Assembly (NCBI GenBank): GCA_963735375.1
Contig: CAVTKS010000006.1
Location: forward strand, 1,178,345-1,242,344
Reading direction: 5' to 3'
Length of the DNA stretch: 64,000 nt
Source of the DNA: an uncultured Acidimicrobiales bacterium
GTDB lineage: Bacteria > Actinomycetota > Acidimicrobiia > Acidimicrobiales > VFJN01
Shown here: positions 1 to 64,000 of the stretch, in pieces
Position numbering within the stretch: the stretch's first letter is position 1
How the letters are laid out: each line of letters begins with the position of its first letter
Program-made: the position numbers and the translations under genes
Notes under the pieces: model-generated
What the model saw: the letters and a program-made list of their open reading frames with translations, nothing else
Told to the model about the DNA's origin: nothing
The model's database searches: none

Positions 1-269
1 GGGAGGCGGTCGTCAACGCGGCGACACACAGCGGTGAGACGGAGGTGTCGGTGTTCGCCGAGGTGGAGGGCAACCGGGTCGAGGCGTTCGTCCGCGACCG
101 CGGCCGGGGGTTCGATCCCCGGGCGGTCAACGGAGACCGGCAGGGCATCGCGCAGTCGATCGTCCGTCGCATGGCCCGACATGGCGGCCGCGCCCAGGTG
201 CACAGCGCGCCGGGGGAGGGCACCGAGGTGTCCTTCGAGATCGCCTGCCACCGTGAGGAGGCCCGGTGA
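1..269 (+). CDS. Sensor histidine kinase, C-terminal HATPase_c fragment (5' end outside window)
   Basis: Frame 3 reads EAVVNAATHSGETEVSVFAEVEGNRVEAFVRDRGRGFDP...APGEGTEVSFEI, the ATP-lid region of a NarL-partner kinase. Stop TGA 267-269 overlaps the GTG start of the response regulator (GTGA). Confidence 0.8.
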   Translation, partial: EAVVNAATHSGETEVSVFAEVEGNRVEAFVRDRGRGFDPRAVNGDRQGIAQSIVRRMARHGGRAQVHSAPGEGTEVSFEIACHREEAR

Positions 270-967
270 CCGGAACCCGAGCCGGCACCACGGACGGCGG
301 CGTCCGGCCGGGCGGCGTCACGCGGGTGTTCCTCGTCGACGACCACCGCCTGTTCCTGTCCGGCGTGCGGGCCGAGCTGGCTGACCGCACGGATGTCGAC
401 GTCGAGATCGTCGGCGAGGCGGTCGACGTCGAGTCGGCGGTCGAGGGCATCCGGCGCACCGCGCCCGACGTGGTGCTGCTCGACGTGCATCTGCCCGGCG
501 GCGGGGGCCGAGCCGTCATCGAGTCGGTCCGCGCGGGGCATCCCGAGGTCGTGTTCCTCGCCCTGTCGGTGAGCGACGCGGCCGAGGACGTCATCGCCGT
601 CATCCGCGCCGGGGCCCGTGGCTACGTCACGAAGACGATCTCGTCGGACGACCTGGCCGCCGCCATCGTGCGGGTGCGCGAGGGCGACGCCGTGTTCTCC
701 CCGCGGCTGGCCGGGTTCGTGCTCGACGCGTTCGCCGGCGACCTGCCGTCGGGCGCCGCGGTCGACCCTGAGCTGGACCAGATCACGCCCCGGGAACGCG
801 AGGTGCTGCGCCTGCTGGCCCGCGGCTACACGTACAAGGAGATCGCCCGGCGGCTCGAGGTCTCGATCAAGACCGTCGAGACCCACGTGTCGTCGGTGTT
901 GCGCAAGCTCCAGCTCTCGAGCCGCCACGAGCTCACCCGCTGGGCGACCGACCGCCGCCTGGTCTGA
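266..967 (+). CDS. NarL/LuxR-family two-component response regulator
   Basis: Receiver domain (RVFLVDDHRLFLSGV...VVLLDVHLPGGGG) followed by a LuxR HTH (TPREREVLRLLARGYTYKEIARRLEVSIKTVETHVSSVLRKL). Confidence 0.9.
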   Translation: MTGTRAGTTDGGVRPGGVTRVFLVDDHRLFLSGVRAELADRTDVDVEIVGEAVDVESAVEGIRRTAPDVVLLDVHLPGGGGRAVIESVRAGHPEVVFLALSVSDAAEDVIAVIRAGARGYVTKTISSDDLAAAIVRVREGDAVFSPRLAGFVLDAFAGDLPSGAAVDPELDQITPREREVLRLLARGYTYKEIARRLEVSIKTVETHVSSVLRKLQLSSRHELTRWATDRRLV

Positions 968-1004
968 CCGTCCCGGGTCGGGCCCTCGCCGCCGAGCGGC
1001 GGGA

Positions 1005-3860
1005 TCAGTCCGCGATGCGCAGCGCCGCCGCGGGGCGGATGCGGGCGGCCTGGGCGGCGGGGACCACCGCCGCGGCCATTGCGGCGACAGCCGGCACCAC
1101 GACCAGGGCGACCAGCTCGAGCCACGGGGCCCGGAACGGGATCGGGTCGTCGAAGGCGTCGCTGCTCATCATCTGCTGGGCCGTGACCAGTCCGAGAGCC
1201 AGGCCGATCACGATGCCCTGCACCGCCACGAACGCCGCTTCGAGGAGGAACGCCCGGCGCACCACACGGGAGGAGAACCCCATGGCGCGCAGCATGCCGA
1301 CCTGCCGGCGCCGCTCGCGCACCGCCCGCACCATCACGACGCCCAGGCCGGCGATGCCGATGACCAGGCCCAGGGCGAGGTAGCCCTGCATGAGCCGCAT
1401 GAACCCCTGGCCCTCGCGCATCTCGTCGTCGATCGCGCCGCGGAACGTCTGGGCGTCGGCCCCGTTCGCCACGTGGTCGGCGTTGATGCGGCCGGCGACC
1501 GCCTCGGCGTCGACGCCCCGGTCGACCGCTACGTAGTGGCGGCTCTCGGTGGCCCGAGCGCCGAGTACGCCGGCCACCGTGTCCCGGCTGGCGAGCACCC
1601 CGTTGCCCATCCAGTCCTGATTGGTGAGCCCGGCGATCACCAGCTCACGGTGCTCGCCGGTGGCGGGGTCGGTGACGGCGACGGTGTCGCCCACGTCGAC
1701 GGTGGCGTCGCCGGGCGGCCCGTCGCCCTGGAGCAGGTCCTCGGCGGCGATGGCCAGGTCGGCCTCTGTGCCGACCGCCTCGAACGCGGCGCGGTCGTCG
1801 GCGAACCTGTCGTCGCGCTCGATCAGGTCGGGCACGCCCCGGTCGAGCATCGACGGCTCGAACCCTGTCACCACCCAGGTCGTGCCCTCCGGCTTGTGGG
1901 GCAGCGAGACCTCGGCCAGGCCCGTGAGCAGCGGCGACACCTGGGTCACGCCGTCGGTGGCGGCGATGGCCTCGGCGCCGAGTGGGCCCGTGGACGACGA
2001 GTCGACCCACATGTCCCAGCCGCCGCTGGCATCGGCGGTGAGCTGCGGGGCGCGGGCCGAGTCCGACTCGTTGATCGCCGACATCAGCGTGAGGGTGAAG
2101 ACGACCAGCGAGAACATCGCGAGGAGGATGCCGGTACGGCCTCGGCGCGCCAGGGGGTACGCGAGCGCCAGGCGGGCCGACAGCCCGCCCCGCTCGGCCA
2201 GCTGGTCGGCGACCCAGGCCCACACCCTGTCGGCCTGCGAGGCGAGCGCCACACCGGCGGCCACGAGGACCAGGCCCTGGACGAGGAACATCTCGAAGCC
2301 GACGTCCTCGAACGCGGCGGGCGCGGCGGAGGTGGCCACCACGGCCCACACGCCGGACAGCACCGCGGCGACGCTCACGACCAACCGCCGCGGCAGCACC
2401 CGGGCGACGAGGGGCACGGCCGAGAACAGTGCGAGGGCGGGCCCGGCCAGCACCAGCGGCGCCTCGTCGCCGGCCAGCCCGGCCTGGAACATGACCGTCC
2501 CGGCGAGCACGCCGACCGACGCCGCGACGGCCTTGCGCACGGACAGCCGGCGCACGGCCGGCTCCGGCAGGTCGCGGATCGCCCGGATGACGTTGAGCCG
2601 GGCGATGCGGATGCTGGTGCCCCACACGGTGAGCAGCGAGATCGCCAGCCCGATCAGGCCACCGGTGAGCAGGCTGGCGGGCTCGGCGGCGAACACGAAG
2701 GTCATGCCGTCCTCGTCCGCGAGGATGCTGCGGGTCACGACCAGGATCGCCTGCCCGACCCCGATGCCGAGCACCGTGCCGAGCACGGCCGCCGCCAGCG
2801 AGTACAGGCCGCCCTCGAGCCCGAACAGGCGGATCAGGTGGCTGCGCTTCAGGCCCACGGCGCGGATCATGCCCAACTCCGACTTGCGCTCTTCGGCCAG
2901 CATCACGAACAGGTTGACCAGCAGCAGCACGCCCACCAGCGCGCTGAACGTGCCCAGGCTCGAGAACAGCGAGCGCAGCGACGTGCCGGCCTCCTCGGCG
3001 TCGTCGAGCAGGTCCTGCTTCACGGTCACGACCTCGACGCCGTCCAGTCCGGCCAGCCGCTCCTCGAGCGCGCCGGCCACGGTGTCGGTGCGGTCGGCTC
3101 CGTCGAACACGCCGCCGGTGTTCGACACGAGCACGGTTGCCAGCGGCGGTTCGCCGACGGTGGCGCCGATGGCGAGGCCCTGCAGCGTTCCGGGTGCCAC
3201 GTACACATCCGCCGCGCCGGCCAGGCCGACCCGTGGCGCGACCGTGCGCACCTCGAGGGTGAGCCGGCGCCCGTACGCGTGCACGTCGATGGCATCGCCC
3301 GCGGCCAGGCCGAGGTCGTCGGCGAACAGCTCGTTGATGACCGCCTCGCCCTCCGCCGGGGTGGCGCCGGCGTCGGCCAGGCCCGTGGCGGCCGGATCGT
3401 CGCCGAAGGCACGGGCGCGGTCGAAGTCGACCTCGGCGACCGTGGCGTCGGGCTCGGCCTGCGGCTCCGCCGTCGCGGAGTCGCCGGGGGCGACCACCGC
3501 GGCGGAGGCGCCGACCGAGGTGAGCACGCCGTCGCTGTCGGGCAGGCTGCCGGGGTCGACCGCCGCCACCACGCCGTCGAGGGCGGCGACGTCCTGCACG
3601 ACGACCTGCTCGTCCACGGGGCCCAGCTCGGTGCGGCCGAAGTCGCGGATGGTGGCGTCGAACGTGTCTCCCACCACGAACGCCGAGGTGATGATGGCCG
3701 TGCCGAGGGCGGCGCCGGCCACGACCAGGAGCGCCTCGGTGGGCCGACGGACGACGTTGCGCAGCGCCAACCGGCGGAACCCGCGCCCGCGCACCAGGTC
3801 CCAGGCCATGAGGCCGACGATCACCGCGAACAGGCCGAGCAGGGGGAGCAGCACGATCAT
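1005..3860 (-). CDS. ABC transporter permease, FtsX/MacB-like with two FtsX domains
   Basis: ORF 1005..4154 trimmed to ATG 3860 ([20 protein letters not shown]). Two FtsX signatures are present (LAEERKSELGMIRAVGLKRSHL and VRERRRQVGMLRAMGFSSRVV). The start overlaps the ATPase stop (ATGA). Confidence 0.85.
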   Translation of the reverse strand: MIVLLPLLGLFAVIVGLMAWDLVRGRGFRRLALRNVVRRPTEALLVVAGAALGTAIITSAFVVGDTFDATIRDFGRTELGPVDEQVVVQDVAALDGVVAAVDPGSLPDSDGVLTSVGASAAVVAPGDSATAEPQAEPDATVAEVDFDRARAFGDDPAATGLADAGATPAEGEAVINELFADDLGLAAGDAIDVHAYGRRLTLEVRTVAPRVGLAGAADVYVAPGTLQGLAIGATVGEPPLATVLVSNTGGVFDGADRTDTVAGALEERLAGLDGVEVVTVKQDLLDDAEEAGTSLRSLFSSLGTFSALVGVLLLVNLFVMLAEERKSELGMIRAVGLKRSHLIRLFGLEGGLYSLAAAVLGTVLGIGVGQAILVVTRSILADEDGMTFVFAAEPASLLTGGLIGLAISLLTVWGTSIRIARLNVIRAIRDLPEPAVRRLSVRKAVAASVGVLAGTVMFQAGLAGDEAPLVLAGPALALFSAVPLVARVLPRRLVVSVAAVLSGVWAVVATSAAPAAFEDVGFEMFLVQGLVLVAAGVALASQADRVWAWVADQLAERGGLSARLALAYPLARRGRTGILLAMFSLVVFTLTLMSAINESDSARAPQLTADASGGWDMWVDSSSTGPLGAEAIAATDGVTQVSPLLTGLAEVSLPHKPEGTTWVVTGFEPSMLDRGVPDLIERDDRFADDRAAFEAVGTEADLAIAAEDLLQGDGPPGDATVDVGDTVAVTDPATGEHRELVIAGLTNQDWMGNGVLASRDTVAGVLGARATESRHYVAVDRGVDAEAVAGRINADHVANGADAQTFRGAIDDEMREGQGFMRLMQGYLALGLVIGIAGLGVVMVRAVRERRRQVGMLRAMGFSSRVVRRAFLLEAAFVAVQGIVIGLALGLVTAQQMMSSDAFDDPIPFRAPWLELVALVVVPAVAAMAAAVVPAAQAARIRPAAALRIAD

Positions 3861-4651
3861 CGGTCGACCCCGGTGCCCGCAGCGGTGAGGGAGGGCGTGG
3901 CGGTGGCCGGGGACGTGGCCGCGGTGGTCCCGCCCGGCCCACCGGCGTCGCCCAGCCCCCCGGCGCCGCGCGGGTCGCCGTCGTAGACGACGCGGCCGTC
4001 GCGCACCTGCACCAGGCGGGTGCCTGCGGCGCCGATGCCGCGGTCGTGCGTCACGAGCACGAGCGTCTGGCCGGCGCGGTGAGCCTCGTGCAGCAGCTCG
4101 AGCACGGCCGCCGCGGTCTGGCTGTCGAGGTTGCCCGTCGGCTCGTCGGCCCACACGATCGCCGGCTCGCCGACGAGCGCCCGGGCGATCGCCACCCGCT
4201 GCTGCTCGCCGCCGGACAGCTCGGTGGGCCGGTGACGGCCGCGGTCGCCGAGCCCCACCCGGCCGAGCATGGCGTCGGCCCGGCGGCGGGCGTCGCGGGG
4301 TCGCACGCCGGTGACGAGCAGGGGTAGCTCGACGTTCTCGCGCGCCGACAGCACGGGCACGAGGTTGAACGCCTGGAACACGAAGCCCATCCGGGCCGCC
4401 CGGTGAGCGGTGCGCTCGCCGTCCCGCAGGCGGTGGATGTCGACGCCGTCGATCTGCACGGTGCCCGAGTCGATGTCGTCGAGCCCGGACAGGCAGTTGA
4501 GCGCGGTGGTCTTGCCGTTGCCCGACGGGCCCATGACCGTGACGAGCTCACCTCGGGCGATGTCGAGGTCGATGCCGCGGAGCGCGTGGACGTCCTGGGC
4601 GGCCGTCCGGTACGTCTTCGTGACGGCGCGCGCGGACAGGATCGTGGTCAT
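3857..4651 (-). CDS. ABC transporter ATP-binding protein (MacB/LolD class)
   Basis: Walker [10 protein letters not shown], signature [15 protein letters not shown], Walker [13 protein letters not shown]. Start set at ATG 4651 ([14 protein letters not shown]). Confidence 0.9.
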
Positions 4652-4800
4652 GTCGGATTCCGCCTCTCGGTGCGAGGGCAGGGGGAGTCCCTGCACGACG
4701 GACCGTACGGACGGGTCCCGTCCCGGCCTATCGGGGATGCCCCTGAGGCACCCTGAGAAACCCTGATCGGCGGCGAGGGCAACGCTCCTAGGGTGTCCCC

Positions 4801-5905
4801 GTGACGACGACGCCTGCCGATGCCCCGACCACCGAGCAGATCGGGCTGTTCGCCTACCAGGTGGCCAGCCAGATGTCGGGGGCGGTCACCGCCGCGATGA
4901 TCCACCTGGGCGACCGGCTGGGCCTGTACCGGGCGCTCGACACCGCCGGTCGGCCGCTGACGACGAGCGAGCTGGCGGACGCCTCGGGCCTGGTCGAGCG
5001 CTGGGTCCGCGAGTGGGCCTACAACCAGGCGGCCGCCGGCCTGCTGGTCAGCGACACCGCAGACCCTGGTGGGGGCGAGCGGTTCTCCCTGGCGCCCGAG
5101 GCCGTGCCGGTCCTGGTCGACGAGGGCCACGAGGCATGCCTGCTCGGCATGTTCCATCAGCTCCCGCAGGACATGGAGCAGCTGACCGTGCTGCCCGAGA
5201 GCTTCCGCACGGGCCTCGGCCACGACTACGACAGCCACGGACCGGAGGCGGCCGTCGGGGTCGAACGCGGCTTCGAGCCCTGGATGCGCAACCACCTGCT
5301 GGCCGACGTGATGCCCGCGCTGGACGGCGTGGTCGACCGGCTGCGGGCGGGCACCGCGGCGGCCGACGTCGGCTGTGGCACGGGCAGCGCGGTGCTGCGG
5401 TTGGCGCAGGCGTTCCCGGCCGGCCGTTTCGCGGGCTACGACATCTCCCGACACGCGCTCGACCGGGCCAGGGCGCGGCTGGCCGAGAGCGGGCTCGGCA
5501 ACGCCGAGTTCCACGACCCCCGCGACGAACCGCTTGCCGAGCGACGGCTCACTCGGTTTCGTCACCACGTTCGACTGCCTGCACGACATGACCGACCCGG
5601 ACGGCGCCGCGCGGGCGATCCGTGCCGCGCTGGGCGACGACGGCACCTGGCTCGTGGCCGACATCAGGGCGTACGACACCTTCGCGGAGAACGTCGAGCG
5701 CAACCCGTTGGCCGCGCTGATGTACGGCACGAGTGTGTTGTCGTGCATGGCCTCCGCGCTGTCCGAGCCGGGCGGCGCCGGCCTCGGCACGCTGGGCATG
5801 TCGGCCGAGCGGGCCGAGGCCATGGCCCGCGGCGCCGGGTTCACCCGCTTCCGCCTGCTCGACATCGACCATCCTGTCAACGCCTTCTACGAGATCCGCC
5901 CCTGA
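4801..5905 (+). pseudogene. Rv2258c-like class I SAM-dependent methyltransferase, split by an apparent +1 frameshift near 5536
   Basis: Frame 1 (4801) gives the wHTH N-domain and SAM motif (DVGCGTGSAVLRL) up to NAEFHDPRDEPL. The conserved C-terminus (PSDGSLGFVTTFDCLHDMTDP...SEPGGAGLGTLGM...VNAFYEIRP) continues in frame 2 (ORF 5375..5905). The frames join at gaa ccg ctt g ccg agc. Confidence 0.75.
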
Positions 5906-5910
5906 GCGGC

Positions 5911-5938
5911 GATAGGGGAACTCGGTTCCGGGCCTATC
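5911..5938. promoter_or_regulatory. Imperfect nested palindrome between the methyltransferase stop and vapB (possible operator or terminator stem)
   Basis: GATAGGGGAACtcgGTTCCgggCCTATC. The inner GGAAC/GTTCC pair and the outer GATAGG/CCTATC pair are inverted repeats with a 3-nt bulge. Confidence 0.3.
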
Positions 5939-5964
5939 TATGACCCGATCATGTCGCTATCCTG

Positions 5965-6189
5965 TTGACCGTGCAGACAACTCGCCGAAAGACGTCCTTC
6001 GAGGTCGACTTCGAGAAGATCCGCCGTGCCAAGGAGTTGCTCGGCACGACAACGATCACGGCGACCGTCGATGCCGCGCTCGACGAGGTGATCGCGTTGG
6101 AACGCCGCCGCCAGCTCGTCGACCTGCTGTTCAACGACGACGTCCTCGACCTCGGTGATGCCGAGGTGATGTCGGGTGCCTGGCGCTGA
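5965..6189 (+). CDS. vapB: Type II antitoxin, VapB-like
   Basis: 74 aa: RKTSFEVDFEKIRRAKELLGTTTITATVDAALDEVI...LDLGDAEVMSGAWR. It lies 8 nt upstream of a PIN toxin. TTG 5965 or GTG 5971 could be the start. Confidence 0.75.
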   Translation: MTVQTTRRKTSFEVDFEKIRRAKELLGTTTITATVDAALDEVIALERRRQLVDLLFNDDVLDLGDAEVMSGAWR

Positions 6190-6197
6190 CCCCGGCC

Positions 6198-6614
6198 GTG
6201 GCCGAGTACCTCGCCGACAAGAGCGCCCTGACGCGCCGTGAGACGAGACCGGAGGTGCAGTCCGTCGTCGAGCCGCTCCTCCTCGCGGGCAGGATCGCCA
6301 CGTGCAGCATCATCGACCTCGAGTTGCTGTACAGCGCACGGGATCCGGGCGACTACAGGCGTCTGGCGTCGGCACTCCAGGGGATGCCTCGGGTGCCGCT
6401 CTCGGAGCAGGTCATGGAGCGGGCGCTCGAGGTCCAGGGCGAGCTCGCGGCCGCATCGCAGCATCGCAGCGTGCCGTTGCCCGATCTCATGGTCGCCGCG
6501 TGCGCCGAGCAGCACGGGCTCACGGTCCTGCACTACGACATCGACTACGAGCGGATCGCGATGCTGACTGGGCAGCCCACTCGGTGGGTGGTTCCGCGCG
6601 GCACCGTCTCCTGA
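6198..6614 (+). CDS. vapC: PIN-domain toxin VapC
   Basis: 138 aa with PIN acidic residues in the expected contexts (YLADKSAL, IIDLELLYSA, VPLPDLMVAACAEQHGLTVLHYDIDYERI). Paired with the upstream antitoxin. Confidence 0.85.
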   Translation: MAEYLADKSALTRRETRPEVQSVVEPLLLAGRIATCSIIDLELLYSARDPGDYRRLASALQGMPRVPLSEQVMERALEVQGELAAASQHRSVPLPDLMVAACAEQHGLTVLHYDIDYERIAMLTGQPTRWVVPRGTVS

Positions 6615-6641
6615 CCGACCAGCCTCGGGACCCCCGCCTCG

Positions 6642-7784
6642 TCAGCCGCTCAGGTCGGCCCGTTCGCAGCGGCGGGGGGCGTTGACGGGGTTGCACCGCG
6701 CCGCAGTGTCGCCCGGCAGGTCGACCACGTAGCCGGTCCCGAACCGGTCGTCGGGCCAGATGTAGTCGGTGGACACGTAGTGGCCGCCGCTCGCAAGCGC
6801 CGCGTCGCGCTGGGTCGTGTCGCCGGTGCGGGCCTGCACGGTGTCGCCGTCGGCTCGGGTGCGCACGATGTAGCCGGCCTCGACCAGAGTGCGGATGCGG
6901 TCGGCGTCACCGATGGGGTCGTTGACCACCATCATCGCCGCGTCGGGGTCGGACTCGGGCACGTCGACGAACACCGACCGGTCGGCCAGCTCGGGCACCT
7001 GGGTGCGGTAGGCGTCGCGCTTGGCGCCCTTGTCGTCCAGCACGAACATGACCTGGCCTCGCGCCTGGTCGAGCGTGGGCCAGCGCCCGGCCTGCACGGC
7101 TTCGGCGAGGGTGTCGAAGCGGCCCCGCACCTCGTCGGGCGTGAGGACGCGCTCCGGGGCGAACACCGAGCCGATCTCGGCCTCGAGGGTGCCGAAGTCG
7201 GCGGCGGTCCACGGCAGCGGGACGACGAAGCCGAGGCCCGGGTCGGGGATCGTGCCGTCCTTGGCCTCGATCTGGATGGTGATCGGCAGGTGGTCGGGAT
7301 GGGCGTCGGACCAGTCGCGCACCTGCGTGAGGCAGTCGACCAAGGTGGGGCAGCTCGACCGGTAGTCGACCTCCTGAACGTGGAAGACCTTGAGCCCGGG
7401 CTCGCTCATCGCCGGATCGACCGGCTCGAGGCCCAGGGTCGGCACGAGCACGGGTTGGGCGTACCGCCCGCCGGCCGGATCGTCGACGAACACGTCGAGC
7501 TCGACCTGGCGCACGCCGGCGTCGAGCTCGTCGGCCATTGGCCGGTGCGTGTATTCGAAACCGTTGGCCTGCTCGCCGAGGAAGCCCTTCAGCGCGCTGA
7601 GGAGCGTCGGCTCGGGCTCGACGTGGTAGCTGTTGTGCGACGCCAGCACCTGGATCTCGTTCAGGCGCACCGGCGGTCCGCCACCGTCCGGACCCCCCGG
7701 GCCGGGCGTCCGGCATGCCGCCCCGGTCGTGACCAGGGCGGCGAGTGCGGCGAACGAGGCGAACTGGCGGCGTCGGCGGCTCAT
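6642..7784 (-). CDS. Secreted lipoprotein, Ca-dependent PI-PLC-like phospholipase C family
   Basis: Lipobox LVTTGAAC. Contains LNEIQVLASHNSYHVEPEP and VRQVELDVFVDDPAGG, motifs typical of the bacterial PI-PLC-C1 type family. Assignment is by motif memory only. Confidence 0.65.
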   Translation of the reverse strand: MSRRRRQFASFAALAALVTTGAACRTPGPGGPDGGGPPVRLNEIQVLASHNSYHVEPEPTLLSALKGFLGEQANGFEYTHRPMADELDAGVRQVELDVFVDDPAGGRYAQPVLVPTLGLEPVDPAMSEPGLKVFHVQEVDYRSSCPTLVDCLTQVRDWSDAHPDHLPITIQIEAKDGTIPDPGLGFVVPLPWTAADFGTLEAEIGSVFAPERVLTPDEVRGRFDTLAEAVQAGRWPTLDQARGQVMFVLDDKGAKRDAYRTQVPELADRSVFVDVPESDPDAAMMVVNDPIGDADRIRTLVEAGYIVRTRADGDTVQARTGDTTQRDAALASGGHYVSTDYIWPDDRFGTGYVVDLPGDTAARCNPVNAPRRCERADLSG

Positions 7785-7848
7785 CGGAGCGCAGCATGCC
7801 AGGTCGGCGCGCGGCGCGCACGAGTCGTCCCTGTCATCAGATCGGCTG

Positions 7849-7920
7849 TTGACAGGATTCCAACCGGCGACTTAGCTTCCGGCTGGGTGTGACGCGGGTC
7901 ACGAACTGACCCATAGGTCA
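7849..7920 (+). promoter_or_regulatory. Putative dpp-operon promoter plus two downstream palindromes
   Basis: TTGACA (7849-7854), an 18-nt spacer, then TAGCTT (7873-7878). These are followed by GTGAC-N4-GTCAC (7889-7902) and TGACC-cata-GGTCA (7907-7920), all upstream of GTG 7946. Confidence 0.4.
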
Positions 7921-7945
7921 ACGGCAGCACGAGCGAGGGGGCACC

Positions 7946-9604
7946 GTGGCTACGACAGCGACACGGGGACAGTGGATCAGGCGCGCAGCCGCGGTGCTGG
8001 CGCTGGCGATGATCGCCGCCGCGTGCGGCGGGGGGGACGACGACAGCGGCGGCGGCGGTGGCGGCGGCACCACAGACGAGGACGCCGGCACGCCCACGCC
8101 CGGAGGTCAGGTCGTCTACGGCCTCGAGGCCGAGACGCTCGACGGCTGGTGCCTGCCCGAGGCCCAGCTCGCCATCGGCGGCATCATGGTCGCCCAGTCG
8201 ATCTACGACACGCTGACCCGCCCCAACGCCGAGGGCGAGATGGAGCCCTGGCTGGCCGAATCGGTCGAGCCCAACGAGGACTCGACCGTGTGGACCATCA
8301 CGCTCCGCGAGGGCGTGAAGTTCCACGACGGCAGCGACCTCACCGCCGAGGTGGTCAAGAACAACATCGACGCCTACCGAGGCGTGTACCCGACCCGCAC
8401 GGCACTGCTCACGGTGTTCGTGTTCGAGCCCATCGAGAGCGTCGAGGTCGTCGATCCGCTCACCGTGCAGGTCAACCTCAAGCAGCCGTGGGTGTCGTTC
8501 GACGCGACGCTGCACGGCAGCGGCCGCTACGGCATGATCGCCCAGGCGCAGCTCGACGACACGTCGACCTGCGCGGAGAACCTGATCGGCACCGGCCCCT
8601 TCACGTTCGTCGACTGGGTGCCGAACCAGAAGTTCACCGCCGAGAAGAACCCCGACTACTGGGCCACCGACGCGGCGGGCAACCAGCTCCCGTACCTCGA
8701 CAGCATCGAGTTCCGGCCCATCGTCGAGGTGGCGCAGCGCCGGAACGCACTCGAGTCGGGCGAGATCAACGCCATGCACACCAGCGACGCCGACGTGGTC
8801 AGCGAGCTGCGCGGCCTGGCCGAGTCGGGCGAGGTCAACGCCTACGAGTCGGACGAGTTCGGCGAGGTCAGCTACATCATGCTGAACGAGGCGAAGCCGC
8901 CGTTCGACAACATCAAGGCCCGTCGGGCGCTGGCCTACGCGGCCGACTTCGACGAGGTCAACGCCATCCTGAACGACGGCATCGTGACCCAGGCCACCGG
9001 CCCGTTCGCCCCCGGCAACATCGGCAACCTCGACGACACCGGCTTCCCCACCTTCGACCTCGACGAGGCCACGCGGCTCGTCGAGGAGTACGAGGCCGAG
9101 ACCGGTGACGAGCTGTCGTTCACCTACACCACCACCAACGTCCAGGCGACGATCGACCAGGCCCAGCTGCTCAAGGAGCAGGCCGAGGCGGCGGGCATGA
9201 GCGTCGAGATCATCACGGTCGACCAGTCGACCCTGATCGACGGCGCCATCGAGGGCGACTTCGAGGCGCAGGGCTGGCGCAACCACCCGGGAGGCGACCC
9301 CGACCTGCAGTACAACTGGTGGAAGACGGGCTCGCCCGTGAACTTCGGCAAGTTCGAGGACCCGGAGATCGATCGCCTGCTCGACGAGGGACGCACCACA
9401 CTCGAGGGCCGCGACCAGATCTACGAGGACCTCAACCGGCGGTTCGCCGAACAGGTGCACAACATCTGGAACTGGTACACGCCGTGGACCATCGCCATGG
9501 CGCCCGACGTGCACGGGGTGCCGGGCGAGGGCCCCACGTCCGCCGAGGGCTTCCCCGGCCTCGCCGCCGGGCACCCGGTCACGTACATGTGGGTCGAGCA
9601 GTAG
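7946..9604 (+). CDS. ABC peptide/nickel-type substrate-binding lipoprotein (family 5)
   Basis: Lipobox MIAAACGGG. Family-5 SBP features include GTGPFTFVDWVPNQKFTAEKNPDYW. It is the first gene of a five-gene importer operon. Confidence 0.9.
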   Translation: MATTATRGQWIRRAAAVLALAMIAAACGGGDDDSGGGGGGGTTDEDAGTPTPGGQVVYGLEAETLDGWCLPEAQLAIGGIMVAQSIYDTLTRPNAEGEMEPWLAESVEPNEDSTVWTITLREGVKFHDGSDLTAEVVKNNIDAYRGVYPTRTALLTVFVFEPIESVEVVDPLTVQVNLKQPWVSFDATLHGSGRYGMIAQAQLDDTSTCAENLIGTGPFTFVDWVPNQKFTAEKNPDYWATDAAGNQLPYLDSIEFRPIVEVAQRRNALESGEINAMHTSDADVVSELRGLAESGEVNAYESDEFGEVSYIMLNEAKPPFDNIKARRALAYAADFDEVNAILNDGIVTQATGPFAPGNIGNLDDTGFPTFDLDEATRLVEEYEAETGDELSFTYTTTNVQATIDQAQLLKEQAEAAGMSVEIITVDQSTLIDGAIEGDFEAQGWRNHPGGDPDLQYNWWKTGSPVNFGKFEDPEIDRLLDEGRTTLEGRDQIYEDLNRRFAEQVHNIWNWYTPWTIAMAPDVHGVPGEGPTSAEGFPGLAAGHPVTYMWVEQ

Positions 9605-9620
9605 GCCGGGGGACGACGCC

Positions 9621-10571
9621 GTGCAGATGATCCTGCGGCGGCTCGCCCACCTGCTGGTCGTGCTGTTCTTCGTCACCCTGTTCGTGGCGTTGATGACCAG
9701 CCTGCTCCCTGGCGACCCGGTCGATGCGATCGCCGGGTTCGCCAGCGAGGAGCAGAAGGACGCGCTGCGAGAGGACCTCGGGCTCGACGACCCGTTGCCG
9801 GTCCAGTACGGGCGCTGGATAAGTGGCTTCGTGACGGGCGACCTGGGCAACTACTTCAGCATCTCGGGCGAGCGGCCCGTCATGGACCGGGTGAGCGAGT
9901 CGCTGCCGGTGTCGCTCCAGCTCATGCTGTACGCGCAGGTGCTGGCGCTGGTGATCGCCATCCCTGCGGGGGTGATCACCGCCTACCGGGCGGGGTCGCG
10001 CGCCGACCGGGCGGCCAACGCCACGGCGTTCGGCATGCTCGCCATACCGAACTTCGCCCTCGCACTCGTGCTCGCCTACTACGTGGGTGTCGAGCTGGGG
10101 TGGCTGCCCGTGCAGGGGTACGTGAAGCCCAGCGAGGACCTGCTCGAGCACGTGCGGCGCATGATCCTGCCGACCGTGGCGCTCGCCGTGGGGCAGATCG
10201 CCGTCTACATGCGCCTGCTGCGAAGCGACATGATCGCCACGCTGCAGGACGACTTCATCACGATGGCGAAGTCCAAGGGCCTGTCGCCGCGACGGGTGCT
10301 GTGGCGCCATGCGCTGCGTCCGTCGAGCCTGACGCTGCTGACGGTGGCGGGGCTGAACGTGGGGACGCTCATCGGCGGGGCGGTGCTGGTCGAGGTGCTG
10401 TTCTCGCTGCCGGGCATCGGCACCCTGCTGTACGAGGCCATCAGTGCCCGCCAGTACATCGCCCTGCAGAGCCTGGTGGCCATCATCGCCGTGGGCTACG
10501 TGTTGGCGAACTTCCTGGTGGATGTGCTCTACGCCGTCCTGGACCCGAGGATCCGGCATGCCCGAACATGA
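9621..10571 (+). CDS. ABC peptide transporter permease (DppB/OppB-like)
   Basis: 316 aa with a BPD_transp_1 core (TMAKSKGLSPRRVLWRHALRPSSLTLLTVAG). Confidence 0.9.
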   Translation: MQMILRRLAHLLVVLFFVTLFVALMTSLLPGDPVDAIAGFASEEQKDALREDLGLDDPLPVQYGRWISGFVTGDLGNYFSISGERPVMDRVSESLPVSLQLMLYAQVLALVIAIPAGVITAYRAGSRADRAANATAFGMLAIPNFALALVLAYYVGVELGWLPVQGYVKPSEDLLEHVRRMILPTVALAVGQIAVYMRLLRSDMIATLQDDFITMAKSKGLSPRRVLWRHALRPSSLTLLTVAGLNVGTLIGGAVLVEVLFSLPGIGTLLYEAISARQYIALQSLVAIIAVGYVLANFLVDVLYAVLDPRIRHART

Positions 10572-11541
10572 CCTCGACCTGAGCGCCGCCGGCGGGGTGG
10601 CCGACCCGACCGCCACCACCATCAACCCGGTGTCGACCCTCGAGCCGGTCGACGTGGTGTCCGCAACCGGCACCGGAGTTCCACGCGGCCGGGCCCGCCG
10701 AGCCCGGTTGGGGGTGTTCGGCATGCTGGCCATGGGGTGGTTGGTCTTGGTGACCGCCGCGGCACTGTTGGCACCGGTCCTGCCGCTCGACGACCCCAAC
10801 GAGAGCGTCACCTCGATCGTCGGCCAGGGCCCTGGCACCGACGGCCACCTGCTGGGCGGCGACGCCCTGGGCCGCGACCTGCTCAGCCGCATCGTGTGGG
10901 GCGGGCGGGCCTCCCTGCTGCTCGGTGCGGGCTCGGTGCTGTTCGGACTCGTGATCGGCGGCCTGCTCGGCCTGGTCGCCGGCTACTTCCGGGGCCGGTC
11001 CGACACGATCCTCTCCGGCGCGTTCGACGTCCTGCTGTCCTTCCCCCAGCTCATCCTGGCGCTCACCCTCGTGACGGTGTTCGCCAGTCAGGAGGGGGTC
11101 AGCGAGACGCGGCGCATGGTGGTGTTGATCCTTGCCCTCGGGATCGTGTCGATCCCGGTGCTGGCGCGCATCACGCGGGCCAACACGCTCGCCTGGTCAC
11201 AGCGCGAGTTCGTGCTGGCGGCGCGGGCGTTGGGGGCGCGGAACCGCCAGATCATGTTCGGCGAGGTGCTGCCCAACGTGTTGCCCGCCATGTTCTCCAT
11301 CGCCCTGCTGGGCGTCGCCGTGGTGGTCGTCGCCGAAGGTGGGCTGAGCCTGTTGGGGGTGGGTGTGAAGCTGCCGACGCCGTCGTGGGGCAACATCCTG
11401 GCGGAGGGGCGGGACGACCTGCGCGACGCGCCGCACATCGTGATGGTGCCGACGGTCGTGATCTTCCTCACCGTGTTGGCGCTCAACTACCTGGGCGACG
11501 TCGTGCGTGCCCGGTTCGACGTGCGGGAGAGCGCACTGTGA
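10558..11541 (+). CDS. ABC peptide transporter permease (DppC/OppC-like)
   Basis: ORF 10444 trimmed to ATG 10558 (MPEHDLDL), which overlaps the dppB-like stop. The EAA-loop region is REFVLAARALGARNRQIMFGEVLPNVLP. Confidence 0.9.
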   Translation: MPEHDLDLSAAGGVADPTATTINPVSTLEPVDVVSATGTGVPRGRARRARLGVFGMLAMGWLVLVTAAALLAPVLPLDDPNESVTSIVGQGPGTDGHLLGGDALGRDLLSRIVWGGRASLLLGAGSVLFGLVIGGLLGLVAGYFRGRSDTILSGAFDVLLSFPQLILALTLVTVFASQEGVSETRRMVVLILALGIVSIPVLARITRANTLAWSQREFVLAARALGARNRQIMFGEVLPNVLPAMFSIALLGVAVVVVAEGGLSLLGVGVKLPTPSWGNILAEGRDDLRDAPHIVMVPTVVIFLTVLALNYLGDVVRARFDVRESAL

Positions 11542-12746
11542 CCCGGGGTCGCCGCCACGTGCACACGAGCCCGGAGGACTTCCACGCCACCGGCCGGGGG
11601 TTGCTCGACGTCGCCGACCTGCGCACCCGGTTCCGGACGCCGCGGGGGGTGGTGACCGCGGTCGACGGGGTGTCGTTCACGCTCGACCGGGGGCGCACGC
11701 TCGGCCTCGTGGGCGAGTCGGGCTGCGGCAAGTCGGTGCTGTCGCGCTCGATCATGGGTCTGCTGCCCGGGACCGCCGAGCGGTCGGGCGAGATCACCTT
11801 CGCCGGCGAGCGGCTCGACGGGCTGGGCGACAACGCCCTGCGGTCCTACTGGGGCACGCAGATGGCGATGGTCTTCCAGGACCCGATGACCTCGCTCAAC
11901 CCGGTCATGCGGATCGGCAAGCAGATCACCGAGTCGCTCGAGGTCCACACCGACCTGGACCGCAACGCCGCCCGCGACACGGCCGTCCAACTGCTGCGGT
12001 CGGTACACATCCCCGAGCCGGAGCGGCGCCTCAGGCAGTACCCTCACGAGCTGTCGGGCGGCATGCGCCAGCGTGTCGTCATCGCCATCGCGCTGGCGTG
12101 CGGGCCGCAGCTGCTGTTCGCCGACGAGCCCACCACGGCGCTGGACGTCACGGTGCAGGCCCAGATCCTCGACCTGCTGGCCGAGCAGCAGCGCGAGCGC
12201 GACATGGCCGTCGTGCTCGTCAGCCACGACCTGGGCGTCGTCGCCGGCCGCACCCACGACATCGCGGTGATGTACGCCGGGCAGATCGTCGAGCAGGCGC
12301 CGACGGCGACGCTGTTCTCCGAAGTGCGCATGCCCTACACCGAGGCCCTCATGCGGTCGGTGCCCCGGCTCGAGAACCCCAGCCACACGCGGCTCTCGGT
12401 CATCGGTGGGCGACCGCCCGACCTGATCGCTCCGCCGCCCGGCTGCAGGTTCGCGCCCCGGTGCCCGTACGCCCAGACCCGGTGCCACGAGGAGCTTCCG
12501 CCGCTGATCGAGGCCGACACGCCCGGGCACTGGTACCGGTGCTGGTATCCCGTGGGCACCGACGCCGGGCGCGAGGCGCTCGAACGCAACCTCGCCGCCC
12601 ACGTGCCCCAGGCCGAGGCCGCCGTGACCGGGGAGATCAGCCCGGAGCTGGACACCGACCTGGTCGCCGCGGTGCCCGCCGCGGCGGGCACCGACGCGAT
12701 GACCGATGCGCTGACCGATGCCGCGAGCACCGAGGTGGGGGACTGA
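11538..12746 (+). CDS. ABC peptide transporter ATP-binding protein (DppD/OppD-like)
   Basis: Start GTG 11538 overlaps the upstream stop (GTGA). Walker [10 protein letters not shown], signature [16 protein letters not shown]-terminal oligopeptide domain [16 protein letters not shown]. Confidence 0.9.
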
Positions 12747-13786
12747 TGGCAGGCACCGGGACCGCACACCTGCGGCCGAGCGACGAGACGCTGTTGCGGG
12801 TCGAGCACCTGGTCGTCGACTTCCCCGCCGCAGGTGGGCAGAAGGTGTCGGCGGTGGCCGACGTCAGCTTCGACGTCGCCGAGGGCGAGACCCTCGGCGT
12901 GGTGGGGGAGAGCGGCTGCGGCAAGTCGACCGCGGCGCGGGCCGTGATGCAGCTGCCGGCGCCGACAGCGGGCACCGTGCTGTTCGAGGGCCGCGACCTG
13001 ACGGCCGAGCACGGCGAGAGCCTGCGCGCCCTCCGGCCCCGCCTCCAGATCGTGTTCCAGGACCCGATCAGCTCACTCAACCCGCGCCGCCGGGTGGCCG
13101 ACATCGTCGGCGCCCCGCTCAAGATCTGGAAGCAGGGCACCGAGGCCGAGCGCCGGGCCCGGGTCGACGATGCGCTCGAGACCGTGGGCCTCGACCCGGC
13201 CGTGGCCCGCGACAAGCGCCCGCACGAGTTCTCCGGCGGCCAGTGCCAGCGCATCTGCATCGCCAGAGCGCTGGTCCTGGAACCCAGGCTCGTGATCTGC
13301 GACGAGCCGGTCTCCGCGCTCGACGTGTCCGTGCAGGCCCAGATCCTGAACCTGCTCGAGGACCTCAAGGAGCGCTACGGCCTCACCCTGGTGTTCATCA
13401 CGCACGACCTGGCCGTGGTCAAGAACGTGAGCGACCGGGTCGCGGTCATGTACCTCGGCAAGATCTGCGAGATCGCCGACCCCGACCGGCTCTACGCCGC
13501 CCCCGCGCACCCGTACTCGTCGGCCCTGTTGTCTGCCATCCCGGTGCCCGACCCGGCGGTGGTCGCCACCTCCAGCGGCCTGGTCCCCGGCGACCTGCCC
13601 TCACCGGTGGCGCCGCCCAGCGGCTGTCGGTTCCGCACCCGCTGCCCGCGGGCCGAGGAGCGGTGCGCGCTCGAGGAGCCCCAGATCCGTCCGGTGGCCG
13701 ACGGCCAGTACGTGGCCTGCCACTTCCCACTGGTGGGTGATACCGCACCCCCGGCTGACGCGGTGACGGTCGAGGCCTCCGCCTAA
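12746..13786 (+). CDS. ABC peptide transporter ATP-binding protein (DppF/OppF-like)
   Basis: ATG 12746 overlaps the upstream TGA. Walker [10 protein letters not shown], signature FSGGQCQRICIARAL, C-terminal SGCRFRTRCPRAEERC. Confidence 0.9.
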   Translation: MAGTGTAHLRPSDETLLRVEHLVVDFPAAGGQKVSAVADVSFDVAEGETLGVVGESGCGKSTAARAVMQLPAPTAGTVLFEGRDLTAEHGESLRALRPRLQIVFQDPISSLNPRRRVADIVGAPLKIWKQGTEAERRARVDDALETVGLDPAVARDKRPHEFSGGQCQRICIARALVLEPRLVICDEPVSALDVSVQAQILNLLEDLKERYGLTLVFITHDLAVVKNVSDRVAVMYLGKICEIADPDRLYAAPAHPYSSALLSAIPVPDPAVVATSSGLVPGDLPSPVAPPSGCRFRTRCPRAEERCALEEPQIRPVADGQYVACHFPLVGDTAPPADAVTVEASA

Positions 13787-13796
13787 CAGGCTGCCC

Positions 13797-14399
13797 ATGG
13801 ACGCCGCCCCCTCGACAGAGCCGGAGATCCGCCGCTCGCGCCTTGAACCGGCGGCGCGCCGGGCCCAGATCGTCGAGGCGGCAGCCCAGGTCTTCCGTGG
13901 GCGTGACCCGGCCGGCGTCCGCTTCGACGAGGTGGCGCATGCGGCGGGGGTGTCCCGCTCGCTCGTGTACGCCTACTTCGGCGACCGCGGCGAGCTCATC
14001 GCTGCGGTGCACCTCCACACCCTGAGCGGCCTCGACGTCGAGCTGTCGGGGTTGCTGGTCGACGTCCCGGTCGACGAGGCCCGGCTCGGCTCGATCGTCC
14101 ACCACTTCCTCGAACTGGCGGACCACAACGCCGACTCGTGGCGGCTGTTCGCGGCGGCGGGCGAGTTGCAGCACCCGGCGGTGCAGGAGGCCCGGCAGGC
14201 CCGGTGCCAGCGCATCGCCGACACGTGGGGCGGGGGGCCTGCCGAGCGCCTGCTGGCCCGGGGGCTCGTCGGGTTGCTCGAAGCGGCGGCCACCGAGTGG
14301 CTCGAGCACCGTGCGTGCAGCCTCGACGACGCAGCGACGCTGCTGACCAGCGCACTGTGGCACGGCGTCGGGCACCTGCCCCGCCCTGCCACCGATTGA
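13797..14399 (+). CDS. TetR-family transcriptional regulator
   Basis: N-terminal HTH: RRAQIVEAAAQVFRGRDPAGVRFDEVAHAAGVSRSLVYAYFGDRGELI. Confidence 0.85.
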   Translation: MDAAPSTEPEIRRSRLEPAARRAQIVEAAAQVFRGRDPAGVRFDEVAHAAGVSRSLVYAYFGDRGELIAAVHLHTLSGLDVELSGLLVDVPVDEARLGSIVHHFLELADHNADSWRLFAAAGELQHPAVQEARQARCQRIADTWGGGPAERLLARGLVGLLEAAATEWLEHRACSLDDAATLLTSALWHGVGHLPRPATD

Positions 14400-14437
14400 C
14401 CTGTGCAAGCCGGCTTCCCGCGGGGAATACTTCCGAC

Positions 14438-15385
14438 ATGCCTCGAGCCATGTGGAGCGGCGCCATCAGCTTCGGGCTGGTCAACATCCCGATCAAGCTG
14501 TTCACCGCGGTGTCGCGCAAGAGCGTGCACTTCAACCAGATCGACACGCGCTCCGGCGCCCGCGTCCAGTACCGCAAGGTGTCGGCCGCCGACGGCGACG
14601 AAGTGCCCAGCGAGGCGATCGCCAAGGGCTACCAGCTCAGCTCGGGCGAGTACGTGCTGGTGGGCGATGACGAGCTGGCCGCCCTCGACCCCACGGCCAC
14701 CCGCAGCATCGACATCGAGCAGTTCGTCGACCTCGACGAGATCGACCCCGTGTACTACGACTCCGCCTACTACGTGGCTCCCGACAAGGCGGCCCGCAAA
14801 CCCTACGCGCTGCTCACCCGCGCGATGGAGGAGCAGAACAAGGTGGCGATCGCCCGCTTCGTGATGCGCTCCAAGCAGTACCTGGCGGCCCTGCGACCCA
14901 AGGACGGGGTGCTCGTGATGTCGACGATGGTCTACGCCGACGAGCTCAACAACCCCGTTGAGCTCGTCGACGGTGACATCGGCGACGCCGACGTGAGCGA
15001 TCGCGAGCTCAAGATGGCCACCCAGCTCGTGGAGTCGCTCACCGAGCCGTTCGAGCCCGAGAAGTTCGAGGACACCTACCGCAACGAGGTGCTCGACCTG
15101 ATCGAGCGCAAGGCCGCAGGCGAGGACATCGTGGCCGCGCCGGCGCCGGTGGCGGAGGACAAGGTCGTCGACCTCATGGCCGCGCTCGAGGCCAGCGTGC
15201 GCGACGCCAAGGCGGCGCGGGGCCGACACCCCACCGCAGCGGCGGCGTCCGACGAGGGCGAGGGCGAGGACGACAGCGGCACGGGCACCCGCAAGGCCCG
15301 CACCGCGAAGAAGGCGACGAAGGCCACCAAGGCCACGAAGGCCACCAAGACCTCGAAGGCGGCGCCCAAGCGCAAGTCGGCCTGA
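14438..15385 (+). CDS. ku: Ku protein (non-homologous end joining)
   Basis: Begins MPRAMWSGAISFGLVNIPIKLFTAVSRKSVHFNQID, the canonical bacterial Ku N-terminus. Carries a basic KKATKATKATKATKTSK tail. ORF 14138 trimmed to ATG 14438. Confidence 0.9.
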   Translation: MPRAMWSGAISFGLVNIPIKLFTAVSRKSVHFNQIDTRSGARVQYRKVSAADGDEVPSEAIAKGYQLSSGEYVLVGDDELAALDPTATRSIDIEQFVDLDEIDPVYYDSAYYVAPDKAARKPYALLTRAMEEQNKVAIARFVMRSKQYLAALRPKDGVLVMSTMVYADELNNPVELVDGDIGDADVSDRELKMATQLVESLTEPFEPEKFEDTYRNEVLDLIERKAAGEDIVAAPAPVAEDKVVDLMAALEASVRDAKAARGRHPTAAAASDEGEGEDDSGTGTRKARTAKKATKATKATKATKTSKAAPKRKSA

Positions 15386-15389
15386 CCCG

Positions 15390-16286
15390 GTGGGGCAGAA
15401 CACGACGGTCGAGGTCGAGGGCCGGCGGCTGACGCTCTCGAACCTGGACAAGGTGCTCTACCCAGATGCGGGCACGTCCAAGGCCGAGGTCATCGACTAC
15501 TACGCCCGCATCGCCGCCACGATGGTGCCCCACCTCGCCGAGCGCGGGGTCACCCTCCGCCGCTTCCCCGACGGGGTCGAGGGGAACTCGTTCTTCGAGA
15601 AGCGCTGCCCCGGCCACCGCCCCGACTGGCTGGGCACGCTGCTCGGCCCGGGCGACCGCAACGGCCACATCCAGTACTGCTGCCTCGACTCGGCGCCGGC
15701 GCTGGTGTGGGCGGCCAACATGGCGGCGCTCGAGATCCACGCCCCGATGGCCCGGTCCGACATCGACACGCCCACCATGTGCGTGTTCGACCTCGACCCC
15801 GGCGACGGCACGACGATCGTCGAGTGCGCGGACGTGGGCCTCGACATCCGCCATGTGCTCGACGGCTTCGGGCTGGTCGGGTTCCCGAAGACGTCGGGGT
15901 CGAAGGGCATGCAGGTCTACGTGCCGCTCAACACCCCGCACACGCACGAGCAGGCATCGGCCTTCGCGCTGGCGGTGGCACAGCTGCTCGAGCGGGCGCA
16001 CCCCGACCATGTGGTCTCGAACATGAAGCGCAGCCTGCGCAAGGGCAAGGTGCTGGTGGACTGGAGCCAGAACAGCCGGCACAAGACGACCATCGCCGTC
16101 TACTCGCTGCGGGCCCGGCCCCGGCCGACGGTGTCGACGCCGGTGACGTGGGACGAGGTCGAGGCGGCCACCGACGGCGAGCCGCTCTCGTTCGAGGCCA
16201 GCGACGTGCTGACCCGGATCGACGACATGGGCGACCTGTTCGCGGACACGTTGACCCTGGAGCAGCAGCTCCCTGGCGCTGGCTGA
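15390..16286 (+). CDS. Stand-alone LigD polymerase/primase domain (NHEJ PolDom)
   Basis: [36 protein letters not shown]...[19 protein letters not shown]...FDLDPGDG...[17 protein letters not shown]. There is no ligase or nuclease domain in this ORF or in adjacent ORFs. Confidence 0.85.
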
Positions 16287-16301
16287 GCTCTCCGCCCGCG
16301 C

Positions 16302-16350
16302 TTGACCCCCGCTTGCGCTTGACCCCGGATCACGGTCCGGTCCCTAGCCT
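16302..16350 (+). promoter_or_regulatory. MerR-type promoter remnant (duplicated TTGACC, 20-nt spacer with palindrome, -10 just before a leaderless GTG)
   Basis: GCGCTTGACCCC occurs twice (TTGACC at 16302-16307 and 16319-16324). A 20-nt spacer contains CCGGA-N6-TCCGG. TAGCCT lies at 16345-16350, 7 nt before GTG 16358. Confidence 0.35.
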
Positions 16351-16357
16351 GGGCGGG

Positions 16358-16510
16358 GTGGGCACCACCTACACGATCGGGCGGCTCGCGGACGCGGCGG
16401 GGGTGCACGTCGAGACCGTGCGGTACTACGAGCGCCGCGGGCTGCTGGCGCCGCCGCCCCGGTCGGCGTCGGGCTACCGGCTCTACTCCGAAGGCGACCT
16501 GCGCCTGCTC
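16358..16510 (+). pseudogene. MerR-family regulator, N-terminal wHTH stub only (about 51 codons)
   Basis: [51 protein letters not shown]. After this the frame runs antisense through the thioredoxin stub, with no MerR dimerisation helix. Confidence 0.7.
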
Positions 16511-16708
16511 GAGGGCGAGGACCGACAGCGTCTCGGGGTGCTCGTCGGCGATCCGGGCCAGCACCGGGGCGAGTGCGTGGCACGGCGGGCACCACTCGGC
16601 CCAGAAGTCCACGAGGACGGGTACGGCCGAGCTGAGGACCAGCTCGTCGAACGTGGCGGCTGTGACCTCGCGGACAGCGTCGGAGGCGTGGACGGGCGTG
16701 GTCGTCAT
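16508..16708 (-). pseudogene. Thioredoxin, N-terminal stub only (about 65 codons, WCPPC active site)
   Basis: [63 protein letters not shown]. The frame then stays open to 16100 but is antisense to the MerR stub and the LigD PolDom and has no Trx C-terminal half. Confidence 0.7.
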
Positions 16709-16768
16709 GCGTGCGACCGTACGGCCCGTACCCCGGTCCGGGGTCAAGCGTCGGTGCGCCGGGCCGCG

Positions 16769-18091
16769 TCAGTTCCAGGTGAAGGTGTCGCTCGTCAGGC
16801 GCTCGGCCAGCGGTGGTCTGTACCGCGCGGGTGGGCTATCGCGGTCAGGTGACCCGCCGGGTGGATCGGGTGGCGGGTCGAGGCCCGGTGGGGCGATGGG
16901 TTGGCCCCACCGGTCGGTGAACCGGAGGGTGCCGGTTTCGGGGTTGCCGTCGATGCTGAACTCGTCGTGGTGGAGTGCCCGGTGGTGGAACGGGCACAAC
17001 AGCACGAGGTTGGCGGGGACGGTCAACCCGCCGTTCTCCCAGAAGACGAGGTGATGGGCGTGCAACCACAGACGTTGGGTGCAGAGGGGGTGGGTGCAGC
17101 CTTGGTCGCGGCGGGCGAGGTAGCGGCGCATGGCCCGGTTGGGGGTGCGTTGGGTGGGGTGGATGCCGATGAGTTGGCCGAGCCGGTAGGTCATGACCTG
17201 CACGGTGGCGTCGCAGGCGAGGTAGCGGGCGACGGGGTCGGGGACGACGGGGCCGTTTTCGAGTTGGGCGGGGCCGAGGGTGCCGTCGGGGTCGACGTCG
17301 TAGTGCAGCACCACGGTGTTGCGTTCCCCGCGCTGGCCGGTGCGGGCGAGGGTGGGGTCCAACGCGTCGGCCGCTTCGGAGGCCATGCGGACCAGCCCGT
17401 CGGCCCACGACACCGACCGGGCGCCCTCGTCGGTGGGGGTGTCGGGGTCGGTGTCGGTGTCGGCGGGGAGGTTGTTGCGGTCGCGGAACTCGGCGTCGCG
17501 GGCGGCGCCGAGGCCGAGGCGTATGAGGGCGCCTTCGTCGGCGGGGAGGCAGAACGTGCCGTGGAGCCAGCCGTCGCGGGCGTCGCGTAGGCGCAGCATG
17601 CGTTCGGGGTCGGGTCGCAGCTCGCCGCCGTCGGGTTGTTCGGGCAGCGAGCGTAGGAGCCGGTCGAGTTGGGCGATCAACAGGGACGGTGCCAGCGCCG
17701 CGATCTCGGTGTCGCGGGCGGCGGGGACACGGCGGGCGATGCGGACCATGGCGTCTTCGCCCAACCGACCGGCAGTGAACAGGGCCCAGCAGGCGGGCAG
17801 GTCGCCGGCGCGGCGGGCGATGCGGACCAGGCCCTCGGCCCGGGAGCGGGACACCCCGGCCTTCCAGGTGACCCAATGCTCGGGCGACTGGATGCCGGGG
17901 CCCATCCAGCCGTCGGTGCCCAGTAGGTCGACCAGCGCCGCCACCAGCCGGGCGATCGCCACGTTGACCGTGCCCATCACCGCCACGGCCTCGCCCTCCG
18001 CCGCCCGCCAGGCCGCCGCCTGCGGCGACAGGCCAGGCCCGGGCGCGCCGTCAACCGCTGGGGACGGGGCAGGCGGAGCGACCACGGACAT
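16769..18091 (-). CDS. DUF222 / HNH endonuclease (13E12-repeat type)
   Basis: 440 aa. The C-terminal HNH is [49 protein letters not shown]. The N-terminal DUF222-like helical region includes [26 protein letters not shown]. Confidence 0.85.
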
Positions 18092-18135
18092 GCCCGAACA
18101 GTAACGACGAGGTATGACACCTTACGGAGGTCGAC

Positions 18136-18211
18136 CAGATGGCACGCCGTCCCGGGACATGCGGCACGCGTGGCAGATGGCACGTCGTTCCCGGGAAATG
18201 CGAACAGGTGG
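18136..18211. repeat. Imperfect 38-nt tandem direct repeat (2 copies) upstream of the HNH gene
   Basis: CAGATGGCACGCCGTCCCGGGACATGCGGCACGCGTGG is followed directly by CAGATGGCACGTCGTTCCCGGGAAATGCGAACAGGTGG. Each copy contains CCCGGG. Confidence 0.6.
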
Positions 18212-18304
18212 TCGTACGGCAACGGACAATCGCTGGGCGACCCGTCATCTCCCGTGCGGCTGTCGGCATCGATCAGGGGACACCGGCCCATCCCGACGCG
18301 GACC

Positions 18305-18553
18305 ATGCCCGAGGTCGTCGTCCGGGTCGGTGTCGACCTCGATCCGGTCGACGTGACAGACGCGGACGACGCCCGATGGTTGCGCGCCTGCTTGTGGCCG
18401 GATCAGCCGGAGCGGCTCGCGAGGCTCGAAGGGGTCGGAGTCGCTCCGGCGACGCCGACACTTGGCGATCGCCGCGCCTCCGGCCACAGCATCGTCGGCG
18501 TAGCGGTCTTCGCCCAGTCGGCGGTGCGTGCCGAGGCGATAGGCCGCTGCTGA
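18305..18553 (+). pseudogene. Possible DUF2332-like internal fragment
   Basis: MPEVVVRVGVDLDPVDVTDADDARWLRACLWPDQPERLARL resembles the conserved middle of DUF2332 proteins. The flanking N- and C-terminal parts are absent. Assignment is from memory of the family motif. Confidence 0.35.
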
Positions 18554-18588
18554 GGGCAGGGACGCTGGATGGCGTGGCTGGCCGACTC

Positions 18589-19191
18589 CTAGGCCTCGTC
18601 GCCAGTCAGGCCCGCGGCCAGCAGGTCGATGGCGCGGGTGACGTGGTCGGCCAGGTCGTCGCCGGGGGTCTCGAGCCAGGTGTCGGTGGCGACCCGGCGG
18701 GCGGCGAGCACGATGGCGGCGATGAGCCGGGGGCGCAGGTCGGTGGCGGGCACGTCCAGCCGGGCGGCGGCCCACACGGTGAGCTCGCGCTCGATGACGT
18801 CGAGCAGGCCGTTGTAGCCGCTGCGCAGCGCGGGCTCGGAAGCCACGAGGGTGAGAACACGGCGCAGCCGGACCGCGTCGACCATCTCGTCGGCCAGCAG
18901 GGCCTTGCCGATCTCGCGCAGCGAGACGAGCAGGGGCTCGTCGGTGGGGCGTGAGGCGAGCATCGTGCTGAAGGCCAGCTGCACGTCATCGGCCCGCTCG
19001 AACACCGCCTCGTCCTTGCTGGCGAAGTAGCGGAAGAACGTCCGCGGCGACACGTCCGCAACCGCGGCGATGTCGTCGACGGTCGTGTGGTCGAAGCCGC
19101 GGGACTCGAACAGGTCGAGGGCGACCTCGGCGATGGCCTGGCGGGTGCGTTCCTTCTTGCGTTCTCGCAGGCCGGTGGTGGGTGTGGACAT
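18589..19191 (-). CDS. TetR-family transcriptional regulator
   Basis: LRERKKERTRQAIAEVALDLFESRGFDHTTVDDIAAVADVSPRTFFRYFASKDEAVF. Divergent from an MMPL transporter gene. Confidence 0.9.
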   Translation of the reverse strand: MSTPTTGLRERKKERTRQAIAEVALDLFESRGFDHTTVDDIAAVADVSPRTFFRYFASKDEAVFERADDVQLAFSTMLASRPTDEPLLVSLREIGKALLADEMVDAVRLRRVLTLVASEPALRSGYNGLLDVIERELTVWAAARLDVPATDLRPRLIAAIVLAARRVATDTWLETPGDDLADHVTRAIDLLAAGLTGDEA

Positions 19192-19227
19192 GGCGGTCCT
19201 CGGCGGGCGGATGAGTGTGGCTCATTG

Positions 19228-19261
19228 TGACATACGGCACTGACTGACATATGGCAGTGAC
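19228..19261. promoter_or_regulatory. Tandem 17-nt direct repeats in the TetR/MMPL divergent intergenic region (putative operator)
   Basis: TGACATACGGCACTGAC (19228-19244) is followed directly by TGACATATGGCAGTGAC (19245-19261), with 2 mismatches. The second copy overlaps the short inverted repeat GGCAG-tga-CTGCC. Confidence 0.4.
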
Positions 19262-19286
19262 TGCCACATGTTCTAGCCTAGAGCCT

Positions 19287-21554
19287 ATGTCCCGGGCACT
19301 GCATCGCCTCGGCCGGTTCGCGGTTCGCCGCCGCTGGCTGGTCCTCATCGCGTGGCTCGCCGCCGCTGCCGTGCTGTGGGCCGGTGCCGGCGCCTCTGGC
19401 AGCGGCTACTCGGACGACTTCCGCATCCCCGACGTCGAGTCGCAGCAGGCGCTCGACGTGCTGACCGAGCGGTTCCCGGAGGCGTCGGGTGGCAGCGCCC
19501 AGGTGGTGCTGCACACAGACGACGGCACCCTCTCGTCCCCGGGCCACCGGCAGGCGATCGCCGACCTCGTCGACCGGTTGGACGAGATGCCCCACGTCTC
19601 GACCGTGCTCGACCCGCAGTCGGTCGGCCTGATGTCCGAGGACGGGCGCACGACCCTCGTCCGCGTGCAGTACGAGGGCGACACACGCGAGCTCGGGGCC
19701 GACGCCTACGAACAGCTCGAGGCGGCGGTCGAGCCCACCCGCGACGCCGGCCTGCAGGTCGAGCTGGGCGGCGAGCTGCCCCAGGCCGCCGAGAAGCCGG
19801 AGACCGGGGCGGCCGAGATGCTCGGCGTCCTCGGCGCGATCGTGATCCTGCTGGTGGCGTTCGGCTCGGTCATCGCCATGGGCCTGCCCATCGGCATCGC
19901 CGCCGTCGGCCTGGGGTGCAGCACGGCGCTGATCCTGCTGGCGGGGCTCGTGTTCGACATCCCGGCCGAATCGGGCACGCTGGCCACGATGATCGGCATG
20001 GGCGTCGGCATCGACTACGCCCTGTTCATCGTCACCCGCTACCGCTCGGAGCTGCGTGCAGGCCTGACGGTGGCAGACGCCGCCGGGCGGGCCATCGCCA
20101 CGGCGGGCCAGGCGGTCGTGTTCGCCGGCGGCACGGTCGTCATCGCCATCTGCGGCCTGGCGCTCGCCGGCATCCCCGCGGTCACGGCGATGGGCTTCTC
20201 CTCGGCGCTCGTCGTGGCGGTGATGGTCCTCGCGTCGATCACGCTTCTGCCCGCCCTGCTGGGCTTCGCGGGCCTGCGCCTGCTGCGCGCCAGCCTGCCC
20301 TGGACGCGACGCCGCGAGGCGGACGACGAGGAGTGGCACGATCGCCTCACCCGCCTCGGTGGGTCGTCCGACCTGCGGCCCGACCAGTGGCAACGCTGGG
20401 GCGACCACGTGACCAGCCACCCGTGGCCATGGTTGATCGGCGCCATGCTGGTGCTGCTGCTCGTCGCCGCGCCGCTCCTGTCGATGCGGCTGGGCCAGAC
20501 CGATGCCGGCACCAACCCGATGTCGACCACCACCCGCCGGGCGTACGACCTCACCGCCGATGCGTTCGGCCAGGGGTTCAACGGGCCGCTGCTGTTGTCC
20601 GTCGAGCTCACCGGCGACAAGTCGGCCGATGCCGCCGCCCTCGATGCCCTCGGCCGGGGCCTCGCCGCGGATCCCGCCGTCGCCGTCGTGGCCCCCGCCG
20701 AGGTCAACGCCGCCGGCGACGCCGCGATCGTCACCGTCGTCCCGACCGCGGCGCCCCAGGACGCCGAGACCACCGAGCTCGTGCACCGCCTGCGCGACGA
20801 CGTGGTGCCCGCCGCGCTCGACGGCACCGGCAGCCAGGCGTACGTGGGCGGGCTCACCGCGGTGTTCATCGACCTGTCCGACAAGGTGGCGAGCCGCCTC
20901 CCCGTGTTCATCGCCGCGGTGGTCGGGCTGAGCTTCCTGCTGCTGATGGCCGTGTTCCGCTCCGTGCTGGTGCCGCTCAAGGCCGCGCTCATGAACCTGT
21001 TGTCGATCGGCGCCGCCTACGGGGTCGTCGTGGCGGTGTTCCAGTGGGGCTGGGGCAAGAGCCTGATCGGCCTGGAGGAGACGGTCCCGATCGTCTCGTT
21101 CGTGCCGATGTTCATGTTCGCCGTCCTGTTCGGGTTGTCGATGGACTACGAGGTCTTCCTGCTGTCCCGCATCCGCGAGGAGCACCTCGACGGACGCGAC
21201 AACCGCCGGGCGGTCGTCAACGGCATCTCCTCGACCGCGCGGGTCATCACGTCGGCCGCGCTGATCATGATCTGCGTGTTCAGCGGCTTCGTGCTCGGCC
21301 CGCAGCCCATCGTGAAGATGTTCGGCGTAGGGCTGGCCACCGCCGTGCTGGTCGACGCCACGATCGTGCGGGTGATCCTGGTGCCCGCGACCATGCGGCT
21401 CATGGGCGAGGCCAACTGGTGGCTGCCCCGCTGGCTCGACCGGCTGTTGCCCAACCTCGACATCGAGGGGACGGGCGGGTTGCCGGCGCCGGAGCTGCGG
21501 CTGCCACCCGTCGAGGACGCCACCGCCGACCGGACGCTCGTCGGCGTCTCCTGA
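19287..21554 (+). CDS. MMPL-family (RND superfamily) membrane transporter
   Basis: MSRALHRLGRFAVRRRWLVLIAWLAAAAVLW...DDFRIPDVESQQALDVLTERFPE. Two 6-TM bundles are present, with GIDYALFIVTRYRSEL and SMDYEVFLLSRIREEH motifs. Confidence 0.9.
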   Translation: MSRALHRLGRFAVRRRWLVLIAWLAAAAVLWAGAGASGSGYSDDFRIPDVESQQALDVLTERFPEASGGSAQVVLHTDDGTLSSPGHRQAIADLVDRLDEMPHVSTVLDPQSVGLMSEDGRTTLVRVQYEGDTRELGADAYEQLEAAVEPTRDAGLQVELGGELPQAAEKPETGAAEMLGVLGAIVILLVAFGSVIAMGLPIGIAAVGLGCSTALILLAGLVFDIPAESGTLATMIGMGVGIDYALFIVTRYRSELRAGLTVADAAGRAIATAGQAVVFAGGTVVIAICGLALAGIPAVTAMGFSSALVVAVMVLASITLLPALLGFAGLRLLRASLPWTRRREADDEEWHDRLTRLGGSSDLRPDQWQRWGDHVTSHPWPWLIGAMLVLLLVAAPLLSMRLGQTDAGTNPMSTTTRRAYDLTADAFGQGFNGPLLLSVELTGDKSADAAALDALGRGLAADPAVAVVAPAEVNAAGDAAIVTVVPTAAPQDAETTELVHRLRDDVVPAALDGTGSQAYVGGLTAVFIDLSDKVASRLPVFIAAVVGLSFLLLMAVFRSVLVPLKAALMNLLSIGAAYGVVVAVFQWGWGKSLIGLEETVPIVSFVPMFMFAVLFGLSMDYEVFLLSRIREEHLDGRDNRRAVVNGISSTARVITSAALIMICVFSGFVLGPQPIVKMFGVGLATAVLVDATIVRVILVPATMRLMGEANWWLPRWLDRLLPNLDIEGTGGLPAPELRLPPVEDATADRTLVGVS

Positions 21555-22517
21555 TCAATCGGGCTTGCGCGGCATCGGGATCGTCCGGTCCGTGCTCTCG
21601 GGCATCGTGGTGGTGGCGTCGGCCTCGGCGGCCTCGTCCTGCTGGGGCAGGCCGACAGCCTCGGTGCCGTCGGGATCGGATGGGTGCGGGTCGCCCGATG
21701 CGGTGGTCATCTCGTGGGTGGCACCGGGGCCGCTCGGCGCCGGCGGCTGGGACGAGGCCGAGGCCTCAGGCGCGGTCGATGCCGCAGGTGCGGGCGTCGG
21801 TGCTGCGGGCGATGGCGGTGCCCCGGGGGCGACCGGTGGCGTGGACGTGACCGGTGCGGGTGCGTGTGCCGGCGCCGGCGGGACGACACCGCCGGGCGGG
21901 AAGGCCGTCGGACCGGGGCGGACGGCGGCATCGGCGCTGCCGGCCTGGGTCGGTGCCCACCAGGGTGGCGGCGGCTCGGCGATGCGGTGTTGCGGCGGGG
22001 CCGTCGCCCACGGCGCTGCGCCGGCCGGCACCGGCCGGTCCGCCCGGTCTGGCTGCGTGAACAGTGCGACGGCGAGGCCGACCAACCACCCGGTCCACAG
22101 ACCGAACGCGGCGCCGGCGTTGACCGCCTGCACCAGACCGTCGACGTAGGTGTTGCCGAAGGTCTGGCCGTCGAACACGACGGCCACCAGGTAGACGTAC
22201 TCGATCGCGCCGGCCGCCCCGGCCGCCACGACCAGGGCTCCCCACCCGCCGAGGAACGCCGCGCCGCGCGCCCGTGCGGTGCCCGCCAGGGCACACAGGA
22301 GCGCCACCACCACGATGGCCACGCCGAGGCGCAGCACCACCCCGGCGACGACGTCGCCGGGTGCGTTCCCGACGTCCCAGTTGGCGAACCCGGTGACGGT
22401 GAGACCGAGCGCCTGGCTGTCGGCCTCGCGGGCCGCATCGACCACCCCCGAGTTTCCGAGTGCCGCGACCAGCAGCGTCGTGGTCGTTGCTCCGGCGAGG
22501 GCCGTACGCATGGTCAT
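21555..22517 (-). CDS. Hypothetical membrane protein with Pro/Ala-rich C-terminal tail
   Basis: About 4 predicted hydrophobic spans, then a long PAPxP-rich tail. Its stop abuts the MMPL stop (TGATCA, zero gap). No recognisable family. Confidence 0.5.
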   Translation of the reverse strand: MTMRTALAGATTTTLLVAALGNSGVVDAAREADSQALGLTVTGFANWDVGNAPGDVVAGVVLRLGVAIVVVALLCALAGTARARGAAFLGGWGALVVAAGAAGAIEYVYLVAVVFDGQTFGNTYVDGLVQAVNAGAAFGLWTGWLVGLAVALFTQPDRADRPVPAGAAPWATAPPQHRIAEPPPPWWAPTQAGSADAAVRPGPTAFPPGGVVPPAPAHAPAPVTSTPPVAPGAPPSPAAPTPAPAASTAPEASASSQPPAPSGPGATHEMTTASGDPHPSDPDGTEAVGLPQQDEAAEADATTTMPESTDRTIPMPRKPD

Positions 22518-22559
22518 GCGTAGGTTCTATACCCGATCTCACGGTCAGGGGGCCGAACA

Positions 22560-23399
22560 TCACTCTGAGCGAACCACGGGCAGTGGTCGGATCGTCGTGT
22601 CGGGCGCCCCCGACTCCCGCGCCCAGCGGGCGAACAGCACGCCGATCACCGGCCAGATGAGCGGCACGCTGCCCAGCTTCATCAGCACGCCCGCGAGCTG
22701 CTGATCGGACGCAGCGTCGAACCCGCCGACCCGCGGTGCCAGCTCGTAGACGCCGTACAGCGGGTGGTCGGCGAACGTGAGGAACCCACCCGGGATCATC
22801 GGCACGACCCCCGCGCCGAGGAACAGGAGCAGTGCCCGCGCGGGATAGCTGGGCCGCATCTCGTCGAGTGCCCCACAGATGGGCAGCCACAGGATGACGC
22901 CGGACAGCAGCCACAGCCCGTCGAGCGCGAACGAGCCCGCCTGGCTCGCCCGTAGCGCGTCCACGGAGACCGGTGCGTGGGTGCCGATGAGGACCACGTT
23001 GAAGATCACCGCGGCGGCGACCGGGCGGCAGGCGGCCCGCATCAGCTCTGTGGTGTGGGTGCGGGCAAGGGCGCGGCGCAGCATCGGCTCGCTGAGGCCG
23101 ACGACCAGCAGGGGCGCGGCCACCTGGGTGTAGAGCAGGTACTGCACCATGTGGGCGCTCGCCAGGTAGCCCGAGCCCAGGGTGCCGAGCGGCCAGTCGC
23201 TGGCGATCCACAGCACCAGCCAGCCGGCGACGAAGGCCAGCGGACGGCGCGGGTCGTCGCCCGCCCGCTCATCGGGGGACAGGCGCCTGCGGGCGGCGAC
23301 GTACCAGCCGAGCAGCGCGGCCATGGCGAGCCAGACGCCCGGGTAGGCGCGGGGCGCCCAGTCCCACGGGAGCTTGGATGCCGAGCACCACCAGGTCAC
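22560..23399 (-). CDS. Cytochrome c oxidase assembly factor CtaG-like (caa3_CtaG family) membrane protein
   Basis: ORF 22560..24326 trimmed to GTG 23399, which overlaps the upstream stop (GTGA). Polytopic membrane protein (WLVLWIASDWPLGTLGSGYLASAHMVQYLLYTQVAAPLLVVG). Family call is moderate. Confidence 0.6.
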   Translation of the reverse strand: MTWWCSASKLPWDWAPRAYPGVWLAMAALLGWYVAARRRLSPDERAGDDPRRPLAFVAGWLVLWIASDWPLGTLGSGYLASAHMVQYLLYTQVAAPLLVVGLSEPMLRRALARTHTTELMRAACRPVAAAVIFNVVLIGTHAPVSVDALRASQAGSFALDGLWLLSGVILWLPICGALDEMRPSYPARALLLFLGAGVVPMIPGGFLTFADHPLYGVYELAPRVGGFDAASDQQLAGVLMKLGSVPLIWPVIGVLFARWARESGAPDTTIRPLPVVRSE

Positions 23400-25237
23400 C
23401 GCTCGCCCGCCCGCTCGGCGACCTGGTCCCAGTCGAGGATGTCGACCGGCACCTCGATCGTGCCCGCCTCGGCGAAGGTGAGGCGGAGCGTGATCTGCTC
23501 GCCGGGCGCCAGCGGCCGCGCGAGCTGCTCCAGCATCACGTGGGTGCCGCCCGGTGCCAGCTCCGTGGTGCCGAGAGGGATCTCGAGGTCGATCGCCGTG
23601 CCGGCCTCGGTCTCGCCGTCGCGGGGCATGGCGACGCCCGGCCCCATGAGGGACACGCGACCGGCGACGTCGCTCTCGGCGGCGACCAGGCGGTCGTCGC
23701 GTCCCGCGTTGTCGATCGACAGGTAGACGGCGCTGATCCGGTCGTCGGCCGCCGCCCAGCCGCCGTCGACGGTCACCGGCGCCGGGTCCTCGGCGCCGCG
23801 GTCCCACACGTCGAGCAGGCGCGGGAGGTCGGCCTCCCAGTCCTGCCGGCGCACGCCGAAGGGGTACTGGAGGTGGGACTGGTCGTCGGGTGTATAGGCG
23901 ATGATCTGGGCAGCGTGGCCCACCTCGTAATCGCCGTCGGGCGTGGCGGTCGCACCGGAAGCGGCGACGATCGACCGGGCGATGCCGGCAGCATCCTCGG
24001 CCGCGGCGATCTGCTCGGGCGTGCCGGTCAGGCCCACGAAGTCGGTGCCGAAGTTGTCGAGCCACGACCGGAGCTGCTGGGGCGTGTCGCGCACCGGGTC
24101 GGTGGTGACGAACACGACCACCGGCTCGGGCATGCCAGGCTGCTCCAGAGCGGCCGACAGGGTCGCCATGTGGATGGGGCACACGTCGGGGCACGACGTG
24201 TAGCCGAAGAACAGCAGCGTGAGCCGCCCCTCGGTCTCCGCCTGGAAGTCGTAGGGCCGCCCGGCGGTGTCGGTGAGGGTGAAGTCGGGGCGTTGCAGGG
24301 GCTGGGGCAGGTAGGCGCCGTGCCACCCCTCGTCGATCGCGGGCGTCACGGTGGCGCCGCCGCCACCCGAGTCACGCTGGCTCGCGACGACCGCGCCCGC
24401 CCCCAGGACGAGCGTGGTCGCCGCGATCAACGCCGCCACCCGACCGATGCGTGGACCGGCGGGCGCGGGCTGCCCGGCCGGCGGATCGTCGGCGGCCGAC
24501 GTCGTCTGGTCGGCGGGGTCGTGGTCGTCGGTCACGACGCTGCCTCCGCTGAGGTCGGTGGCGATCGCCGTCAGCTGATCCGGCGTCAGCTCCCCGGACG
24601 CACGGGTGACGACGTTGCCGTCGGCATCGACCGCGACGAAGAACGGGAACGCCGTCAGCCCGGCGGCGGCGGCCGCGGTGTTCTCGCCGTCCACCAGCAC
24701 CGGGGCCGTCCACCCCTCACCGGCGAGCCACTCGCCGGGCGGGTAGTTGGGACGACGGGGGTCAGCGGCGGTCGACACCGTGACGAGGTCGACACCGTCC
24801 GGCAGCCCGCCGCCGTCGACCCAGTCCTGCACGACCGGCACCTCGGCCTGGCAATGCGGGCACCAGTGGGCGACGAACATGATCATCGTCGGCCGGCCGG
24901 TGGCCGGGATGGTGACGGGCGAGCCGTCCAGGCCCGTGCCCGAGAGGGTGGGCATCGCGGTGCCGACGGCCGGGTCGTCCCCGCTGTCGGGCAGCGGTGT
25001 CAGCGGGTTGCCCTCGACCGTGGCGGGCGTGTCGCTGGGCACTTCGGCGCTCGCGGTCGAGCCGGCCGAGTCGGTCGTGCCGCCGTCGTCGCCCGAGCCG
25101 GCGACGAGGGCCACGCCGAACGCGAGGAGAACGACGGCGACCAACCCGGCGACGACGACGAGCGGGCGTCGCGAGGACGGAGGGGTGGACGGGGGACGGG
25201 GACGGGGACGGGGACGGATGGGGGTGTGTGAGCTCAC
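23396..25237 (-). CDS. Three-domain fusion: TlpA/ResA-like thioredoxin + SCO1/SenC + PCu(A)C copper chaperone
   Basis: The three domain motifs are MFVAHWCPHCQAEVP (TlpA), LLFFGYTSCPDVCPIHM (Sco CxxxC) and the C-terminal SAVYLSIDNAGRDDRL...GGTHVMLEQL...LRLTFAEAG (PCuAC). Start GTG 25237 overlaps the dsbB-like stop. Confidence 0.8.
   Translation of the reverse strand: MSSHTPIRPRPRPRPPSTPPSSRRPLVVVAGLVAVVLLAFGVALVAGSGDDGGTTDSAGSTASAEVPSDTPATVEGNPLTPLPDSGDDPAVGTAMPTLSGTGLDGSPVTIPATGRPTMIMFVAHWCPHCQAEVPVVQDWVDGGGLPDGVDLVTVSTAADPRRPNYPPGEWLAGEGWTAPVLVDGENTAAAAAGLTAFPFFVAVDADGNVVTRASGELTPDQLTAIATDLSGGSVVTDDHDPADQTTSAADDPPAGQPAPAGPRIGRVAALIAATTLVLGAGAVVASQRDSGGGGATVTPAIDEGWHGAYLPQPLQRPDFTLTDTAGRPYDFQAETEGRLTLLFFGYTSCPDVCPIHMATLSAALEQPGMPEPVVVFVTTDPVRDTPQQLRSWLDNFGTDFVGLTGTPEQIAAAEDAAGIARSIVAASGATATPDGDYEVGHAAQIIAYTPDDQSHLQYPFGVRRQDWEADLPRLLDVWDRGAEDPAPVTVDGGWAAADDRISAVYLSIDNAGRDDRLVAAESDVAGRVSLMGPGVAMPRDGETEAGTAIDLEIPLGTTELAPGGTHVMLEQLARPLAPGEQITLRLTFAEAGTIEVPVDILDWDQVAERAGER
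25191..25213 (+). other. Perfect G-quadruplex-type motif (G4-5 AC)x4 on the template strand of the fusion gene 5' end
   Basis: GGGGGACGGGGACGGGGACGGGG. Its complement encodes the RPRPRPRP stretch at codons 8-16 of the TlpA-Sco-PCuAC gene. Confidence 0.5.
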
Positions 25238-25776
25238 GATGAGGACTCCTGGGGAAGGACGAGCAGCAGCGCGATCAGGGCGAAGCCCGACAGCGCCATC
25301 GCGGGGATGGTGAGGTAGCCGAACCGCTCGACCCAGATGGTCGAGCAGGGGTTGGTGACGTCGCACGAGCCGGACTCGAGCGAGGGGAAGCGCTCGAGCA
25401 CGACGTGATAGATCGACACAGCGCCGCCGACGAGAGCCAGGGGCAGCGCGTACCAGCGCACGTGTCGATCACGGCGCCAGGCGGCGATCGGCAGGATCAG
25501 GGCCAGCGGGTACATGCCGATGCGCTGGAACCAGCACAGGCGGCAGGGCGGGAAGTCGGCGACCTCGGAGAAGTAGAGGCTGCCGAGGGTGGCGACGACC
25601 GCCACCGCGGCCGCGACGGCGAGCGCGGCGGGACCGACCGCGGCGATCACGGCGCGGGGCCAGCGCGCCGCGGGTGCTAGGGCGCGGGTCGTCAGGGTGA
25701 CGACGAGGCCCACCGCTCCCAACTGCGCCGCGAGTGCGAGCAGCGCGAGGAAGAGGCTCACTTGGTCTGTGGACAC
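25234..25776 (-). CDS. DsbB/BdbC-family disulfide bond formation protein
   Basis: 180 aa with 4 TM segments. First-loop CxxC with a QR motif (PPCRLCWFQRIGMYP) and a second cysteine pair (SGSCDVTNPC). Confidence 0.8.
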   Translation of the reverse strand: MSTDQVSLFLALLALAAQLGAVGLVVTLTTRALAPAARWPRAVIAAVGPAALAVAAAVAVVATLGSLYFSEVADFPPCRLCWFQRIGMYPLALILPIAAWRRDRHVRWYALPLALVGGAVSIYHVVLERFPSLESGSCDVTNPCSTIWVERFGYLTIPAMALSGFALIALLLVLPQESSS

Positions 25777-25869
25777 GGATCTCCGGTCTCGTGGGCGCGC
25801 GCGACGACGGATCGCCGGGCGCGGCGGTCAGCGATGAGCGGCGCGTCGGGGGCCGACGTGCCGCGCGGA

Positions 25870-26427
25870 TCAGATGACCGGGGAGAGCGGGGGGCCCCGT
25901 CGCGACAGCGACGAGACCGGTACGACCGCCGGCACGGCGGCCGGCGAGAGGTGGCGCCACCGTGGTGCGACGGGCCGACGCAGGACCGTCCGTCGCCGAC
26001 GTCGGACCGCAGCGACCGCCGCGCCGGCCTCGTGCGAGGACCGCAGGATCAGCGCCAGCACCCCCGCCACCGCGAGCTGGGCGAGCAGGCCCAGTACGAC
26101 AGCCGGCTGGGCGAGGGTCTGCGCCGGAGAGAGGCCGGCGGCCATGTGCTCAGCGAGCTCGACGGCGAGGAACAGCGAGACCTGCGCACCGGCCAGCGTC
26201 GACCACCGCACCGGCGGCAGCTCGTCGCGGAAGCCGGCGAGCAGGCTGCGGGCGAGGGCCGCGAACGCGAACGGCGCGCCGATGAGCAGGAGGGCGCTCA
26301 GGTAGCCGTGTCCCCCCACGGCGACAGGCGTGGAGCCCAGCGCCGAGGCGCCCTGGTACCCCAGCTCGTGGCCGGCGACGAAACCACCGGGGACGAGGAG
26401 CAGGGACCACCAGCGCAGGGCGCGCAT
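25870..26427 (-). CDS. Hypothetical membrane protein
   Basis: ORF 25870..26565 trimmed to ATG 26427 (MRALRWWSLLLVPGGFVAGHELGY). Has 4 hydrophobic segments and an Arg-rich tail. No family recognised. Confidence 0.4.
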   Translation of the reverse strand: MRALRWWSLLLVPGGFVAGHELGYQGASALGSTPVAVGGHGYLSALLLIGAPFAFAALARSLLAGFRDELPPVRWSTLAGAQVSLFLAVELAEHMAAGLSPAQTLAQPAVVLGLLAQLAVAGVLALILRSSHEAGAAVAAVRRRRRTVLRRPVAPRWRHLSPAAVPAVVPVSSLSRRGPPLSPVI

Positions 26428-26682
26428 CACGTCATCCAGGTTAGGGGAGCGCCCCGACAACGCCCCAGTCACGCCGCGGTCACGTAGGCGACGACCATCG
26501 CCGTCAGCCGACAGACGGCGATCTGGGGGCCCTCGCGGCGAGCAGAACATGCGCCGAGCGGGCAATCGGTCGCGCTTGCGAAAGTCAGCATGGACAGCAT
26601 CGCCGCTCCGAGGCGTGCGACATCAAGCCGGCGATCTGGGATACGACCGCGGGGCGAAACGGTTGGCGACCGGATGGGCGGC

Positions 26683-26702
26683 TCATATGTACGTATGTAT
26701 GA
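26683..26702. promoter_or_regulatory. AT-rich imperfect palindrome 10 nt upstream of a TetR start (putative operator / -10 region)
   Basis: TCATATGTACGTATGTATGA matches its reverse complement at 16 of 20 positions. It is strikingly AT-rich for this genome. Confidence 0.35.
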
Positions 26703-26712
26703 TCCCCCTTCC

Positions 26713-27375
26713 ATGACTGACACACCAGGCACCCGGGACAAATTGATACGAGCGACACGGGAGGCCATCCGGGACGTCGGCATGCCAGCGACCACGGCCC
26801 GCGAGATCGTCGGGCGGGCATCGGCCAACCTGGCATCGATCCCGTACCACTTCGGCACGAAGGACGCTTTAGTGGCCGAGGCCCTGGTCGCCGAGGCCCA
26901 CGAGCTGGTCGCTCCGGTGCTGACACTGCTGGCCAGCGACAGGCCGGCGGCCGAGCGAGCGACCGAGGCGGTGGCCATGCTCAACGACCTGTTCGAGGCC
27001 AGCCGGCCCCAGGTCCCCGTCTACCTCGCGGCCCTGGCGGCCGCGCCGCACACGCCCGGCGTGCGCAGCGGGCTCGGCACGCTATGGGCCGAGCTCCGCG
27101 CCCGCCTGGCCGACGACATCGCACGCCAGGTCGACGAGGGCCGGCTCCCGCAGTGGGTGTCGCCGTCCGCCATGGCTGCGGCCATCCTCAGCCTGGTGAA
27201 CGGGGTCATCGTCGCCTCGGCGATCGACCCCGACGGCCCCGACCACCGTGAGGTGGCTGCCCAGTTCCTCGCCCTGCTCCTGGCCGCCGGAGTGCCCGGA
27301 CCGGGCGGCGGCTCGGGGGCCGGGACCGTGCGGGTCGCAGGCCCCAGCTCCCCCGACGGGAGCGCGGAGCGATGA
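26713..27375 (+). CDS. TetR-family transcriptional regulator
   Basis: MTDTPGTRDKLIRATREAIRDVGMPATTAREIVGRASANLASIPYHFGTKDALV. ORF 26590 trimmed to ATG 26713. Confidence 0.85.
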   Translation: MTDTPGTRDKLIRATREAIRDVGMPATTAREIVGRASANLASIPYHFGTKDALVAEALVAEAHELVAPVLTLLASDRPAAERATEAVAMLNDLFEASRPQVPVYLAALAAAPHTPGVRSGLGTLWAELRARLADDIARQVDEGRLPQWVSPSAMAAAILSLVNGVIVASAIDPDGPDHREVAAQFLALLLAAGVPGPGGGSGAGTVRVAGPSSPDGSAER

Positions 27376-27926
27376 TTATCATGATCCTCATGCTGCTGGG
27401 CGTCGCCGCGATGACCGGCGGCGCGGCGCAGATGATCCGGACCACCGCCAACCGGCGGCGCCCGTGGTCCGATCGAACGACCAGGCATCTGGCCTGGGCG
27501 GCCTTCGCGTGGACGGTCCTCGCCGGGGTCGTTCTGCTGTTCGCGCCCACCATGTCGTCCACCGTGTCGGTGTCCTCGGGCGACCAGATGTCGCCGGCCG
27601 GTTCGCCCCCCGAGGTCATGACCACCACGTCGACGGGGACGCTGCTCGAGCACGAGGGGGCCGGCGTCATCGCCGTGCTGCTCGTTCCCGTCGCCGTCGC
27701 CCTCGTCGGTGCACTCGGGAACGGCCCGGCCGCCCGGCGGCGACGCATCACCGCCGGGTGGGTGCTGGCGGGCTTCTGCGTGCTCGGCGCCGCGTCCCTG
27801 GGGATCTTCTTTCTGCCGGCCACGGTCGCCCTCCTCACCGCCGGGCTCAAGACTCGGCGCCGCACCGCCGGGCCAGGCCCGAGGAGAGGGGCCACGCGGT
27901 TCCGTCCCCTGAACCCGGAAAGCTGA
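27372..27926 (+). CDS. Hypothetical membrane protein co-transcribed with TetR
   Basis: ATG overlaps the TetR stop (ATGA). Has 4 hydrophobic spans (MIIMILMLLGVAAM..., LAWAAFAWTVLAGVVLLF..., VIAVLLVPVAVALVGAL, WVLAGFCVLGAASLGIFFL). Confidence 0.5.
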   Translation: MIIMILMLLGVAAMTGGAAQMIRTTANRRRPWSDRTTRHLAWAAFAWTVLAGVVLLFAPTMSSTVSVSSGDQMSPAGSPPEVMTTTSTGTLLEHEGAGVIAVLLVPVAVALVGALGNGPAARRRRITAGWVLAGFCVLGAASLGIFFLPATVALLTAGLKTRRRTAGPGPRRGATRFRPLNPES

Positions 27927-28464
27927 CCACCTCGCCCAGGCCATGTTGGGTTGCCGCTGGACCTGGGCGTCCTCAAAAATGCCGGTCCAGGGCGCTTGCG
28001 ATAGTGAGCAGCGCAACGGTGGAGCGCGACGCTTGACGCGCCAGATCTGCCGATCTCGCGCGCCCTAGTTCGGCGTCGGGGATCGGACGAGCAGCAGTAT
28101 CAACTGGCTAAGAATCATGTGCTCGGGGTTCCGGGCAATCGACGACGAGCAGATGGAGATCTGACCCGAGGGCATCGAGGGCCCCAACTTCACACGACAG
28201 GCGCAGTGCCGCGCCCATGTCTGCCGCTCGCGTTCGACGGCGTGCGCCGACCCGCGAGGCTCAGCGGTCACAACGCCGCGTCAGGGTTTGGTACCTGGGC
28301 CGATCTCATACACAGGGTATGAGGGACGCCCTCGACAACCGAAGTGCACCACGCAGATACAGCGGCAGCTGGCCCCTGAGTGACCTCGGGTATATGACGC
28401 AATGTTCGACATTCCCGGTGTTTTTCCTTGTAGGAGGGGGTGCCAGGGGCTAGTCTACGAACGC

Positions 28465-29742
28465 ATGTTCGTGGTGCTGGAGGCGGGGGTGGACGAGGCG
28501 TTGGGGCTTGATCCCGACACGCTCGGCGATGTCGAGCTCACCGCCGCGCTCGACGCCATCCGCCGGGCCGAGGCCCGTCTGGCCGCGGCCCGGGCCCGGC
28601 TGGTCGCCGCCGCGGATGCCCGCCGTACCTTTGCCGCCTCCGGGCACCTCAACGCGGCGTCGTGGCTGGCGGACCGCAACCACAGCCCGATGGGCGACGC
28701 GCACGCCGATGTCCGTCTGGCCCGCCGGCTGCCCGGCATGCCTGTCACCCGGGCCGCGTTCGAGGCGGGCGACATCACAGCCCGCCACGCCCATGTCCTG
28801 GCCGGTCTGGCCGCGCCGGCGACCGCGGGTGCGTTCGCGGAGGCGGAGGAATTCCTGGTGGGGCAGGCCCGCACCATGCGCTGGGCCGATTTCACCCGGG
28901 CCATGGCCTACTGGCGCCGCGAAGCTCGCCCTGACGAGCCCGACAAGAAAGCTCGCTCCGACTGGGAACATCGTGGGTTCGGGCTGCATGACGGCCTGCG
29001 CGGCACCGGCCTGGTCGAGGGCGAGCTGACCGCGGTGGCCAAGGCCACCCTTGCGGGCGCCCTCGGCCCCATCGAGGACGAAATGTTCGCCGCCGATTGG
29101 GCCGCCGCCAAGGCTGTCCACGGGGAGGCGACCACCACCGGGCATCTGGCCCGCACGCCGCGCCAGCGCCGCCACGACGCCCTCGTCGAGCTCGCCGTCC
29201 GCGGCGCCACCGCGCCCGCCGACGGCCGGCGCCCCGCCCCGATCGTCAGCGTGGTGTTGGGCTACGCGGCGTTCAAGGACATCTGCGAACTCGCCGACGG
29301 CACCCTGTTGGCCCCCGGCGAAGCCGCCGCCGTGCTGGCCGATGACGCCCTGCTCGAACGGATCATCTTCAACGGGCCCTCCCGGGTCATCGACGTCGGT
29401 GAAGCCCGATCGTTCCGGGGTGCGGTCCGCCGGGCCATCGAGATCCGCGACCGCCACTGCACCGGCGCCGGCTGCCATGTTCCCGGCCACCGCTGCCAAG
29501 GCGATCACCGCTGGCGACACAGCGACGGCGGCCCCACCATCCAAGCCAACGGTGAGCTGCGCTGCGGCCCCCACAACCGCCAACGCGAGAAACCCCTCCC
29601 CCAACCCATCCCGCCCAAACACCCGCCACTCGAGCTGACCTTCGAGGAACGCGCCGCCCACCTCGAAGCCCTCCGCGCCAAGACGAGCGACCACATCCGC
29701 CACAACCCCCGCTACGGCTACGTCCCCATCAACGACCCCTGA
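28465..29742 (+). CDS. DUF222 / HNH endonuclease (second, divergent copy)
   Basis: Contains DAIRRAEARLAAARARLVAAADAR...AASWLADR (DUF222) and the HNH region RDRHCTGAGCHVPGHRCQGDHRWRHSDGGPTIQANGELRCGPHNR. An alternative start is ATG 28402. Confidence 0.85.
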   Translation: MFVVLEAGVDEALGLDPDTLGDVELTAALDAIRRAEARLAAARARLVAAADARRTFAASGHLNAASWLADRNHSPMGDAHADVRLARRLPGMPVTRAAFEAGDITARHAHVLAGLAAPATAGAFAEAEEFLVGQARTMRWADFTRAMAYWRREARPDEPDKKARSDWEHRGFGLHDGLRGTGLVEGELTAVAKATLAGALGPIEDEMFAADWAAAKAVHGEATTTGHLARTPRQRRHDALVELAVRGATAPADGRRPAPIVSVVLGYAAFKDICELADGTLLAPGEAAAVLADDALLERIIFNGPSRVIDVGEARSFRGAVRRAIEIRDRHCTGAGCHVPGHRCQGDHRWRHSDGGPTIQANGELRCGPHNRQREKPLPQPIPPKHPPLELTFEERAAHLEALRAKTSDHIRHNPRYGYVPINDP

Positions 29743-29781
29743 CCGCTGGGCGGGAGGTCTGGTTGCGGCATCATCGGTCCG

Positions 29782-30036
29782 TCACGCGGCTCTGAGTGGT
29801 GGGGACTCCCAGGCGTCGATGACGTTGGGCCGGGGGACGAAGACGTCGATGCCGCTGGCATAGATCCACACGGTCGGGGTGCGGCCCCGGCCGGCGGACA
29901 CCAGCGTCACGTCGTCGAGGCGCGATCCGTCCGCGAGGGAGAGGCTCACCTCGTGGCCCTCGAGGGCACGCAGGCCGGGGCCGAACGTCGTGGCGTCGGA
30001 CGGGCTGGTCGTTGCGTTCCTGGTGTCGTGCTGCAT
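29782..30036 (-). CDS. Small hypothetical protein (84 aa)
   Basis: Strong SD (GGAGGA 6 nt before ATG 30036). The beta-rich core is LEGHEVSLSLADGSRLDDVTLVSAG...TVWIYASGIDVFVPRPNVIDAWE. No family recognised with confidence. Confidence 0.5.
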   Translation of the reverse strand: MQHDTRNATTSPSDATTFGPGLRALEGHEVSLSLADGSRLDDVTLVSAGRGRTPTVWIYASGIDVFVPRPNVIDAWESPPLRAA

Positions 30037-30228
30037 GTCGATCCTCCGCTCGTGTGCTCTGCCCTCTATGACCGTGGGCCGCGCCGAGACTCATCGACGG
30101 CAGGATGCGCCATGTCGCCTGACCGCAGCCTGTCTGTTGGTCATGTCGGGTCTGTGCCGGCCGTGTGGTCGACGATGTGATCTATTCGACACGTCGCACG
30201 GCCCCGGATGCAGCGGCGAGCGAGCGGG

Positions 30229-31574
30229 TCAGGTCGCGAGATCGGCGGGCTGGCCGGACTCGGACCCCTGCGCCAGCCAGTCGAGGGCGACCGCGGCGGT
30301 CCACGACTGGGCGGACGAGCCGAGCGGCTCGCCGGTCAGCGGTTGCGCGTACTCGCTGCACCCGCTCTCCCGCAGTTGGGCGATGGCGGCTCGACGCAGC
30401 GCATCGGCCCGGTCGTGGCACCCGTCGCGGTCGAGCGCCCACCACAGCAGCCACGTGATCACCGGCCACGTCGGGCCGCGCCAGTACGAGCAGGGATCGA
30501 ACGCCGGGTCGTCCACGGCCGTCGTCGGTGGGACGGCCCAGCGCAGGCCGTCGGCACCGGCGTATGAGGGCCCGGCGAGGCGGGTGGCCAGTGCGGCGCG
30601 GCGGTCGGCGTCGCAGCCGGCCACCAGCGGGGCGAACCCGGCGATGGTGTCGGCGGTGACCCACTGGTCGGCCACCAGGTCGCGGTCGAGACAGGCGCAG
30701 CGGGCAGGGTCCCAGCAGGCGTCGAGGCCGCGGCGACTCAGCTCGGCGTCGGCGCGGTGCCCGTCTGCCGCCCCGGCGTGCCCGGCGATGGTCGCCAGGT
30801 CGGCGAGCGTGTCGTCGGCCGCGGCGAGGATGGCGGTGAACAACACGTCCGCCATGCGGAACGGGTGACGTCGATGCGACGCGACGGGTCGTAACCCACG
30901 TCGACGAGCTCACGGACCAGCGTGTGGTAGCGGCGGTACTCGTCGTCGGACGGGCGCTCGGACGCGTCGCCGACGTGCACGAGGTCGGGGCGGACGCCGG
31001 CCGTCTGCTCATTGATGGCGACGGCGGCCAGGGCGTCGTCCCACCGTGGCGAGTTGTCGAGCCCGCTCTCCCACGGGTGGAACACCGTGACGAGCCCTGT
31101 GCCCTCGGGGTCGCGGGCGGTGTGGAGCCACCGGTGCCAGGCCGCCAGCCGGGGGTACAGGTCGACGATCGCCCGGTCGACGGTCGCCACCGTGTCGTCG
31201 TGGCGGCGGGCTGCGATCGAGCGGATGCGCGCCAAGGCGATGGCGTGCACCGGTGGCTGGCAGATGCCGCTCGTGGCCACCCGGGGTGGGCACAGACCCG
31301 CTGTCCCCCAGGTGGTGTGGCGGGGCTCGTAGGCGCCCAGCGCCACCGAGCTGTCGAACACGATCTGGGGGACCATGCCGGTGGACCACTGTCCGCGGAA
31401 CAGCGAGCGCAGCTCGGTCACGGCCCGGTCGGGTGCGAAGTGGGCCCACCCGATGGCGACAAAGGCGGCGTCCCAGCTCCACTGGTGCGGGTACAGCCGG
31501 GGAGACGGGCGGGTCCAGGTGCCCCGGTCGTTGGTCCGCAGGACGCCGATCGCCTCGGCCGCCAGCTCGTCCAC
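30229..31574 (-). pseudogene. GH63-type (MGH1-like glucosyl/mannosylglycerate hydrolase) glycoside hydrolase, split by an apparent -1 frameshift near 30863-30868
   Basis: The N-part (ORF 30738..31574) contains YPHQWSWDAAFVAIGW...VFHPWESGLDNSPRWD. The C-part (ORF 30229..30855) contains HPFRMADVLFTAIL...YWRGPTWPVITWLLWWAL...EYAQPLTGEPLGSSAQSWTAAV. One extra G in the GGG run at 30863-30865 would restore ...IDVTPFRMADV. Confidence 0.75.
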
Positions 31575-31708
31575 CGCCGAATCGTACAGTCGTCAGGCCA
31601 CGCGGTCGGTCCGGCGCTGGCCGTCCCACCAGCGCAAGCGGCCGGCGGCGTGCGGGTCCTTGTACGCCTCCACCGGCGCAGGTTACGGCACGACCGCGTG
31701 GTGCACGG

Positions 31709-32164
31709 TCAGCCCAGCCACGCGCCGTCCCGCATCACGACCCGACCCTCGAGCTCGTTCTCCTCGCGCCAGGATCGGATGCGCGTCGGCGTGACGACCA
31801 GCCACGTGTTGGCCGCGTTGGGCCGCGGGTCCCAGCCGGCGTGAGTCGTGTAGGCGTGGCCCACGGCCGGGTCGATCCCGCCGGCGGGGAGGAACGCGAC
31901 CTCGCCGTCGATCAACACCACATCCCGCAGGCCGTCGAGGGCCAGGCGGACCGGGCCCCCTCGGCGCAGGTTGCGGGCAGTCACGCTCCGCTCGGACGTG
32001 GCCATGACGATGCGTTCGTCGTGCCACAGGAACGAGAGAGGGATCAGGTAGGGGTCGCCATCGGCCGACGCGGTGGCCACCCACAGGTCGATGTCGGTGG
32101 TCAGTCGGCCGAGGAGGTCGCGCACCCGCTCGGCGGTCGAGCGGGGTGGGTCGACGGCGGGCAC
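31709..32164 (-). CDS. Pyridoxamine 5'-phosphate oxidase (PPOX)-family protein
   Basis: 151 aa: RVRDLLGRLTTDIDLWVATASADGDPYLIPLSFLWHDERIVMATSERSVTARNL, a split-barrel FMN/F420-binding type. Confidence 0.8.
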   Translation of the reverse strand: MPAVDPPRSTAERVRDLLGRLTTDIDLWVATASADGDPYLIPLSFLWHDERIVMATSERSVTARNLRRGGPVRLALDGLRDVVLIDGEVAFLPAGGIDPAVGHAYTTHAGWDPRPNAANTWLVVTPTRIRSWREENELEGRVVMRDGAWLG

Positions 32165-32177
32165 GGCAGGGCCCGGA

Positions 32178-35100
32178 TCAGCGGGCGACGAAGTACTTGG
32201 CCTGCGGGTGGTGGCAGATGAGCGCCGAGGTGGTCTGCTCGGGCTGGTACTGGAAGCCGGTGTCCTCGTTGCACTCGAGGCCGATGCGCTCGCCCTCGAG
32301 CAGGTCGAGCACCGTCATGTTGTCCTCGAGGTCGGGGCAGGCCGGGTAGCCCCACGAGTAGCGCCCGCCCCGGTACTGCTGGCGGAACAGGCCGGCCAGC
32401 GAGGGGCCGTCCTCGTGGGCGAAGCCCCACTCTTCCCGCATCCGCCGGTGCCAGTACTCGGCCAGCGCCTCGGCCATCTCGACGCCCACGCCGTGGAGCA
32501 GGAGGTACTCCTGGTAGCGGTCGTCGGCGAACAGCTTGGCCGTGCGCTCCGAGATCGCCGGGCCCATGGTCACGATGGAGAACGCCGCGTAGTCGACGAC
32601 GTCACCGTCGGCGGGCCGGTAGAAGTCCGCGATGCAGTAGAACGGCGCCTTGGTCTGTCGGGGGTAGCTGAACCGGGCCCGCTCGGCCGAGCGCGTCTCG
32701 TCGGTCCAGATCACCAGGTCGTTGCCGTCGCCGTTGGCGGGGAAGTAGCCGTAGACGAGCTGGGGGATGAGCAGGCCGTCGGCCTTGGCCTTGGCCAGCT
32801 CGTCGCGCAGCGTCGGACGGATGCGGGTCTTGAACTCGTCGTCGTTCTCGGTCGTCCCGTCGGCGTTGGCCTGGGGCCGGAACTGCCACTGGTTACGGAA
32901 CAGCGCGGTCTCGTTGATATAGCCGGCGATCTCGTCGATGGGCAGTCCCTTGACGACCCGCGAGCCCAGGAACGGCGGGACGAACACGTCGTTGTCGGTG
33001 ACCACGTCGGGCGAGCGGGCCGGCAGGTCGGGCGGCGGCCCGTCGCCCTTCTCGGCCAGCCCGAGCGAGGCACGGGACGGCACCCGCGACTCGGACGGCA
33101 CCCGGCCCCAGTCGGGGTCGTCGGCCTCGGCGCCCCGCTTGATGGCGCCCAGCTTGTCCATGACGTGCAGGCCCTCGAAGGCGTCCTTGCCGTAGAACAG
33201 CCGGCCGTCGTAGAGGTCGCGCAGGTCGCGCTCGACGTAGCTGCGGGTCAGCGCCGCGCCGCCGAGCAGCACCGGGATGTCGGCCAGCTCGCGGGTGTTC
33301 AGCTCCTCGAGGTTGTCGCGCATGATCAGCGTCGACTTCACGAGCAGGCCGGACATGCCGATGGCGTCGGCCTTGACCTCCTGCGCCTTCTCGATCATGT
33401 CGGCGATGCCGATCTTGATGCCGAGGTTGTGCACCTCGTAGCCGTTGTTGGTGAGGATGATGTCGACCAGGTTCTTGCCGATGTCGTGCACGTCGCCCTT
33501 GACGGTGGCGAGCACGATGCGGCCCTTGCCCGAGTCGCCCTCGACCTTTTCCATGTGCGGCTCGAGGTGGGCGACCGACGCCTTCATCGTCTGGGCCGAC
33601 TGCAGCACGAACGGCAGCTGCATCTGGCCCGAGCCGAACAGCTCGCCGACGACCTTCATGCCGGCCAGCAGGATGTCGTTGATGATGCTCAGCGGGGCGA
33701 TGCCCTGCGCCATCGCCTCGTCGAGATCGGCGGTCAGGCCCTCGCGGTCGCCGTCGATGATGCGGGCCTTGAGGCGCTTGTCGACGGGCCAGCCGCTGTG
33801 GTCTTCCTTCTCCTGCTTGGCCACCGTGACATCGGCGAACACGTCGAGCAGCTTGGCGAGGGGGTCGTACCCCGCGGCCTCGTCGCGGCGGTCGTAGATG
33901 AGGTCGAGGCAGACCTCGACCTGCTCTTCCGGGATCTTGTTGAGCGGCATGATCCGCGCCGCATGCACGATCGCCGAGTCGAGTCCGGCTTGCACGCACT
34001 CGTGCAGGAAGACCGAGTTGAGCACGTGGCGGGCGGCCGGGTTGAGGCCGAAGCTGACGTTCGACAGGCCCAGCACCGTGTGCACGCCCGGCAGCTCGGC
34101 CTTGATGCGCCGGATCGCCTCGATGGTGTTCATGGCGTCGTGCCGCAGGTCGTCGTCGCCCGTCGACAGCGGGAACGTCAGGGCGTCGAAGATGAGGTCG
34201 CCGGGGTCGAGCCCGTAGCGCTGGGTGGCCAGGTCGTGGATGCGGTGGGCGACGCGCATCTTCCATTCGACGTCGCGGGCCTGGCCCTCTTCGTCGATGA
34301 GCAGCACGATGACCGCTGCGCCGTACTCGCGGGCCAGCGAGCACACGCGGTCGAAGCGGCTGCCGGGGGCCTCGCCGTCCTCCAGGTTGGCCGAGTTGAG
34401 GATGGCCTTGCCGCCCAGGCGCTGCAGGCCGGCCTCGATGACCGGGGGCTCGGTCGAGTCGAGCACCAGCGGCACGGTGACCTGGGTGGCGTAGCGCGAG
34501 ACGAGCTCGTCCATGTCCTGCGTGCCGTCGCGGCCGACGTAGTCGACGCAGACGTCGAGCACGTGGGCGCCCTCGCGCTCCTGGTCGCGGGCCATCTTCA
34601 CGCAGGCGTCCCAGTCGCCGGAGAGCATGGTCTCGCGGAACTTCCTCGACCCGTTGGCGTTGGTGCGCTCGCCGATGATGAGGAAGCTGGCGTCCTGGTG
34701 GAACGGCACCGCGTTGAACATCGAGGCGGCGCCGGGCTCCGGCCGGGGGTCGCGGCGTGCGGGCGTCAGGTCCTTGGCGACCGCCGCGAGCTGGCGCAGG
34801 TGCTCGGGCGTCGAGCCGCAGCAGCCGCCCACGACCTGCACGCCCAGCTCGGTGACGAACCGGGTCTGGTACTCGACGAACTCGGCCGGCTGGAGGTCGT
34901 AGTGCATCTTGCCGTCGACGACCGACGGCAGGCCCATGTTGGGCAGGCACGAGAGAGGCATCGTGGCGTTGGCCGACAGGTGCCGCAGGTGCTCGTGCAT
35001 CTCGGACGGGCCGGTGGCGCAGTTGAGGCCGAAGATGTCGGGCTTGAGCGCCGCCAGCGAGGCGAGCGCGGCGCCGATCTCGGAGCCGAGCAGCATGGTG

Positions 35101-35675
35101 CCCGTCTGCTCCATCGTGACCTGCAGTTGGATCGGCACGGTGGTGCCCAGCGCGGCCATGGCCCGCCGGGCGCCGATGACCGCCGCCTTGGCGGCCAGCA
35201 GGTCGAAGTGCGTCTCGGTGATGAGCAGGTCGACCCCGCCCTCGATGAGGGCGCGAGCCATGACCTCGTAGGCGTCGCGCAGCTCGACGAAGCCGATCTG
35301 TCCCAGCGACGGCGACTTGGTGCCCGGGCCCATCGACCCGGCGACGAACCCGCCGTAACCGTCGGCCACCTCGCGGGCGACCCGCGCCGAGGCCAGGCTG
35401 ATCTCGTGTGCCCGCTCGGGGATGTCGTACTCGCCGAGGGGCACGGCGAAGGCACCGAAGCTGTTGGTCTCGACCACGTCGGACCCCGCGCGGAAGAAGG
35501 ACTCGTGCAGCTCCGCGATGACGTCGGGCCGAGTGACCGACAGGATGTCGGTGCAGCCCTCGAGCTCCGGCCCGCCGAAATCATCGGCGGTGAGACCGAG
35601 CTCCTGGAGGTTGGTGCCGGTCGCGCCGTCGTAGACGACGACGCGCTCGTTGACGAGGTCGAGGAAGCGGCTCAT
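32178..35675 (-). CDS. metH: Cobalamin-dependent methionine synthase
   Basis: 1165 aa. Domains in order: Hcy-binding N-domain (VVYDGATGTNLQ...), pterin-binding domain, B12-binding DxHxxG (GDVHDIGKNLVDIIL), and AdoMet-activation C-domain ending CHHPQAKYF. Confidence 0.95.
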   Translation of the reverse strand: MSRFLDLVNERVVVYDGATGTNLQELGLTADDFGGPELEGCTDILSVTRPDVIAELHESFFRAGSDVVETNSFGAFAVPLGEYDIPERAHEISLASARVAREVADGYGGFVAGSMGPGTKSPSLGQIGFVELRDAYEVMARALIEGGVDLLITETHFDLLAAKAAVIGARRAMAALGTTVPIQLQVTMEQTGTMLLGSEIGAALASLAALKPDIFGLNCATGPSEMHEHLRHLSANATMPLSCLPNMGLPSVVDGKMHYDLQPAEFVEYQTRFVTELGVQVVGGCCGSTPEHLRQLAAVAKDLTPARRDPRPEPGAASMFNAVPFHQDASFLIIGERTNANGSRKFRETMLSGDWDACVKMARDQEREGAHVLDVCVDYVGRDGTQDMDELVSRYATQVTVPLVLDSTEPPVIEAGLQRLGGKAILNSANLEDGEAPGSRFDRVCSLAREYGAAVIVLLIDEEGQARDVEWKMRVAHRIHDLATQRYGLDPGDLIFDALTFPLSTGDDDLRHDAMNTIEAIRRIKAELPGVHTVLGLSNVSFGLNPAARHVLNSVFLHECVQAGLDSAIVHAARIMPLNKIPEEQVEVCLDLIYDRRDEAAGYDPLAKLLDVFADVTVAKQEKEDHSGWPVDKRLKARIIDGDREGLTADLDEAMAQGIAPLSIINDILLAGMKVVGELFGSGQMQLPFVLQSAQTMKASVAHLEPHMEKVEGDSGKGRIVLATVKGDVHDIGKNLVDIILTNNGYEVHNLGIKIGIADMIEKAQEVKADAIGMSGLLVKSTLIMRDNLEELNTRELADIPVLLGGAALTRSYVERDLRDLYDGRLFYGKDAFEGLHVMDKLGAIKRGAEADDPDWGRVPSESRVPSRASLGLAEKGDGPPPDLPARSPDVVTDNDVFVPPFLGSRVVKGLPIDEIAGYINETALFRNQWQFRPQANADGTTENDDEFKTRIRPTLRDELAKAKADGLLIPQLVYGYFPANGDGNDLVIWTDETRSAERARFSYPRQTKAPFYCIADFYRPADGDVVDYAAFSIVTMGPAISERTAKLFADDRYQEYLLLHGVGVEMAEALAEYWHRRMREEWGFAHEDGPSLAGLFRQQYRGGRYSWGYPACPDLEDNMTVLDLLEGERIGLECNEDTGFQYQPEQTTSALICHHPQAKYFVAR

Positions 35676-35734
35676 AGGTGAACCGCCAATCTACCGACCC
35701 GGGGCAACCGGAGCCGATTGCATTGCCGGTGGCG

Positions 35735-37597
35735 TCAGGGCGCCACCGGCGTTTCGATCGTCACGATGCCGTTGTCGCCTGCCGTGTCGGGCACGTCGCT
35801 GCTGACGACGCCGACCATGCGGAGGGTCGAGGTCTCCGTCGTCGTGACCTCGACAGTGATCGTCGCCTCGGCACCGGCCCCCGGCTCCAGCCTGCCGAAC
35901 CCACACACCACCAGCGGCGCCCCCCCGTCGGGGCTGTCGCAGTTGCCCTGGGGCGACGTGGCGGTGGCGAGTCGGACACCCTCGGGCAGCAGCACGGCCA
36001 GACGCGCCGACGGAGCGTCGTCCGGGCCGTCGTTGGTCACCGTGGCCTGATAGGTGAGGCGATCGCCCAGCCCGACGGTGTCAGCGCTCGCCTCGACGCC
36101 CAGATGCAGGTCGGCATGGTCGTGGTAACGGGCGAGGTAGATGTCGCGCTCGCCATTGGCATCCGGCGGGCCGAGATCGTCGGCCTCGCTGAGGAAGGCC
36201 ACCAAGGACCCGTTGCTCGACACCTTCGGGAGGTTGGAGAGACCGTTCCCACCGTCGGTCCGATCAGCGTTGGCGGATACCAAGGTCGTGCGTCCGGCGT
36301 CCAGATCGCGGATGTAGACATCGCCGTCGCTACCTGCGTCCGCAGGGCCGAGATTCGACGCAAGGCCGCCGAAGATGATCGTGTCGTCGTCGATGAACCG
36401 CGGTGAGCCCGAGAAGCTGTTTCCGCTGTCCGTGCCCTCGGCGTTGACCGACACGAGGGTCGTCTCGCCGGTCGCCAGCTCTCGCGCGTAGACGTCCCAA
36501 AGACCGTTCGTGTCGGTGACGCCGAACGAGTGGGCCGTTGTCATGAACGCGATCATCGAGCCGCTGGGGCTGACCGTTGCTCCACCCAAGCCGCCACCAG
36601 CCGCCTGGCCGTTGGCATCGGTCGAAAGCAGGGTCACCTCGCCTGTGACCAGGTCACGGCGATAGATGTCTGTCGAGCCGTTACCGTCGGTCGGGCCGAG
36701 GTCACCGGCCGTCGACGCGAACACGATCGCCTGACCGTCCGGGGTGTACGTGGGCGAGCTCGACTGGCCGCCTGCAGTGTCGGTCGCCCCGGCATTGGCC
36801 GAGATCAGGCTGATCCCGCCGGTGGCGAGGTCATACCTGAAGACGTCGGTCAGTCCGTTCGTGTCGACCGGCCCGAGATCGCCCACCTCGCTCGTGAGCA
36901 GCAACGACGTGCCGTCGGCGTTGAAACCCGCATACTCCGAACCCAGGTCGGTGCAGCCGGTGCCGCCGCCGTGTCGGGTCACCCGGGTGTCGACACCCGT
37001 CGCGAGGTCATGGACGTAGATCTCGTTGCCATTCGAGAAGTCCATGTCCCAGTACTGCCGCGAGTAGACAAGCTTCGATCCGTCCGGGCTGAAGGCCGGC
37101 CCACCAGAGTGTGCGGCCCCGCAGTTCGAGGGCCCGGGCGTCACGAGGTGGATCTGACCCGATGCCAGATCCGCGATGTACAGGTCGCTCTCCCAATCCT
37201 GATCGATCGGATCGAGGTCCGTGGCCGAGCTCGTGAAGGCGAGCCTGGTGCCGTCCGGACTGAACACCGCGCCGACGGCGCCGCTGTCGCCGCTGTCCGT
37301 AGCATTTGCGTTCCTCGTCACGAGCGTGGTCGTGCCGGTCGTAAGGTCGCGGAGGTAGATGTCCGGGCTCTCGTTGGTGTCGGTGGGACCGAGGTTCGAC
37401 GCACTGGTCTCGAACGCGATCTTGGTCCCATCTGGGCTGATCTCGAACGACCCGGCGGGGGCGTTGCCGGCGCCATCGCCGGTGGCGTCGACGGTGACGA
37501 GCTCAGTGTTCCACCCAGCCGGAGGGGGTTCGCAGCCCGTTAGCGCCGTTGCGCAAAGTAGTGAGCCGGCCGCGAGAGCCACGACATGTGATCGCAC
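35735..37597 (-). CDS. Lipoprotein with TolB/PD40-like beta-propeller repeats and a C-terminal DUF11-like domain
   Basis: Lipobox ATALTGC. Repeated motifs SPDGTKIAF / SPDGTRLAF / SPDGSKLVY ... DIYLRDL / DLYIADL / DVFRYDL. The C-terminus is TYQATVTNDGPDDAPSARLAVLLPEGV. Confidence 0.7.
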   Translation of the reverse strand: MRSHVVALAAGSLLCATALTGCEPPPAGWNTELVTVDATGDGAGNAPAGSFEISPDGTKIAFETSASNLGPTDTNESPDIYLRDLTTGTTTLVTRNANATDSGDSGAVGAVFSPDGTRLAFTSSATDLDPIDQDWESDLYIADLASGQIHLVTPGPSNCGAAHSGGPAFSPDGSKLVYSRQYWDMDFSNGNEIYVHDLATGVDTRVTRHGGGTGCTDLGSEYAGFNADGTSLLLTSEVGDLGPVDTNGLTDVFRYDLATGGISLISANAGATDTAGGQSSSPTYTPDGQAIVFASTAGDLGPTDGNGSTDIYRRDLVTGEVTLLSTDANGQAAGGGLGGATVSPSGSMIAFMTTAHSFGVTDTNGLWDVYARELATGETTLVSVNAEGTDSGNSFSGSPRFIDDDTIIFGGLASNLGPADAGSDGDVYIRDLDAGRTTLVSANADRTDGGNGLSNLPKVSSNGSLVAFLSEADDLGPPDANGERDIYLARYHDHADLHLGVEASADTVGLGDRLTYQATVTNDGPDDAPSARLAVLLPEGVRLATATSPQGNCDSPDGGAPLVVCGFGRLEPGAGAEATITVEVTTTETSTLRMVGVVSSDVPDTAGDNGIVTIETPVAP

Positions 37598-37655
37598 CCT
37601 GTCCCCCCAGATGGTCCGCCACGTCCTCGCCGCTCGTTGACGTGTGCTGCGGAGG

Positions 37656-37829
37656 CTACTCGCCGTTGCGCCGAGGCCAGCATGCGCAGGTCGGCGCGCA
37701 GTCGCCGAAGTGGTGCTGCACGGCGCCCGTGTTGCTCTGCCCCGCGGACCGGTTGATCTCGCGCAGCGAGACGCCGTCGATGCCCTGCGCGGCGAAGAGC
37801 CGTTCGGCGGCGCGGATGATCTCGTTCAC
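37656..37829 (-). pseudogene. TetR-family regulator, HTH-only stub (57 codons)
   Basis: GTG 37829: VNEIIRAAERLFAAQGIDGVSLREINRSAGQSNTGAVQHHFGD, then unrelated residues and a stop. Only about 230 nt exist before the next gene, so the ligand-binding domain is deleted. An upstream ATG (37850) is out of frame. Confidence 0.6.
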
Positions 37830-37989
37830 GCGTGTCGTTCTGGACGCTCATGGTCATGCCCGCTCGCCGAGACGAGTGCTTGTCGCACCCGGCCATGCGT
37901 GCCGAGACTATGACAGCCCACGGTGCAATGCTCACCGTGTCGAGCGACGCCGGTGAATGCGGCCCGTGCGGGCGGGGTAGCGGAGCGCC

Positions 37990-38742
37990 ATGGCACTGCG
38001 GATCGGGACATCCGGATGGCAGTACAAGGACTGGCACGGCGTGCTGTACCCGGACGGCCTGCCCCAGCGGGCCTGGCTCGGGCGGTACGCCGACGAGTTC
38101 GCCACGGTCGAGGTGAACAACGCCTTCTACCGCCTGCCGGAGCGTTCGGTCTTCGAGCGGTGGCGCGAGCAGACACCGGACGGCTTCGTCCTCGCCGTGA
38201 AGGTCAGCCGCTACCTCACCCACGTGAAGCGGCTGGTCGACCCGGCGGAACCGGTGGCCCGCCTGGTCGACCGGGCAGTGGGGCTGGGGCCTCGGCTGGG
38301 CCCGTACCTGCTGCAGCTCCCGCCGACCCTGTCGTCGTCGCCCGAGCGGCTGGACGCCTGCCTCGCCGCGTTCCCCGCTGCTGCCCGAGTCGCCGTCGAG
38401 CCGAGGCACGAGTCGTGGTGGAGCGACGAGGTCTGCGCCGTCCTCGCGCGCCACCGGGCCGCGCTGTGCTGGGCCGACCGGGGCGGGCGCCCTGTCACGC
38501 CGCGGTGGCGCACCGCCGACTGGGGATACCTGCGCCTGCACGAGGGCACGGCGGCGCCCCGCCCGTCCTACGGACCCTCGGCGCTCGGGACGTGGCTGGA
38601 TCGCATCGACGAGGCGTGGCCCGGCGCTCGTCGGGCGGACGTGTACGTCTACTTCAACAACGACCGCGGCGGCGCGGCCGTCCGCAACGCCAGCAGGATG
38701 GTGGGCATGGCCGACCGGCGGGGCTTCGACGTCGCGACCTAG
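37990..38742 (+). CDS. DUF72 (UPF0759) family protein
   Basis: MALRIGTSGWQYKDWHGVLYPDGLPQRAWLGRYADEFATVEVNNAFYRLP is the canonical DUF72 N-terminus. Confidence 0.9.
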   Translation: MALRIGTSGWQYKDWHGVLYPDGLPQRAWLGRYADEFATVEVNNAFYRLPERSVFERWREQTPDGFVLAVKVSRYLTHVKRLVDPAEPVARLVDRAVGLGPRLGPYLLQLPPTLSSSPERLDACLAAFPAAARVAVEPRHESWWSDEVCAVLARHRAALCWADRGGRPVTPRWRTADWGYLRLHEGTAAPRPSYGPSALGTWLDRIDEAWPGARRADVYVYFNNDRGGAAVRNASRMVGMADRRGFDVAT

Positions 38743-38845
38743 CCCGGGTCGCGGAACCCTCGACATCACCCTGAAGTCGAGGTCGAGGGTAGGTGCTGAC
38801 CTGGTCTTCCATCGGCTGTCAGCGGTGGGAGGTAGGGTCGCCGGC

Positions 38846-39397
38846 GTGACGCGGCTGTACACCGGCAAGGGCGACGACGGCACGACGGGCCTGCTGTTCG
38901 GCGGTCGGGTCGCCAAGGACTCGCCTCATCCGCGCGCCGTCGGCGCTGTCGACGAGGCGCAGGCGGTCATGGGCGTGGCCCGGTCGCTGAGCGATCGCGA
39001 CGGCGAGCTCGACCGCCAGCTCACCCAGGCGTGCCGCGACCTGTGGGTGCTCATGGGTGAGCTGGCGACGCTGCCCGAGAACCGCGGCAAGCTCGCCGAC
39101 GGCCAGACCCGCGTGTCGGCCGAGATGGTGCAGGCGATCGCGGCGATGGTCGACGATCTGGGCGAGCGCTTCGAGGCGCCGTCCGCCTTCGTGGTCCCCG
39201 GCCAGACGCCTCTCGCCGCGCAGCTCGACCTGGCCCGCACGGTCGTGCGCCGGGCCGAGCGCGAGGCGGTCGCCGCCACGGTCGAGGGCTCGCAGGTGTT
39301 GCCCTACCTCAACCGCCTCTCGTCGCTTCTGTGGGTGCAGGCCCGCTGGGTCGAGGGCGAGCACCTGCTCAGCCGCGACGTCGGCCCGGAGGGGTAG
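38846..39397 (+). CDS. PduO-type ATP:cob(I)alamin adenosyltransferase
   Basis: VTRLYTGKGDDGTTGLLFGGRVAKDSP...VDEAQAVMGVAR. GGGAGG lies 14 nt upstream of GTG 38846. The ORF-track start 38825 is an alternative. Confidence 0.85.
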   Translation: MTRLYTGKGDDGTTGLLFGGRVAKDSPHPRAVGAVDEAQAVMGVARSLSDRDGELDRQLTQACRDLWVLMGELATLPENRGKLADGQTRVSAEMVQAIAAMVDDLGERFEAPSAFVVPGQTPLAAQLDLARTVVRRAEREAVAATVEGSQVLPYLNRLSSLLWVQARWVEGEHLLSRDVGPEG

Positions 39398-39482
39398 CGG
39401 TCGCACCGTCTGTCCGTGCTCGTCTCACCTGTTTCCGAATTGCCCGGTGTCGGGTGAACGGATCTCGGCGGGATCGGGCGGT

Positions 39483-40376
39483 TCACGCGACCGGCAGCCG
39501 CCCGTTGGCCTGGAGGATGGTGAGCGACCGGATCGTCGCGTAGCCCCGCCAGTCGAGCGCGGCGGCGGGGGAGTAGGCCACGAAGTCGACGTCCCAGCCG
39601 CCGTCGGCGCGCTGCCCTGCGGCGAGCCGGTCGAGGTCCGCCGCCACGACATCCGGCGCCAGGCGGCGGCGCGCGGGCCGATCGGGGAAGGGGGCGAAGT
39701 CGAGCGGACGGATCGCCTCGTCCTCCACACCGCCCTCGACGGGCAGCACGCCCGAGGGTGGGATGACGGCAGTGAGCCGCTCGATCAGCGGCGCGGCAGC
39801 CGGTTCGTCGTCGGCTACGGCGTCGAGGAAGCCCAGGGCGTACAGCAACTCGAGGGTCGACTCGGGTGTGTCCCGTCCGGCGAGCGTGCCGAGGCAGTAG
39901 CCCGTGACGCGGGCGAGCCAGGGATGCTCGGCCACGGCCGGGTCGTGGCGGGCGACCCGGTGGGCGATGGCGGCGACGGCCGTCGTGATGTGCAACGACG
40001 ACGTGTCGGGGTCGGCCTGGGCCCAGAAGGGGGCGGTGGCGGTGGCATCGGCGATCGGCAGGGCGAACGGCAGGCCGCCGTCGGGGAGCGACGCCGCGTC
40101 GAGCCAGTCGCACAGCTCGGCGGCGCGAGGGCTCGTCGCGGGTGCGACGTCCTCGAACACCTCGAACGCGTGCATCCCTCCGACCGGTTGGCTCTCGGGC
40201 GCGCGGAGGTCGGGCTCGAGGGCGCCGTACCCGCCGTCCGGGTTGCGGTAGGCGTCGAGGGCGGCCAGCGCGCCGCCGGGCTCGGCGCCCTCGAAGCGGA
40301 CGCCGAACCGGCGCCGGTCGAGCAGACGGGCGTGGGATGTCATGAACGCGGCGGCGGCGTCGAGGTCGATGGACAT
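39483..40376 (-). CDS. Hypothetical protein, possibly alpha/alpha-toroid (prenyltransferase/terpene-cyclase-like repeats)
   Basis: 297 aa with repeated xPDGG(Y/L) motifs (YRNPDGGYG, SLPDGGLPF, QRADGGWD). Weak assignment. Confidence 0.45.
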   Translation of the reverse strand: MSIDLDAAAAFMTSHARLLDRRRFGVRFEGAEPGGALAALDAYRNPDGGYGALEPDLRAPESQPVGGMHAFEVFEDVAPATSPRAAELCDWLDAASLPDGGLPFALPIADATATAPFWAQADPDTSSLHITTAVAAIAHRVARHDPAVAEHPWLARVTGYCLGTLAGRDTPESTLELLYALGFLDAVADDEPAAAPLIERLTAVIPPSGVLPVEGGVEDEAIRPLDFAPFPDRPARRRLAPDVVAADLDRLAAGQRADGGWDVDFVAYSPAAALDWRGYATIRSLTILQANGRLPVA

Positions 40377-40474
40377 GACCTCATGGTGAACCCTGTGGCG
40401 ACGCGGGTCTTGGACGATTCGGACACCCTCACGGCCGGCCGGCGACAGGGCACGAACCGGTAGGGTCCGGCGCC

Positions 40475-41218
40475 ATGGACCTGCGACTTGCCGGCCGGAC
40501 CGCGGCGGTGGCCGGCGCCTCGTCGGGGCTGGGCTTCGCGTCGGCGCAGGCCCTGGCGGCCGAGGGCGTGCGGGTCGCCATCTGCGGGCGCGACCGCGAG
40601 CGCATCGACGCAGCGGCCGCCCGCATCGACGGCGCCGTGCCGCTGGTCGCCGACGTGTCCACCGTCGCCGGCGCCACCGGGTTCGTCGAGGCCGCAGTCG
40701 AGGCCCTGGGGCGGGTCGACATCCTCGTGCCCAACGCGGGCGGGCCTCCGCCGGGCACGTTCGCGTCGACGCCGCTCGACGCCTACGCCCCGGCGCTCGA
40801 GCTGAACCTGCTGTCGACCGTCGCCATGTGCGAGGCGGCGGTGCCCGCCATGTGCGACCGGGGGTGGGGCCGGGTGGTGGCCATCACCTCGGTGTCGGTG
40901 CGCCAGCCGATTCCCACGCTGATCCTGTCCAACACCGCCCGAGCCGGCGTCACCGCCTTCCTGAAGACCCTGGCGCTCGAGGTCGCCGGCCGCGGGGTGA
41001 CGGTCAACTCGCTACAGCCCGGCCTGCACGCCACCGATCGGCTGCGGTCGCTCCACGGCGGCGACACCGCGGCCGCGGCCGAGCGTGTGCCCGCCGGCAT
41101 CGTGGGCGACGCCGACGACTTCGGCGCGGTCGTCGCCTTCCTGTGCTCGGAGCACGCCCGCTTCGTCGTCGGCGCCGCGCTGCCCGTCGACGGAGGCGCC
41201 TACCGCGGCCTGCAATAG
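40475..41218 (+). CDS. SDR-family oxidoreductase
   Basis: TGxxxGxG variant AVAGASSGLGFASA, NAG motif (LVPNAGGPP), 247 aa. Confidence 0.9.
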   Translation: MDLRLAGRTAAVAGASSGLGFASAQALAAEGVRVAICGRDRERIDAAAARIDGAVPLVADVSTVAGATGFVEAAVEALGRVDILVPNAGGPPPGTFASTPLDAYAPALELNLLSTVAMCEAAVPAMCDRGWGRVVAITSVSVRQPIPTLILSNTARAGVTAFLKTLALEVAGRGVTVNSLQPGLHATDRLRSLHGGDTAAAAERVPAGIVGDADDFGAVVAFLCSEHARFVVGAALPVDGGAYRGLQ

Positions 41219-41273
41219 TCGGGCCGACCGGCGGATCGGCCGCCGGAGCACAGCCGACGGAGGCACCAGACCG

Positions 41274-41582
41274 ATGACGTTCCGCCACGTGGTGATGTTC
41301 CGCTTCCACGACGACGCCACCGACGATCAGCGGGCGGCGCTCGCCACCGGGTTGGACGGCATGCCCACGGCGACCGGGGCGATCGGCGAGCACGACTACG
41401 TGCATGGCCCCGACCTCGGCCTCAACCCGGCGAGCTGGGATTACGTGATCGTCGCCGACTTCGCCTCGGCCGACGACTTCGTCGCCTACCGCGACCATCC
41501 CGACCACCAGGCCCTCATCCGCGACCTGGTCACGCCCATCACGGCCGAACGGGCCTCCGTCCAGTACGAGGTGCCGGGCTGA
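41274..41582 (+). CDS. Dabb (stress-responsive alpha/beta barrel) domain protein
   Basis: MTFRHVVMFRFHDDATDDQRAAL...DYVIVADFASADDFVAYRDHPDHQAL. ORF 41085 trimmed to ATG 41274. Confidence 0.8.
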   Translation: MTFRHVVMFRFHDDATDDQRAALATGLDGMPTATGAIGEHDYVHGPDLGLNPASWDYVIVADFASADDFVAYRDHPDHQALIRDLVTPITAERASVQYEVPG

Positions 41583-41630
41583 GCCCCAGGGTGGAAGCAC
41601 GCCCTCGCCGCCACCCGTAGTGTTCACGGC

Positions 41631-43145
41631 ATGTCCATCGCCATCGAGCTCACACGCGCTCTCGCAGCCGACACCACGGGCGACTCGGAGGGAGGCATCT
41701 CCGTCGACGCGGTCGGCGTCGGCGTGTTCGCCGACCGGCTGGAGGCGGGGGAGTTGCCCGACGGCCTCGACCGCGGGTTCCTCGAGGCGCAGGGGTTCAA
41801 GGCCACGCCGGGCGAGTCGTGCGTGGTGCCGGGCGGGAACGGCCAGGTGATCGTGGCCCTCGGGCTCGGCGCGGCCGAGGATGTCAGCGTCCCGACCTAC
41901 CGCAAGGCGGCCGCAGCCCTGGCGCGGGCGGCCCACCGGCAGACCCACCTGGCGATCGACGTGCTCGACTCGGTGCCCGAGGCCCTCGACCGGCCGGCGG
42001 TCGCCCAGGCGCTCGCCGAGGGTGTGCTGCTCGGCGCCTACCGCTACACGGCGCTCAAGTCCGACCCCGACCCCAGCCACATCGAGTCGCTCACCGTGGT
42101 CGGCAAGGGCGGCAAGCGGGTGCTGGCCTCGCTCGACCGGGGACGGACCGTGGGCGAGGCCGTGCGGGTGGCACGCGACCTGGTGAACCAACCGGGCGGC
42201 ACGCTCACGCCCACGGCGTTCGCCGACCGGGCCCAGGAGCTGGCCGAGCTGAAGGGGTTCGACATCGAGGTGCTCGATCGCGCCGCGATCGAGGACGAGA
42301 AGCTCGGCGGACTGCTGGGCGTCAACCGCGGCTCGACCGAGGAGCCCCGCTTCGTGAAGCTGGCGTGGGAGCCCGGGGGCAAGCCCCGCGGCACCGTGGC
42401 CCTGGTGGGCAAGGGCATCACGTTCGACTCGGGCGGCCTGTCGCTCAAGCCGAGCGACTCGATGATCGGCATGAAGGGCGACATGGCGGGCGCCGCCGCG
42501 GTGCTGGCCACGTTCTCGGCGCTCGACGCCGTGCAGCCGCCGGTGCGGGTGGTCGGCTACCTGCCGCTCACCGACAACATGCCCAGCGGCGACGCCACCC
42601 GCGTCGGCGACGTGCTGCGCATCCGCAACGGCACGACCGTCGAGGTGCTCAACACCGACGCCGAGGGCCGGCTGGTGCTCGCCGACGCCCTGGCGCTCGC
42701 GACGGAGGACGAGCCCGACGCCATCGTCGACCTGGCGACGCTCACCGGCGCCTGCATGGTGGCGCTGGGGATGAAGATCGCGGGCCTCATGGGCAACCAC
42801 GACGGCTTCCTCGACCAGGTGCGGGCCGCCGCCGACGCCGAGGGCGAGCCCGTGTGGCCGCTGCCGCTGCCCAAGGCGATGCGCAAGCAGCTCGACTCCG
42901 AGGTGGCCGACATCAAGAACATCAGCGGGGACCGGTGGGGCGGCGCCTCGGTGGCCGGCGTGTTCCTGCAGGACTTCGTCGGCGACGGCATCCCGTGGGC
43001 GCACCTCGACATCGCCGGCCCCGCCGACGCAGCCGAGGACGACGGCGAGACCCGCAAGGGCGGCACCGGCTTCGGCGTCCGCACCCTGCTGCACCTGCTG
43101 TCGGCTTACCGCACGCCGGCCAGGTCGGCGACTGCGGCTACCTGA
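41631..43145 (+). CDS. pepA: Leucyl aminopeptidase (M17)
   Basis: VGKGITFDSGGLSLKP and NTDAEGRLVLADALALA are M17 signature motifs. 504 aa. Confidence 0.9.
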   Translation: MSIAIELTRALAADTTGDSEGGISVDAVGVGVFADRLEAGELPDGLDRGFLEAQGFKATPGESCVVPGGNGQVIVALGLGAAEDVSVPTYRKAAAALARAAHRQTHLAIDVLDSVPEALDRPAVAQALAEGVLLGAYRYTALKSDPDPSHIESLTVVGKGGKRVLASLDRGRTVGEAVRVARDLVNQPGGTLTPTAFADRAQELAELKGFDIEVLDRAAIEDEKLGGLLGVNRGSTEEPRFVKLAWEPGGKPRGTVALVGKGITFDSGGLSLKPSDSMIGMKGDMAGAAAVLATFSALDAVQPPVRVVGYLPLTDNMPSGDATRVGDVLRIRNGTTVEVLNTDAEGRLVLADALALATEDEPDAIVDLATLTGACMVALGMKIAGLMGNHDGFLDQVRAAADAEGEPVWPLPLPKAMRKQLDSEVADIKNISGDRWGGASVAGVFLQDFVGDGIPWAHLDIAGPADAAEDDGETRKGGTGFGVRTLLHLLSAYRTPARSATAAT

Positions 43146-43158
43146 CCCGACCTCGTCG

Positions 43159-44823
43159 TCAGTAGCCGGCGTCGCGGCGGCGGAGGCCGACGAAGCCCAC
43201 GGCGAGCAGCGCGGCGGCGACCGCCACCAGCGCCAGCGTCGACCCGAGCGAGAAGCCCTCGACCGGCATCTGCGGCACGTGCTGGAAGGGCGACACATCC
43301 ATCATCCAGCCGGGCAGTCCGAACAGCTGGCCGAAGAGCCCGATCACCAGGAACAGCCCGAGCGCGCCCCACGCGGCCGCGACCATGCGCGGCACCAGGC
43401 CGAACACCGCGAATGTCAGGCCGGCGACCACCCACAGCGGGGGGACGAAGGCCGCTGAAGCCCCCACCAGCCGACCGATCTGGCCGGCATCGTCGGCGGC
43501 CAACGCATAGGTGACGCCCATCCCCAGCCCGGCGAGCACCATGATCAGTGCCGATCCGGCGAACGCGACCGTGAGGTGCGACGCCCCCCAGCGGCCGCGC
43601 GAGACGGCGGTGGCCAACAGCACCTCGGCCCGTCCGCCGGTCTCCTCGCTGCGCAGGCGCAGCACCGACGACACGGCGAACCCGCCCGTGATCAGGGCCA
43701 TGATCAGCAACGACGAGTTGAAGAACGAGTCGGTCAGGCTGCCGGCGGCCTGGGCGATGATGTCCTCGATCGCCTGGTTGTCGCCGACGAGATCGCCGAT
43801 GTCCTGGCCCACCGAGCCGTACGAGACCCCGGTGAGCAGCAGTGCGGCGGCCCAGGCGACAACGGTGCCGCGCTGCAGCCTGGTCGCCAGGCCCAGGGGC
43901 CGGCACAGCGCCGCCGACGCCGTGGCCGGGCCGGGCCGCTGCGGCACCAGCCCGCCGCCGAGGTCGCGGATCCCCAGCAGGCCGTACGCCACGCCGACGA
44001 GCGCGAGCGTCGCCGCGGCGAGCAGCAACAGCGTCCACGGGCGTTCGCCGGCGAACGGCCTGGACGCCATCGCCCAGCCCATCGGCGACAGCCACGACAG
44101 CGTGCCGTCACCGATGTCGCCGATGGCGCGCAGCACGTAGGCCCCGCCGAGCACCGCGCCCGCGGTGCCGAGGGCGGTGCGGTTGTGCTCGGTGATCTGG
44201 GCGGTCACGGCCGTCACGCCGGCGAACAGCAGGCCGAACCCGCCCATCGCCGCGCCGTAGACGACCGAGCCCTCGGTGGCGAGGTCCTGGCTCATCAGCG
44301 ACAGCGCGATGAGCGCACCCAGTACCGCGAACACGGCGGTGGCGACGACGAGCACGGCGGTGACCGGGGCGTTGCGGCCGAGCACGGTGGCCCGTAGCAG
44401 CTCGGTGCGGCCGTTCTCCTCGTCGGCCCGGGTGTGGCGGCCGACGAGGAACATGCCCATCAGAGCGACCGTGGCGTAGCCGAACGCGCCCAGGTTGAAC
44501 ACGACCTGACCGCCGATCGTGTCGAGGCCGTAGTCGGGGCCCTGGAGCGCGAGGAGCGCGGCGTTGTCGGCTGCGGTCTGGGCCGCCGTGTCGAGGTCGG
44601 CCTGGGTGGGATAGAGGTCCTTGACGCTCACGGCCGTCGTCAGCACGAGGAACGCGATGCCGAGGATCCACACCGGCAGGCGCACGCGGTCGCGTCGGAG
44701 GATGAAGCGCACCATCGTCCACGTGCCGGTGAGCGCGCCGCCCTGCCCGGCGTCGCCGCGCCTGGAGGTCCGGGTGGGCGCCGGGAGGGGCGCCGACGGA
44801 CCGGCCGCCTCCGCGCTGGTCAT
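43159..44823 (-). CDS. ABC-2-type exporter permease (12-TM, antibiotic-exporter-like)
   Basis: ORF 43159..45486 trimmed to ATG 44823, which overlaps the ATPase stop (ATGA). Begins [24 protein letters not shown] and has duplicated 6-TM halves. Confidence 0.75.
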
Positions 44824-45749
44824 CTTGCCGGGCTGTCGTCGAGGTCGGTGCTTTCGAGCAGGGCCAGCTCGTCGCCGTAGTGGCGGAGGAACAGCTCCTC
44901 GAGCGTGGGTGGCTGGCTCGTCAGCGTGCGCACGCCGAAGGCGCTCAGGTGTTTGAGCGCGCCGTCGAGCTGGGCGGTGTCGACGTCGAACTTCGCACGT
45001 TGCCCGTCGACCACCGGATTGTGGATCCCGGGCAGGTCGTCCAGGCCGGTGACCGGCCGGTCGGTCTCCACCGAGATCGCGGTGCGGGTGAGGTGGCGCA
45101 GCTCGGACAGCGTGCCCCGCTCGACGGTGCGGCCGGCACGGATGATGGTCACCCTGTCGCACAGGGCTTCGACCTGGGCGAGGATGTGGCTCGACAGCAG
45201 CACCGTGCGCCCGTCGTCGGTGATCTCGCGGATGGTGTCCTGGAAGATCGCCTCCATGAGCGGGTCGAGACCGGAGGTGGGCTCGTCGAGGATGAGCAGC
45301 TCGGCGTCCGACGCCAGCGCTGCGACCAGGGCCACCTTCTGCCGGTTGCCCTTGGAGTAGGTCCGACCCTTCTTGGTGGGGTCGAGCTCGAAGCGCTCGA
45401 GGAGCTTGTCGCGCCGCGCGCGGTCGAGGCCGCCACGCAGCTCGCCCAGCAGGTCGATGACCTCGCCGCCCGACAGATTGGGCCACAGCGTGACGTCGCC
45501 GGGCACGTAGGCGAGCCGGCGGTGCAGGGAGACGGCGTCGTGCCAGGGATCGCCACCGAGCAGCGTGGTCTCGCCCGAGTCGCCGCGGAGCAGGCCCAAC
45601 AGCACCCGGATCGTCGTGGACTTGCCGGCGCCGTTCGGCCCCAGGAACCCGTGGACCTCGCCCGTGACGACCTCGAGGTCGAGCTCGTCGAGGGCTCGGA
45701 CGTGTCCGAACGTCTTGACCAGTCCGGAGACGGAGATGGCGGTGGTCAT
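44820..45749 (-). CDS. ABC transporter ATP-binding protein (DrrA/CcmA class)
   Basis: Walker [10 protein letters not shown], signature [15 protein letters not shown], Walker [13 protein letters not shown]. Start ATG 45749. Confidence 0.9.
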
Positions 45750-45869
45750 GCCGGCGACACTACGGCGGGCTCGCCGCACGCGAGCTGGCGGCCCGGCTGC
45801 AGGTCAGCCCCGGCCCCGATCTCCGGCGCTGGCGGGCCGAACCGCACGAGGCCTGACGGCCACAGGGGG

Positions 45870-47930
45870 TCACGCCAGGCCGTCGGCCTCGGCGATGAAG
45901 TCGTCGAGCACCCCGTCGCCCACGCGCACCGGCCCCTGCGGTCTCGTCTCGCCGGGGATGGTCTCGATGGCCGATGCCCGGGCCACCAGATCGTCCGCCG
46001 TCGTCTGGGACGCGGTCGCCCCCGCCGTGTCGCCGGCCGCTGCGGCGGCGAGGCCGTCGAGTGTGGCGACGAGGGCTTGGCCCCAGAGCGCGGTGGCGTC
46101 GAGCCACGGGGCGCAGTCGGCTACGAAGCCCGCGTCCGTGACGTTGGTGCGGATGAGGGCGGGCGCGGCGGCGAGGCGCTCTGCGTACGGGCGGAGCGCG
46201 TCGACCGCGCCCTGGCGGTCGCCGCCCGACCACGCCGACCGGAACGAGTCGAGCTGGGTGGCCAGGGCGGGGGCCTGGGGCTGCGACACGATGCCCGAGC
46301 TGGCCGACGTGGGCGCCAGGTTCTCCAGGTCGAAGAAGGCGAGGAGCGCGTCGACCGTCTGCTCGTCGCCTCCCGCCAGGTGGGCGGCCGCCGCGCGGTG
46401 GGCGCGGGCGGGGTCGTAGGCGGCGTCGTTCCAGGTGAAGTCGGCGCCCCCGACGAGCTGCACCTTGCTCGCCGCCGCCTGGTTCATCGGGTTGAGCACG
46501 ATGCCGGTGGTCTGTTCCGACAGGCCGGGCTCGCGGCGGGCGTAGGGGGCCAGGATGAGCCGCCCCTCCGTCGGCGGGAAGTCGTTGACCGGGGTGTTGT
46601 CCCACACGAACAGCGGCCGCCCGAACGTCCCGGCCGCCGCCAGGGCCTGGGCGACGGTGATCTCGTCGGGCACGACGTACACGCCGGTCCACATCACCTC
46701 GACCTGCGGATCGAGCTGGTCGCGGAGCACGGTGCGGTACGGCCCATCGCTCGTCCCCTGGTACTCGGTGGGCACCATCTGCAGGGGCTCGGCGCCCTCG
46801 TGTGTGGCGATGAACCCGGTCTGCACGGCGTTGAGCAGCTGGGCCTGCGCGCGGGCCGCCGCCTCCGTCGACGGCGCGCCATAGGCCGCGGCATCGCCGT
46901 CGCAGTTCCAGCGCGTGTGGTCGATGTCGTCCAGGGCGATCGAGAACGAGCGCACACCGAGGGCGTGGACCGCCTCGAGCTTGGCCGTCAGGGCGGTGAG
47001 ATCGGCGGGGTCGCTGTAACAGATCGACACGCCGGGGGAGACGGCGAAGGTGAACCGCACGTGGTTGGCCGTCGCCGCGTCGACCAGGGTGCTCAGGGCC
47101 TCGACGCGGTCGGCGGGGTAGGGGTCGCGCCACTGGTCCCGGTGGTAGGGGTCGTCCTTGGGCGCGTAGATGTAGGTGTTGAGCTTGAAGAGGCCGTAGA
47201 AGGCGAGCTGATCGAGCCGCTCCTCGGTGGTCCACGGGCTGCCGTAGAACCCCTCGATCGTGCCGCGGTGCCGCATCGCCGGATGGTCGACGATGGCGAC
47301 GCCCGCGACGTTCCCGTCGGCCGTGAGCTGGCGCAAGGTCTGGGCGGCGTAGAACGTGCCGGCGGGGTCGGCGCCCGCCAGGACGACGTCGCCCGTGCCG
47401 TCGGACCGTCCGTAGGCGGCGAGCGCGTACCCCTCGGCCGGCAGCTCGGCGGGGACCGTGACACCGACCTCGCCGAGCTGGGCCACGACCTCGGGGTCGC
47501 CGGCCGAGCCGAGCCGGACGGTGAGCCCATCGGTCCGGTCGGTGTCGTGGTCGTCGGTGGAGACGGCGACTACCTCGGCGGCACCGGCGCCCTCGACCAC
47601 CTCGCTGACGACCGCGACGGCCGCAGGGTCGGTGTCCTCGTCGGTGACGATCGTGACCGACGGCGGCACCGGGACGTCGGGGCCCAGCCACCGGGCCTCG
47701 CGCGGGGTCGGGGTGACGACGGGCAGGGGCTCGGTGCGCTCGGACAGCTCGACGCTCGCGGACGTCGTCGTGGTGGAGCCGGCGTCGGACGGGTCGTCGC
47801 CCTGCGGCTCGGCGTCGTCGCCCCCCGAGCACGCCCCGGCGATCAGGACCGCGGCCACGATGGCGGCGGCGACCACCCGCCCGCTCGGGCGGCGACGGGC
47901 CGGGTGGGGTCGGGGGTAGGGCGAGGTCAT
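45870..47930 (-). CDS. GH84 beta-N-acetylglucosaminidase (O-GlcNAcase/NagJ-like) lipoprotein
   Basis: HRGTIEGFYGSPWTTEERLDQLAFYGLFKLNTYIYAPKDDPYHR and the catalytic pair in SIALDDIDH. Lipobox LIAGACSGG. ORF trimmed to ATG 47930. Confidence 0.85.
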   Translation of the reverse strand: MTSPYPRPHPARRRPSGRVVAAAIVAAVLIAGACSGGDDAEPQGDDPSDAGSTTTTSASVELSERTEPLPVVTPTPREARWLGPDVPVPPSVTIVTDEDTDPAAVAVVSEVVEGAGAAEVVAVSTDDHDTDRTDGLTVRLGSAGDPEVVAQLGEVGVTVPAELPAEGYALAAYGRSDGTGDVVLAGADPAGTFYAAQTLRQLTADGNVAGVAIVDHPAMRHRGTIEGFYGSPWTTEERLDQLAFYGLFKLNTYIYAPKDDPYHRDQWRDPYPADRVEALSTLVDAATANHVRFTFAVSPGVSICYSDPADLTALTAKLEAVHALGVRSFSIALDDIDHTRWNCDGDAAAYGAPSTEAAARAQAQLLNAVQTGFIATHEGAEPLQMVPTEYQGTSDGPYRTVLRDQLDPQVEVMWTGVYVVPDEITVAQALAAAGTFGRPLFVWDNTPVNDFPPTEGRLILAPYARREPGLSEQTTGIVLNPMNQAAASKVQLVGGADFTWNDAAYDPARAHRAAAAHLAGGDEQTVDALLAFFDLENLAPTSASSGIVSQPQAPALATQLDSFRSAWSGGDRQGAVDALRPYAERLAAAPALIRTNVTDAGFVADCAPWLDATALWGQALVATLDGLAAAAAGDTAGATASQTTADDLVARASAIETIPGETRPQGPVRVGDGVLDDFIAEADGLA

Positions 47931-48017
47931 GGGTTCCGGGTGGGGCAGGCCGAGGACATGGGTTCCGGGTTCGGAACCTATGGCCTCGGGCCCCGTCGGG
48001 TGGAACCCATGACCTCG
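47922..48017. repeat. Four copies of a 17-nt motif arranged as nested inverted repeats over the GH84 start codon
   Basis: Copies are CGAGGTCATGGGTTCCG (47922-38), CGAGGACATGGGTTCCG (47951-67), inverted CGGAACCTATGGCCTCG (47972-88) and inverted TGGAACCCATGACCTCG (48001-17). The inner pair matches at 15/17 positions and the outer pair at 16/17. Confidence 0.7.
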
Positions 48018-48049
48018 ACGATCTCGGGGCGGCAGGTCGGCCCGACGGG

Positions 48050-48664
48050 CTAGGCGGCGGTGTCGTCGGGTTGGGCGGCGTGGCGGTCGAGGGCCCACGC
48101 GGTGGCGTCACTGGCGAGCGCGGGATGGAACCGCCAGCGGTGGAGCTGGCGTTCGGTGCCCGCTGCGTCCTCGCCCAGCTCGACCAGGGAGAGGGCCAGC
48201 TGCCGGGCGCGGTCGCGCATGTCGTCGGCGATCGCGGCCGGTGGTTTGTCGACCCAGCGGGCGTGGTCGTCGCGCAGGGTGTCGGGCAGGCGGGCGATCT
48301 GCCGGCGGGTGAGCGGGGGTAGCTTGCGGCGCACCTGCAGGGTGGTGGGCCCGAAGAAGCGCGTGGCCCCGAACTGGCAGCACCGCGCGAGCGTGCGGGG
48401 GAAGACGCCACTGGCGCCCGGCCGCCGCCCGAGCCCGAGCGCGGTGGCGCACTCGTCGAGGTCGAGCTCGTAGCCGTCGGGCGAGGTGTCGAGGCGATCG
48501 ACCAGGTAGCGGAGCAACCAGGTCGCGCTGGGGCCCAGGATGCCGAGCCAGAAGCGCTCGACGTAGACGGCGCGGGGGTCGTAGCCGACCTGGTCGATGA
48601 CGGGGTCGCCCCAGGGGGCGACGAGGAGGGTGGGGGTGTCGGGCGGGATGTCGCGCGCGTGCAT
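48050..48664 (-). CDS. Conserved-looking hypothetical protein (possible winged-helix)
   Basis: RFWLGILGPSATWLLRYLVDRLDTSPDGYELDLDECATALGLG...LQVRRKLPPLTRRQIARLP. Start is ATG 48664 or ATG 48733. No family recognised. Confidence 0.55.
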   Translation of the reverse strand: MHARDIPPDTPTLLVAPWGDPVIDQVGYDPRAVYVERFWLGILGPSATWLLRYLVDRLDTSPDGYELDLDECATALGLGRRPGASGVFPRTLARCCQFGATRFFGPTTLQVRRKLPPLTRRQIARLPDTLRDDHARWVDKPPAAIADDMRDRARQLALSLVELGEDAAGTERQLHRWRFHPALASDATAWALDRHAAQPDDTAA

Positions 48665-48754
48665 TCGGTCTCCAGCGGGAACGACGGTGTCAAAGAGCGG
48701 GGAAGTCGTTCGTGTGTTTTCAATGTCTCTCACAGCGGCGGTAGGGTGTCAAGC

Positions 48755-49564
48755 GTGAGCGACGAGATCAGCGACCCGGTGTCGGACGCACACGTGTCGG
48801 ACGCACACGTGGAGGACGCGCAGATCGCCGAGGTGCGCGGCTGGGTCGACGAGTCGCAGCGGGTCGTCGTGCTCACCGGCGCCGGCATCAGCACCGACAG
48901 CGGCATCCCCGACTTCCGGGGACCGAAGGGCGTGTGGACCCGCAACCCCGAGGCCGAGAAGCGGGCCACGTTGCAGAACTACATGGCCGATCCCTCCATC
49001 CGGCGCAAGGCGTGGCTCGACCGCCTCGACCATCCCGCCTGGGCGGCCGAGCCCAACGTCGGGCACCGGGCTCTCGTGACCCTCGAGCGGCGGGGCAAGC
49101 TCGACACGCTGATCACCCAGAACATCGACGGGCTCCACCAGGCGGCCGGGTCCGACCCCGAGCGGGTCGTCGAGGTGCACGGCACGATGCGCGAGGTCGT
49201 GTGCATGTCGTGCGACGAGCGGGCGCCCATGCAGCGGGCGCTCGACCGCGTGCGGGCGGGAGAGACCGATCCGCCCTGCCGCAGCTGTGGCGGCATCCTC
49301 AAATCGGCCACCATCAGCTTCGGGCAGAACCTCGTGCCGGGCGACATCGAGCGCGCCGGCGCCGCGGCCCGCCGGGCCGACCTGCTCCTCGCCGTCGGGT
49401 CGACGCTCGCCGTGTACCCGGTGGCCGACGTCGTGCCCGTCGCCCGGCTCTCGGGGGCGCGGATCGTCATCGTCAACGGCAGCGAGACGGCGATGGACCA
49501 CCTCGCGGACGCCGTGCTGCGTGGTCCGATCGGCCAGCTGCTCCCTCGCATCGTGGGCGCCTGA
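48755..49564 (+). CDS. cobB: Sir2-family NAD-dependent protein deacylase
   Basis: VVLTGAGISTDSGIPDFRGPKGVW, TQNIDGLH, catalytic VEVHGTM, Zn ribbon CMSC...CRSCGG. Start is GTG 48755 (or 48746). The N-terminus carries a VSDAH-VSDAH tandem repeat. Confidence 0.9.
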   Translation: MSDEISDPVSDAHVSDAHVEDAQIAEVRGWVDESQRVVVLTGAGISTDSGIPDFRGPKGVWTRNPEAEKRATLQNYMADPSIRRKAWLDRLDHPAWAAEPNVGHRALVTLERRGKLDTLITQNIDGLHQAAGSDPERVVEVHGTMREVVCMSCDERAPMQRALDRVRAGETDPPCRSCGGILKSATISFGQNLVPGDIERAGAAARRADLLLAVGSTLAVYPVADVVPVARLSGARIVIVNGSETAMDHLADAVLRGPIGQLLPRIVGA

Positions 49565-49594
49565 CCGGCTCCTGATTACCGCCCGGTCACAACG

Positions 49595-49624
49595 GTCGCC
49601 CCTGGTCGGGGCGACTATTTGTGT
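49595..49624 (+). terminator. Candidate intrinsic terminator after the sirtuin gene
   Basis: GTCGCCCC-tggtc-GGGGCGAC, an 8-bp GC stem with a 5-nt loop, followed by TATTTGTGT. Confidence 0.55.
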
Positions 49625-49658
49625 CTCTGGTCACGCAATGTGAGTACCCTCTCGGGCG

Positions 49659-50990
49659 ATGGCTGCGCTGCTGGAGGCTGCGAGGCGCCGCAATCCGTTA
49701 CCCACCGGCACTGCCGCGGTCGGGGCCGGATTGATCGTCGCCGGGATCTCGGCATACGGCTTCCTTTTCGTTGCCAACAAGGCGCTCAGCAACACCGAGT
49801 ACTCGCCGCTGGGGGCCCTGTGGAGCCTGGTGTTCCTGGCCGGCCCCGGCTTGTTCCTGCCGCTGGAGCAGGAGATCAGCCGGGCGCTCGCCGCGCGGCG
49901 GGCGCGCAACCAGGGCGGCCTGCCCGTGGTGCGCCGCGCCGCGACCATCGGGGTCGGGCTCGGGCTCGGCGTGCTGGTGCTGCTCATCGCGTCGGCGCGC
50001 TGGACGACCGAGCACCTCTTCGACGAGCAGGTCCTGCTGCTCGTGGGCCTGACGCTCGGCCTCGCCGGCGCGCTGGCCGGCCACCTGACCCGCGGCTGCC
50101 TCTCCGGCACAGGCCAGTTCAAGGGCTACGGCGCATACCTCGGCGCCGATGGCTTCATCCGGGTGCTGGGAGCCGTGGTGTGCATGGTGGTCGGCGTCAA
50201 CACGGCTGGGCCGTTCGGTGTGGCCCTCGGCCTCGCCGGGCTGCTCGCCGTGCCCGTGGCGCTGACGGTGCAACGCCCCGTGCTCGACGAGGGGCCAGAG
50301 GCCGCGTTCCGTGAGGTGAGCAGCGCGCTCGGCTACCTGCTCATCGCCTCGGTGTTCGCTTTCGCTCTCATGAACATCGGCCCGGTCCTCGTCAAGTTGA
50401 TGGCCGACGACTCCCAGGCCGAAGCCGCCGGTCGCTTCGTCAACGGCGTGGTCATCGCCCGCATCCCGCTGTTCCTGTTCCAGGCGGTGCAGGCGTCGCT
50501 CCTGCCGAAGCTGTCGGCGCTGGCCAACTCGGGCCACCTCGGCGACTTCCGTACGGGCCTGCGGCGGCTGCTGGTCGCCGTCGCCGGGCTGGCCGCGCTC
50601 GGCACGGTCGTCGGCCTGGTCCTCGGCCCCTTCGTCGTCGAGACGATGTTCCCCGGGTCCGACCTGAGTGCGCGCACCATGGGCCTCCTCGCGGCCGGCG
50701 CAGGGCTGTACATGCTCGCCATGGCGTGCGCCCAGGCGGTCATCGCGCTCGGCGGTCATCGTGACCAGGCGCTCGGGTGGGGTCTGGGCTTCTGCGCCCT
50801 GATGCTGACCGTGTGGCTGGGCGCCGACGACGTGTTCCTGCGGGTCGAGGTCGGGCTGCTGGTCGGCAGCGCGGTGTCGTTCGTCGCGATGGCCGTGATG
50901 CTCGCACGGCGGCTGGCCGTGTCGGGCCCGCTGCAGGTCGACTCCGGCGACCTCATCGAGGCGATGCACGAGATCGCGGTCGAGCCCTGA
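49659..50990 (+). CDS. Polytopic membrane protein, MOP/Wzx-flippase-like (polysaccharide biosynthesis family)
   Basis: 443 aa with about 12 hydrophobic spans. Its N-terminus (GAGLIVAGISAYGFLFVANKALSNTEYSPLGALWSLVF) resembles the polysaccharide-biosynthesis/flippase family. Assignment is moderate. Confidence 0.5.
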   Translation: MAALLEAARRRNPLPTGTAAVGAGLIVAGISAYGFLFVANKALSNTEYSPLGALWSLVFLAGPGLFLPLEQEISRALAARRARNQGGLPVVRRAATIGVGLGLGVLVLLIASARWTTEHLFDEQVLLLVGLTLGLAGALAGHLTRGCLSGTGQFKGYGAYLGADGFIRVLGAVVCMVVGVNTAGPFGVALGLAGLLAVPVALTVQRPVLDEGPEAAFREVSSALGYLLIASVFAFALMNIGPVLVKLMADDSQAEAAGRFVNGVVIARIPLFLFQAVQASLLPKLSALANSGHLGDFRTGLRRLLVAVAGLAALGTVVGLVLGPFVVETMFPGSDLSARTMGLLAAGAGLYMLAMACAQAVIALGGHRDQALGWGLGFCALMLTVWLGADDVFLRVEVGLLVGSAVSFVAMAVMLARRLAVSGPLQVDSGDLIEAMHEIAVEP

Positions 50991-51055
50991 GACGGCGCGA
51001 ACCTCTGCACTCCTGAGCGCCGCTGCATGACTACAGGGCTCTCACGTGTGGGTCG

Positions 51056-51538
51056 TCAGCCCCGCCGCCGACTGGCGGTGGAGTGGCCGGTGCCCGGAGG
51101 CACGACCCACCTGACCACTTGACCCGTGATCTCCGCTATGTGGTCGAAGTCGCGGTCGTAGTGGACGATCGCCGCCTCGTGCTCCTCCGCGATCGCCGCG
51201 ATCAGGAGGTCGCGGATCCCGCACGACCGGTGCTTCGCCCGGTTTGCCAGCGCGACCATCACCTCGAGAGCGCGCGCTTCGGACTGTGCCGACGCCCCGA
51301 GGACCGTCAGCTCCGCGAGCTGGGCTCGCGCCGCCTCGACGTTGCGGGCGGGGACCGGGGTGCCGAACATGACCTCGCCGGCGACGATGGCGCAGGTGGC
51401 AAGCCGGGAGTCCGAGGCCAACTCGCCGAGGGCTTCCTCGGCCGCGGGGTTGCCCTTCTGGGCGAGCTCCCACACGCTGGTGTCGACAAGTACGAGCCCG
51501 TCATCTGATGAGCTCGGCTCGTCGGTGGGGGCGACCAC
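51056..51538 (-). CDS. vapC: PIN-domain toxin VapC (second copy)
   Basis: LVLVDTSVWELAQKG...CAIVAGEVMFG...IRDLLIAAIAEEHEAAIVHYDRDFDHI. Paralogous to 6198-6614. Start GTG 51538 overlaps the antitoxin TAG by 1 nt. ATG 51580 is an alternative. Confidence 0.8.
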   Translation of the reverse strand: MVAPTDEPSSSDDGLVLVDTSVWELAQKGNPAAEEALGELASDSRLATCAIVAGEVMFGTPVPARNVEAARAQLAELTVLGASAQSEARALEVMVALANRAKHRSCGIRDLLIAAIAEEHEAAIVHYDRDFDHIAEITGQVVRWVVPPGTGHSTASRRRG

Positions 51539-51774
51539 TATGTGGCCCGACGTGCGCGTTGGCGCGGCGTGGTCTGCCATGCCTTGTCCATGACGCCTCG
51601 GTCCCCCAGGTCGGTGGCCAAGGCCAGGATCGCTCGTACCGCCGATCCCTGGGCGGGCGAGCGCGCCACCTGACGTAGGGCCTCGTTCACCGTGTCACGC
51701 TTGGTCTTGGTGCCGAGGCGCTCGGCCGCTGCGTCGAGTGCCTGCTCATCGAGGTCGATCATGGTGCGAGCCAT
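51538..51774 (-). CDS. vapB: VapB-like antitoxin (second copy)
   Basis: MARTMIDLDEQALDAAAERLGTKTKRDTVNEALRQV...TDLGDRGVMDKAW. GGAGGAAGG SD before ATG 51774. Same family as 5965-6189. Confidence 0.75.
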   Translation of the reverse strand: MARTMIDLDEQALDAAAERLGTKTKRDTVNEALRQVARSPAQGSAVRAILALATDLGDRGVMDKAWQTTPRQRARRAT

Positions 51775-51975
51775 GGTGCCTTCCTCCGTCCTGAGGTGCG
51801 GATGGAGCACCTGAGACACATCGTATGCCTACAGTCCTGCGCTGTGCACCATTGTGTTCGCAGCCTGGAGCACCCTCGGGAACACGTGGCCTGGTCTGAT
51901 TGTTGATCGGGTCGCTAGGCTTTTCAGTCGCACGAACACTGCGCGCACCGCAGGACCAGCCAGAGAGGGTGCCCG

Positions 51976-53157
51976 ATGCCGAGCTTCCGTGAGCTGCTCG
52001 CCGCCACGAAGTCCGAGATCCGCGAGGTCGACACGGCCACGGCCGACGAGCTGCGGCGCCGGCCCGGCGCCGTCGTCCTCGACGTGCGCGAGCCCGACGA
52101 GTACGAGCAGGGCGCCATCCCCGGTGCGGTGCACATCCCCCGGGGCACGCTCGAGGGCTCGGTCGAGAGCCGGCTCACCGACCACGACGCGCCCGTCATC
52201 ATCCACTGCGCCAGCGGCGTCCGCTCGGCCTTCGCCGCCAAGACGCTCACCGACCTGGGCTACACCGACGTCGTCTCGGTTGTCGGCGGCTTCAACAAGT
52301 GGAAGGACGAGGGCCGCGACTGGGCCACGCCCCGCAGCCTCACGGCCGAGCAGCGCAACCGCTACCAGCGCCACCTGCTCCTGCCCGAGGTCGACGTCGA
52401 GGGCCAGCTCAAGCTGCTCGACGCACGCGTCCTGCTGCTGGGCGCCGGCGGCCTCGGCTCGCCCGCGGCGCTGTATCTGGCCGCCGCCGGCGTGGGCACC
52501 ATCGGCATCGTCGACATGGACGTCGTCGACGACTCGAACCTGCAACGGCAGATCCTGCACAACGTCGACCGCATCGGCGACCGCAAGGTCGACTCTGCCA
52601 AGAAGACGCTGACGGCGCTCAACCCCGACGTCAACGTGGTCACCCACGACGTGCGCCTGGGGGCCGACAACGTGGTCGACATCCTGTCGGGCTACGACAT
52701 GGTGGTCGACGGCGCCGACAACTTCCCGGTGCGCTATCTGCTCAACGACGCCGCGCTCAAGGTCGGGATCCCCGTGGTGCACGGGTCGATCTTCCGGTTC
52801 GAGGGCCAGGTCACGGTCTTCAAGCCCCACGATGGGCCCTGCTACCGCTGCTTCCTGCCCGAGCCGCCGCCGCCCGAGCTGGCGCCCTCGTGTGCCGAGG
52901 CCGGCGTGCTGGGCGTGCTGCCCGGCATCGTGGGGTCGATCCAGGCGGTCGAGGCGATCAAGCTGATCCTGGGCATCGGCGACAGCCTGTCGGGCCGCCT
53001 GCTGGCCTACGACTCGCTCGAGCAGTCGTTCCGCACCTACAAGATGCTGCGCGACCCGCAGTGCCCGGCGTGCTCCATCGATCCCGACCAGATCGTCATC
53101 GCCGAGTACGACGAGCTCTGCGCCCCCCACCCGATCGCCCCGCCGGCCGCCGGCTGA
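51976..53157 (+). CDS. Rhodanese-ThiF/MoeB adenylyltransferase-sulfurtransferase (MoeZ-like, with the rhodanese domain N-terminal)
   Basis: N-terminal rhodanese with active-site loop HCASGVRS. This is followed by the ThiF nucleotide fold LLLGAGGLGSPAALYLAAAGVGTIGIVDMDVVDDSNLQRQILH and Zn cysteines CYRC...CPAC. Confidence 0.85.
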   Translation: MPSFRELLAATKSEIREVDTATADELRRRPGAVVLDVREPDEYEQGAIPGAVHIPRGTLEGSVESRLTDHDAPVIIHCASGVRSAFAAKTLTDLGYTDVVSVVGGFNKWKDEGRDWATPRSLTAEQRNRYQRHLLLPEVDVEGQLKLLDARVLLLGAGGLGSPAALYLAAAGVGTIGIVDMDVVDDSNLQRQILHNVDRIGDRKVDSAKKTLTALNPDVNVVTHDVRLGADNVVDILSGYDMVVDGADNFPVRYLLNDAALKVGIPVVHGSIFRFEGQVTVFKPHDGPCYRCFLPEPPPPELAPSCAEAGVLGVLPGIVGSIQAVEAIKLILGIGDSLSGRLLAYDSLEQSFRTYKMLRDPQCPACSIDPDQIVIAEYDELCAPHPIAPPAAG

Positions 53158-53257
53158 GCCGTCGGAGCTCGCACGCCGGGCGAGGTGTGATCGTCGCGCC
53201 TACGCTTCGTCCCGCGGAGGGGCCGGACCGGATGGTCACGGGCCGTGGGAGGGCGAG

Positions 53258-55069
53258 ATGGTGGGTGCTCGGAAGGCTGGCTCGGGCGTGCGGCTGCTGG
53301 CCATCGTCGGCGCGCTGGTGGTCGCGATCGGCTGCCTCGCCGTGACCCCCGGGGCCGATGCGACGGCCGGCGCCCGCACGGCCCAGGCCCCGCCGCCGGT
53401 CACGTACGACCCGCCCCCGGTCCCTCCCGCCGTCCCGCCCGGGCTCGACGACGGCTCCGACGCTGTCTCGTCCGATCGGACCACGGCCGCCGCCGCCCCC
53501 CAGCCGGCCACGCGGGCCTTCGGGCGCCAGCCGTACGCCGACACGGTGGCGGCGGCGGCGAGCGTCGCCTCGTCGTACCGGACGAGCGGGTGCGCCATCT
53601 CCGACGCGACGCTCGCTGGCGTGCTGCTGTCGATCACGTTCACCGAGGCCGGTCCGCTCGCCAGCACGTCGTCCGCGCCGTCGCCCATGACCCTCAGCCG
53701 GTGGGACACCCAACCGATCCTGTACGCCTTCGCCAACCCGTCGACGCCCTACCAACGGGCGTTCTGGCACCCGGGCGTGGGTCTCTGGCAGTTCGACCAC
53801 CCGTGGCAGAACACGGCGACCGAACGCATCGACACCCGGACCTCGGCCGCACTCGCCGCCGAGGTCGTCGCCAGTCGTTGGTGCGGCTCGAGCGCCACCA
53901 ACGACCTCGGGCGGTTCGTGTACGCCGTGCGACCGTGGCACGGCTGCGACGAGGGCGCGACCGACGGCGTTCGCTGTCTCGAGATCTACACCCATCACTT
54001 CCGGGCGAACGGGCCGAGCCTCGCCGACGACACGCTCGTGGGGTTCACGCTGCAGGATGGTGTGACCCGCCTGGGGGGTGCGGTCCCGACGTTCTGCCAG
54101 CTCACGGGCGAGACGACCGCGCGCCCGTGCCTGTTCGTCAACCCGGCGGCGGCCCAGGGCAACCGGGCGTGGGCCGCCACGACGGGCATGCCGACGCCGC
54201 TCGCCGCGCCGTTCTACGTGGTGCGCGTCGGCTCGCAGGAGTGGCGCTACTGGCTGCGGGTCGACACGGGCTACGACCGCGACATCGTCGCCAAGGCCAC
54301 GGTGGGCACCAACCCCCGCAGCACGTTGGTGTGGCAGTCCGGCGCCGGCCTGTGCGACGTGGGCACGGGCAAAGGCTCGGCCTGCCCGTGCGGCGGACGG
54401 TGCTTCTACCTGTCGAACGCGTTCGGGGGCGTCGCCGACGTGGTGTTCCGCGATCCGACGCCCGCAGACCAGATCTTCTACGGCGACTGGGACGCCGACG
54501 GCGACGACTCCCTGGGGTTCCGCCGTGGCAACCGGTACACCCTCAAGTTCGCGCTCGGTGCCACCGCCGCCGACCGCACGTTCGCGTTCGGCACGGCGTC
54601 GGATGTCGTGTTGATGGGCGACTGGGATGGCGACGGGGTCGACACGCCCGCCGTGCGGCGTGGCCACCTGTATTACGTGAAGAACTCGTTCAGCGGGGGT
54701 GCGGCCGACGTGACGTTCGCGTACGGGCGGCCGGACGACATCGTGCTGGTCGGCGACTGGAACGGCGACGGCCGCGACTCGCTGGCCGTACGCCGCGGCA
54801 GCACCTACTACCTCAGGAACGCCCTCGGTGGTGGTGCCGCCGACGTGACTGTGACCTACGGCAGAGCCGGCGACGTGGTGCTGGTCGGCGACTGGAACGC
54901 CGACGGCCGCGACTCGCTGGCCGTGCGCCGCGGCAGCACGTACTACCTGAAGAACTCGTTCAGTGGTGGTACGGCCGACGTGACGTTCGCCTACGGGCGC
55001 GCGAACGACATCACGTTCGTCGGGGACTGGAACGGCGATGGCCGTGACACGCTCGGCGTCCGGCGCTGA
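53258..55069 (+). CDS. Secreted protein: unknown N-terminal domain plus C-terminal 45-aa FG-GAP/VCBS-like repeats
   Basis: Signal peptide MVGARKAGSGVRLLAIVGALVVAIGCLAVTPGADA. The N-domain contains ITFTEAGP...FWHPGVGLWQFDHPW. The C-terminus has repeats of the form GDWNGDGRDSLAVRRGSTYYLKNSFSGGAADVTFAYGR. Confidence 0.7.
   Translation: MVGARKAGSGVRLLAIVGALVVAIGCLAVTPGADATAGARTAQAPPPVTYDPPPVPPAVPPGLDDGSDAVSSDRTTAAAAPQPATRAFGRQPYADTVAAAASVASSYRTSGCAISDATLAGVLLSITFTEAGPLASTSSAPSPMTLSRWDTQPILYAFANPSTPYQRAFWHPGVGLWQFDHPWQNTATERIDTRTSAALAAEVVASRWCGSSATNDLGRFVYAVRPWHGCDEGATDGVRCLEIYTHHFRANGPSLADDTLVGFTLQDGVTRLGGAVPTFCQLTGETTARPCLFVNPAAAQGNRAWAATTGMPTPLAAPFYVVRVGSQEWRYWLRVDTGYDRDIVAKATVGTNPRSTLVWQSGAGLCDVGTGKGSACPCGGRCFYLSNAFGGVADVVFRDPTPADQIFYGDWDADGDDSLGFRRGNRYTLKFALGATAADRTFAFGTASDVVLMGDWDGDGVDTPAVRRGHLYYVKNSFSGGAADVTFAYGRPDDIVLVGDWNGDGRDSLAVRRGSTYYLRNALGGGAADVTVTYGRAGDVVLVGDWNADGRDSLAVRRGSTYYLKNSFSGGTADVTFAYGRANDITFVGDWNGDGRDTLGVRR
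54482..55066 (+). repeat. In-gene tandem repeat, period 135 nt (45 aa), 4.3 units
   Basis: Unit starts (GDW codons) fall at 54482, 54617, 54752, 54887 and 55022. Units 3 and 4 are nearly identical at the DNA level. Confidence 0.8.
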
Positions 55070-55194
55070 CGACGACCCTCACCGGCGCAGCCTGATGCCC
55101 ACCTCGGTTAGCGGGACTACTTGTCCGGCTCTAGGCGAAACAGCGCCGTTCGATGGCCTCCAGGAGAACGCCCGCGAATCCGTCGGACAAGACG

Positions 55195-56244
55195 TCACGC
55201 CCCGGGCTGCGACCCGAGAGCTGGCTGATCCGCTGCGGGACCCTCGCGCCTCCAGTCGTGACCGCTCCGCTGGCCGTTGATCACGGTCATCCGGCGGCGC
55301 GTAGCAGCGAACCCAGCCGACCCGAGCACGAGAGCTGTCAGCAGCATCACCCCTCGATCGACAGTTGCCGCTAGCAGGCCGGTGTCGAGGTCGGTACCCA
55401 GGCCGACGGCGGCGGCCGTGACGAACGCTTCCCGGACACCCAAGCCGCCCGGCGTGAACGCGATTGCGCCTGCTATGCCCGCCGCAGGTGCAATCACGAG
55501 GAAGTATGCGTAGCTGTGATCGACGTCGAGCAGGCCAAATGCGATCTGGAACCGCCACGCGACGAGCGCGTACTTGGCGACGTCGATCAGGAGGACCACG
55601 CCGGCCACAGCGTGCTGTCCACGGATCGACTCCCAACCGACGCGAAACTGAGTCCAGGCGCGGCCGGGTGCGCCCTGGAGCCGAGGTAGCTCCGGCAAGG
55701 TCAGAAGGAGCAGGGCGAGCGATCCAATTGCGAGTAGGACGACGGCCGCCACGAGGAACGGTGACACGCTCCCGCCTGTCGCGGTCAGCGCCGCCAGTCC
55801 GACCAGTGCCACCACCGCACTGCTGGCGAACGTGATGGCGAGGTTGGCGCCGTAGTTGCTGCCCGAACGCCCGTAGTCGAAGCCGTGGACGACCTTGAGA
55901 TAGCGAAAACGGTAGAGCGAACCTGCCTGCCCGGGCAGCAGGTTGCCGAACTGGGTCGCGAGGAACAGCGTCCAGGTCTCGCGCAACCCGATCGCCAGGC
56001 CCTGGGCGCGATAGAGAACCCAGAACTCGGCGGAGTTCAGGAAGTGGCCGACGACGACAAGCAGGCCGATGATGGCCAGCACCGATCGGGGACCGTCGAG
56101 CAGACCAGCGAGGTCATCACGACGCCGGTACACAACGAGTGCCACCATCGCCACGAACGCCAGGGTGATGGCCAGGCTCGCGACCCGCTTCACGCCACCA
56201 ATGCCAGCGATCGACGCCGTGTCCTCTGATGCGTCGCGGGGCAT
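55195..56244 (-). CDS. UPF0104 / lysyl-PG-synthase-TM-like (MprF flippase-domain-like) membrane protein
   Basis: 349 aa, polytopic, with the family motif FTPGGLGVREAFVTAA. Its start lies 4 nt after the AsnB-like stop. Confidence 0.75.
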   Translation of the reverse strand: MPRDASEDTASIAGIGGVKRVASLAITLAFVAMVALVVYRRRDDLAGLLDGPRSVLAIIGLLVVVGHFLNSAEFWVLYRAQGLAIGLRETWTLFLATQFGNLLPGQAGSLYRFRYLKVVHGFDYGRSGSNYGANLAITFASSAVVALVGLAALTATGGSVSPFLVAAVVLLAIGSLALLLLTLPELPRLQGAPGRAWTQFRVGWESIRGQHAVAGVVLLIDVAKYALVAWRFQIAFGLLDVDHSYAYFLVIAPAAGIAGAIAFTPGGLGVREAFVTAAAVGLGTDLDTGLLAATVDRGVMLLTALVLGSAGFAATRRRMTVINGQRSGHDWRREGPAADQPALGSQPGA

Positions 56245-56248
56245 GGAG

Positions 56249-58060
56249 TCAGTCGGTCGCGAGCGACGTGAACGCCGCGTACGAGCAGAGCAGCCCGATC
56301 AGCTGACAGGCGTGATGGCCCAACGACACGCGCTCGCGGTAGAGGTCCTCGGCGCGCTTGGGATGAAGCACTTCCTCGATGAACTCCCGATTGACTGCGA
56401 AGGGAAGCAGATCGAGCAGGCCGAACACACGCTCGCGAAGCGGGCCGGCGTACCAGTCGTCGATCGGCGAATCGACCGGTGACTGCTTCGGCAGGTCGAT
56501 GACCCAGTCGGGCAGCAGCCGATGCCGGCGTACGGTTTCGATGAGCAACGCCTTTCCGGGGTCGCCGGCACGCGTGCCGTTGGGCCGCAGGTACGCCGTC
56601 GGCAGAGCAGTGACGAACGAACGTAGGGCAGGGTGCAGGAATGGCGACAAGTGCACCAGCCCGGTCGCGGCGACTGCACCGTCAGCCTTCGTGCGACTCT
56701 GCCCGGTCATGCTCATGCCGTGGAAGGCAAGCCGTACACGGTCCAGTTCGCGTACGTCGTCGGCGAGACGCAGCCGTGTGTCCGCCGGCGCCTCGACCTG
56801 CACTGGTGGCGTGTCGTCCCGCAGCCGAGCGAGCGCCCGCTCATCGAGGTAGCACGTCGGCAGGTGGCCGCGTGCGGGTTTGGGCAGCAAGAGGCTTCGC
56901 AGCGTGCTCCGACCCATCCGGGCGACATGCCCCAGGTAGCGATCGGCGGCTGCCGTGCCGAGCGCGCCGAGTGCCGCTCGAGCTACAGGCTGCGGCGTCC
57001 GCGCGAGGCTCTCGATGATCCGGGCCCGGGTGTTCACCATCGGGTAGCCGAGGAACACGGCGTCGCACCCGTCGCCGGTGAACACGTGGGTGAACCCCTG
57101 CTCCCGTATCACCTGACTGGCCAACAAGGTGTGCACCTGATAGTGCGGCTGGGGGCCAGGTTGTGGGAACACGTCAGCGAACTTGCTGATCGCATCCATC
57201 ACGCTGTCAGGGGTGATCTTCACCCACGTGTGCGCGGCGCCGATCTGGCGGGAGATCTCCTCGGCGCCACGTTGTTCGTAGCGGGAGTCACCGAACCCGA
57301 ACGTGAAGGTGTGCACCTCGTGGCCAAGCCGGCGTAAGGCGGCCGCGACCAGGGCGGAGTCGAAGCCGCCGAGCAGCACGGCGTGGCGGTCGTCGGGGCG
57401 CGCCTGCTGCTCGACGGCGGCGCTGAACCGGCTGTAGAGCTCGTCGACAGCGCGATCGACCGTCGGAGGAACGTCGGCGGTGGGTGGGACTGGCGGCGGC
57501 GCGACCGCCTCGATGGACTCTTCGCCGAGGCGACGCCGTGTACCCGGGTCGAGCACGCTGATGTCCCCGAAGGGTGTACGCCTGTCGGGGAGGAACCCGA
57601 AGCCGAGGAGGAAGTCCTCGAAGCCACGGTCGACATGTAGATCACCACCGCGCGCTCGGGCGAGGACGCCCAGATGCGACGACACCATCGATCCGCCCTC
57701 AGGAAAGTCGGTGCGGAAGAGCCTGTGATTGCCCCTCCCACCTGCCACGACGACCCTTGCGTCATCTCCCGCCACCGCGACGAGGTCTTCATCGCAGCCA
57801 TCGAGCAGATCGGTAGCGCTACCAATGTCAGACAACGAGCCGGCGATCGCGTGGACGCCCGAACCGTAGGCTGCTGCACCGCAGCCGGGATCGAACCTGC
57901 GTGCGACCGTGGCGCCACCATCTGAGGCGCACGCCACCCACCCATCCCCGGAGGGTGATGACCACTCCTGAAGCGGTTCGGCTCCGATGTGAGCAACCGC
58001 ACGCCGACACAACTCCTTGCGCCGCTGACTGATCCCCAACCCGCCGATGATGATGTTCAC
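56249..58060 (-). CDS. Asparagine synthetase B-like ATP-dependent amidotransferase/ligase lacking the N-terminal catalytic Cys
   Basis: PP-loop variant AVLLGGFDSALVAAAL in an AsnB-type synthetase domain (FTHVFTGDGCDAVFLGYP). The N-terminus is MNIIIGGLG rather than MCG, so the glutaminase nucleophile is absent. Confidence 0.8.
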   Translation of the reverse strand: MNIIIGGLGISQRRKELCRRAVAHIGAEPLQEWSSPSGDGWVACASDGGATVARRFDPGCGAAAYGSGVHAIAGSLSDIGSATDLLDGCDEDLVAVAGDDARVVVAGGRGNHRLFRTDFPEGGSMVSSHLGVLARARGGDLHVDRGFEDFLLGFGFLPDRRTPFGDISVLDPGTRRRLGEESIEAVAPPPVPPTADVPPTVDRAVDELYSRFSAAVEQQARPDDRHAVLLGGFDSALVAAALRRLGHEVHTFTFGFGDSRYEQRGAEEISRQIGAAHTWVKITPDSVMDAISKFADVFPQPGPQPHYQVHTLLASQVIREQGFTHVFTGDGCDAVFLGYPMVNTRARIIESLARTPQPVARAALGALGTAAADRYLGHVARMGRSTLRSLLLPKPARGHLPTCYLDERALARLRDDTPPVQVEAPADTRLRLADDVRELDRVRLAFHGMSMTGQSRTKADGAVAATGLVHLSPFLHPALRSFVTALPTAYLRPNGTRAGDPGKALLIETVRRHRLLPDWVIDLPKQSPVDSPIDDWYAGPLRERVFGLLDLLPFAVNREFIEEVLHPKRAEDLYRERVSLGHHACQLIGLLCSYAAFTSLATD

Positions 58061-58134
58061 CGCGCGTCACGGTAGTACGGCGACCCACCCGCCCCCGAGC
58101 TCTTGCCACTGGGCAAAGGCCGTTCGAGCCGACG

Positions 58135-59358
58135 CTATGACACCATGAGGCGCCTGCTCTCGAGAAGCCCCACCGTCAGGTCTGACGACTGGCTCGAGAG
58201 CTCCTGCAGGCGGACACTCGCTTCCTCGAGCTGTGCGCGCACCTCGTCCGCATGCTGGACGAGCGCGTGGGCCCGCTCGGCGAGGCGTTCGGGCTCCAGG
58301 TCCGTGACCCACGTCGCCCAGGGCCCGATCCCGGCTGCTTCCGCGACGCCCATGGCCTTGTGCTCGTAGGGAATCACAAGAACGGGTGTGGCCGACGAGA
58401 TGGCGAACACGGCTGGGTGGTAGCGCCCCGCGATCACGAAATCGGCGGTTGCGATCAACGACCGTTGCGCCACGCTGTCGAGTGTGTCGGACGCAACCCG
58501 CGTGCGCGCGGCGGCGGCAACCTGGCCGGCCAGTTCCGCGAGATAGGGGGCATCACGGTGAGCCCGACCGTGGAGCTGAGGTAGGAATACCACGGACGTG
58601 GGTTGGCTCTCGCACATCCGATCGATGGCCGCGACCAGCGATCGATCGTGAGGCTCCCGCTGGTCCTGGCCGGGGTCCCGGGCGGCTACGACCAGCAGAC
58701 GTTCGTGTGCGTTTGCGTAGGTGCGACGATCCGCAGGTGCGACGAGGTCCTGCAGCGCAGCGTCGGTCGTCACGGTCGCCTCCATACCGGTGAGTCGGCT
58801 GAGAAGGTCCGCCGATCGCTGTTCCCGCAATGAGATCGAGTCGAACCACCTGAAGCCGCGCCGCCGTACCACGTTGAGCAACCGGTGCTCGAACGGACCG
58901 CACGACGGCGCGTACAACGCGAGCGGACGCTGAGCGCTGCGCGCCATCCAGACGTACAACCAGTGCACCATCTCGTGATCGGCATACAGGTCGCCGAAGT
59001 ACGGGCCACCAGGCGCCGAGACGACGAGATCGGCTACCCCGATCGCCCTGATGATCTCGCGGCCCTTCTTCCCGGCAACGCGAGGAAGCCTGCACCTGAC
59101 GGCATGGAGTGCCGCGAACGCGACCAGGCGTACGTACTCGACGACGGGCAGCCGCATGCTGAGGTAGGTCACGGGGTAGTCGAGCTCTACCTCACTGTCG
59201 GCGTCGGCGAACTGGTGGACGATGGTGAACGCGGGGGCTTTGACGCGGTCGCCGATGCCGCGGACCATGGCCCGCATGGCGGCCTCGTCGCCACGGTTGT
59301 CACCGTGTTGATTCACGACCACGACGTGGGTCGCGTCGTCGCGTGCCCTGGAACTCAT
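58135..59358 (-). CDS. Polysaccharide pyruvyl transferase family protein (CsaB/WcaK-like)
   Basis: HVVVVNQHGDNRGDEAAMRAMV at the N-terminus and IAGRYHPAVFAISSATPVLVIPYEHKAMG near the C-terminus. The start overlaps the upstream stop (ATGA). Confidence 0.8.
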   Translation of the reverse strand: MSSRARDDATHVVVVNQHGDNRGDEAAMRAMVRGIGDRVKAPAFTIVHQFADADSEVELDYPVTYLSMRLPVVEYVRLVAFAALHAVRCRLPRVAGKKGREIIRAIGVADLVVSAPGGPYFGDLYADHEMVHWLYVWMARSAQRPLALYAPSCGPFEHRLLNVVRRRGFRWFDSISLREQRSADLLSRLTGMEATVTTDAALQDLVAPADRRTYANAHERLLVVAARDPGQDQREPHDRSLVAAIDRMCESQPTSVVFLPQLHGRAHRDAPYLAELAGQVAAAARTRVASDTLDSVAQRSLIATADFVIAGRYHPAVFAISSATPVLVIPYEHKAMGVAEAAGIGPWATWVTDLEPERLAERAHALVQHADEVRAQLEEASVRLQELSSQSSDLTVGLLESRRLMVS

Positions 59359-60959
59359 CTTGATCCTGCCTCCACGAGGTCAACGGCATCGCACTGAGCC
59401 ACGGAGCGGGCACGGAGACCAGCCAAGGCGGCTGCTCCCGCCACCGCGACGGCGAGCGCGGTGGCGACGAGGGTTGCCATGGTCAGTGCCACGGGCAGGG
59501 AACTCCACGCCAACACGGCGCGTAGCTGTCCGCCGTAACCCCTACCGTCGTCTGCCCAGTACCCACCAGTGAGCATGGACCAACCCAAGAACACGTGCAG
59601 CCCCACCCCGCCTGCAGCGATAGCGCACGCGACGGGTACAGCATGCGCAGCGAACCTCTTTCCGAGGATTGCCGAGACACCAACGGTGACCAACGCGGCC
59701 AGTGGAACGAGCAATGCGTAGAGGTAGCGCCCCTGGAGCCCGGGAAACGTTCCGTCGCGGAGGTGCGCGGTCCAATTTGTCCGGAACATCAACCCGACCT
59801 GGCCAACGATGAGCAGCGCGAGCAAGCTCGTCGACATCCGGAACCGCCGTCCTCGTAGTATCGCCAGCACGCAGAGTGCGACAGCCGCAACGGTGAGCAG
59901 CGTGATCATCCACGGGGCGAGGGTGATACCGGTGCGCCTGGCCGGCTGGCCCCAGAAGCTGGAGGCCACCCGCGCCACCCAGACACGGCCGAAATCGACG
60001 ACCGACGCGTCGTACCCTGGTGACGGTGTGCGGGTAAAGCCGTTGGGCTGCGCATCCGCGAATCGCACGACGTTGGCGATGAGCCAACTGAACCCGATCG
60101 CTGCCCCAACCCCGACGACCGCGAGGTGGCGCAGACCGGTCGCCGAAGGCCGCCAGCCGTTCGACCGAACCACCGCGATCGCCACGACGAGCACAGCCCA
60201 CACGGCGGCTGTCGCCGCCGTCGTCTTCGATAGCGGGGCGCCCGCACACCCGACAGCGGTGACGACAGCCCACCGCATGCCCCCCCGGTTCAGGTAGGCG
60301 AGCGCACCGACGACCGCGACGCTCGCGAACAACATGGCGAGGCCGTCGTTGTTGACCACCGCACCGATGAACGTCGACATCGGTACCAGCAACGTGACGG
60401 ACGCGGCCACCGCGGTGAATCTCCGGGAGAGGCCGAGCGCCAGGGCGGCTTCGGCCGCGAGCAGCGGGAGGGACACGACGGTGAGCAACGTCAGGAGTCG
60501 GTAGAGGTAGACCTCCCGGTCCCAGCTCCAGGCATCCCCGGGAAGCAGGCTCGTCAGCGACGACGCCGCGGCCATGCCCGCGTAGAACAACGGCGGGTGC
60601 TGCGACATCTGGTTACCCCACGTGCGGGACTCCGGTCCCTCGCCCAACTCGTCGAAGCCCACGCGGTCGGGGCGCGGGACGGCGTCGCTCGTGTGCTGCG
60701 GCGGGCGCGGCATGCCGCCGGGCGACACCAGCCGTTCTGATGTCACCACGGCCGGCGACCACGGTGTGTGCTCGGTCGGGTCGGCGTACCCGGGGTGCGA
60801 CTGGTACCACTTGATCATGTCGACGTGCTGTGCCTCGTCCGGGCCCCGATACGTCGGCACGAGGAGGATGAAGCACAGCCCGAACAGCGCCTTGAGCGCG
60901 AGTACCCACCACACGACCGGGTGATAGCGAACCCACAACCGTCGCAATCGGCTAATCAT
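59355..60959 (-). CDS. GT-C-fold-like polytopic membrane glycosyltransferase candidate (DUF2142/PMT_2-like), paralog 1
   Basis: ORF trimmed to ATG 60959 (MISRLRRLWVRYHPVVWWVLALK). First-loop acidic motif YRGPDEAQHVDM, NQMSQHPPLFY, and more than 10 hydrophobic spans. Confidence 0.6.
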   Translation of the reverse strand: MISRLRRLWVRYHPVVWWVLALKALFGLCFILLVPTYRGPDEAQHVDMIKWYQSHPGYADPTEHTPWSPAVVTSERLVSPGGMPRPPQHTSDAVPRPDRVGFDELGEGPESRTWGNQMSQHPPLFYAGMAAASSLTSLLPGDAWSWDREVYLYRLLTLLTVVSLPLLAAEAALALGLSRRFTAVAASVTLLVPMSTFIGAVVNNDGLAMLFASVAVVGALAYLNRGGMRWAVVTAVGCAGAPLSKTTAATAAVWAVLVVAIAVVRSNGWRPSATGLRHLAVVGVGAAIGFSWLIANVVRFADAQPNGFTRTPSPGYDASVVDFGRVWVARVASSFWGQPARRTGITLAPWMITLLTVAAVALCVLAILRGRRFRMSTSLLALLIVGQVGLMFRTNWTAHLRDGTFPGLQGRYLYALLVPLAALVTVGVSAILGKRFAAHAVPVACAIAAGGVGLHVFLGWSMLTGGYWADDGRGYGGQLRAVLAWSSLPVALTMATLVATALAVAVAGAAALAGLRARSVAQCDAVDLVEAGSR

Positions 60960-61098
60960 TGGCTCCCTGTGACGATGCCCGGCTATTCGGACTCGGCAGC
61001 GACGGACTCGCACAGCGATCGGTCGGTGGACCGTGATGTCTAGGCGGCGCAAACGTGAGTCACAAGTCCTGTCCCCGGGTCCAGCGCCGGCACTGCCG

Positions 61099-63444
61099 AT
61101 GCACGACAGCGTACCGGCGACGTCGATTCCGGGAGGGGAGCTCTCCGGGCTAACGTCGACTGGACCACCGTGTGGCCGCGATGTCCGTCACCGATGCCTC
61201 CGACAGATCCAGCTGGCGACCTTGCTCCCACCCACCACTCCTGACAAGCCGCTGGCGTCCATCCGCCGAGCAGTGCGGTCTGTGCCGCCGGTTGTGTGGC
61301 TCGTCACCGGCCTGCATGTGGCGGTGATGGCGACCTACAGCCTGCTCTACCTGCCGTACACCAATCCCGACGAAGCGCAGCACCACGACATGGTGATGGC
61401 ATGGCGCGACGGCGACGGGCTTGCTGGTCCCGGGGAGCGGTGGATGGCCTCCGGCGTCGGGAACGGCGCGGTTCAATCGCTGACCGTGTTCTTCGACCCG
61501 CCCTTCACCGATGACGCGGTGGTCCCCCGGGGCGAGCGGCCGACGTTCGGCGAGCTGGGCGGCTTTGAGCGTTTCCCGGGCCATGACACGACCCGGCGCA
61601 TCTCGGTCGGCGACCCGTTTCCCAATCAGATGACCCAGCACCCACCGCTGTTCTACGCCCTGATGGCCGGTCTCCTGGTCGTCGTGCCTGGTGACAGCGG
61701 CTGGGCCTGGGACCAGGTGGTCGGGTTCCTTCGGCTCGCCAACGTGGCGATGCTGGCACCGCTCCCTCTGCTCGCGTGGGCCACGGCGCGCCCTCTGTCC
61801 CGTTCGCGTGCCGTTCCCGCCGTGGCGGCGGTCGTGCCACTCCTGATTCCCGGGATCTCCCGGCTCGGCGGGACGATCAACAACGACAATCTGCTCATCC
61901 TGCTCACCGGCATCGTCACGGCCCTCGCGGTGCGTGTGTGTCTCGGCAACCTGGGCGTGCGGTTCGCCGCGGTGGTGGGCGCGGTAACGGGCCTGGCGCT
62001 GTTGACCAAGGGATTCGCCCTCGTCCTCCCGCCCGTCCTCGTTCTTGCCTACCTGACGGGCTGGCGCCGGGGGCGCGGGAGGTTCCCGTGGCAGGCGATG
62101 CTGGCCGCACAAGGAGTGGCGTTCGCGGTCGGCGGGTGGTGGTGGGTACGCAACCTGGTTCGTCACGGGCTCGTCCAACCGGGCGGCTTCGGGGCGGACG
62201 CGCGGGCTCGCATGCGACCGCCAGTGGTTCTCGACTCCGTCGAACGCAACCCGCTCGAGTTCATCGATGGGTTCGTAGCGGAGATGTCACGGCGGATCGT
62301 CGCGTGGCTCGGACTCGTCGAACCACCGTTCTTCCCGTTCCCGCTCGCGCTGTTCATCATGGCGGTCATCGCCGTCGGCGTGGTCCTCGCCTTCGTTGCT
62401 CGGCGGTCTGTGACGCCACTGGGCGTGGCAGCGGTGGCGATCCTGCCGGCACCCCTCGCCCTGGGCATCGTGGCGCGTGGTTCCTACAACAGCTGGTGGA
62501 AGTACCAGCAGTTCAACGGCGTCCAAGGCCGCTACCTCTACCTGGGGATCGTGGGAGTCGCGGTGGTGGCCGCTGCCGGCTGGTCGGCCGCGGTCCGCGC
62601 AAGCGCGAGAACCTGGCTCCCGGTCGGGCTGCTCTTGCTCGCCGGCATCACGCAGGTCGTCGCAGCGACGATCGTTCTCGATACCTATTGGTCGCCCCCT
62701 GGGTCAGGTGGCCTGGGCATGTTCGAACTCAACGACTCGCTGGCGACAATCGCCCGGTGGTCGCCATGGCCGATCGGCCTGACCGCGATCCCGGTTTTGG
62801 CTGTGGTCGTCTTCGCCCCCGCCACCGTCGTCGCCGGTGTTCGTTTCGCTGCCGGCGGTGACGAACCCGATGATCCCCAGAAGGATGGATCGGCCACGGG
62901 GTCCGCGCCTGGCATACCGCCTCGACCCGAGGCCCACGCTGACGTGCCGACCCGGTCGGGGATGGCGTACGTGTGCTTCATCGTCGACGCGTTCACCCGC
63001 CGCATCGTCGGCTGGCGGGTCGCGGCGCACATGCGCACCGAGATGGTCCTCGACGCCCTCGAGATGGCCAGAACGGCCCGCGGCGGCCGCCGGCTGGTCG
63101 GGCTCGTCGCCCACTCCGACGCCGGGTCGCAGTTCACGTCGGTGCGGTTCACCGAACGGCTCGACGAGATCGGCGCCCGACCCTCGATCGGCACCGTCGC
63201 CGACAGCTACGACAACGCCCTGGCCGAGACCACCAACGGGCTCTACAAGACCGAGTGCGTCTACGGGCCCGACACCGACGGCTGGGACGACGTCGACGAG
63301 CTCGAGCTCGCCACCCTCTCGTGGGTGCACTGGTTCAACGAGCACCGGCTCCACAGCCACTGCGACGACGTGCCACCAGCAGAGTTCGAAGCAGCGTTCT
63401 ACGCTGCCCAACAGCCCGACCCCGCCGGGGTTGGAAACCAATAG
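61099..63444 (+). CDS. Chimeric ORF: GT-C-like paralog 2 (to about 62934) read through in frame into an IS3 transposase C-terminal fragment
   Basis: The paralog shares YTNPDEAQHHDM, NQMTQHPPLFY and GTINNDNLLIL with paralog 1. From about 62935 the sequence becomes ADVPTRSGMAYVCFIVDAFTRRIVGW...HSDAGSQF...NALAETTNGLYK (rve/DDE core). The start is uncertain (ATG 61099, or ORF-track 61033). Confidence 0.55.
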   Translation: MHDSVPATSIPGGELSGLTSTGPPCGRDVRHRCLRQIQLATLLPPTTPDKPLASIRRAVRSVPPVVWLVTGLHVAVMATYSLLYLPYTNPDEAQHHDMVMAWRDGDGLAGPGERWMASGVGNGAVQSLTVFFDPPFTDDAVVPRGERPTFGELGGFERFPGHDTTRRISVGDPFPNQMTQHPPLFYALMAGLLVVVPGDSGWAWDQVVGFLRLANVAMLAPLPLLAWATARPLSRSRAVPAVAAVVPLLIPGISRLGGTINNDNLLILLTGIVTALAVRVCLGNLGVRFAAVVGAVTGLALLTKGFALVLPPVLVLAYLTGWRRGRGRFPWQAMLAAQGVAFAVGGWWWVRNLVRHGLVQPGGFGADARARMRPPVVLDSVERNPLEFIDGFVAEMSRRIVAWLGLVEPPFFPFPLALFIMAVIAVGVVLAFVARRSVTPLGVAAVAILPAPLALGIVARGSYNSWWKYQQFNGVQGRYLYLGIVGVAVVAAAGWSAAVRASARTWLPVGLLLLAGITQVVAATIVLDTYWSPPGSGGLGMFELNDSLATIARWSPWPIGLTAIPVLAVVVFAPATVVAGVRFAAGGDEPDDPQKDGSATGSAPGIPPRPEAHADVPTRSGMAYVCFIVDAFTRRIVGWRVAAHMRTEMVLDALEMARTARGGRRLVGLVAHSDAGSQFTSVRFTERLDEIGARPSIGTVADSYDNALAETTNGLYKTECVYGPDTDGWDDVDELELATLSWVHWFNEHRLHSHCDDVPPAEFEAAFYAAQQPDPAGVGNQ

Positions 63445-63516
63445 CCCGAGCCTCCATCAGACCCAGGGCGGTTCAGGCACTCGGCGTCGTGAAGAGTGGG
63501 CCTGGAGTTGCTTTCA
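62935..63516 (+). mobile_element. IS3-family insertion sequence remnant (3' half of orfB; orfA and left end missing)
   Basis: rve integrase core with the second D (HSDAGSQF) and the E (ALAETTNG). The transposase stop is at 63444. A possible right terminal repeat ends ...AGTGGGCCTGGAGTTGCTTTCA at 63516; that boundary is low confidence. Confidence 0.7.
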
Positions 63517-63603
63517 CGTCGACCGAAACGGGGCACCTCCACGTCCGACCCGCGAGGCCGGCATCGCCCGGTGGTCCCAAGCGGAGGCCAACGCCCGCGC
63601 TCC

Positions 63604-64000
63604 TCAGAGGTGCAGGCCGCACTCGGTCTTGTCGATCCCGTCCCAGCGGCCGGCGCGTGGGTCCTCACCAGGGACGACCGGTCGCGTGCACGGCATGCAC
63701 CCGATCGACAGGTAACCACGCTTGATCAATGGGTTGATGGGGACGTCGTGCTGGTCGATGTACCGGCTCACGTCGTCGTTGGTCCAGGCTGCAATGGGGT
63801 TCACCTTGACCAGACCTCGCCCATCCCGCCCGACGATGGGGGCAGAGCGACGGAACGGTGTGTCGACCCGTCGCAGCCCACTCATCCATGCCTGCTTTCC
63901 CGACAGAGCCCGTTCGAGCTCGCTCACCCGGAGCGCCGCACAACAGCCCTCGGGGTCTGTTCGCCACGGCTCCTCGTCCTGTGGCACGGGGGTCATGATC
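63604..64000 (-). CDS. cysH: Phosphoadenosine/adenosine phosphosulfate reductase, C-terminal part (5' end outside window)
   Basis: AWMSGLRRVDTPFRRSAPIV...VKVNPIAAWTNDDVSRYIDQHDVPINPLIKRGYLSIGCMPCTRPV...RAGRW...KTECGLHL. The ORF is open to the window edge. Confidence 0.85.
   Translation of the reverse strand, partial: IMTPVPQDEEPWRTDPEGCCAALRVSELERALSGKQAWMSGLRRVDTPFRRSAPIVGRDGRGLVKVNPIAAWTNDDVSRYIDQHDVPINPLIKRGYLSIGCMPCTRPVVPGEDPRAGRWDGIDKTECGLHL

Follow-up and report, generated by a model that had tools for sequence, protein, structure and literature searches.

A 613-codon thioredoxin-like/Sco-PCuAC reading frame in an Acidimicrobiales genome is probably two neighboring genes joined by one extra base

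The established model of CuA assembly is built on Sco, PCuAC (PcuC), and TlpA of Bradyrhizobium diazoefficiens, and on Sco1 and PCuAC of Thermus thermophilus (PMC6669012, PMC9145763). The copper ligands of SCO1/SenC proteins are arranged as CXXXCXnH, and those of canonical PCuAC proteins as H(M)X10MX21HXM (PMC9145763). Our literature search found no description of a TlpA-Sco fusion in the CuA-assembly reviews consulted, and no open-access statement on Sco-PCuAC fusions. In Streptomyces, Sco is reportedly a separate protein, whose PCuAC-like partner ECuC is encoded apart. Here, we analyzed a 64-kb stretch of DNA (the window) from an uncultured Acidimicrobiales bacterium, in which a preliminary description had proposed a single native protein uniting three CuA-maturation activities, i.e. 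those of a TlpA-like disulfide reductase, Sco, and PCuAC.

Features of the 613-codon open reading frame

As deposited, the 613-codon ORF runs on the minus strand (as do all features of the gene cluster described below) from 25237 to 23396, within a frame that is open from 25366 to 23396. GTG 25237 is the biological start. It overlaps, as GTGA, the TGA of a DsbB/BdbC-like membrane disulfide oxidoreductase gene (25234..25776, 180 aa, Pfam DsbB 56.2 bits), and AGGAG is found 8 nt upstream. At the other end, the TGA of the ORF (23398-23396) overlaps, again as GTGA, GTG 23399 of a Caa3-type CtaG gene (22560..23399, 279 aa), whose product matches Caa3_CtaG (PF09678) with 132.2 bits against a cut-off of 27.7. 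A hidden Markov segmentation based on third-position GC identifies a single uninterrupted coding frame at 23401-25166.

Three Pfam domains are encoded. Redoxin/AhpC-TSA (PF08534, thioredoxin-like superfamily) spans aa 91-218 with 55.8 bits (cut-off 26.6) and contains the motif HWCPHC (Cys126 and Cys129; CPHC at 24851..24862), in which CPHC is kept in the proteins of relatives. SCO1/SenC (PF02630) spans aa 317-453 (23879..24289) with 104.1 bits (cut-off 22.8), covers profile positions 2-133 of 134, and contains SCPDVCP (Cys349 and Cys353; CPDVC at 24179-24193). PCuAC (PF04314) spans aa 491-596 (23450..23767) with 69.8 bits (cut-off 29.4), covers profile positions 2-109 of 109, contains GGTHVM, and matches PDB entries 9rf0, 2k6w, and 1x9l. 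There are two hydrophobic segments. The first (TM1, aa 25-47, 25097..25165, Kyte-Doolittle 3.05) is preceded by six Arg and followed by acidic residues, and is predicted to be a signal anchor oriented N-in/C-out. The second (TM2, aa 267-285, VAALIAATTLVLGAGAVVA, 24383..24439) has a Kyte-Doolittle value of 2.27 and a borderline sum of about -0.2 kcal/mol on the Hessa scale. An in-frame GTG, 24439, is codon 267. The single ORF, its three domains and motifs, its two hydrophobic segments, and this GTG had all been reported correctly in the preliminary description. It had also pointed to a topology paradox, in which two spans would leave the Sco-PCuAC half in the cytoplasm, and had offered as explanations an anchor that is cleaved or not inserted, internal initiation, or a lost stop codon between two genes.

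Separate genes in relatives and a surplus base at the junction

Protein searches, which covered 5.8 billion clustered proteins and 1.84 billion representatives, found no second protein spanning both halves of the ORF. Among 72 homologues, JGI-sourced proteins included, the three domains occur together in the window's own protein only, the rest being Sco-PCuAC proteins of 340-463 aa with up to 76% identity. In the best 150 matches of a HMMER scan of the 1.84 billion representatives, TlpA-like proteins cover residues ~3-234, and Sco-PCuAC proteins begin at residues ~240-310. Stand-alone TlpA-like relatives are ~200–290 aa long and match query residues 3-234 only, and Sco-PCuAC relatives, of ~330–460 aa, begin just past residue ~234. 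The few long proteins that match in two stretches are Redoxin-Redoxin proteins with rhodanese or PPIase domains, with no Sco fusion. In a genome-contig scan by Sco-PCuAC alignment, a TlpA-like ORF is neither fused nor adjacent at 80 more distant loci among the matches listed, which are mostly Gemmatimonadota and were used solely as a negative control for fusions. Recurrence of a hypothetical family of TlpA-Sco-PCuAC three-domain proteins in independent genomes was found neither in the two protein databases nor among the genome-contig loci listed.

Alignment with relatives, which had been proposed as a check for separate genes, revealed separate dsbB, tlpA-like, and sco/pcuAC genes, in that order, in all five syntenic relatives. 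In four of them, a Caa3_CtaG gene is called downstream of sco/pcuAC, the exception being L084. The DsbB-like protein shares 85-91% identity with the syntenic genes of L001, L002, and L083, the Sco-PCuAC cistron 72-77% with its relatives (tblastn), and the Caa3_CtaG gene 80-84% with L002 and L083. In each relative (L001, L002, L083, L084, and L085), the tlpA-like TGA and the sco/pcuAC GTG overlap as GTGA, and the same tetranucleotide is present in the window (24532..24535). Tblastn alignments of the relatives' TlpA-like proteins end at 24539-24545. A DNA alignment (A1) shows one surplus base in the window between conserved Gly-Gly codons and GTGA; the junction reads GGC A GCG TCG TGA, compared with GGT GCG TCG TGA in relatives. 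This extra A (24541), three codons upstream of GTGA 24535–24532, leads from the tlpA-like frame into the sco-pcuAC frame. In the window, GTG 24535 is the in-frame codon 235, and TGA 24534-24532 is intact but out of frame, so that the ORF reads ...DLSGGSVVTDDHD... across the junction. When A 24541 is deleted in silico, the first protein ends with DLSGGAS before the stop, compared with QLSGGAS in L002. The lost stop codon of the preliminary description was thus essentially right, except that the codon itself is unmutated and has been moved out of frame by a 1-nt insertion. As now read, codons 1-234 (24536..25237) form the TlpA-like cistron, and the native Sco-PCuAC cistron (23396..24535) comprises 379 aa and a stop.

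Only two of the 33 in-frame start-type codons have a strong Shine-Dalgarno site, namely GTG 25237 and GTG 24535, the latter with GGAGG (24543..24547) 7 nt upstream. GTG 24439 lacks a site of the GGAGG kind, and we rejected it as an internal start because GTG 24535 is favored by the conserved GTGA, by its Shine-Dalgarno site, and by how the N termini align. One gene caller picked the equivalent of GTG 24439 as start codon in L085. Read from GTG 24535, the second half starts with (M)TDDHDPADQ and aligns full-length with relatives, including the N terminus, a variable tail, and the anchor (alignment A2, 21 sequences). The alignment with the 20 Sco-PCuAC relatives includes the Met-Thr/Ser N terminus. 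Judging from the tails of these relatives, which differ widely in length (the longest, in P0016, has about 90 residues) and share the same composition, the acidic/Pro-rich stretch previously read as a linker (ORF aa 235-266, 24440..24535) is part of Sco-PCuAC as its variable, presumably cytoplasmic N-tail. G or C occupies the third position in 28 of its 32 codons (hand count). Aligned relatives whose called start includes the anchor have it at the same position as aa 267-285, and two Arg precede it (PRIGR), consistent with an N-in/C-out orientation in stand-alone Sco-PCuAC. If there are two separate proteins, TM2 is the normal N-terminal signal anchor of the second, and therefore the topology paradox dissolves, making it unnecessary to invoke an anchor that is cleaved or not inserted.

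The junction is free of RNA elements and internal terminators: a search of the whole window against Rfam had no match, and a promoter/terminator scan of 21-27 kb gave no site. Programmed frameshifting or read-through was rejected, as the relatives just terminate at the tlpA/sco junction. A genuine three-domain protein selected for CuA assembly, with TM2 cleaved, re-entrant, or uninserted and all domains outside, would fit the unbroken ORF and its continuous coding signal, and direct inspection of the sequence reveals a possible signal-peptidase-like V-V-A/S site past TM2. Such a protein is nevertheless highly improbable and appears largely refuted by the comparison with relatives. Neither protein database holds a further example, the distant loci listed show no fused or adjacent TlpA-like ORF, and in all five syntenic relatives, the genes are separate and overlap in GTGA. 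Moreover, the junction in the window is one base off that of the relatives, with the ancestral stop/start tetranucleotide intact, which is the signature of an accident rather than of an evolved linker.

Origin of the extra base

These findings suggest that the ORF consists of two ordinary neighboring genes, thioredoxin-like and Sco-PCuAC, joined by an extra base that is probably an assembly error (a probability of roughly 0.65). An indel in the assembly consensus is the likeliest origin, given the single-base frameshifts in two further conserved genes of the 64-kb stretch. In one of them, which encodes an MGH1-like glycoside hydrolase, a 1-nt deletion at 30879-30897 separates two halves that share 87-96% identity with intact orthologues of 446-448 aa; the other, an Rv2258c-like methyltransferase gene, is split near 5528. 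The ABC/FtsX genes at 1005-4885, which were considered as a further frameshift, are a normal adjacent gene pair. For a stretch of about 55 genes, three frameshifts are many, yet real pseudogenes could account for such a number. Homopolymers are the commonest context of long-read indels, and the extra A lies outside any homopolymer, which speaks against an assembly error. The nearest database relative shares 76-79% identity, the databases searched containing no same-species sequence for comparison.

Alternatively, A 24541 might be a real recent mutation in the lineage, which is possible but rather unlikely. A 613 aa TlpA-Sco-PCuAC protein would then be read through from GTG 25237. Its Sco-PCuAC half may end up in the cytoplasm when TM2 integrates, or be exported when this borderline segment is not retained, and functional Sco-PCuAC would still be made from GTG 24535 via GGAGG. 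Internal initiation, as had been proposed, is thus plausible if the insertion is real, with GTG 24535 rather than GTG 24439 as the start. That the insertion is present in the deposited sequence, its position outside a homopolymer, and the marginal hydrophobicity of TM2 are in line with a real mutation. GGAGG might be added to these, as the five relatives have no comparable Shine-Dalgarno site at this junction, but it is also found in the corrected sequence and is hence neutral between the two origins. On the other hand, the fusion is a singleton without a conserved counterpart, and the two nearby conserved genes are also frameshifted with halves that are otherwise undegraded, which argues for assembly error over three independent pseudogenizations. 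Sequence comparison alone does not separate an error from a genuine recent mutation, of which the error appears to be the likelier. It is improbable that the extra A is real and that the cell makes both a recent read-through fusion, with a mixed or dual topology, and normal Sco-PCuAC from GTG 24535. If the A were real, the locus would offer a natural snapshot of how a multi-domain metallochaperone originates from translationally coupled neighbors, and would show how the translocon deals with a signal anchor located behind an exported domain.

The public protein of this locus, P0001 (613 aa), is a chimeric gene call. It is therefore unfit to serve as a natural three-domain CuA-assembly protein, and unsuited for inferences on domain co-evolution or topology. 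Three single-base indels in 64 kb also call for caution with other frame-dependent observations from the window.

The two proteins and their counterparts in described systems

The comparison with relatives indicates an ancestral state in which a gene for a thioredoxin-fold protein (TlpA/ResA-like, CPHC) is translationally coupled to a Sco-PCuAC gene, each product being membrane-anchored. A 24541 shifts the first frame into the second, so that TGA is skipped and GTG 24535 becomes an internal codon. If the extra base is an assembly error, the first product would be a TlpA-like protein of ~234 aa, N-in with its catalytic domain outside. The second would be a Sco-PCuAC of 379 aa, whose acidic/Pro-rich tail would be cytoplasmic and followed by one signal anchor. 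Both of its copper domains would be outside, where they could work on subunit II of cytochrome oxidase in the way described by the Sco/PCuAC model.

The name TlpA-like disulfide reductase proved over-specific for the first protein. It scores 19.2 bits with the NCBIfam TlpA model (NF047696, equivalog cut-off 230), and is also below cut-off with the models for StoA (43.7 versus 210), ResA (29.4 versus 170), and DsbE (21.5 versus 123). Its motif is CPHC, as in E. coli DsbA, and its gene is directly preceded by the DsbB-like gene, whose product scores 120.5 bits with NCBIfam PRK03113, slightly below the cut-off of 124. A Sco reductase of the TlpA type would reduce the cysteines of Sco and CoxB with electrons from a CcdA/DsbD-type protein. 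The gene cluster, examined over about 19-27 kb, contains no CcdA/DsbD gene, the adjoining gene being DsbB-like, i.e. of the oxidizing pathway. Given the CPHC motif and the DsbB neighbor, the protein may be either an oxidase or a reductase. The nearest solved structures for residues ~60-234 are the N-terminal domain of Neisseria PilB (2jzr), Bacillus subtilis StoA (3erw), ResA (4nmu), and Mycobacterium tuberculosis DsbF (3ios) and DsbE/MPT53 (1lu4), with E values from 5.5e-10 to 6e-4. The window protein shares with these extracytoplasmic thioredoxin-fold oxidoreductases the architecture of a membrane-anchored CxxC redoxin, although all NCBIfam models for these proteins remain far below their curated cut-offs.

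In the Sco domain, the ligand pattern is C349-PDV-C353 followed by His441, and neither the two Cys nor the His vary in the 21 sequences aligned. SCO1/SenC proteins have a single N-terminal membrane or lipid anchor with the domain outside, an arrangement predicted here only for a start at GTG 24535. In the PCuAC domain, a regular-expression search for the canonical H(M)X10MX21HXM spacing gave no match, and M-x5-M-x28-H-V-M is found instead (hand count). The PCuAC ligand loop is variable, with insertions in close relatives, and the distant P0062 and P0068 retain H-x10-M.

The closest counterparts of the second protein are Sco-PCuAC proteins of Acidimicrobiia (for example P0002, P0003, P0008, and P0014, annotated as SCO family protein of an Acidimicrobiales bacterium), and some Gemmatimonadota proteins are of the same two-domain type. 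Residues 235-613 align end-to-end with the closer Acidimicrobiia relatives with 58-79% identity (A2). They share an N-terminal acidic tail, a single anchor, the CxxxC...H of Sco, and the HxM of PCuAC, and the operon is likewise shared, whereas in the window, one extra base makes the cistron a continuation of the upstream gene. What emerges is ordinary but useful: in an Acidimicrobiia clade, the genes for dsbB, CPHC-redoxin, sco/pcuAC, and ctaG form, in this order, a conserved operon with translational coupling, and its Sco and PCuAC domains are a native fusion with a single anchor in front of them. The Sco domain matches B. diazoefficiens ScoI (Blr1131, 4wbj) with an E value of 2.4e-21, and the PCuAC domain matches T. 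thermophilus PCuAC (TTHA1943, 2k6w) with 8.5e-09. Among solved structures, the Sco domain is best matched by the Sco of Streptomyces lividans, itself actinobacterial (E value of 1.4e-30; PDB 4bpy; PMC3603459). In B. diazoefficiens and T. thermophilus, Sco and PCuAC are separate proteins, whereas in the window they are natively fused. Unlike TlpA of B. diazoefficiens, the thioredoxin-like partner in the window is no TlpA orthologue and is paired with a DsbB-like gene. By analogy with these systems, Sco and PCuAC of the window presumably have the same extracytoplasmic role, i.e. metallating subunit II.

The open reading frame as deposited

The open frame on the minus strand runs from 25366 to 23396. 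Its start, GTG 25237, is preceded by AGGAG 8 nt upstream and shares GTGA with the TGA of the upstream DsbB/BdbC-like gene (25234-25776, minus strand), while its stop (TGA 23398-23396) overlaps GTG 23399, the start of a Caa3-type CtaG gene identified by Pfam. The 613-residue product matches three Pfam profiles, i.e. Redoxin/AhpC-TSA (aa 91-218; 55.8 bits, cut-off 26.6), SCO1-SenC (aa 317-453; 104.1 bits, cut-off 22.8) and PCuAC (aa 491-596; 69.8 bits, cut-off 29.4), and contains the motifs HWCPHC, SCPDVCP and THVM. There is a strong hydrophobic segment at aa 25-47 and a moderate one at aa 267-285 (Kyte-Doolittle 2.27, summed Hessa scale about -0.2 kcal/mol), codon 267 being an in-frame GTG at 24439. 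Third-position-GC hidden Markov segmentation gives a single coding frame across 23401-25166. The preliminary description, made by reading the sequence, had listed one ORF, three domains, two hydrophobic segments and GTG 24439, and the Pfam, motif and hydropathy results agree with it.

Its headline, a native single protein with three activities, has no second instance in the protein databases searched. Of 72 homologues found among about 5.8 billion protein clusters, the window's own protein (P0001), the sole member of its cluster, is the only one with all three domains. The other homologues (≤76% identity) are Sco-PCuAC proteins of 340-463 aa, covering approximately the C-terminal 50-60% of the query. 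When 1.84 billion representatives were scanned exhaustively with HMMER, the best 150 matches fell into two classes, TlpA-like proteins of 200-290 aa matching query residues ~3-234, and Sco-PCuAC (~330-430 aa) or shorter Sco-only proteins starting at ~240-310; none of these 150 spans the TlpA/Sco boundary. The few longer proteins matching in two stretches carry Redoxin domains in tandem, together with rhodanese or cyclophilin domains, and were rejected as Sco fusions. Among the matches listed, a TlpA-like ORF was fused or adjacent in none of 80 more distant loci, mostly from Gemmatimonadota. The two-domain Sco-PCuAC is a common architecture, already annotated as "SCO family protein" or "protein SCO1/2". 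The three-domain fusion is no native feature and is best regarded as an artefact or accident that merged two genes, rather than as a real feature; that TlpA-Sco-PCuAC is a selected fusion is highly improbable.

The junction in relatives and the Sco-PCuAC start

The preliminary description had proposed alignment with relatives as a check for separate genes. In all five syntenic loci tlpA-like and sco-pcuAC are separate, which also counts against a native three-activity protein. Sco-PCuAC in L001, L002 and L083 is 72-77% identical to that of the window by tblastn, and the proteins encoded by L084 (P0017) and L085 (P0014) are within 67-73% in an alignment of Sco-PCuAC proteins (A2). The order dsbB, tlpA-like (185-247 aa as called), sco/pcuAC is found in 5/5 loci, followed by a Caa3_CtaG gene in four, with no call in L084. 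In each, a GTGA is common to the tlpA-like stop and the sco-pcuAC start, and the window keeps this GTGA at 24535-24532. In the DNA alignment, L002 reads AGC GGC GGT GCG TCG TGA (S G G A S stop), whereas the window has AGC GGA GGC AGC GTC GTG ACC, with an extra A after GGC, and reads through. This window-specific base, A at 24541, brings the upstream frame into that of the downstream gene, so that reading passes over the TGA and takes the former start GTG as codon 235; removal of the A gives back "...DLSGGAS" and the stop. The earlier suggestion that a stop between two genes was lost was therefore right in substance, the cause being a +1 insertion.

The 379 aa product from GTG 24535 aligns full length with 20 relatives, including the Met-Thr/Ser N terminus set by GTGA(C/G)C. 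The "linker" at aa 235-266 (TDDHDPADQTTSAADDPPAGQPAPAGPRIGR) is the counterpart of the N-terminal tail of stand-alone Sco-PCuAC, which is acidic and Pro/Gly/Thr-rich throughout the relatives and very variable in length, reaching about 90 residues in the longest (P0016). In aligned relatives whose called start includes it, aa 267-285 is the conserved single hydrophobic segment after this tail, with two Arg upstream and a short Gly/Asp-rich spacer downstream, before the Sco domain. We infer that in the stand-alone protein it would be a normal N-in/C-out signal anchor, with Sco and PCuAC outside, in keeping with PMC9145763, where Sco proteins are described as tethered by one transmembrane segment or by a lipid. 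The topology paradox raised earlier, in which a second anchor would misplace the Sco-PCuAC half, applies to the read-through polypeptide only, this segment being by alignment the N-terminal anchor of Sco-PCuAC.

When the 33 in-frame ATG, GTG and TTG codons were scored for a Shine-Dalgarno sequence at proper spacing, only two had a strong one, GTG 25237 (AGGAG) and GTG 24535 (GGAGG at 24547-24543, 7 nt upstream). None was found for GTG 24439 in this survey; the internal Sco-PCuAC start suggested earlier would instead lie at GTG 24535. Were the insertion genuine, the GGAGG should still let ribosomes start separately at 24535 and make normal Sco-PCuAC. Removal of the extra A would leave GGAGG intact, so this site favours neither error nor mutation. 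It is improbable that a true read-through fusion arose very recently and is accompanied by internal re-initiation.

Frame disruptions and surroundings

A frame survey of the 64 kb revealed two further clear frame problems. An MGH1-like glycoside hydrolase gene (minus strand) is split into an N part (30738-31592; Pfam profile positions 1-163 of 356) and, in another frame, a C part (30229-30909; positions 165-356), which are 94-96% and 87-89% identical to intact orthologues of 446-448 aa. By tblastn with these, the frame switches between 30897 and 30879, through a 1-nt deletion (CG, vs CGG in L001 and L002) that is likely an assembly indel. In a Rv2258c-like methyltransferase gene (plus strand), frame 4792-5943 carries the HTH and the N-terminal half and frame 5312-5905 the C-terminal half, with a switch near 5528 that inspection of both frames by eye suggests is at CTT-G-CCG. 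Three single-base disruptions in about 55 genes, with otherwise undegraded flanks in the two comparable with relatives, form a pattern of consensus indel errors; genuine pseudogenes would not usually look like this in a free-living bacterium of high GC. We therefore put the probability that the extra A 24541 is an assembly error at roughly 0.65. That it is instead a real recent mutation is kept alive by the finding that none of the three indel sites has a long homopolymer, but is rather unlikely given that the two other conserved-gene frameshifts nearby look like consensus indel errors.

Damaged genes were also seen in relatives. In L001 (6103-6570), CtaG is called at 155 aa only, which align with the C-terminal half of CtaG in the window. 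In L084 (598-1038, 4736-5191, 5298-7128), the MGH1-like gene is truncated to 146 aa, an MMPL gene is split (542 + 235 aa) and CtaG is not called. Indel or assembly problems thus seem to affect those contig_NNNN-style assemblies as well.

Two conserved proteins, neither with a Pfam match, flank the operon here and in the relatives (both minus strand in the window): one of ~185 aa upstream of dsbB (25870-26430; 69-86% identity in relatives) and one of ~320 aa downstream of ctaG (21555-22517; 56-60%), which has, by eye, the look of a membrane protein and a tail rich in Pro and Ala. Between the MGH1-like and 185 aa genes (26590-29742) are genes that L001 and L002 lack there, possibly mobile-element insertions. 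They include a TetR regulator identified by Pfam (26590-27375) and an ORF of 446 aa (28402-29742) that by eye is similar to the DUF222/HNH-endonuclease family; another ORF, at 16769-18121, is a confirmed DUF222 member. Across ~55000-64000 third-position GC gives a weak or patchy coding signal, long stretches (57449-58833, 59342-60272) are classed as non-coding by segmentation, and an Rfam scan found no RNA family; the region may differ from the rest in composition or origin.

The operon and known copper and thiol systems

The operon dsbB-like, CPHC redoxin, sco/pcuAC, caa3-type ctaG (22560-25776, minus strand) is kept in L001, L002, L083 and L085, and its three gene junctions in the window are all GTGA stop/start overlaps. 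From family knowledge, it would encode a DsbB-like quinone-linked oxidoreductase, an anchored extracytoplasmic CPHC thioredoxin-fold protein, an anchored Sco-PCuAC and a Caa3-type CtaG. CPHC is the active-site motif of E. coli DsbA. One shared anchor, native to the clade's Sco-PCuAC, would hold both chaperones together at the membrane. As PMC6669012 is summarised in PMC9145763, apo-subunit II receives its Cu(II) and Cu(I) from Sco and PCuAC acting together. The thioredoxin-fold protein probably sets the redox state of Sco and/or CoxB cysteines. Because of its CPHC motif and its DsbB-like neighbour, rather than CcdA/DsbD, it may act as an oxidant and not, as the label of TlpA-like reductase implies, as a reductant; the thioredoxin fold itself stands (Redoxin Pfam), but this half misses all specific NCBIfam models tested.

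The PCuAC profile match is full-length despite non-canonical ligand spacing: H(M)X10MX21HXM has no match in the window's protein sequence, where a hand count gives M-x5-M-x28-HVM. The closest solved structures are 9rf0, 2k6w and 1x9l for PCuAC, and Streptomyces lividans Sco (4bpy, E 1.4e-30) and Bradyrhizobium ScoI for Sco. For the thioredoxin-fold half they are the PilB N-terminal domain, StoA and M. tuberculosis DsbF. TlpA itself is a reductant. The window's thioredoxin-fold protein is below the TlpA model cut-off (19.2 bits vs 230) and adjoins a DsbB-like gene.

Follow-up and report, generated by a model that had tools for sequence, protein, structure and literature searches.

In an uncultured Acidimicrobiales bacterium, a locus encoding two GT-C-like membrane enzymes, a polysaccharide pyruvyl transferase (PvT), an AsnB-like enzyme, and a PF03706 membrane protein is, by comparison with related genomes, a cut-down copy of a rare, larger conserved cassette. 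In the reading that we tentatively favor (probability roughly 0.45), the locus would be a pared-down version of a conserved module for tailoring and exporting a lipid-linked sugar in an Arn-like manner. The analysis shows the protein families and folds, how far catalytic motifs are conserved, how the genes are linked, and both the base composition of the chromosomal site and its variability. "The window" refers throughout to the whole 64-kb stretch of DNA that was analyzed.

Organization of the Locus

Four leftward genes form an operon, from which the gene for the second GT-C enzyme diverges (Table 1). The junctions are those that an earlier note on this DNA had described: the PvT gene overlaps that of GT-C #1 by 4 nt (ATGA), a 74-nt gap separates the PvT and AsnB-like genes, and a gap of 4 nt lies between the AsnB-like and PF03706 genes. 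An HMM check bore out the family calls for all five proteins, with every Pfam match above its curated cut-off.

Table 1. Coordinates of the locus and its flanks within the window.
Feature	Position	Strand	Remark
moeZ/moeB (ThiF + rhodanese), left anchor	51976..53157	+	Pfam; conserved edge of the variable site
PF03706 (UPF0104 / MprF flippase-domain / "PplT") stand-alone membrane protein, 349 aa	55195..56244	-	Last gene of the operon
Cys-less AsnB-like enzyme, predicted ATP-dependent adenylating and amide-forming, 603 aa, GTG start	56249..58060	-	PF00733
Spacer between PvT and AsnB-like genes, 74 nt	58061..58134	.	Methyltransferase gene here in closest relatives
Polysaccharide pyruvyl transferase (PvT), 407 aa	58135..59358	-	PF04230
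GT-C #1, DUF2142/PMT-type polytopic glycosyltransferase, 534 aa	59355..60959	-	First gene of the operon; PF02366
Divergent control region and uncertain 5' end of GT-C #2	60960..61251	.	Sequence inspection
GT-C #2, divergent paralogue, body	61252..62943	+	PF13231; open frame from 61033
IS3-family transposase remnant, C-terminal third of OrfB	62944..63444	+	Fused in frame to GT-C #2
PAPS reductase (cysH-like), right flank, cut by window end	63604..64000	-	PF01507, E 1.4e-27

GT-C #1 most likely starts at the ATG at 60959, in agreement with the source-genome annotation; GGGAG is located 5 nt upstream, and the open frame reaches 61052. Candidate starts for GT-C #2 are 61033/61036, 61100, and ~61222. 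Simple scans of the control region did not find a consensus promoter.

A Larger Cassette in Related Genomes

Linkage to the AsnB-like gene was counted in 24 distinct well-flanked loci, and the cassette carriers are mostly Acidimicrobiia MAGs. Genes for a PF03706 protein, PvT, and a GT4 enzyme are linked to it in all 24 loci, a methyltransferase gene in 23, a GT-C-like gene in 22, and an ArnC/GtrB-like GT2 gene in 17. Adjacency was scored in 40 loci, and the PF03706 gene directly follows the AsnB-like gene in every one (40/40). The GT2 protein aligns along its whole length with ArnC, GtrB, and Dol-P-Man synthase (E ~7e-16), which predicts that it is a polyprenyl-phosphate sugar synthase; it is missing from 7/24 cassettes, including the closest relatives of the window copy. 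Some of the relatives' cassettes adjoin dTDP-rhamnose genes, an LCP ligase, or a Wzm/Wzt exporter. For every member of the cassette, enzyme activities, product, and carrier lipid are predictions from sequence.

The window copy is the sole cassette in which GT4, methyltransferase, and GT2 are all missing; among 25 comparable loci, no other lacks both GT4 and methyltransferase. GT4 directly follows the PF03706 gene in the closest relatives, and in loci L050 and L051 an opposite-strand Methyltransf_23 gene lies between the PvT and AsnB-like genes, where the window has only the spacer and no methyltransferase gene. As the earlier note had reported for priming GT2/GT4 and sugar-nucleotide genes, none of these has a match anywhere in the 64-kb window. 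The five-gene set described there is a shortened version of the conserved cassette that the relatives carry. With GT4, methyltransferase, and GT2 lost, the window copy would work only if these steps are supplied elsewhere in the genome, and the earlier proposal that the substrate comes from elsewhere may instead point to a broken pathway. The literature searched contained no published characterization of the cassette, in keeping with the earlier note, which did not recognize the gene set as a characterized pathway.

Predicted Tailoring Enzymes

PvT belongs to the PF04230 family (78.3 bits, cut-off 25.3; profile positions 1-280 of 280). It keeps 42/42 invariant residues and every residue conserved at ≥90% among 33 cassette homologues. 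The protein scores below the equivalog cut-offs for CsaB (94.1 bits versus 213.1) and WcaK (67.9 bits versus 399). As the first step of the favored model, PvT would add a pyruvate ketal from PEP to a membrane-anchored sugar at the cytoplasmic face.

The AsnB-like protein belongs to the AsnB-type adenylating superfamily (PF00733) by domain match (120.1 bits, curated cut-off 21) and by fold. Its AF2 model (pLDDT 92) resembles, over the whole two-domain fold, asparagine synthetase, TsnB9, carbapenam synthetase, and beta-lactam synthetase, with Foldseek E values of 6e-16 to 1e-11 against ASNS, TsnB9, CarA, beta-LS, and AsnB and alignments of 575-672 columns. Unlike glutamine-hydrolyzing asparagine synthetase B, it has neither the N-terminal nucleophile Cys2 nor a glutaminase domain: the protein begins with MNIIIGG, a Pfam scan found no GATase match, and position 2 is variable, with Cys in 0/27 aligned family members, so that the label "Cys-less" given to it earlier is apt. 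Its score against the asparagine synthetase B equivalog TIGR01536 is 82.6 bits, below the cut-off of 267.1. The PP-loop variant HAVLLGGFDS keeps the Asp-Ser of SGGxDS and lacks its first Ser, while GDGCDA aligns to GEGSDE and PKQSP to PKEA; these motifs and the PP-loop variant are invariant in the family. The gene spans the full 603 codons, with the family alignment conserved from residue 1, and the source annotation (479 aa) places the start too late. The subfamily is small and discrete: of 1.84 billion proteins, only 168 cluster representatives reach E<=1e-30.

In the second step of the model, this enzyme would adenylate a carboxylate for conversion to an amide, using ammonia or another amine rather than glutamine. 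The most likely target would be the newly added pyruvyl carboxylate. Alternatively, the enzyme could amidate a uronic acid, or join an amino acid or amine to another glycan carboxylate, which we regard as rather improbable. AsnB-type enzymes are thought to act in this manner in uronamide-containing O-antigens. The XrtA/PEP-CTERM exopolysaccharide amidotransferase is among the best NCBIfam partial matches of the protein (77 bits), O-antigen uronamides are documented (PMC2615507), and a UDP-glucose/ManNAc dehydrogenase gene is found within ~4-9 kb of the cassettes in L003, L005, L011, and L043. However, such a gene is absent near most cassettes and from the 64-kb window, whereas PvT is linked in 24/24 loci and is the sole carboxylate-introducing enzyme of the compact cassettes.

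The PF03706 Protein and the GT-C Enzymes

The operon's last product is a PF03706 family member (70.4 bits, cut-off 33.4; positions 7-302 of 302) that retains 25/25 family-invariant residues in an alignment with 39 cassette homologues. It is not a bifunctional MprF, as it consists of PF03706 only, lacks the C-terminal aminoacyl-PG synthase domain, and scores 11 bits against NF033480 (cut-off 600). In the favored model, this protein would flip the neutralized lipid-linked sugar to the outer face.

GT-C #1 matches PF02366 (29.1 bits, cut-off 22.7) and GT-C #2 matches PF13231 (29.0 bits, cut-off 26.1); homologues of GT-C #1 carry PF09913, PF02366, and PF13231. The AF2 model of GT-C #1 (pLDDT 93) has the GT-C fold according to Foldseek, which pairs it with ArnT, AglB, Pmt4, AftA, and Emb at a probability of 1.00, with TM-scores of only 0.35-0.48. 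Invariant residues of GT-C #1 comprise P-D41-E42, H45, H121-P-P, N204-D205, K245, and Q409-G-R-Y. The P-D41-E42 motif, which follows the first transmembrane helix, is invariant in 34 homologues, and an acidic P-D-E motif also occurs in GT-C #2 and the MEM572 family; its loop would face outward. As had been proposed, the two divergent genes encode paralogs, which are 30% identical end to end (residues 74-604 of GT-C #2 against 2-516 of GT-C #1), and GT-C #2 keeps the PDE, QHPPLFY, NND, K, and QGRYLY motifs. L052, L053, and L013 have genes resembling GT-C #2 at this chromosomal site. More generally, both cassette types of the large membrane protein are GT-C-like, each with an invariant P-D-E after the first helix, and hhalign relates them with 91.6% probability.

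ArnT and PMTs use polyprenyl-P monosaccharide donors, and family precedent suggests a polyprenyl-phosphate sugar donor for the GT-C enzymes as well. In the last step of the model, these ArnT/PMT-like enzymes, whose first outer loop would hold the catalytic Asp-Glu, would transfer the sugar from polyprenyl-phosphate to an envelope acceptor, probably a wall polysaccharide.

Experimental work on PF03706 proteins would also fit a different product. MprF, GpgF, and HexF are each tied to a modified glycerolipid, not to a polyprenol-linked sugar, and lipid translocation has been demonstrated for MprF alone, being unproven for GpgF (PMC12713373) and HexF (PMC10128005). GpgSDF, a set of GT4, deacetylase, and UPF0104 proteins, makes GlcN-PG in P. 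aeruginosa (PMC12713373), and HexSDF is an aminohexosyl glycolipid system of C. difficile with a PF03706 protein (PMC10128005). By analogy, the cassette might make a modified membrane glycolipid, an explanation that we consider somewhat unlikely. In that case, a glycerolipid (DAG, PG, or PI) would receive its sugar from GT4 and have its head group modified by the methyltransferase, PvT, and AsnB-like enzyme, after which the PF03706 protein would flip the completed lipid into the outer leaflet. The role of the GT-C enzymes, and of GT2 in cassettes that have it, would be confined to adding further sugars outside or building a lipoglycan on this lipid. The universal linkage of GT4 and PF03706 (24/24, versus 17/24 for GT2) agrees with this scheme, as do the glycerolipid systems of all characterized PF03706 partners (MprF with Lys-PG, GpgSDF, and HexSDF), the GT-B-PF03706 fusions reported in Actinobacteria (preprint 10.1101/2022.03.11.483950), and the pyruvylated, O-methylated glucose of mycobacterial glycolipids (PMC6801904). 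Some compact cassettes, moreover, lie amid unrelated metabolic genes and so appear self-contained. On the other hand, GT-C-like enzymes, whose nearest relatives use polyprenyl-P sugar donors, are found in 22/24 loci, GpgF and HexF are themselves unproven as flippases, and the GT4 that the scheme requires is absent from the window.

The Arn-like reading draws support from the family-invariant residues and tight gene coupling kept in the window proteins, and from ArnT and PMTs being the nearest Pfam and structural relatives of the GT-C enzymes. We infer the substrate, carrier lipid, order of steps, acceptor, and flipping activity. Several points count against this reading: GT4, present in every cassette of the relatives, has no obvious role in it and is absent from the window; GT2 is lacking in the window and in the seven cassettes noted above; the experimentally studied PF03706 proteins are all tied to glycerolipids; the PP-loop of the AsnB-like enzyme lacks the first Ser; and no amidated pyruvate ketal was found in the literature searched. 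The order of tailoring, flipping, and GT-C transfer put forward in the earlier note is compatible with the comparative data, including the ArnC/GtrB/DPMS-like GT2 of the relatives, but faces a real rival in a glycolipid product.

A Variable Chromosomal Site

Downstream of moeZ, the cassette occupies a hypervariable envelope-glycan site. MoeZ homologues 88-95% identical are labeled Acidimicrobiales or Acidimicrobiia, and synteny upstream of the site is the same in L001, L052, and L053. In relatives whose MoeZ is 92-93% identical, other glycan genes are found at this position.

The island has a GC content of 67.8%, versus a window median of 71.8% and 72.0% for nt 1-55000, and is the lowest-GC 7.7-kb stretch of 226 sliding windows. 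GC3 of its genes is 0.79-0.82, versus 0.93 +/- 0.035 in 19 other genes. The lower GC noted previously is therefore real, but the 82% at 33.0 kb used for comparison came from one spiky 60-nt line; the lines beside it have 57-70%, and the real contrast is ~4 GC points and ~12 GC3 points.

At the right edge, residues 638-786 of the GT-C #2 frame match IS3 transposase profile positions 226-369 of 369 (NF033516, 155 bits; rve, rve_3, and rve_2 also match), with a GC3 of 0.92. Since only this portion of the transposase is present and the window contains no second copy or flanking repeat, the element is a remnant, as had been stated, and not a complete OrfA/OrfB. The GT-C #2 frame runs on into this remnant, its original stop codon having been lost.

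The segment has several traits of a horizontally acquired genomic island: its composition deviates, a mobility gene lies at its border, and close relatives differ in what they carry there; neither a tRNA target nor flanking direct repeats were found in the window. The nearest relative's cassette shares the lower GC3, and in L001 the same low-GC3 cassette is found at this site; the low GC3 therefore does not show a recent arrival in the source genome. The earlier suggestion of a plastic accessory segment is upheld.

We consider it unlikely that the window copy is defunct or in decay, an IS3-associated rearrangement having deprived it of its initiating glycosyltransferase. The lack of GT4 and methyltransferase in this locus alone, their positions in the closest relatives, an operon orientation inverted relative to L001, and the stop codon lost to the IS3 fragment would all fit such decay. 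Nevertheless, the four operon genes and the body of GT-C #2 are intact, each family-invariant residue is kept, and the ATGA overlap and 4-nt spacing are preserved; GT4 and the methyltransferase could also lie beyond the 64-kb window.

Comparison with Known Systems

Beta-lactam and carbapenam synthetases share the AsnB fold and an N-terminal domain likewise without the catalytic Cys, and their chemistry, ATP-dependent acyl-adenylation followed by attack of a non-glutamine amine, may be expected of the AsnB-like enzyme by analogy. The latter differs in sequence (~14% identity), in its LGGFDS PP-loop, and in a gene context of glycan or lipid rather than antibiotic synthesis.

CsaB-type enzymes pyruvylate lipid-linked precursors of secondary cell wall polymers, and the PF04230 enzyme of the window would similarly have a lipid-linked sugar as its cytoplasmic substrate. 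Its pairing with an amide synthetase is a difference from CsaB-type systems, and unlike in those systems, no TagA-type or SLH-protein genes were identified among the window genes scanned against Pfam.

The GpgSDF and HexSDF operons combine a lipid glycosyltransferase, a head-group editor, and a stand-alone PF03706 protein, with the flippase gene following the editor as in the cassette. Their editor is a deacetylase that yields a cationic sugar, whereas pyruvylation and amidation are predicted for the cassette, which adds GT-C enzymes and often GT2. The lipid glycosyltransferase of such modules is a GT4 or GT28 enzyme; a GT4 gene is present in 24/24 related cassettes, and none was found in the window.

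The cassette may also be likened to three-component systems (GtrABC; CsbB/GtcA/YfhO; streptococcal Rgp GT2 + DUF2142; archaeal AglD-PF03706-PMT/STT3-like), in which a GT2 polyprenyl-P sugar synthase, a flippase, and a GT-C transferase decorate a surface polymer outside the cell. Streptococcal rhamnan loci contain GT2 and DUF2142 pairs (PMC9746298), and an archaeal neighborhood holds an AglD-type GT2, a PF03706 protein, and a PMT/STT3-like protein (PMC5898192). Relative to these systems, the cassette has additional cytoplasmic tailoring enzymes (PvT, AsnB-like, methyltransferase, and GT4) and a PF03706 flippase candidate in place of a GtrA-type flippase. The combination of GT2 with flippase and GT-C is absent from the window, with ArnC/GtrB-like GT2 confined to 17/24 cassettes.

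The Arn pathway (ArnC, ArnD, ArnE/F, and ArnT) acts on lipid A; the acceptor for the cassette would be an envelope component, and the window copy lacks GT2. Editing in the Arn pathway relies on a deformylase and flipping on SMR-type ArnE/F; the corresponding cassette components would be PvT with the AsnB-like amide synthetase and the PF03706 candidate. The relatives' GT2 matches ArnC, and GT-C #1 matches the ArnT fold. In the Arn pathway a polyprenyl-phosphate sugar is edited at the cytoplasmic face, flipped, and transferred by an ArnT-type enzyme, and the same logic is proposed for the cassette.

Composition and Gene Content of the Island

GC content is 67.8% in the island versus 72.0% in the first 55 kb of the window, and the island is the lowest-GC 7.7-kb stretch of 226 sliding windows. 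GC at third codon positions (GC3) is 0.79–0.82 for the five island genes, compared with 0.93 ± 0.035 for 19 other genes. The hand counts of 60-nt lines on which the earlier note had based a GC contrast are accurate, but its comparator, 82% at 33.0 kb, comes from a local spike; the adjacent lines have 57–70%.

All five Pfam assignments proposed for the island genes lie above curated cut-offs, and the earlier account of the operon junctions is confirmed exactly: an ATGA overlap of 4 nt, then gaps of 74 nt and 4 nt. For the first gene of the operon, the polytopic membrane glycosyltransferase GT-C #1, a start at 60959 is favored: it is the start annotated in the source, and a GGGAG ribosome-binding sequence agrees with it. 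The divergent GT-C #2 is 30% identical to GT-C #1 over the whole body; its frame has no stop of its own and continues into a transposase fragment, the IS3 remnant previously proposed as the right edge. Scans for a tRNA, a flanking repeat, a second IS copy, or an Rfam element bounding or regulating the island found none, and promoter and terminator scans stayed at shuffle level.

Features of the island, its flanks, and other sites in the window
Feature	Positions	Strand	Remarks
DUF222-family protein	28402-29742	+	
MGH1-like glycoside hydrolase (PF22422)	30229-31574	-	two overlapping ORFs, profile positions 1-163 and 170-356
Near-perfect hairpin	47922-48017		46-nt arms, 76% complementary, 4 nt apart; 5' end of GH84 beta-N-acetylglucosaminidase gene
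moeZ (ThiF + rhodanese)	51976-53157		left flank, unrelated to cassette
Secreted repeat protein, 603 aa	53258-55069	+	between moeZ and island
PF03706 (UPF0104/MprF flippase-domain) protein	55195-56244	-	operon
AsnB-like enzyme	56249-58060	-	operon; 603 codons, GTG start
Polysaccharide pyruvyl transferase (PF04230)	58135-59358	-	operon
GT-C #1	59355-60959	-	first of four leftward operon genes; open frame reaches 61052
GT-C #2	start ~61033-61250	+	divergent from operon
IS3 transposase, last third	~62944-63444		profile positions 226-369 of 369
PAPS reductase gene	from 63604		right flank, unrelated to cassette

The secreted protein next to the island carries tandem repeats of 45 aa (135 nt), whose GDWNGDGRDS motif is of the FG-GAP-like calcium-binding kind, and matched no Pfam family. 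It was rejected as a cassette member because of its native GC3 (0.92), its secreted repeat character, and the lack of a homologue in related loci. Farther to the left, the split PF22422 gene is either a frameshifted pseudogene or a sequencing error. Members of the DUF222 family are associated with HNH endonucleases and, in actinobacteria, are frequently mobile or present in several copies.

The AsnB-like Enzyme Lacks the Glutaminase Cysteine

Homologues of the AsnB-like enzyme are conserved throughout their ~600 residues (43–75% identity), and conservation in the alignment starts at the GTG at 58060. The 603-codon reading is therefore correct, and the public annotation (P0001; 479 aa), which begins 124 codons too late, is too short. 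The cysteine at position 2 that defines glutamine-dependent AsnB is missing from the window enzyme and from all 27 aligned members, and a glutaminase-domain match is absent. The PP-loop is an invariant HAVLLGGFDS, without the first serine of SGGxDS, while GDGCDA aligns with GEGSDE of asparagine synthetase and PKQSP with the PKEA lysine region. The AlphaFold model is confident (pLDDT 92) and matches human and E. coli asparagine synthetase, TsnB9, carbapenam synthetase, and beta-lactam synthetase over the full two-domain fold. Carbapenam and beta-lactam synthetases are known Cys-less members in which the amine comes from a source other than glutamine.

When 1.84 billion cluster representatives were searched with a profile, 8,081 proteins scored at E ≤ 1e-10 but only 168 at E ≤ 1e-30, with no fusion proteins by length among the best 150 matches listed. 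The enzyme belongs to a small, sharply delimited subfamily. None of the window's proteins reached equivalog level for AsnB, CsaB, WcaK, or MprF.

The Cassette Recurs across Acidimicrobiia

For the neighborhood survey, reference proteins were labelled from six loci and compared by phmmer with the ORFs of all fetched loci, and partners were counted in the 24 distinct loci that extend 5 kb or more to both sides of the AsnB-like gene. A PF03706 protein, a pyruvyl transferase, and a GT4, the last often methyltransferase-fused, are each present in 24/24; a methyltransferase, free or fused, occurs in 23/24, a GT-C-like membrane protein in 22/24, and a GT2 in 17/24. In all 40 loci whose downstream sequence is long enough, the PF03706 gene lies directly 3′ of the AsnB-like gene. 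On the strength of this linkage and of a context that is wholly glycan/lipid, the AsnB-like enzyme was judged not to have a role of the lasso-peptide or beta-lactam type.

Freshwater genomes of the Ilumatobacteraceae type carry the five or six genes as one compact block amid unrelated metabolic genes. In other lineages, the cassette adjoins dTDP-rhamnose genes, an LCP ligase, a UDP-sugar dehydrogenase, or a Wzm/Wzt exporter. Carriers of the AsnB-like gene are nearly all Acidimicrobiia MAGs (Microthrixaceae, Ilumatobacteraceae, Acidimicrobiales), a group abundant in marine and freshwater communities as well as in those of soil and wastewater. A few belong to Gemmatimonadota, Acidobacteriota, and Verrucomicrobiales, and several labels that read "Bifidobacterium sp." are questionable. 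None of the 40 genomes with an AsnB-like relative comes from a cultured strain. Complete cassettes in MAGs assigned to the three other groups (loci L006/L016, L031/L035, and L044), with AsnB-like proteins 41–51% identical to the window's, suggest inter-phylum transfer or MAG binning errors.

Homologues of GT-C #1 match PF02366, PF09913, and PF13231, and P-D41-E42, H45, H121-P-P, N204-D205, K245, and Q409-G-R-Y are invariant in 34 sequences; these motifs are retained in GT-C #2. The GT-C #1 model (pLDDT 93) has ArnT, AglB, Pmt4, Pmt1-2, AftA, and Emb as its best structural matches. A second type of large membrane protein in related cassettes (MEM572/565) shows an invariant P-D-E following the first helix and aligns with the GT-C profile at 91.6% probability; it has no Pfam match, and the MEM572 profile found no PDB match by sequence. 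PDB sequence searches with the pyruvyl transferase and the PF03706 protein were likewise without a match.

The Window Copy Is an Incomplete Member

As the earlier note had stated for GT2 and GT4, neither is found in the 64-kb window, nor is a methyltransferase, and the window copy is the sole one without a GT4 among comparable loci. In its closest relatives, whose AsnB-like proteins are 70–76% identical, the order in L050 is GT-C, pyruvyl transferase, an opposite-strand methyltransferase, AsnB-like, PF03706, and an opposite-strand GT4; L051 follows this order up to the end of its contig. L001 has the genes of L050, but with the methyltransferase after the AsnB-like gene. Where L050 and L051 carry the methyltransferase between the pyruvyl transferase and AsnB-like genes, the window has the 74-nt gap, and the GT4 position of L050 and L001 corresponds to the end of an unrelated gene. 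L013 is fuller, with both GT-C types, a GT2, and a GT4-methyltransferase.

The L001 cassette runs forward directly downstream of moeZ and is followed by rmlACBD; that of the window is inverted relative to it, with GT-C #2 and the IS3 fragment coming next. That the L001 arrangement was simply inverted was rejected as an explanation, since this would place the GT4 beside GT-C #1, which is not seen. In L001 itself, the nearest relative with good flanks, the GT-C #1 orthologue (7826-8655) is cut to 233 aa plus a 43-aa ORF, with the rest intact including the GT4 and methyltransferase, so different cassette copies have lost different parts.

These gaps raise the possibility that the window copy no longer works, which would be compatible with either pathway model considered below. 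Every family-invariant residue is retained in the window proteins, however, and judged by their sequences the genes do not look decayed; loss of function is considered rather unlikely. The window locus is nonetheless an incomplete member of the cassette and not the copy to study.

A Variable Site Downstream of moeZ

Homologues of MoeZ at 88–95% identity are from Acidimicrobiales or Acidimicrobiia wherever labelled. Two relatives (L052 and L053), with MoeZ 92–93% identical to the window's, share its upstream synteny of PepA, ABC transporter, GH84, SIR2, and moeZ, but downstream of moeZ (L052 11246-21179; L053 11263-19870) carry envelope genes unlike the window's. In one of them, this region encodes an amidase/FG-GAP protein, methyltransferases, a further PF03706 protein, a GT-C #2-like protein, and Wzm/Wzt; in the other, it encodes an RmlD-like and a PMT_2 protein together with a GT2. 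Low GC3 in the cassette is common to the window and L001 (0.76–0.85 in the L001 cassette versus 0.92–0.95 in its left flank) and was found in none of L005, L008, or L009.

Given the different content downstream of moeZ and the low GC3 common to L001, the segment is a variable locus for surface glycans that has undergone exchange and rearrangement. The site is a hypervariable envelope-glycan locus in the window's lineage, behaving like an O-antigen-type variable locus. The suggestion of an acquired or plastic segment thus holds for the variability of the site, but recent import is not demonstrable, because L001 has the low GC3 too.

A Model for Cassette Function

What the analysis demonstrates is the fold and family of the proteins, the conservation of their catalytic motifs, and the strict linkage of the cassette genes. 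Based on these data, a simple model would place the AsnB-like enzyme in the cytoplasm, since it should be soluble and use ATP. The pyruvyl transferase is the only carboxylate-introducing enzyme in the compact cassettes, and a UDP-sugar dehydrogenase lies near only four loci, so the pyruvyl carboxylate would be the most economical substrate for adenylation and amidation. The amidated product may be what the PF03706 protein flips, as suggested by the invariable position of its gene immediately behind the AsnB-like gene. The ArnT/PMT-type GT-C, together with the cassette GT2 of relatives, a full-length match to ArnC, GtrB, and Dol-P-Man synthase (E ~7e-16), would point to a polyprenyl-phosphate carrier and extracytoplasmic transfer. 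This Arn-like model, in which a sugar on a lipid phosphate is edited, flipped, and transferred by GT-C, is given a probability of about 0.45.

As the main rival to this model, the cassette may make a modified membrane glycerolipid. Experimental work on MprF, GpgSDF (PMC12713373), and HexSDF (PMC10128005) links PF03706 proteins with modified glycerolipids made by GT-B enzymes, Actinobacteria have GT-B-PF03706 fusions (preprint 10.1101/2022.03.11.483950), and the universal cassette partner is GT4, not GT2. The sole match of the cassette GT4, a sucrose-phosphate-synthase-like chain, says nothing about its acceptor. The glycerolipid alternative is judged the less probable of the two.

It is also tentatively proposed, at odds clearly below even, that the pyruvyl transferase and the Cys-less AsnB-like enzyme together produce an amidated pyruvate ketal on a lipid-linked sugar, exported by a dedicated PF03706 flippase. 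The ketal would be a neutral 1-carbamoyl-ethylidene group, or its amine or amino-acid conjugate. Full-text literature searches returned no description of the gene set or of an amide-linked pyruvate ketal; searches on AsnB-like glycan amidation gave no account of the cassette, and no study of Acidimicrobiia envelope chemistry was found. If the amidated ketal is real, it would be a glycan or lipid modification for which no description was found, and the AsnB fold would gain a new enzymatic role. The trait would then be carried by a mobile cassette spread through Acidimicrobiia and sporadically into Gemmatimonadota, Acidobacteriota, and Verrucomicrobiota. More generally, the cassette, a portable and well-defined group of five or six genes, predicts one specific surface modification that would be new, gives the stand-alone PF03706 "flippase" a concrete partner enzyme, and includes a discrete AsnB subfamily with a predicted glutamine-independent, amide-forming reaction.

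Comparison with Known Systems

In system type, the cassette would represent lipid-linked sugar tailoring, flipping, and GT-C transfer, new in its predicted chemistry and in the pairing of enzyme and flippase. Comparative-genomic precedents are an archaeal AglD-PF03706-PMT/STT3-like neighborhood (PMC5898192) and streptococcal rhamnan loci with GT2 and DUF2142 pairs (PMC9746298). The likeness to the Arn pathway and to three-component glycosylation systems lies in the logic of a polyprenyl-phosphate carrier and extracytoplasmic transfer. The GT2 of three-component systems is lacking at the window locus but present in relatives, and the same distribution applies to the GT4 of the Gpg/Hex modules.
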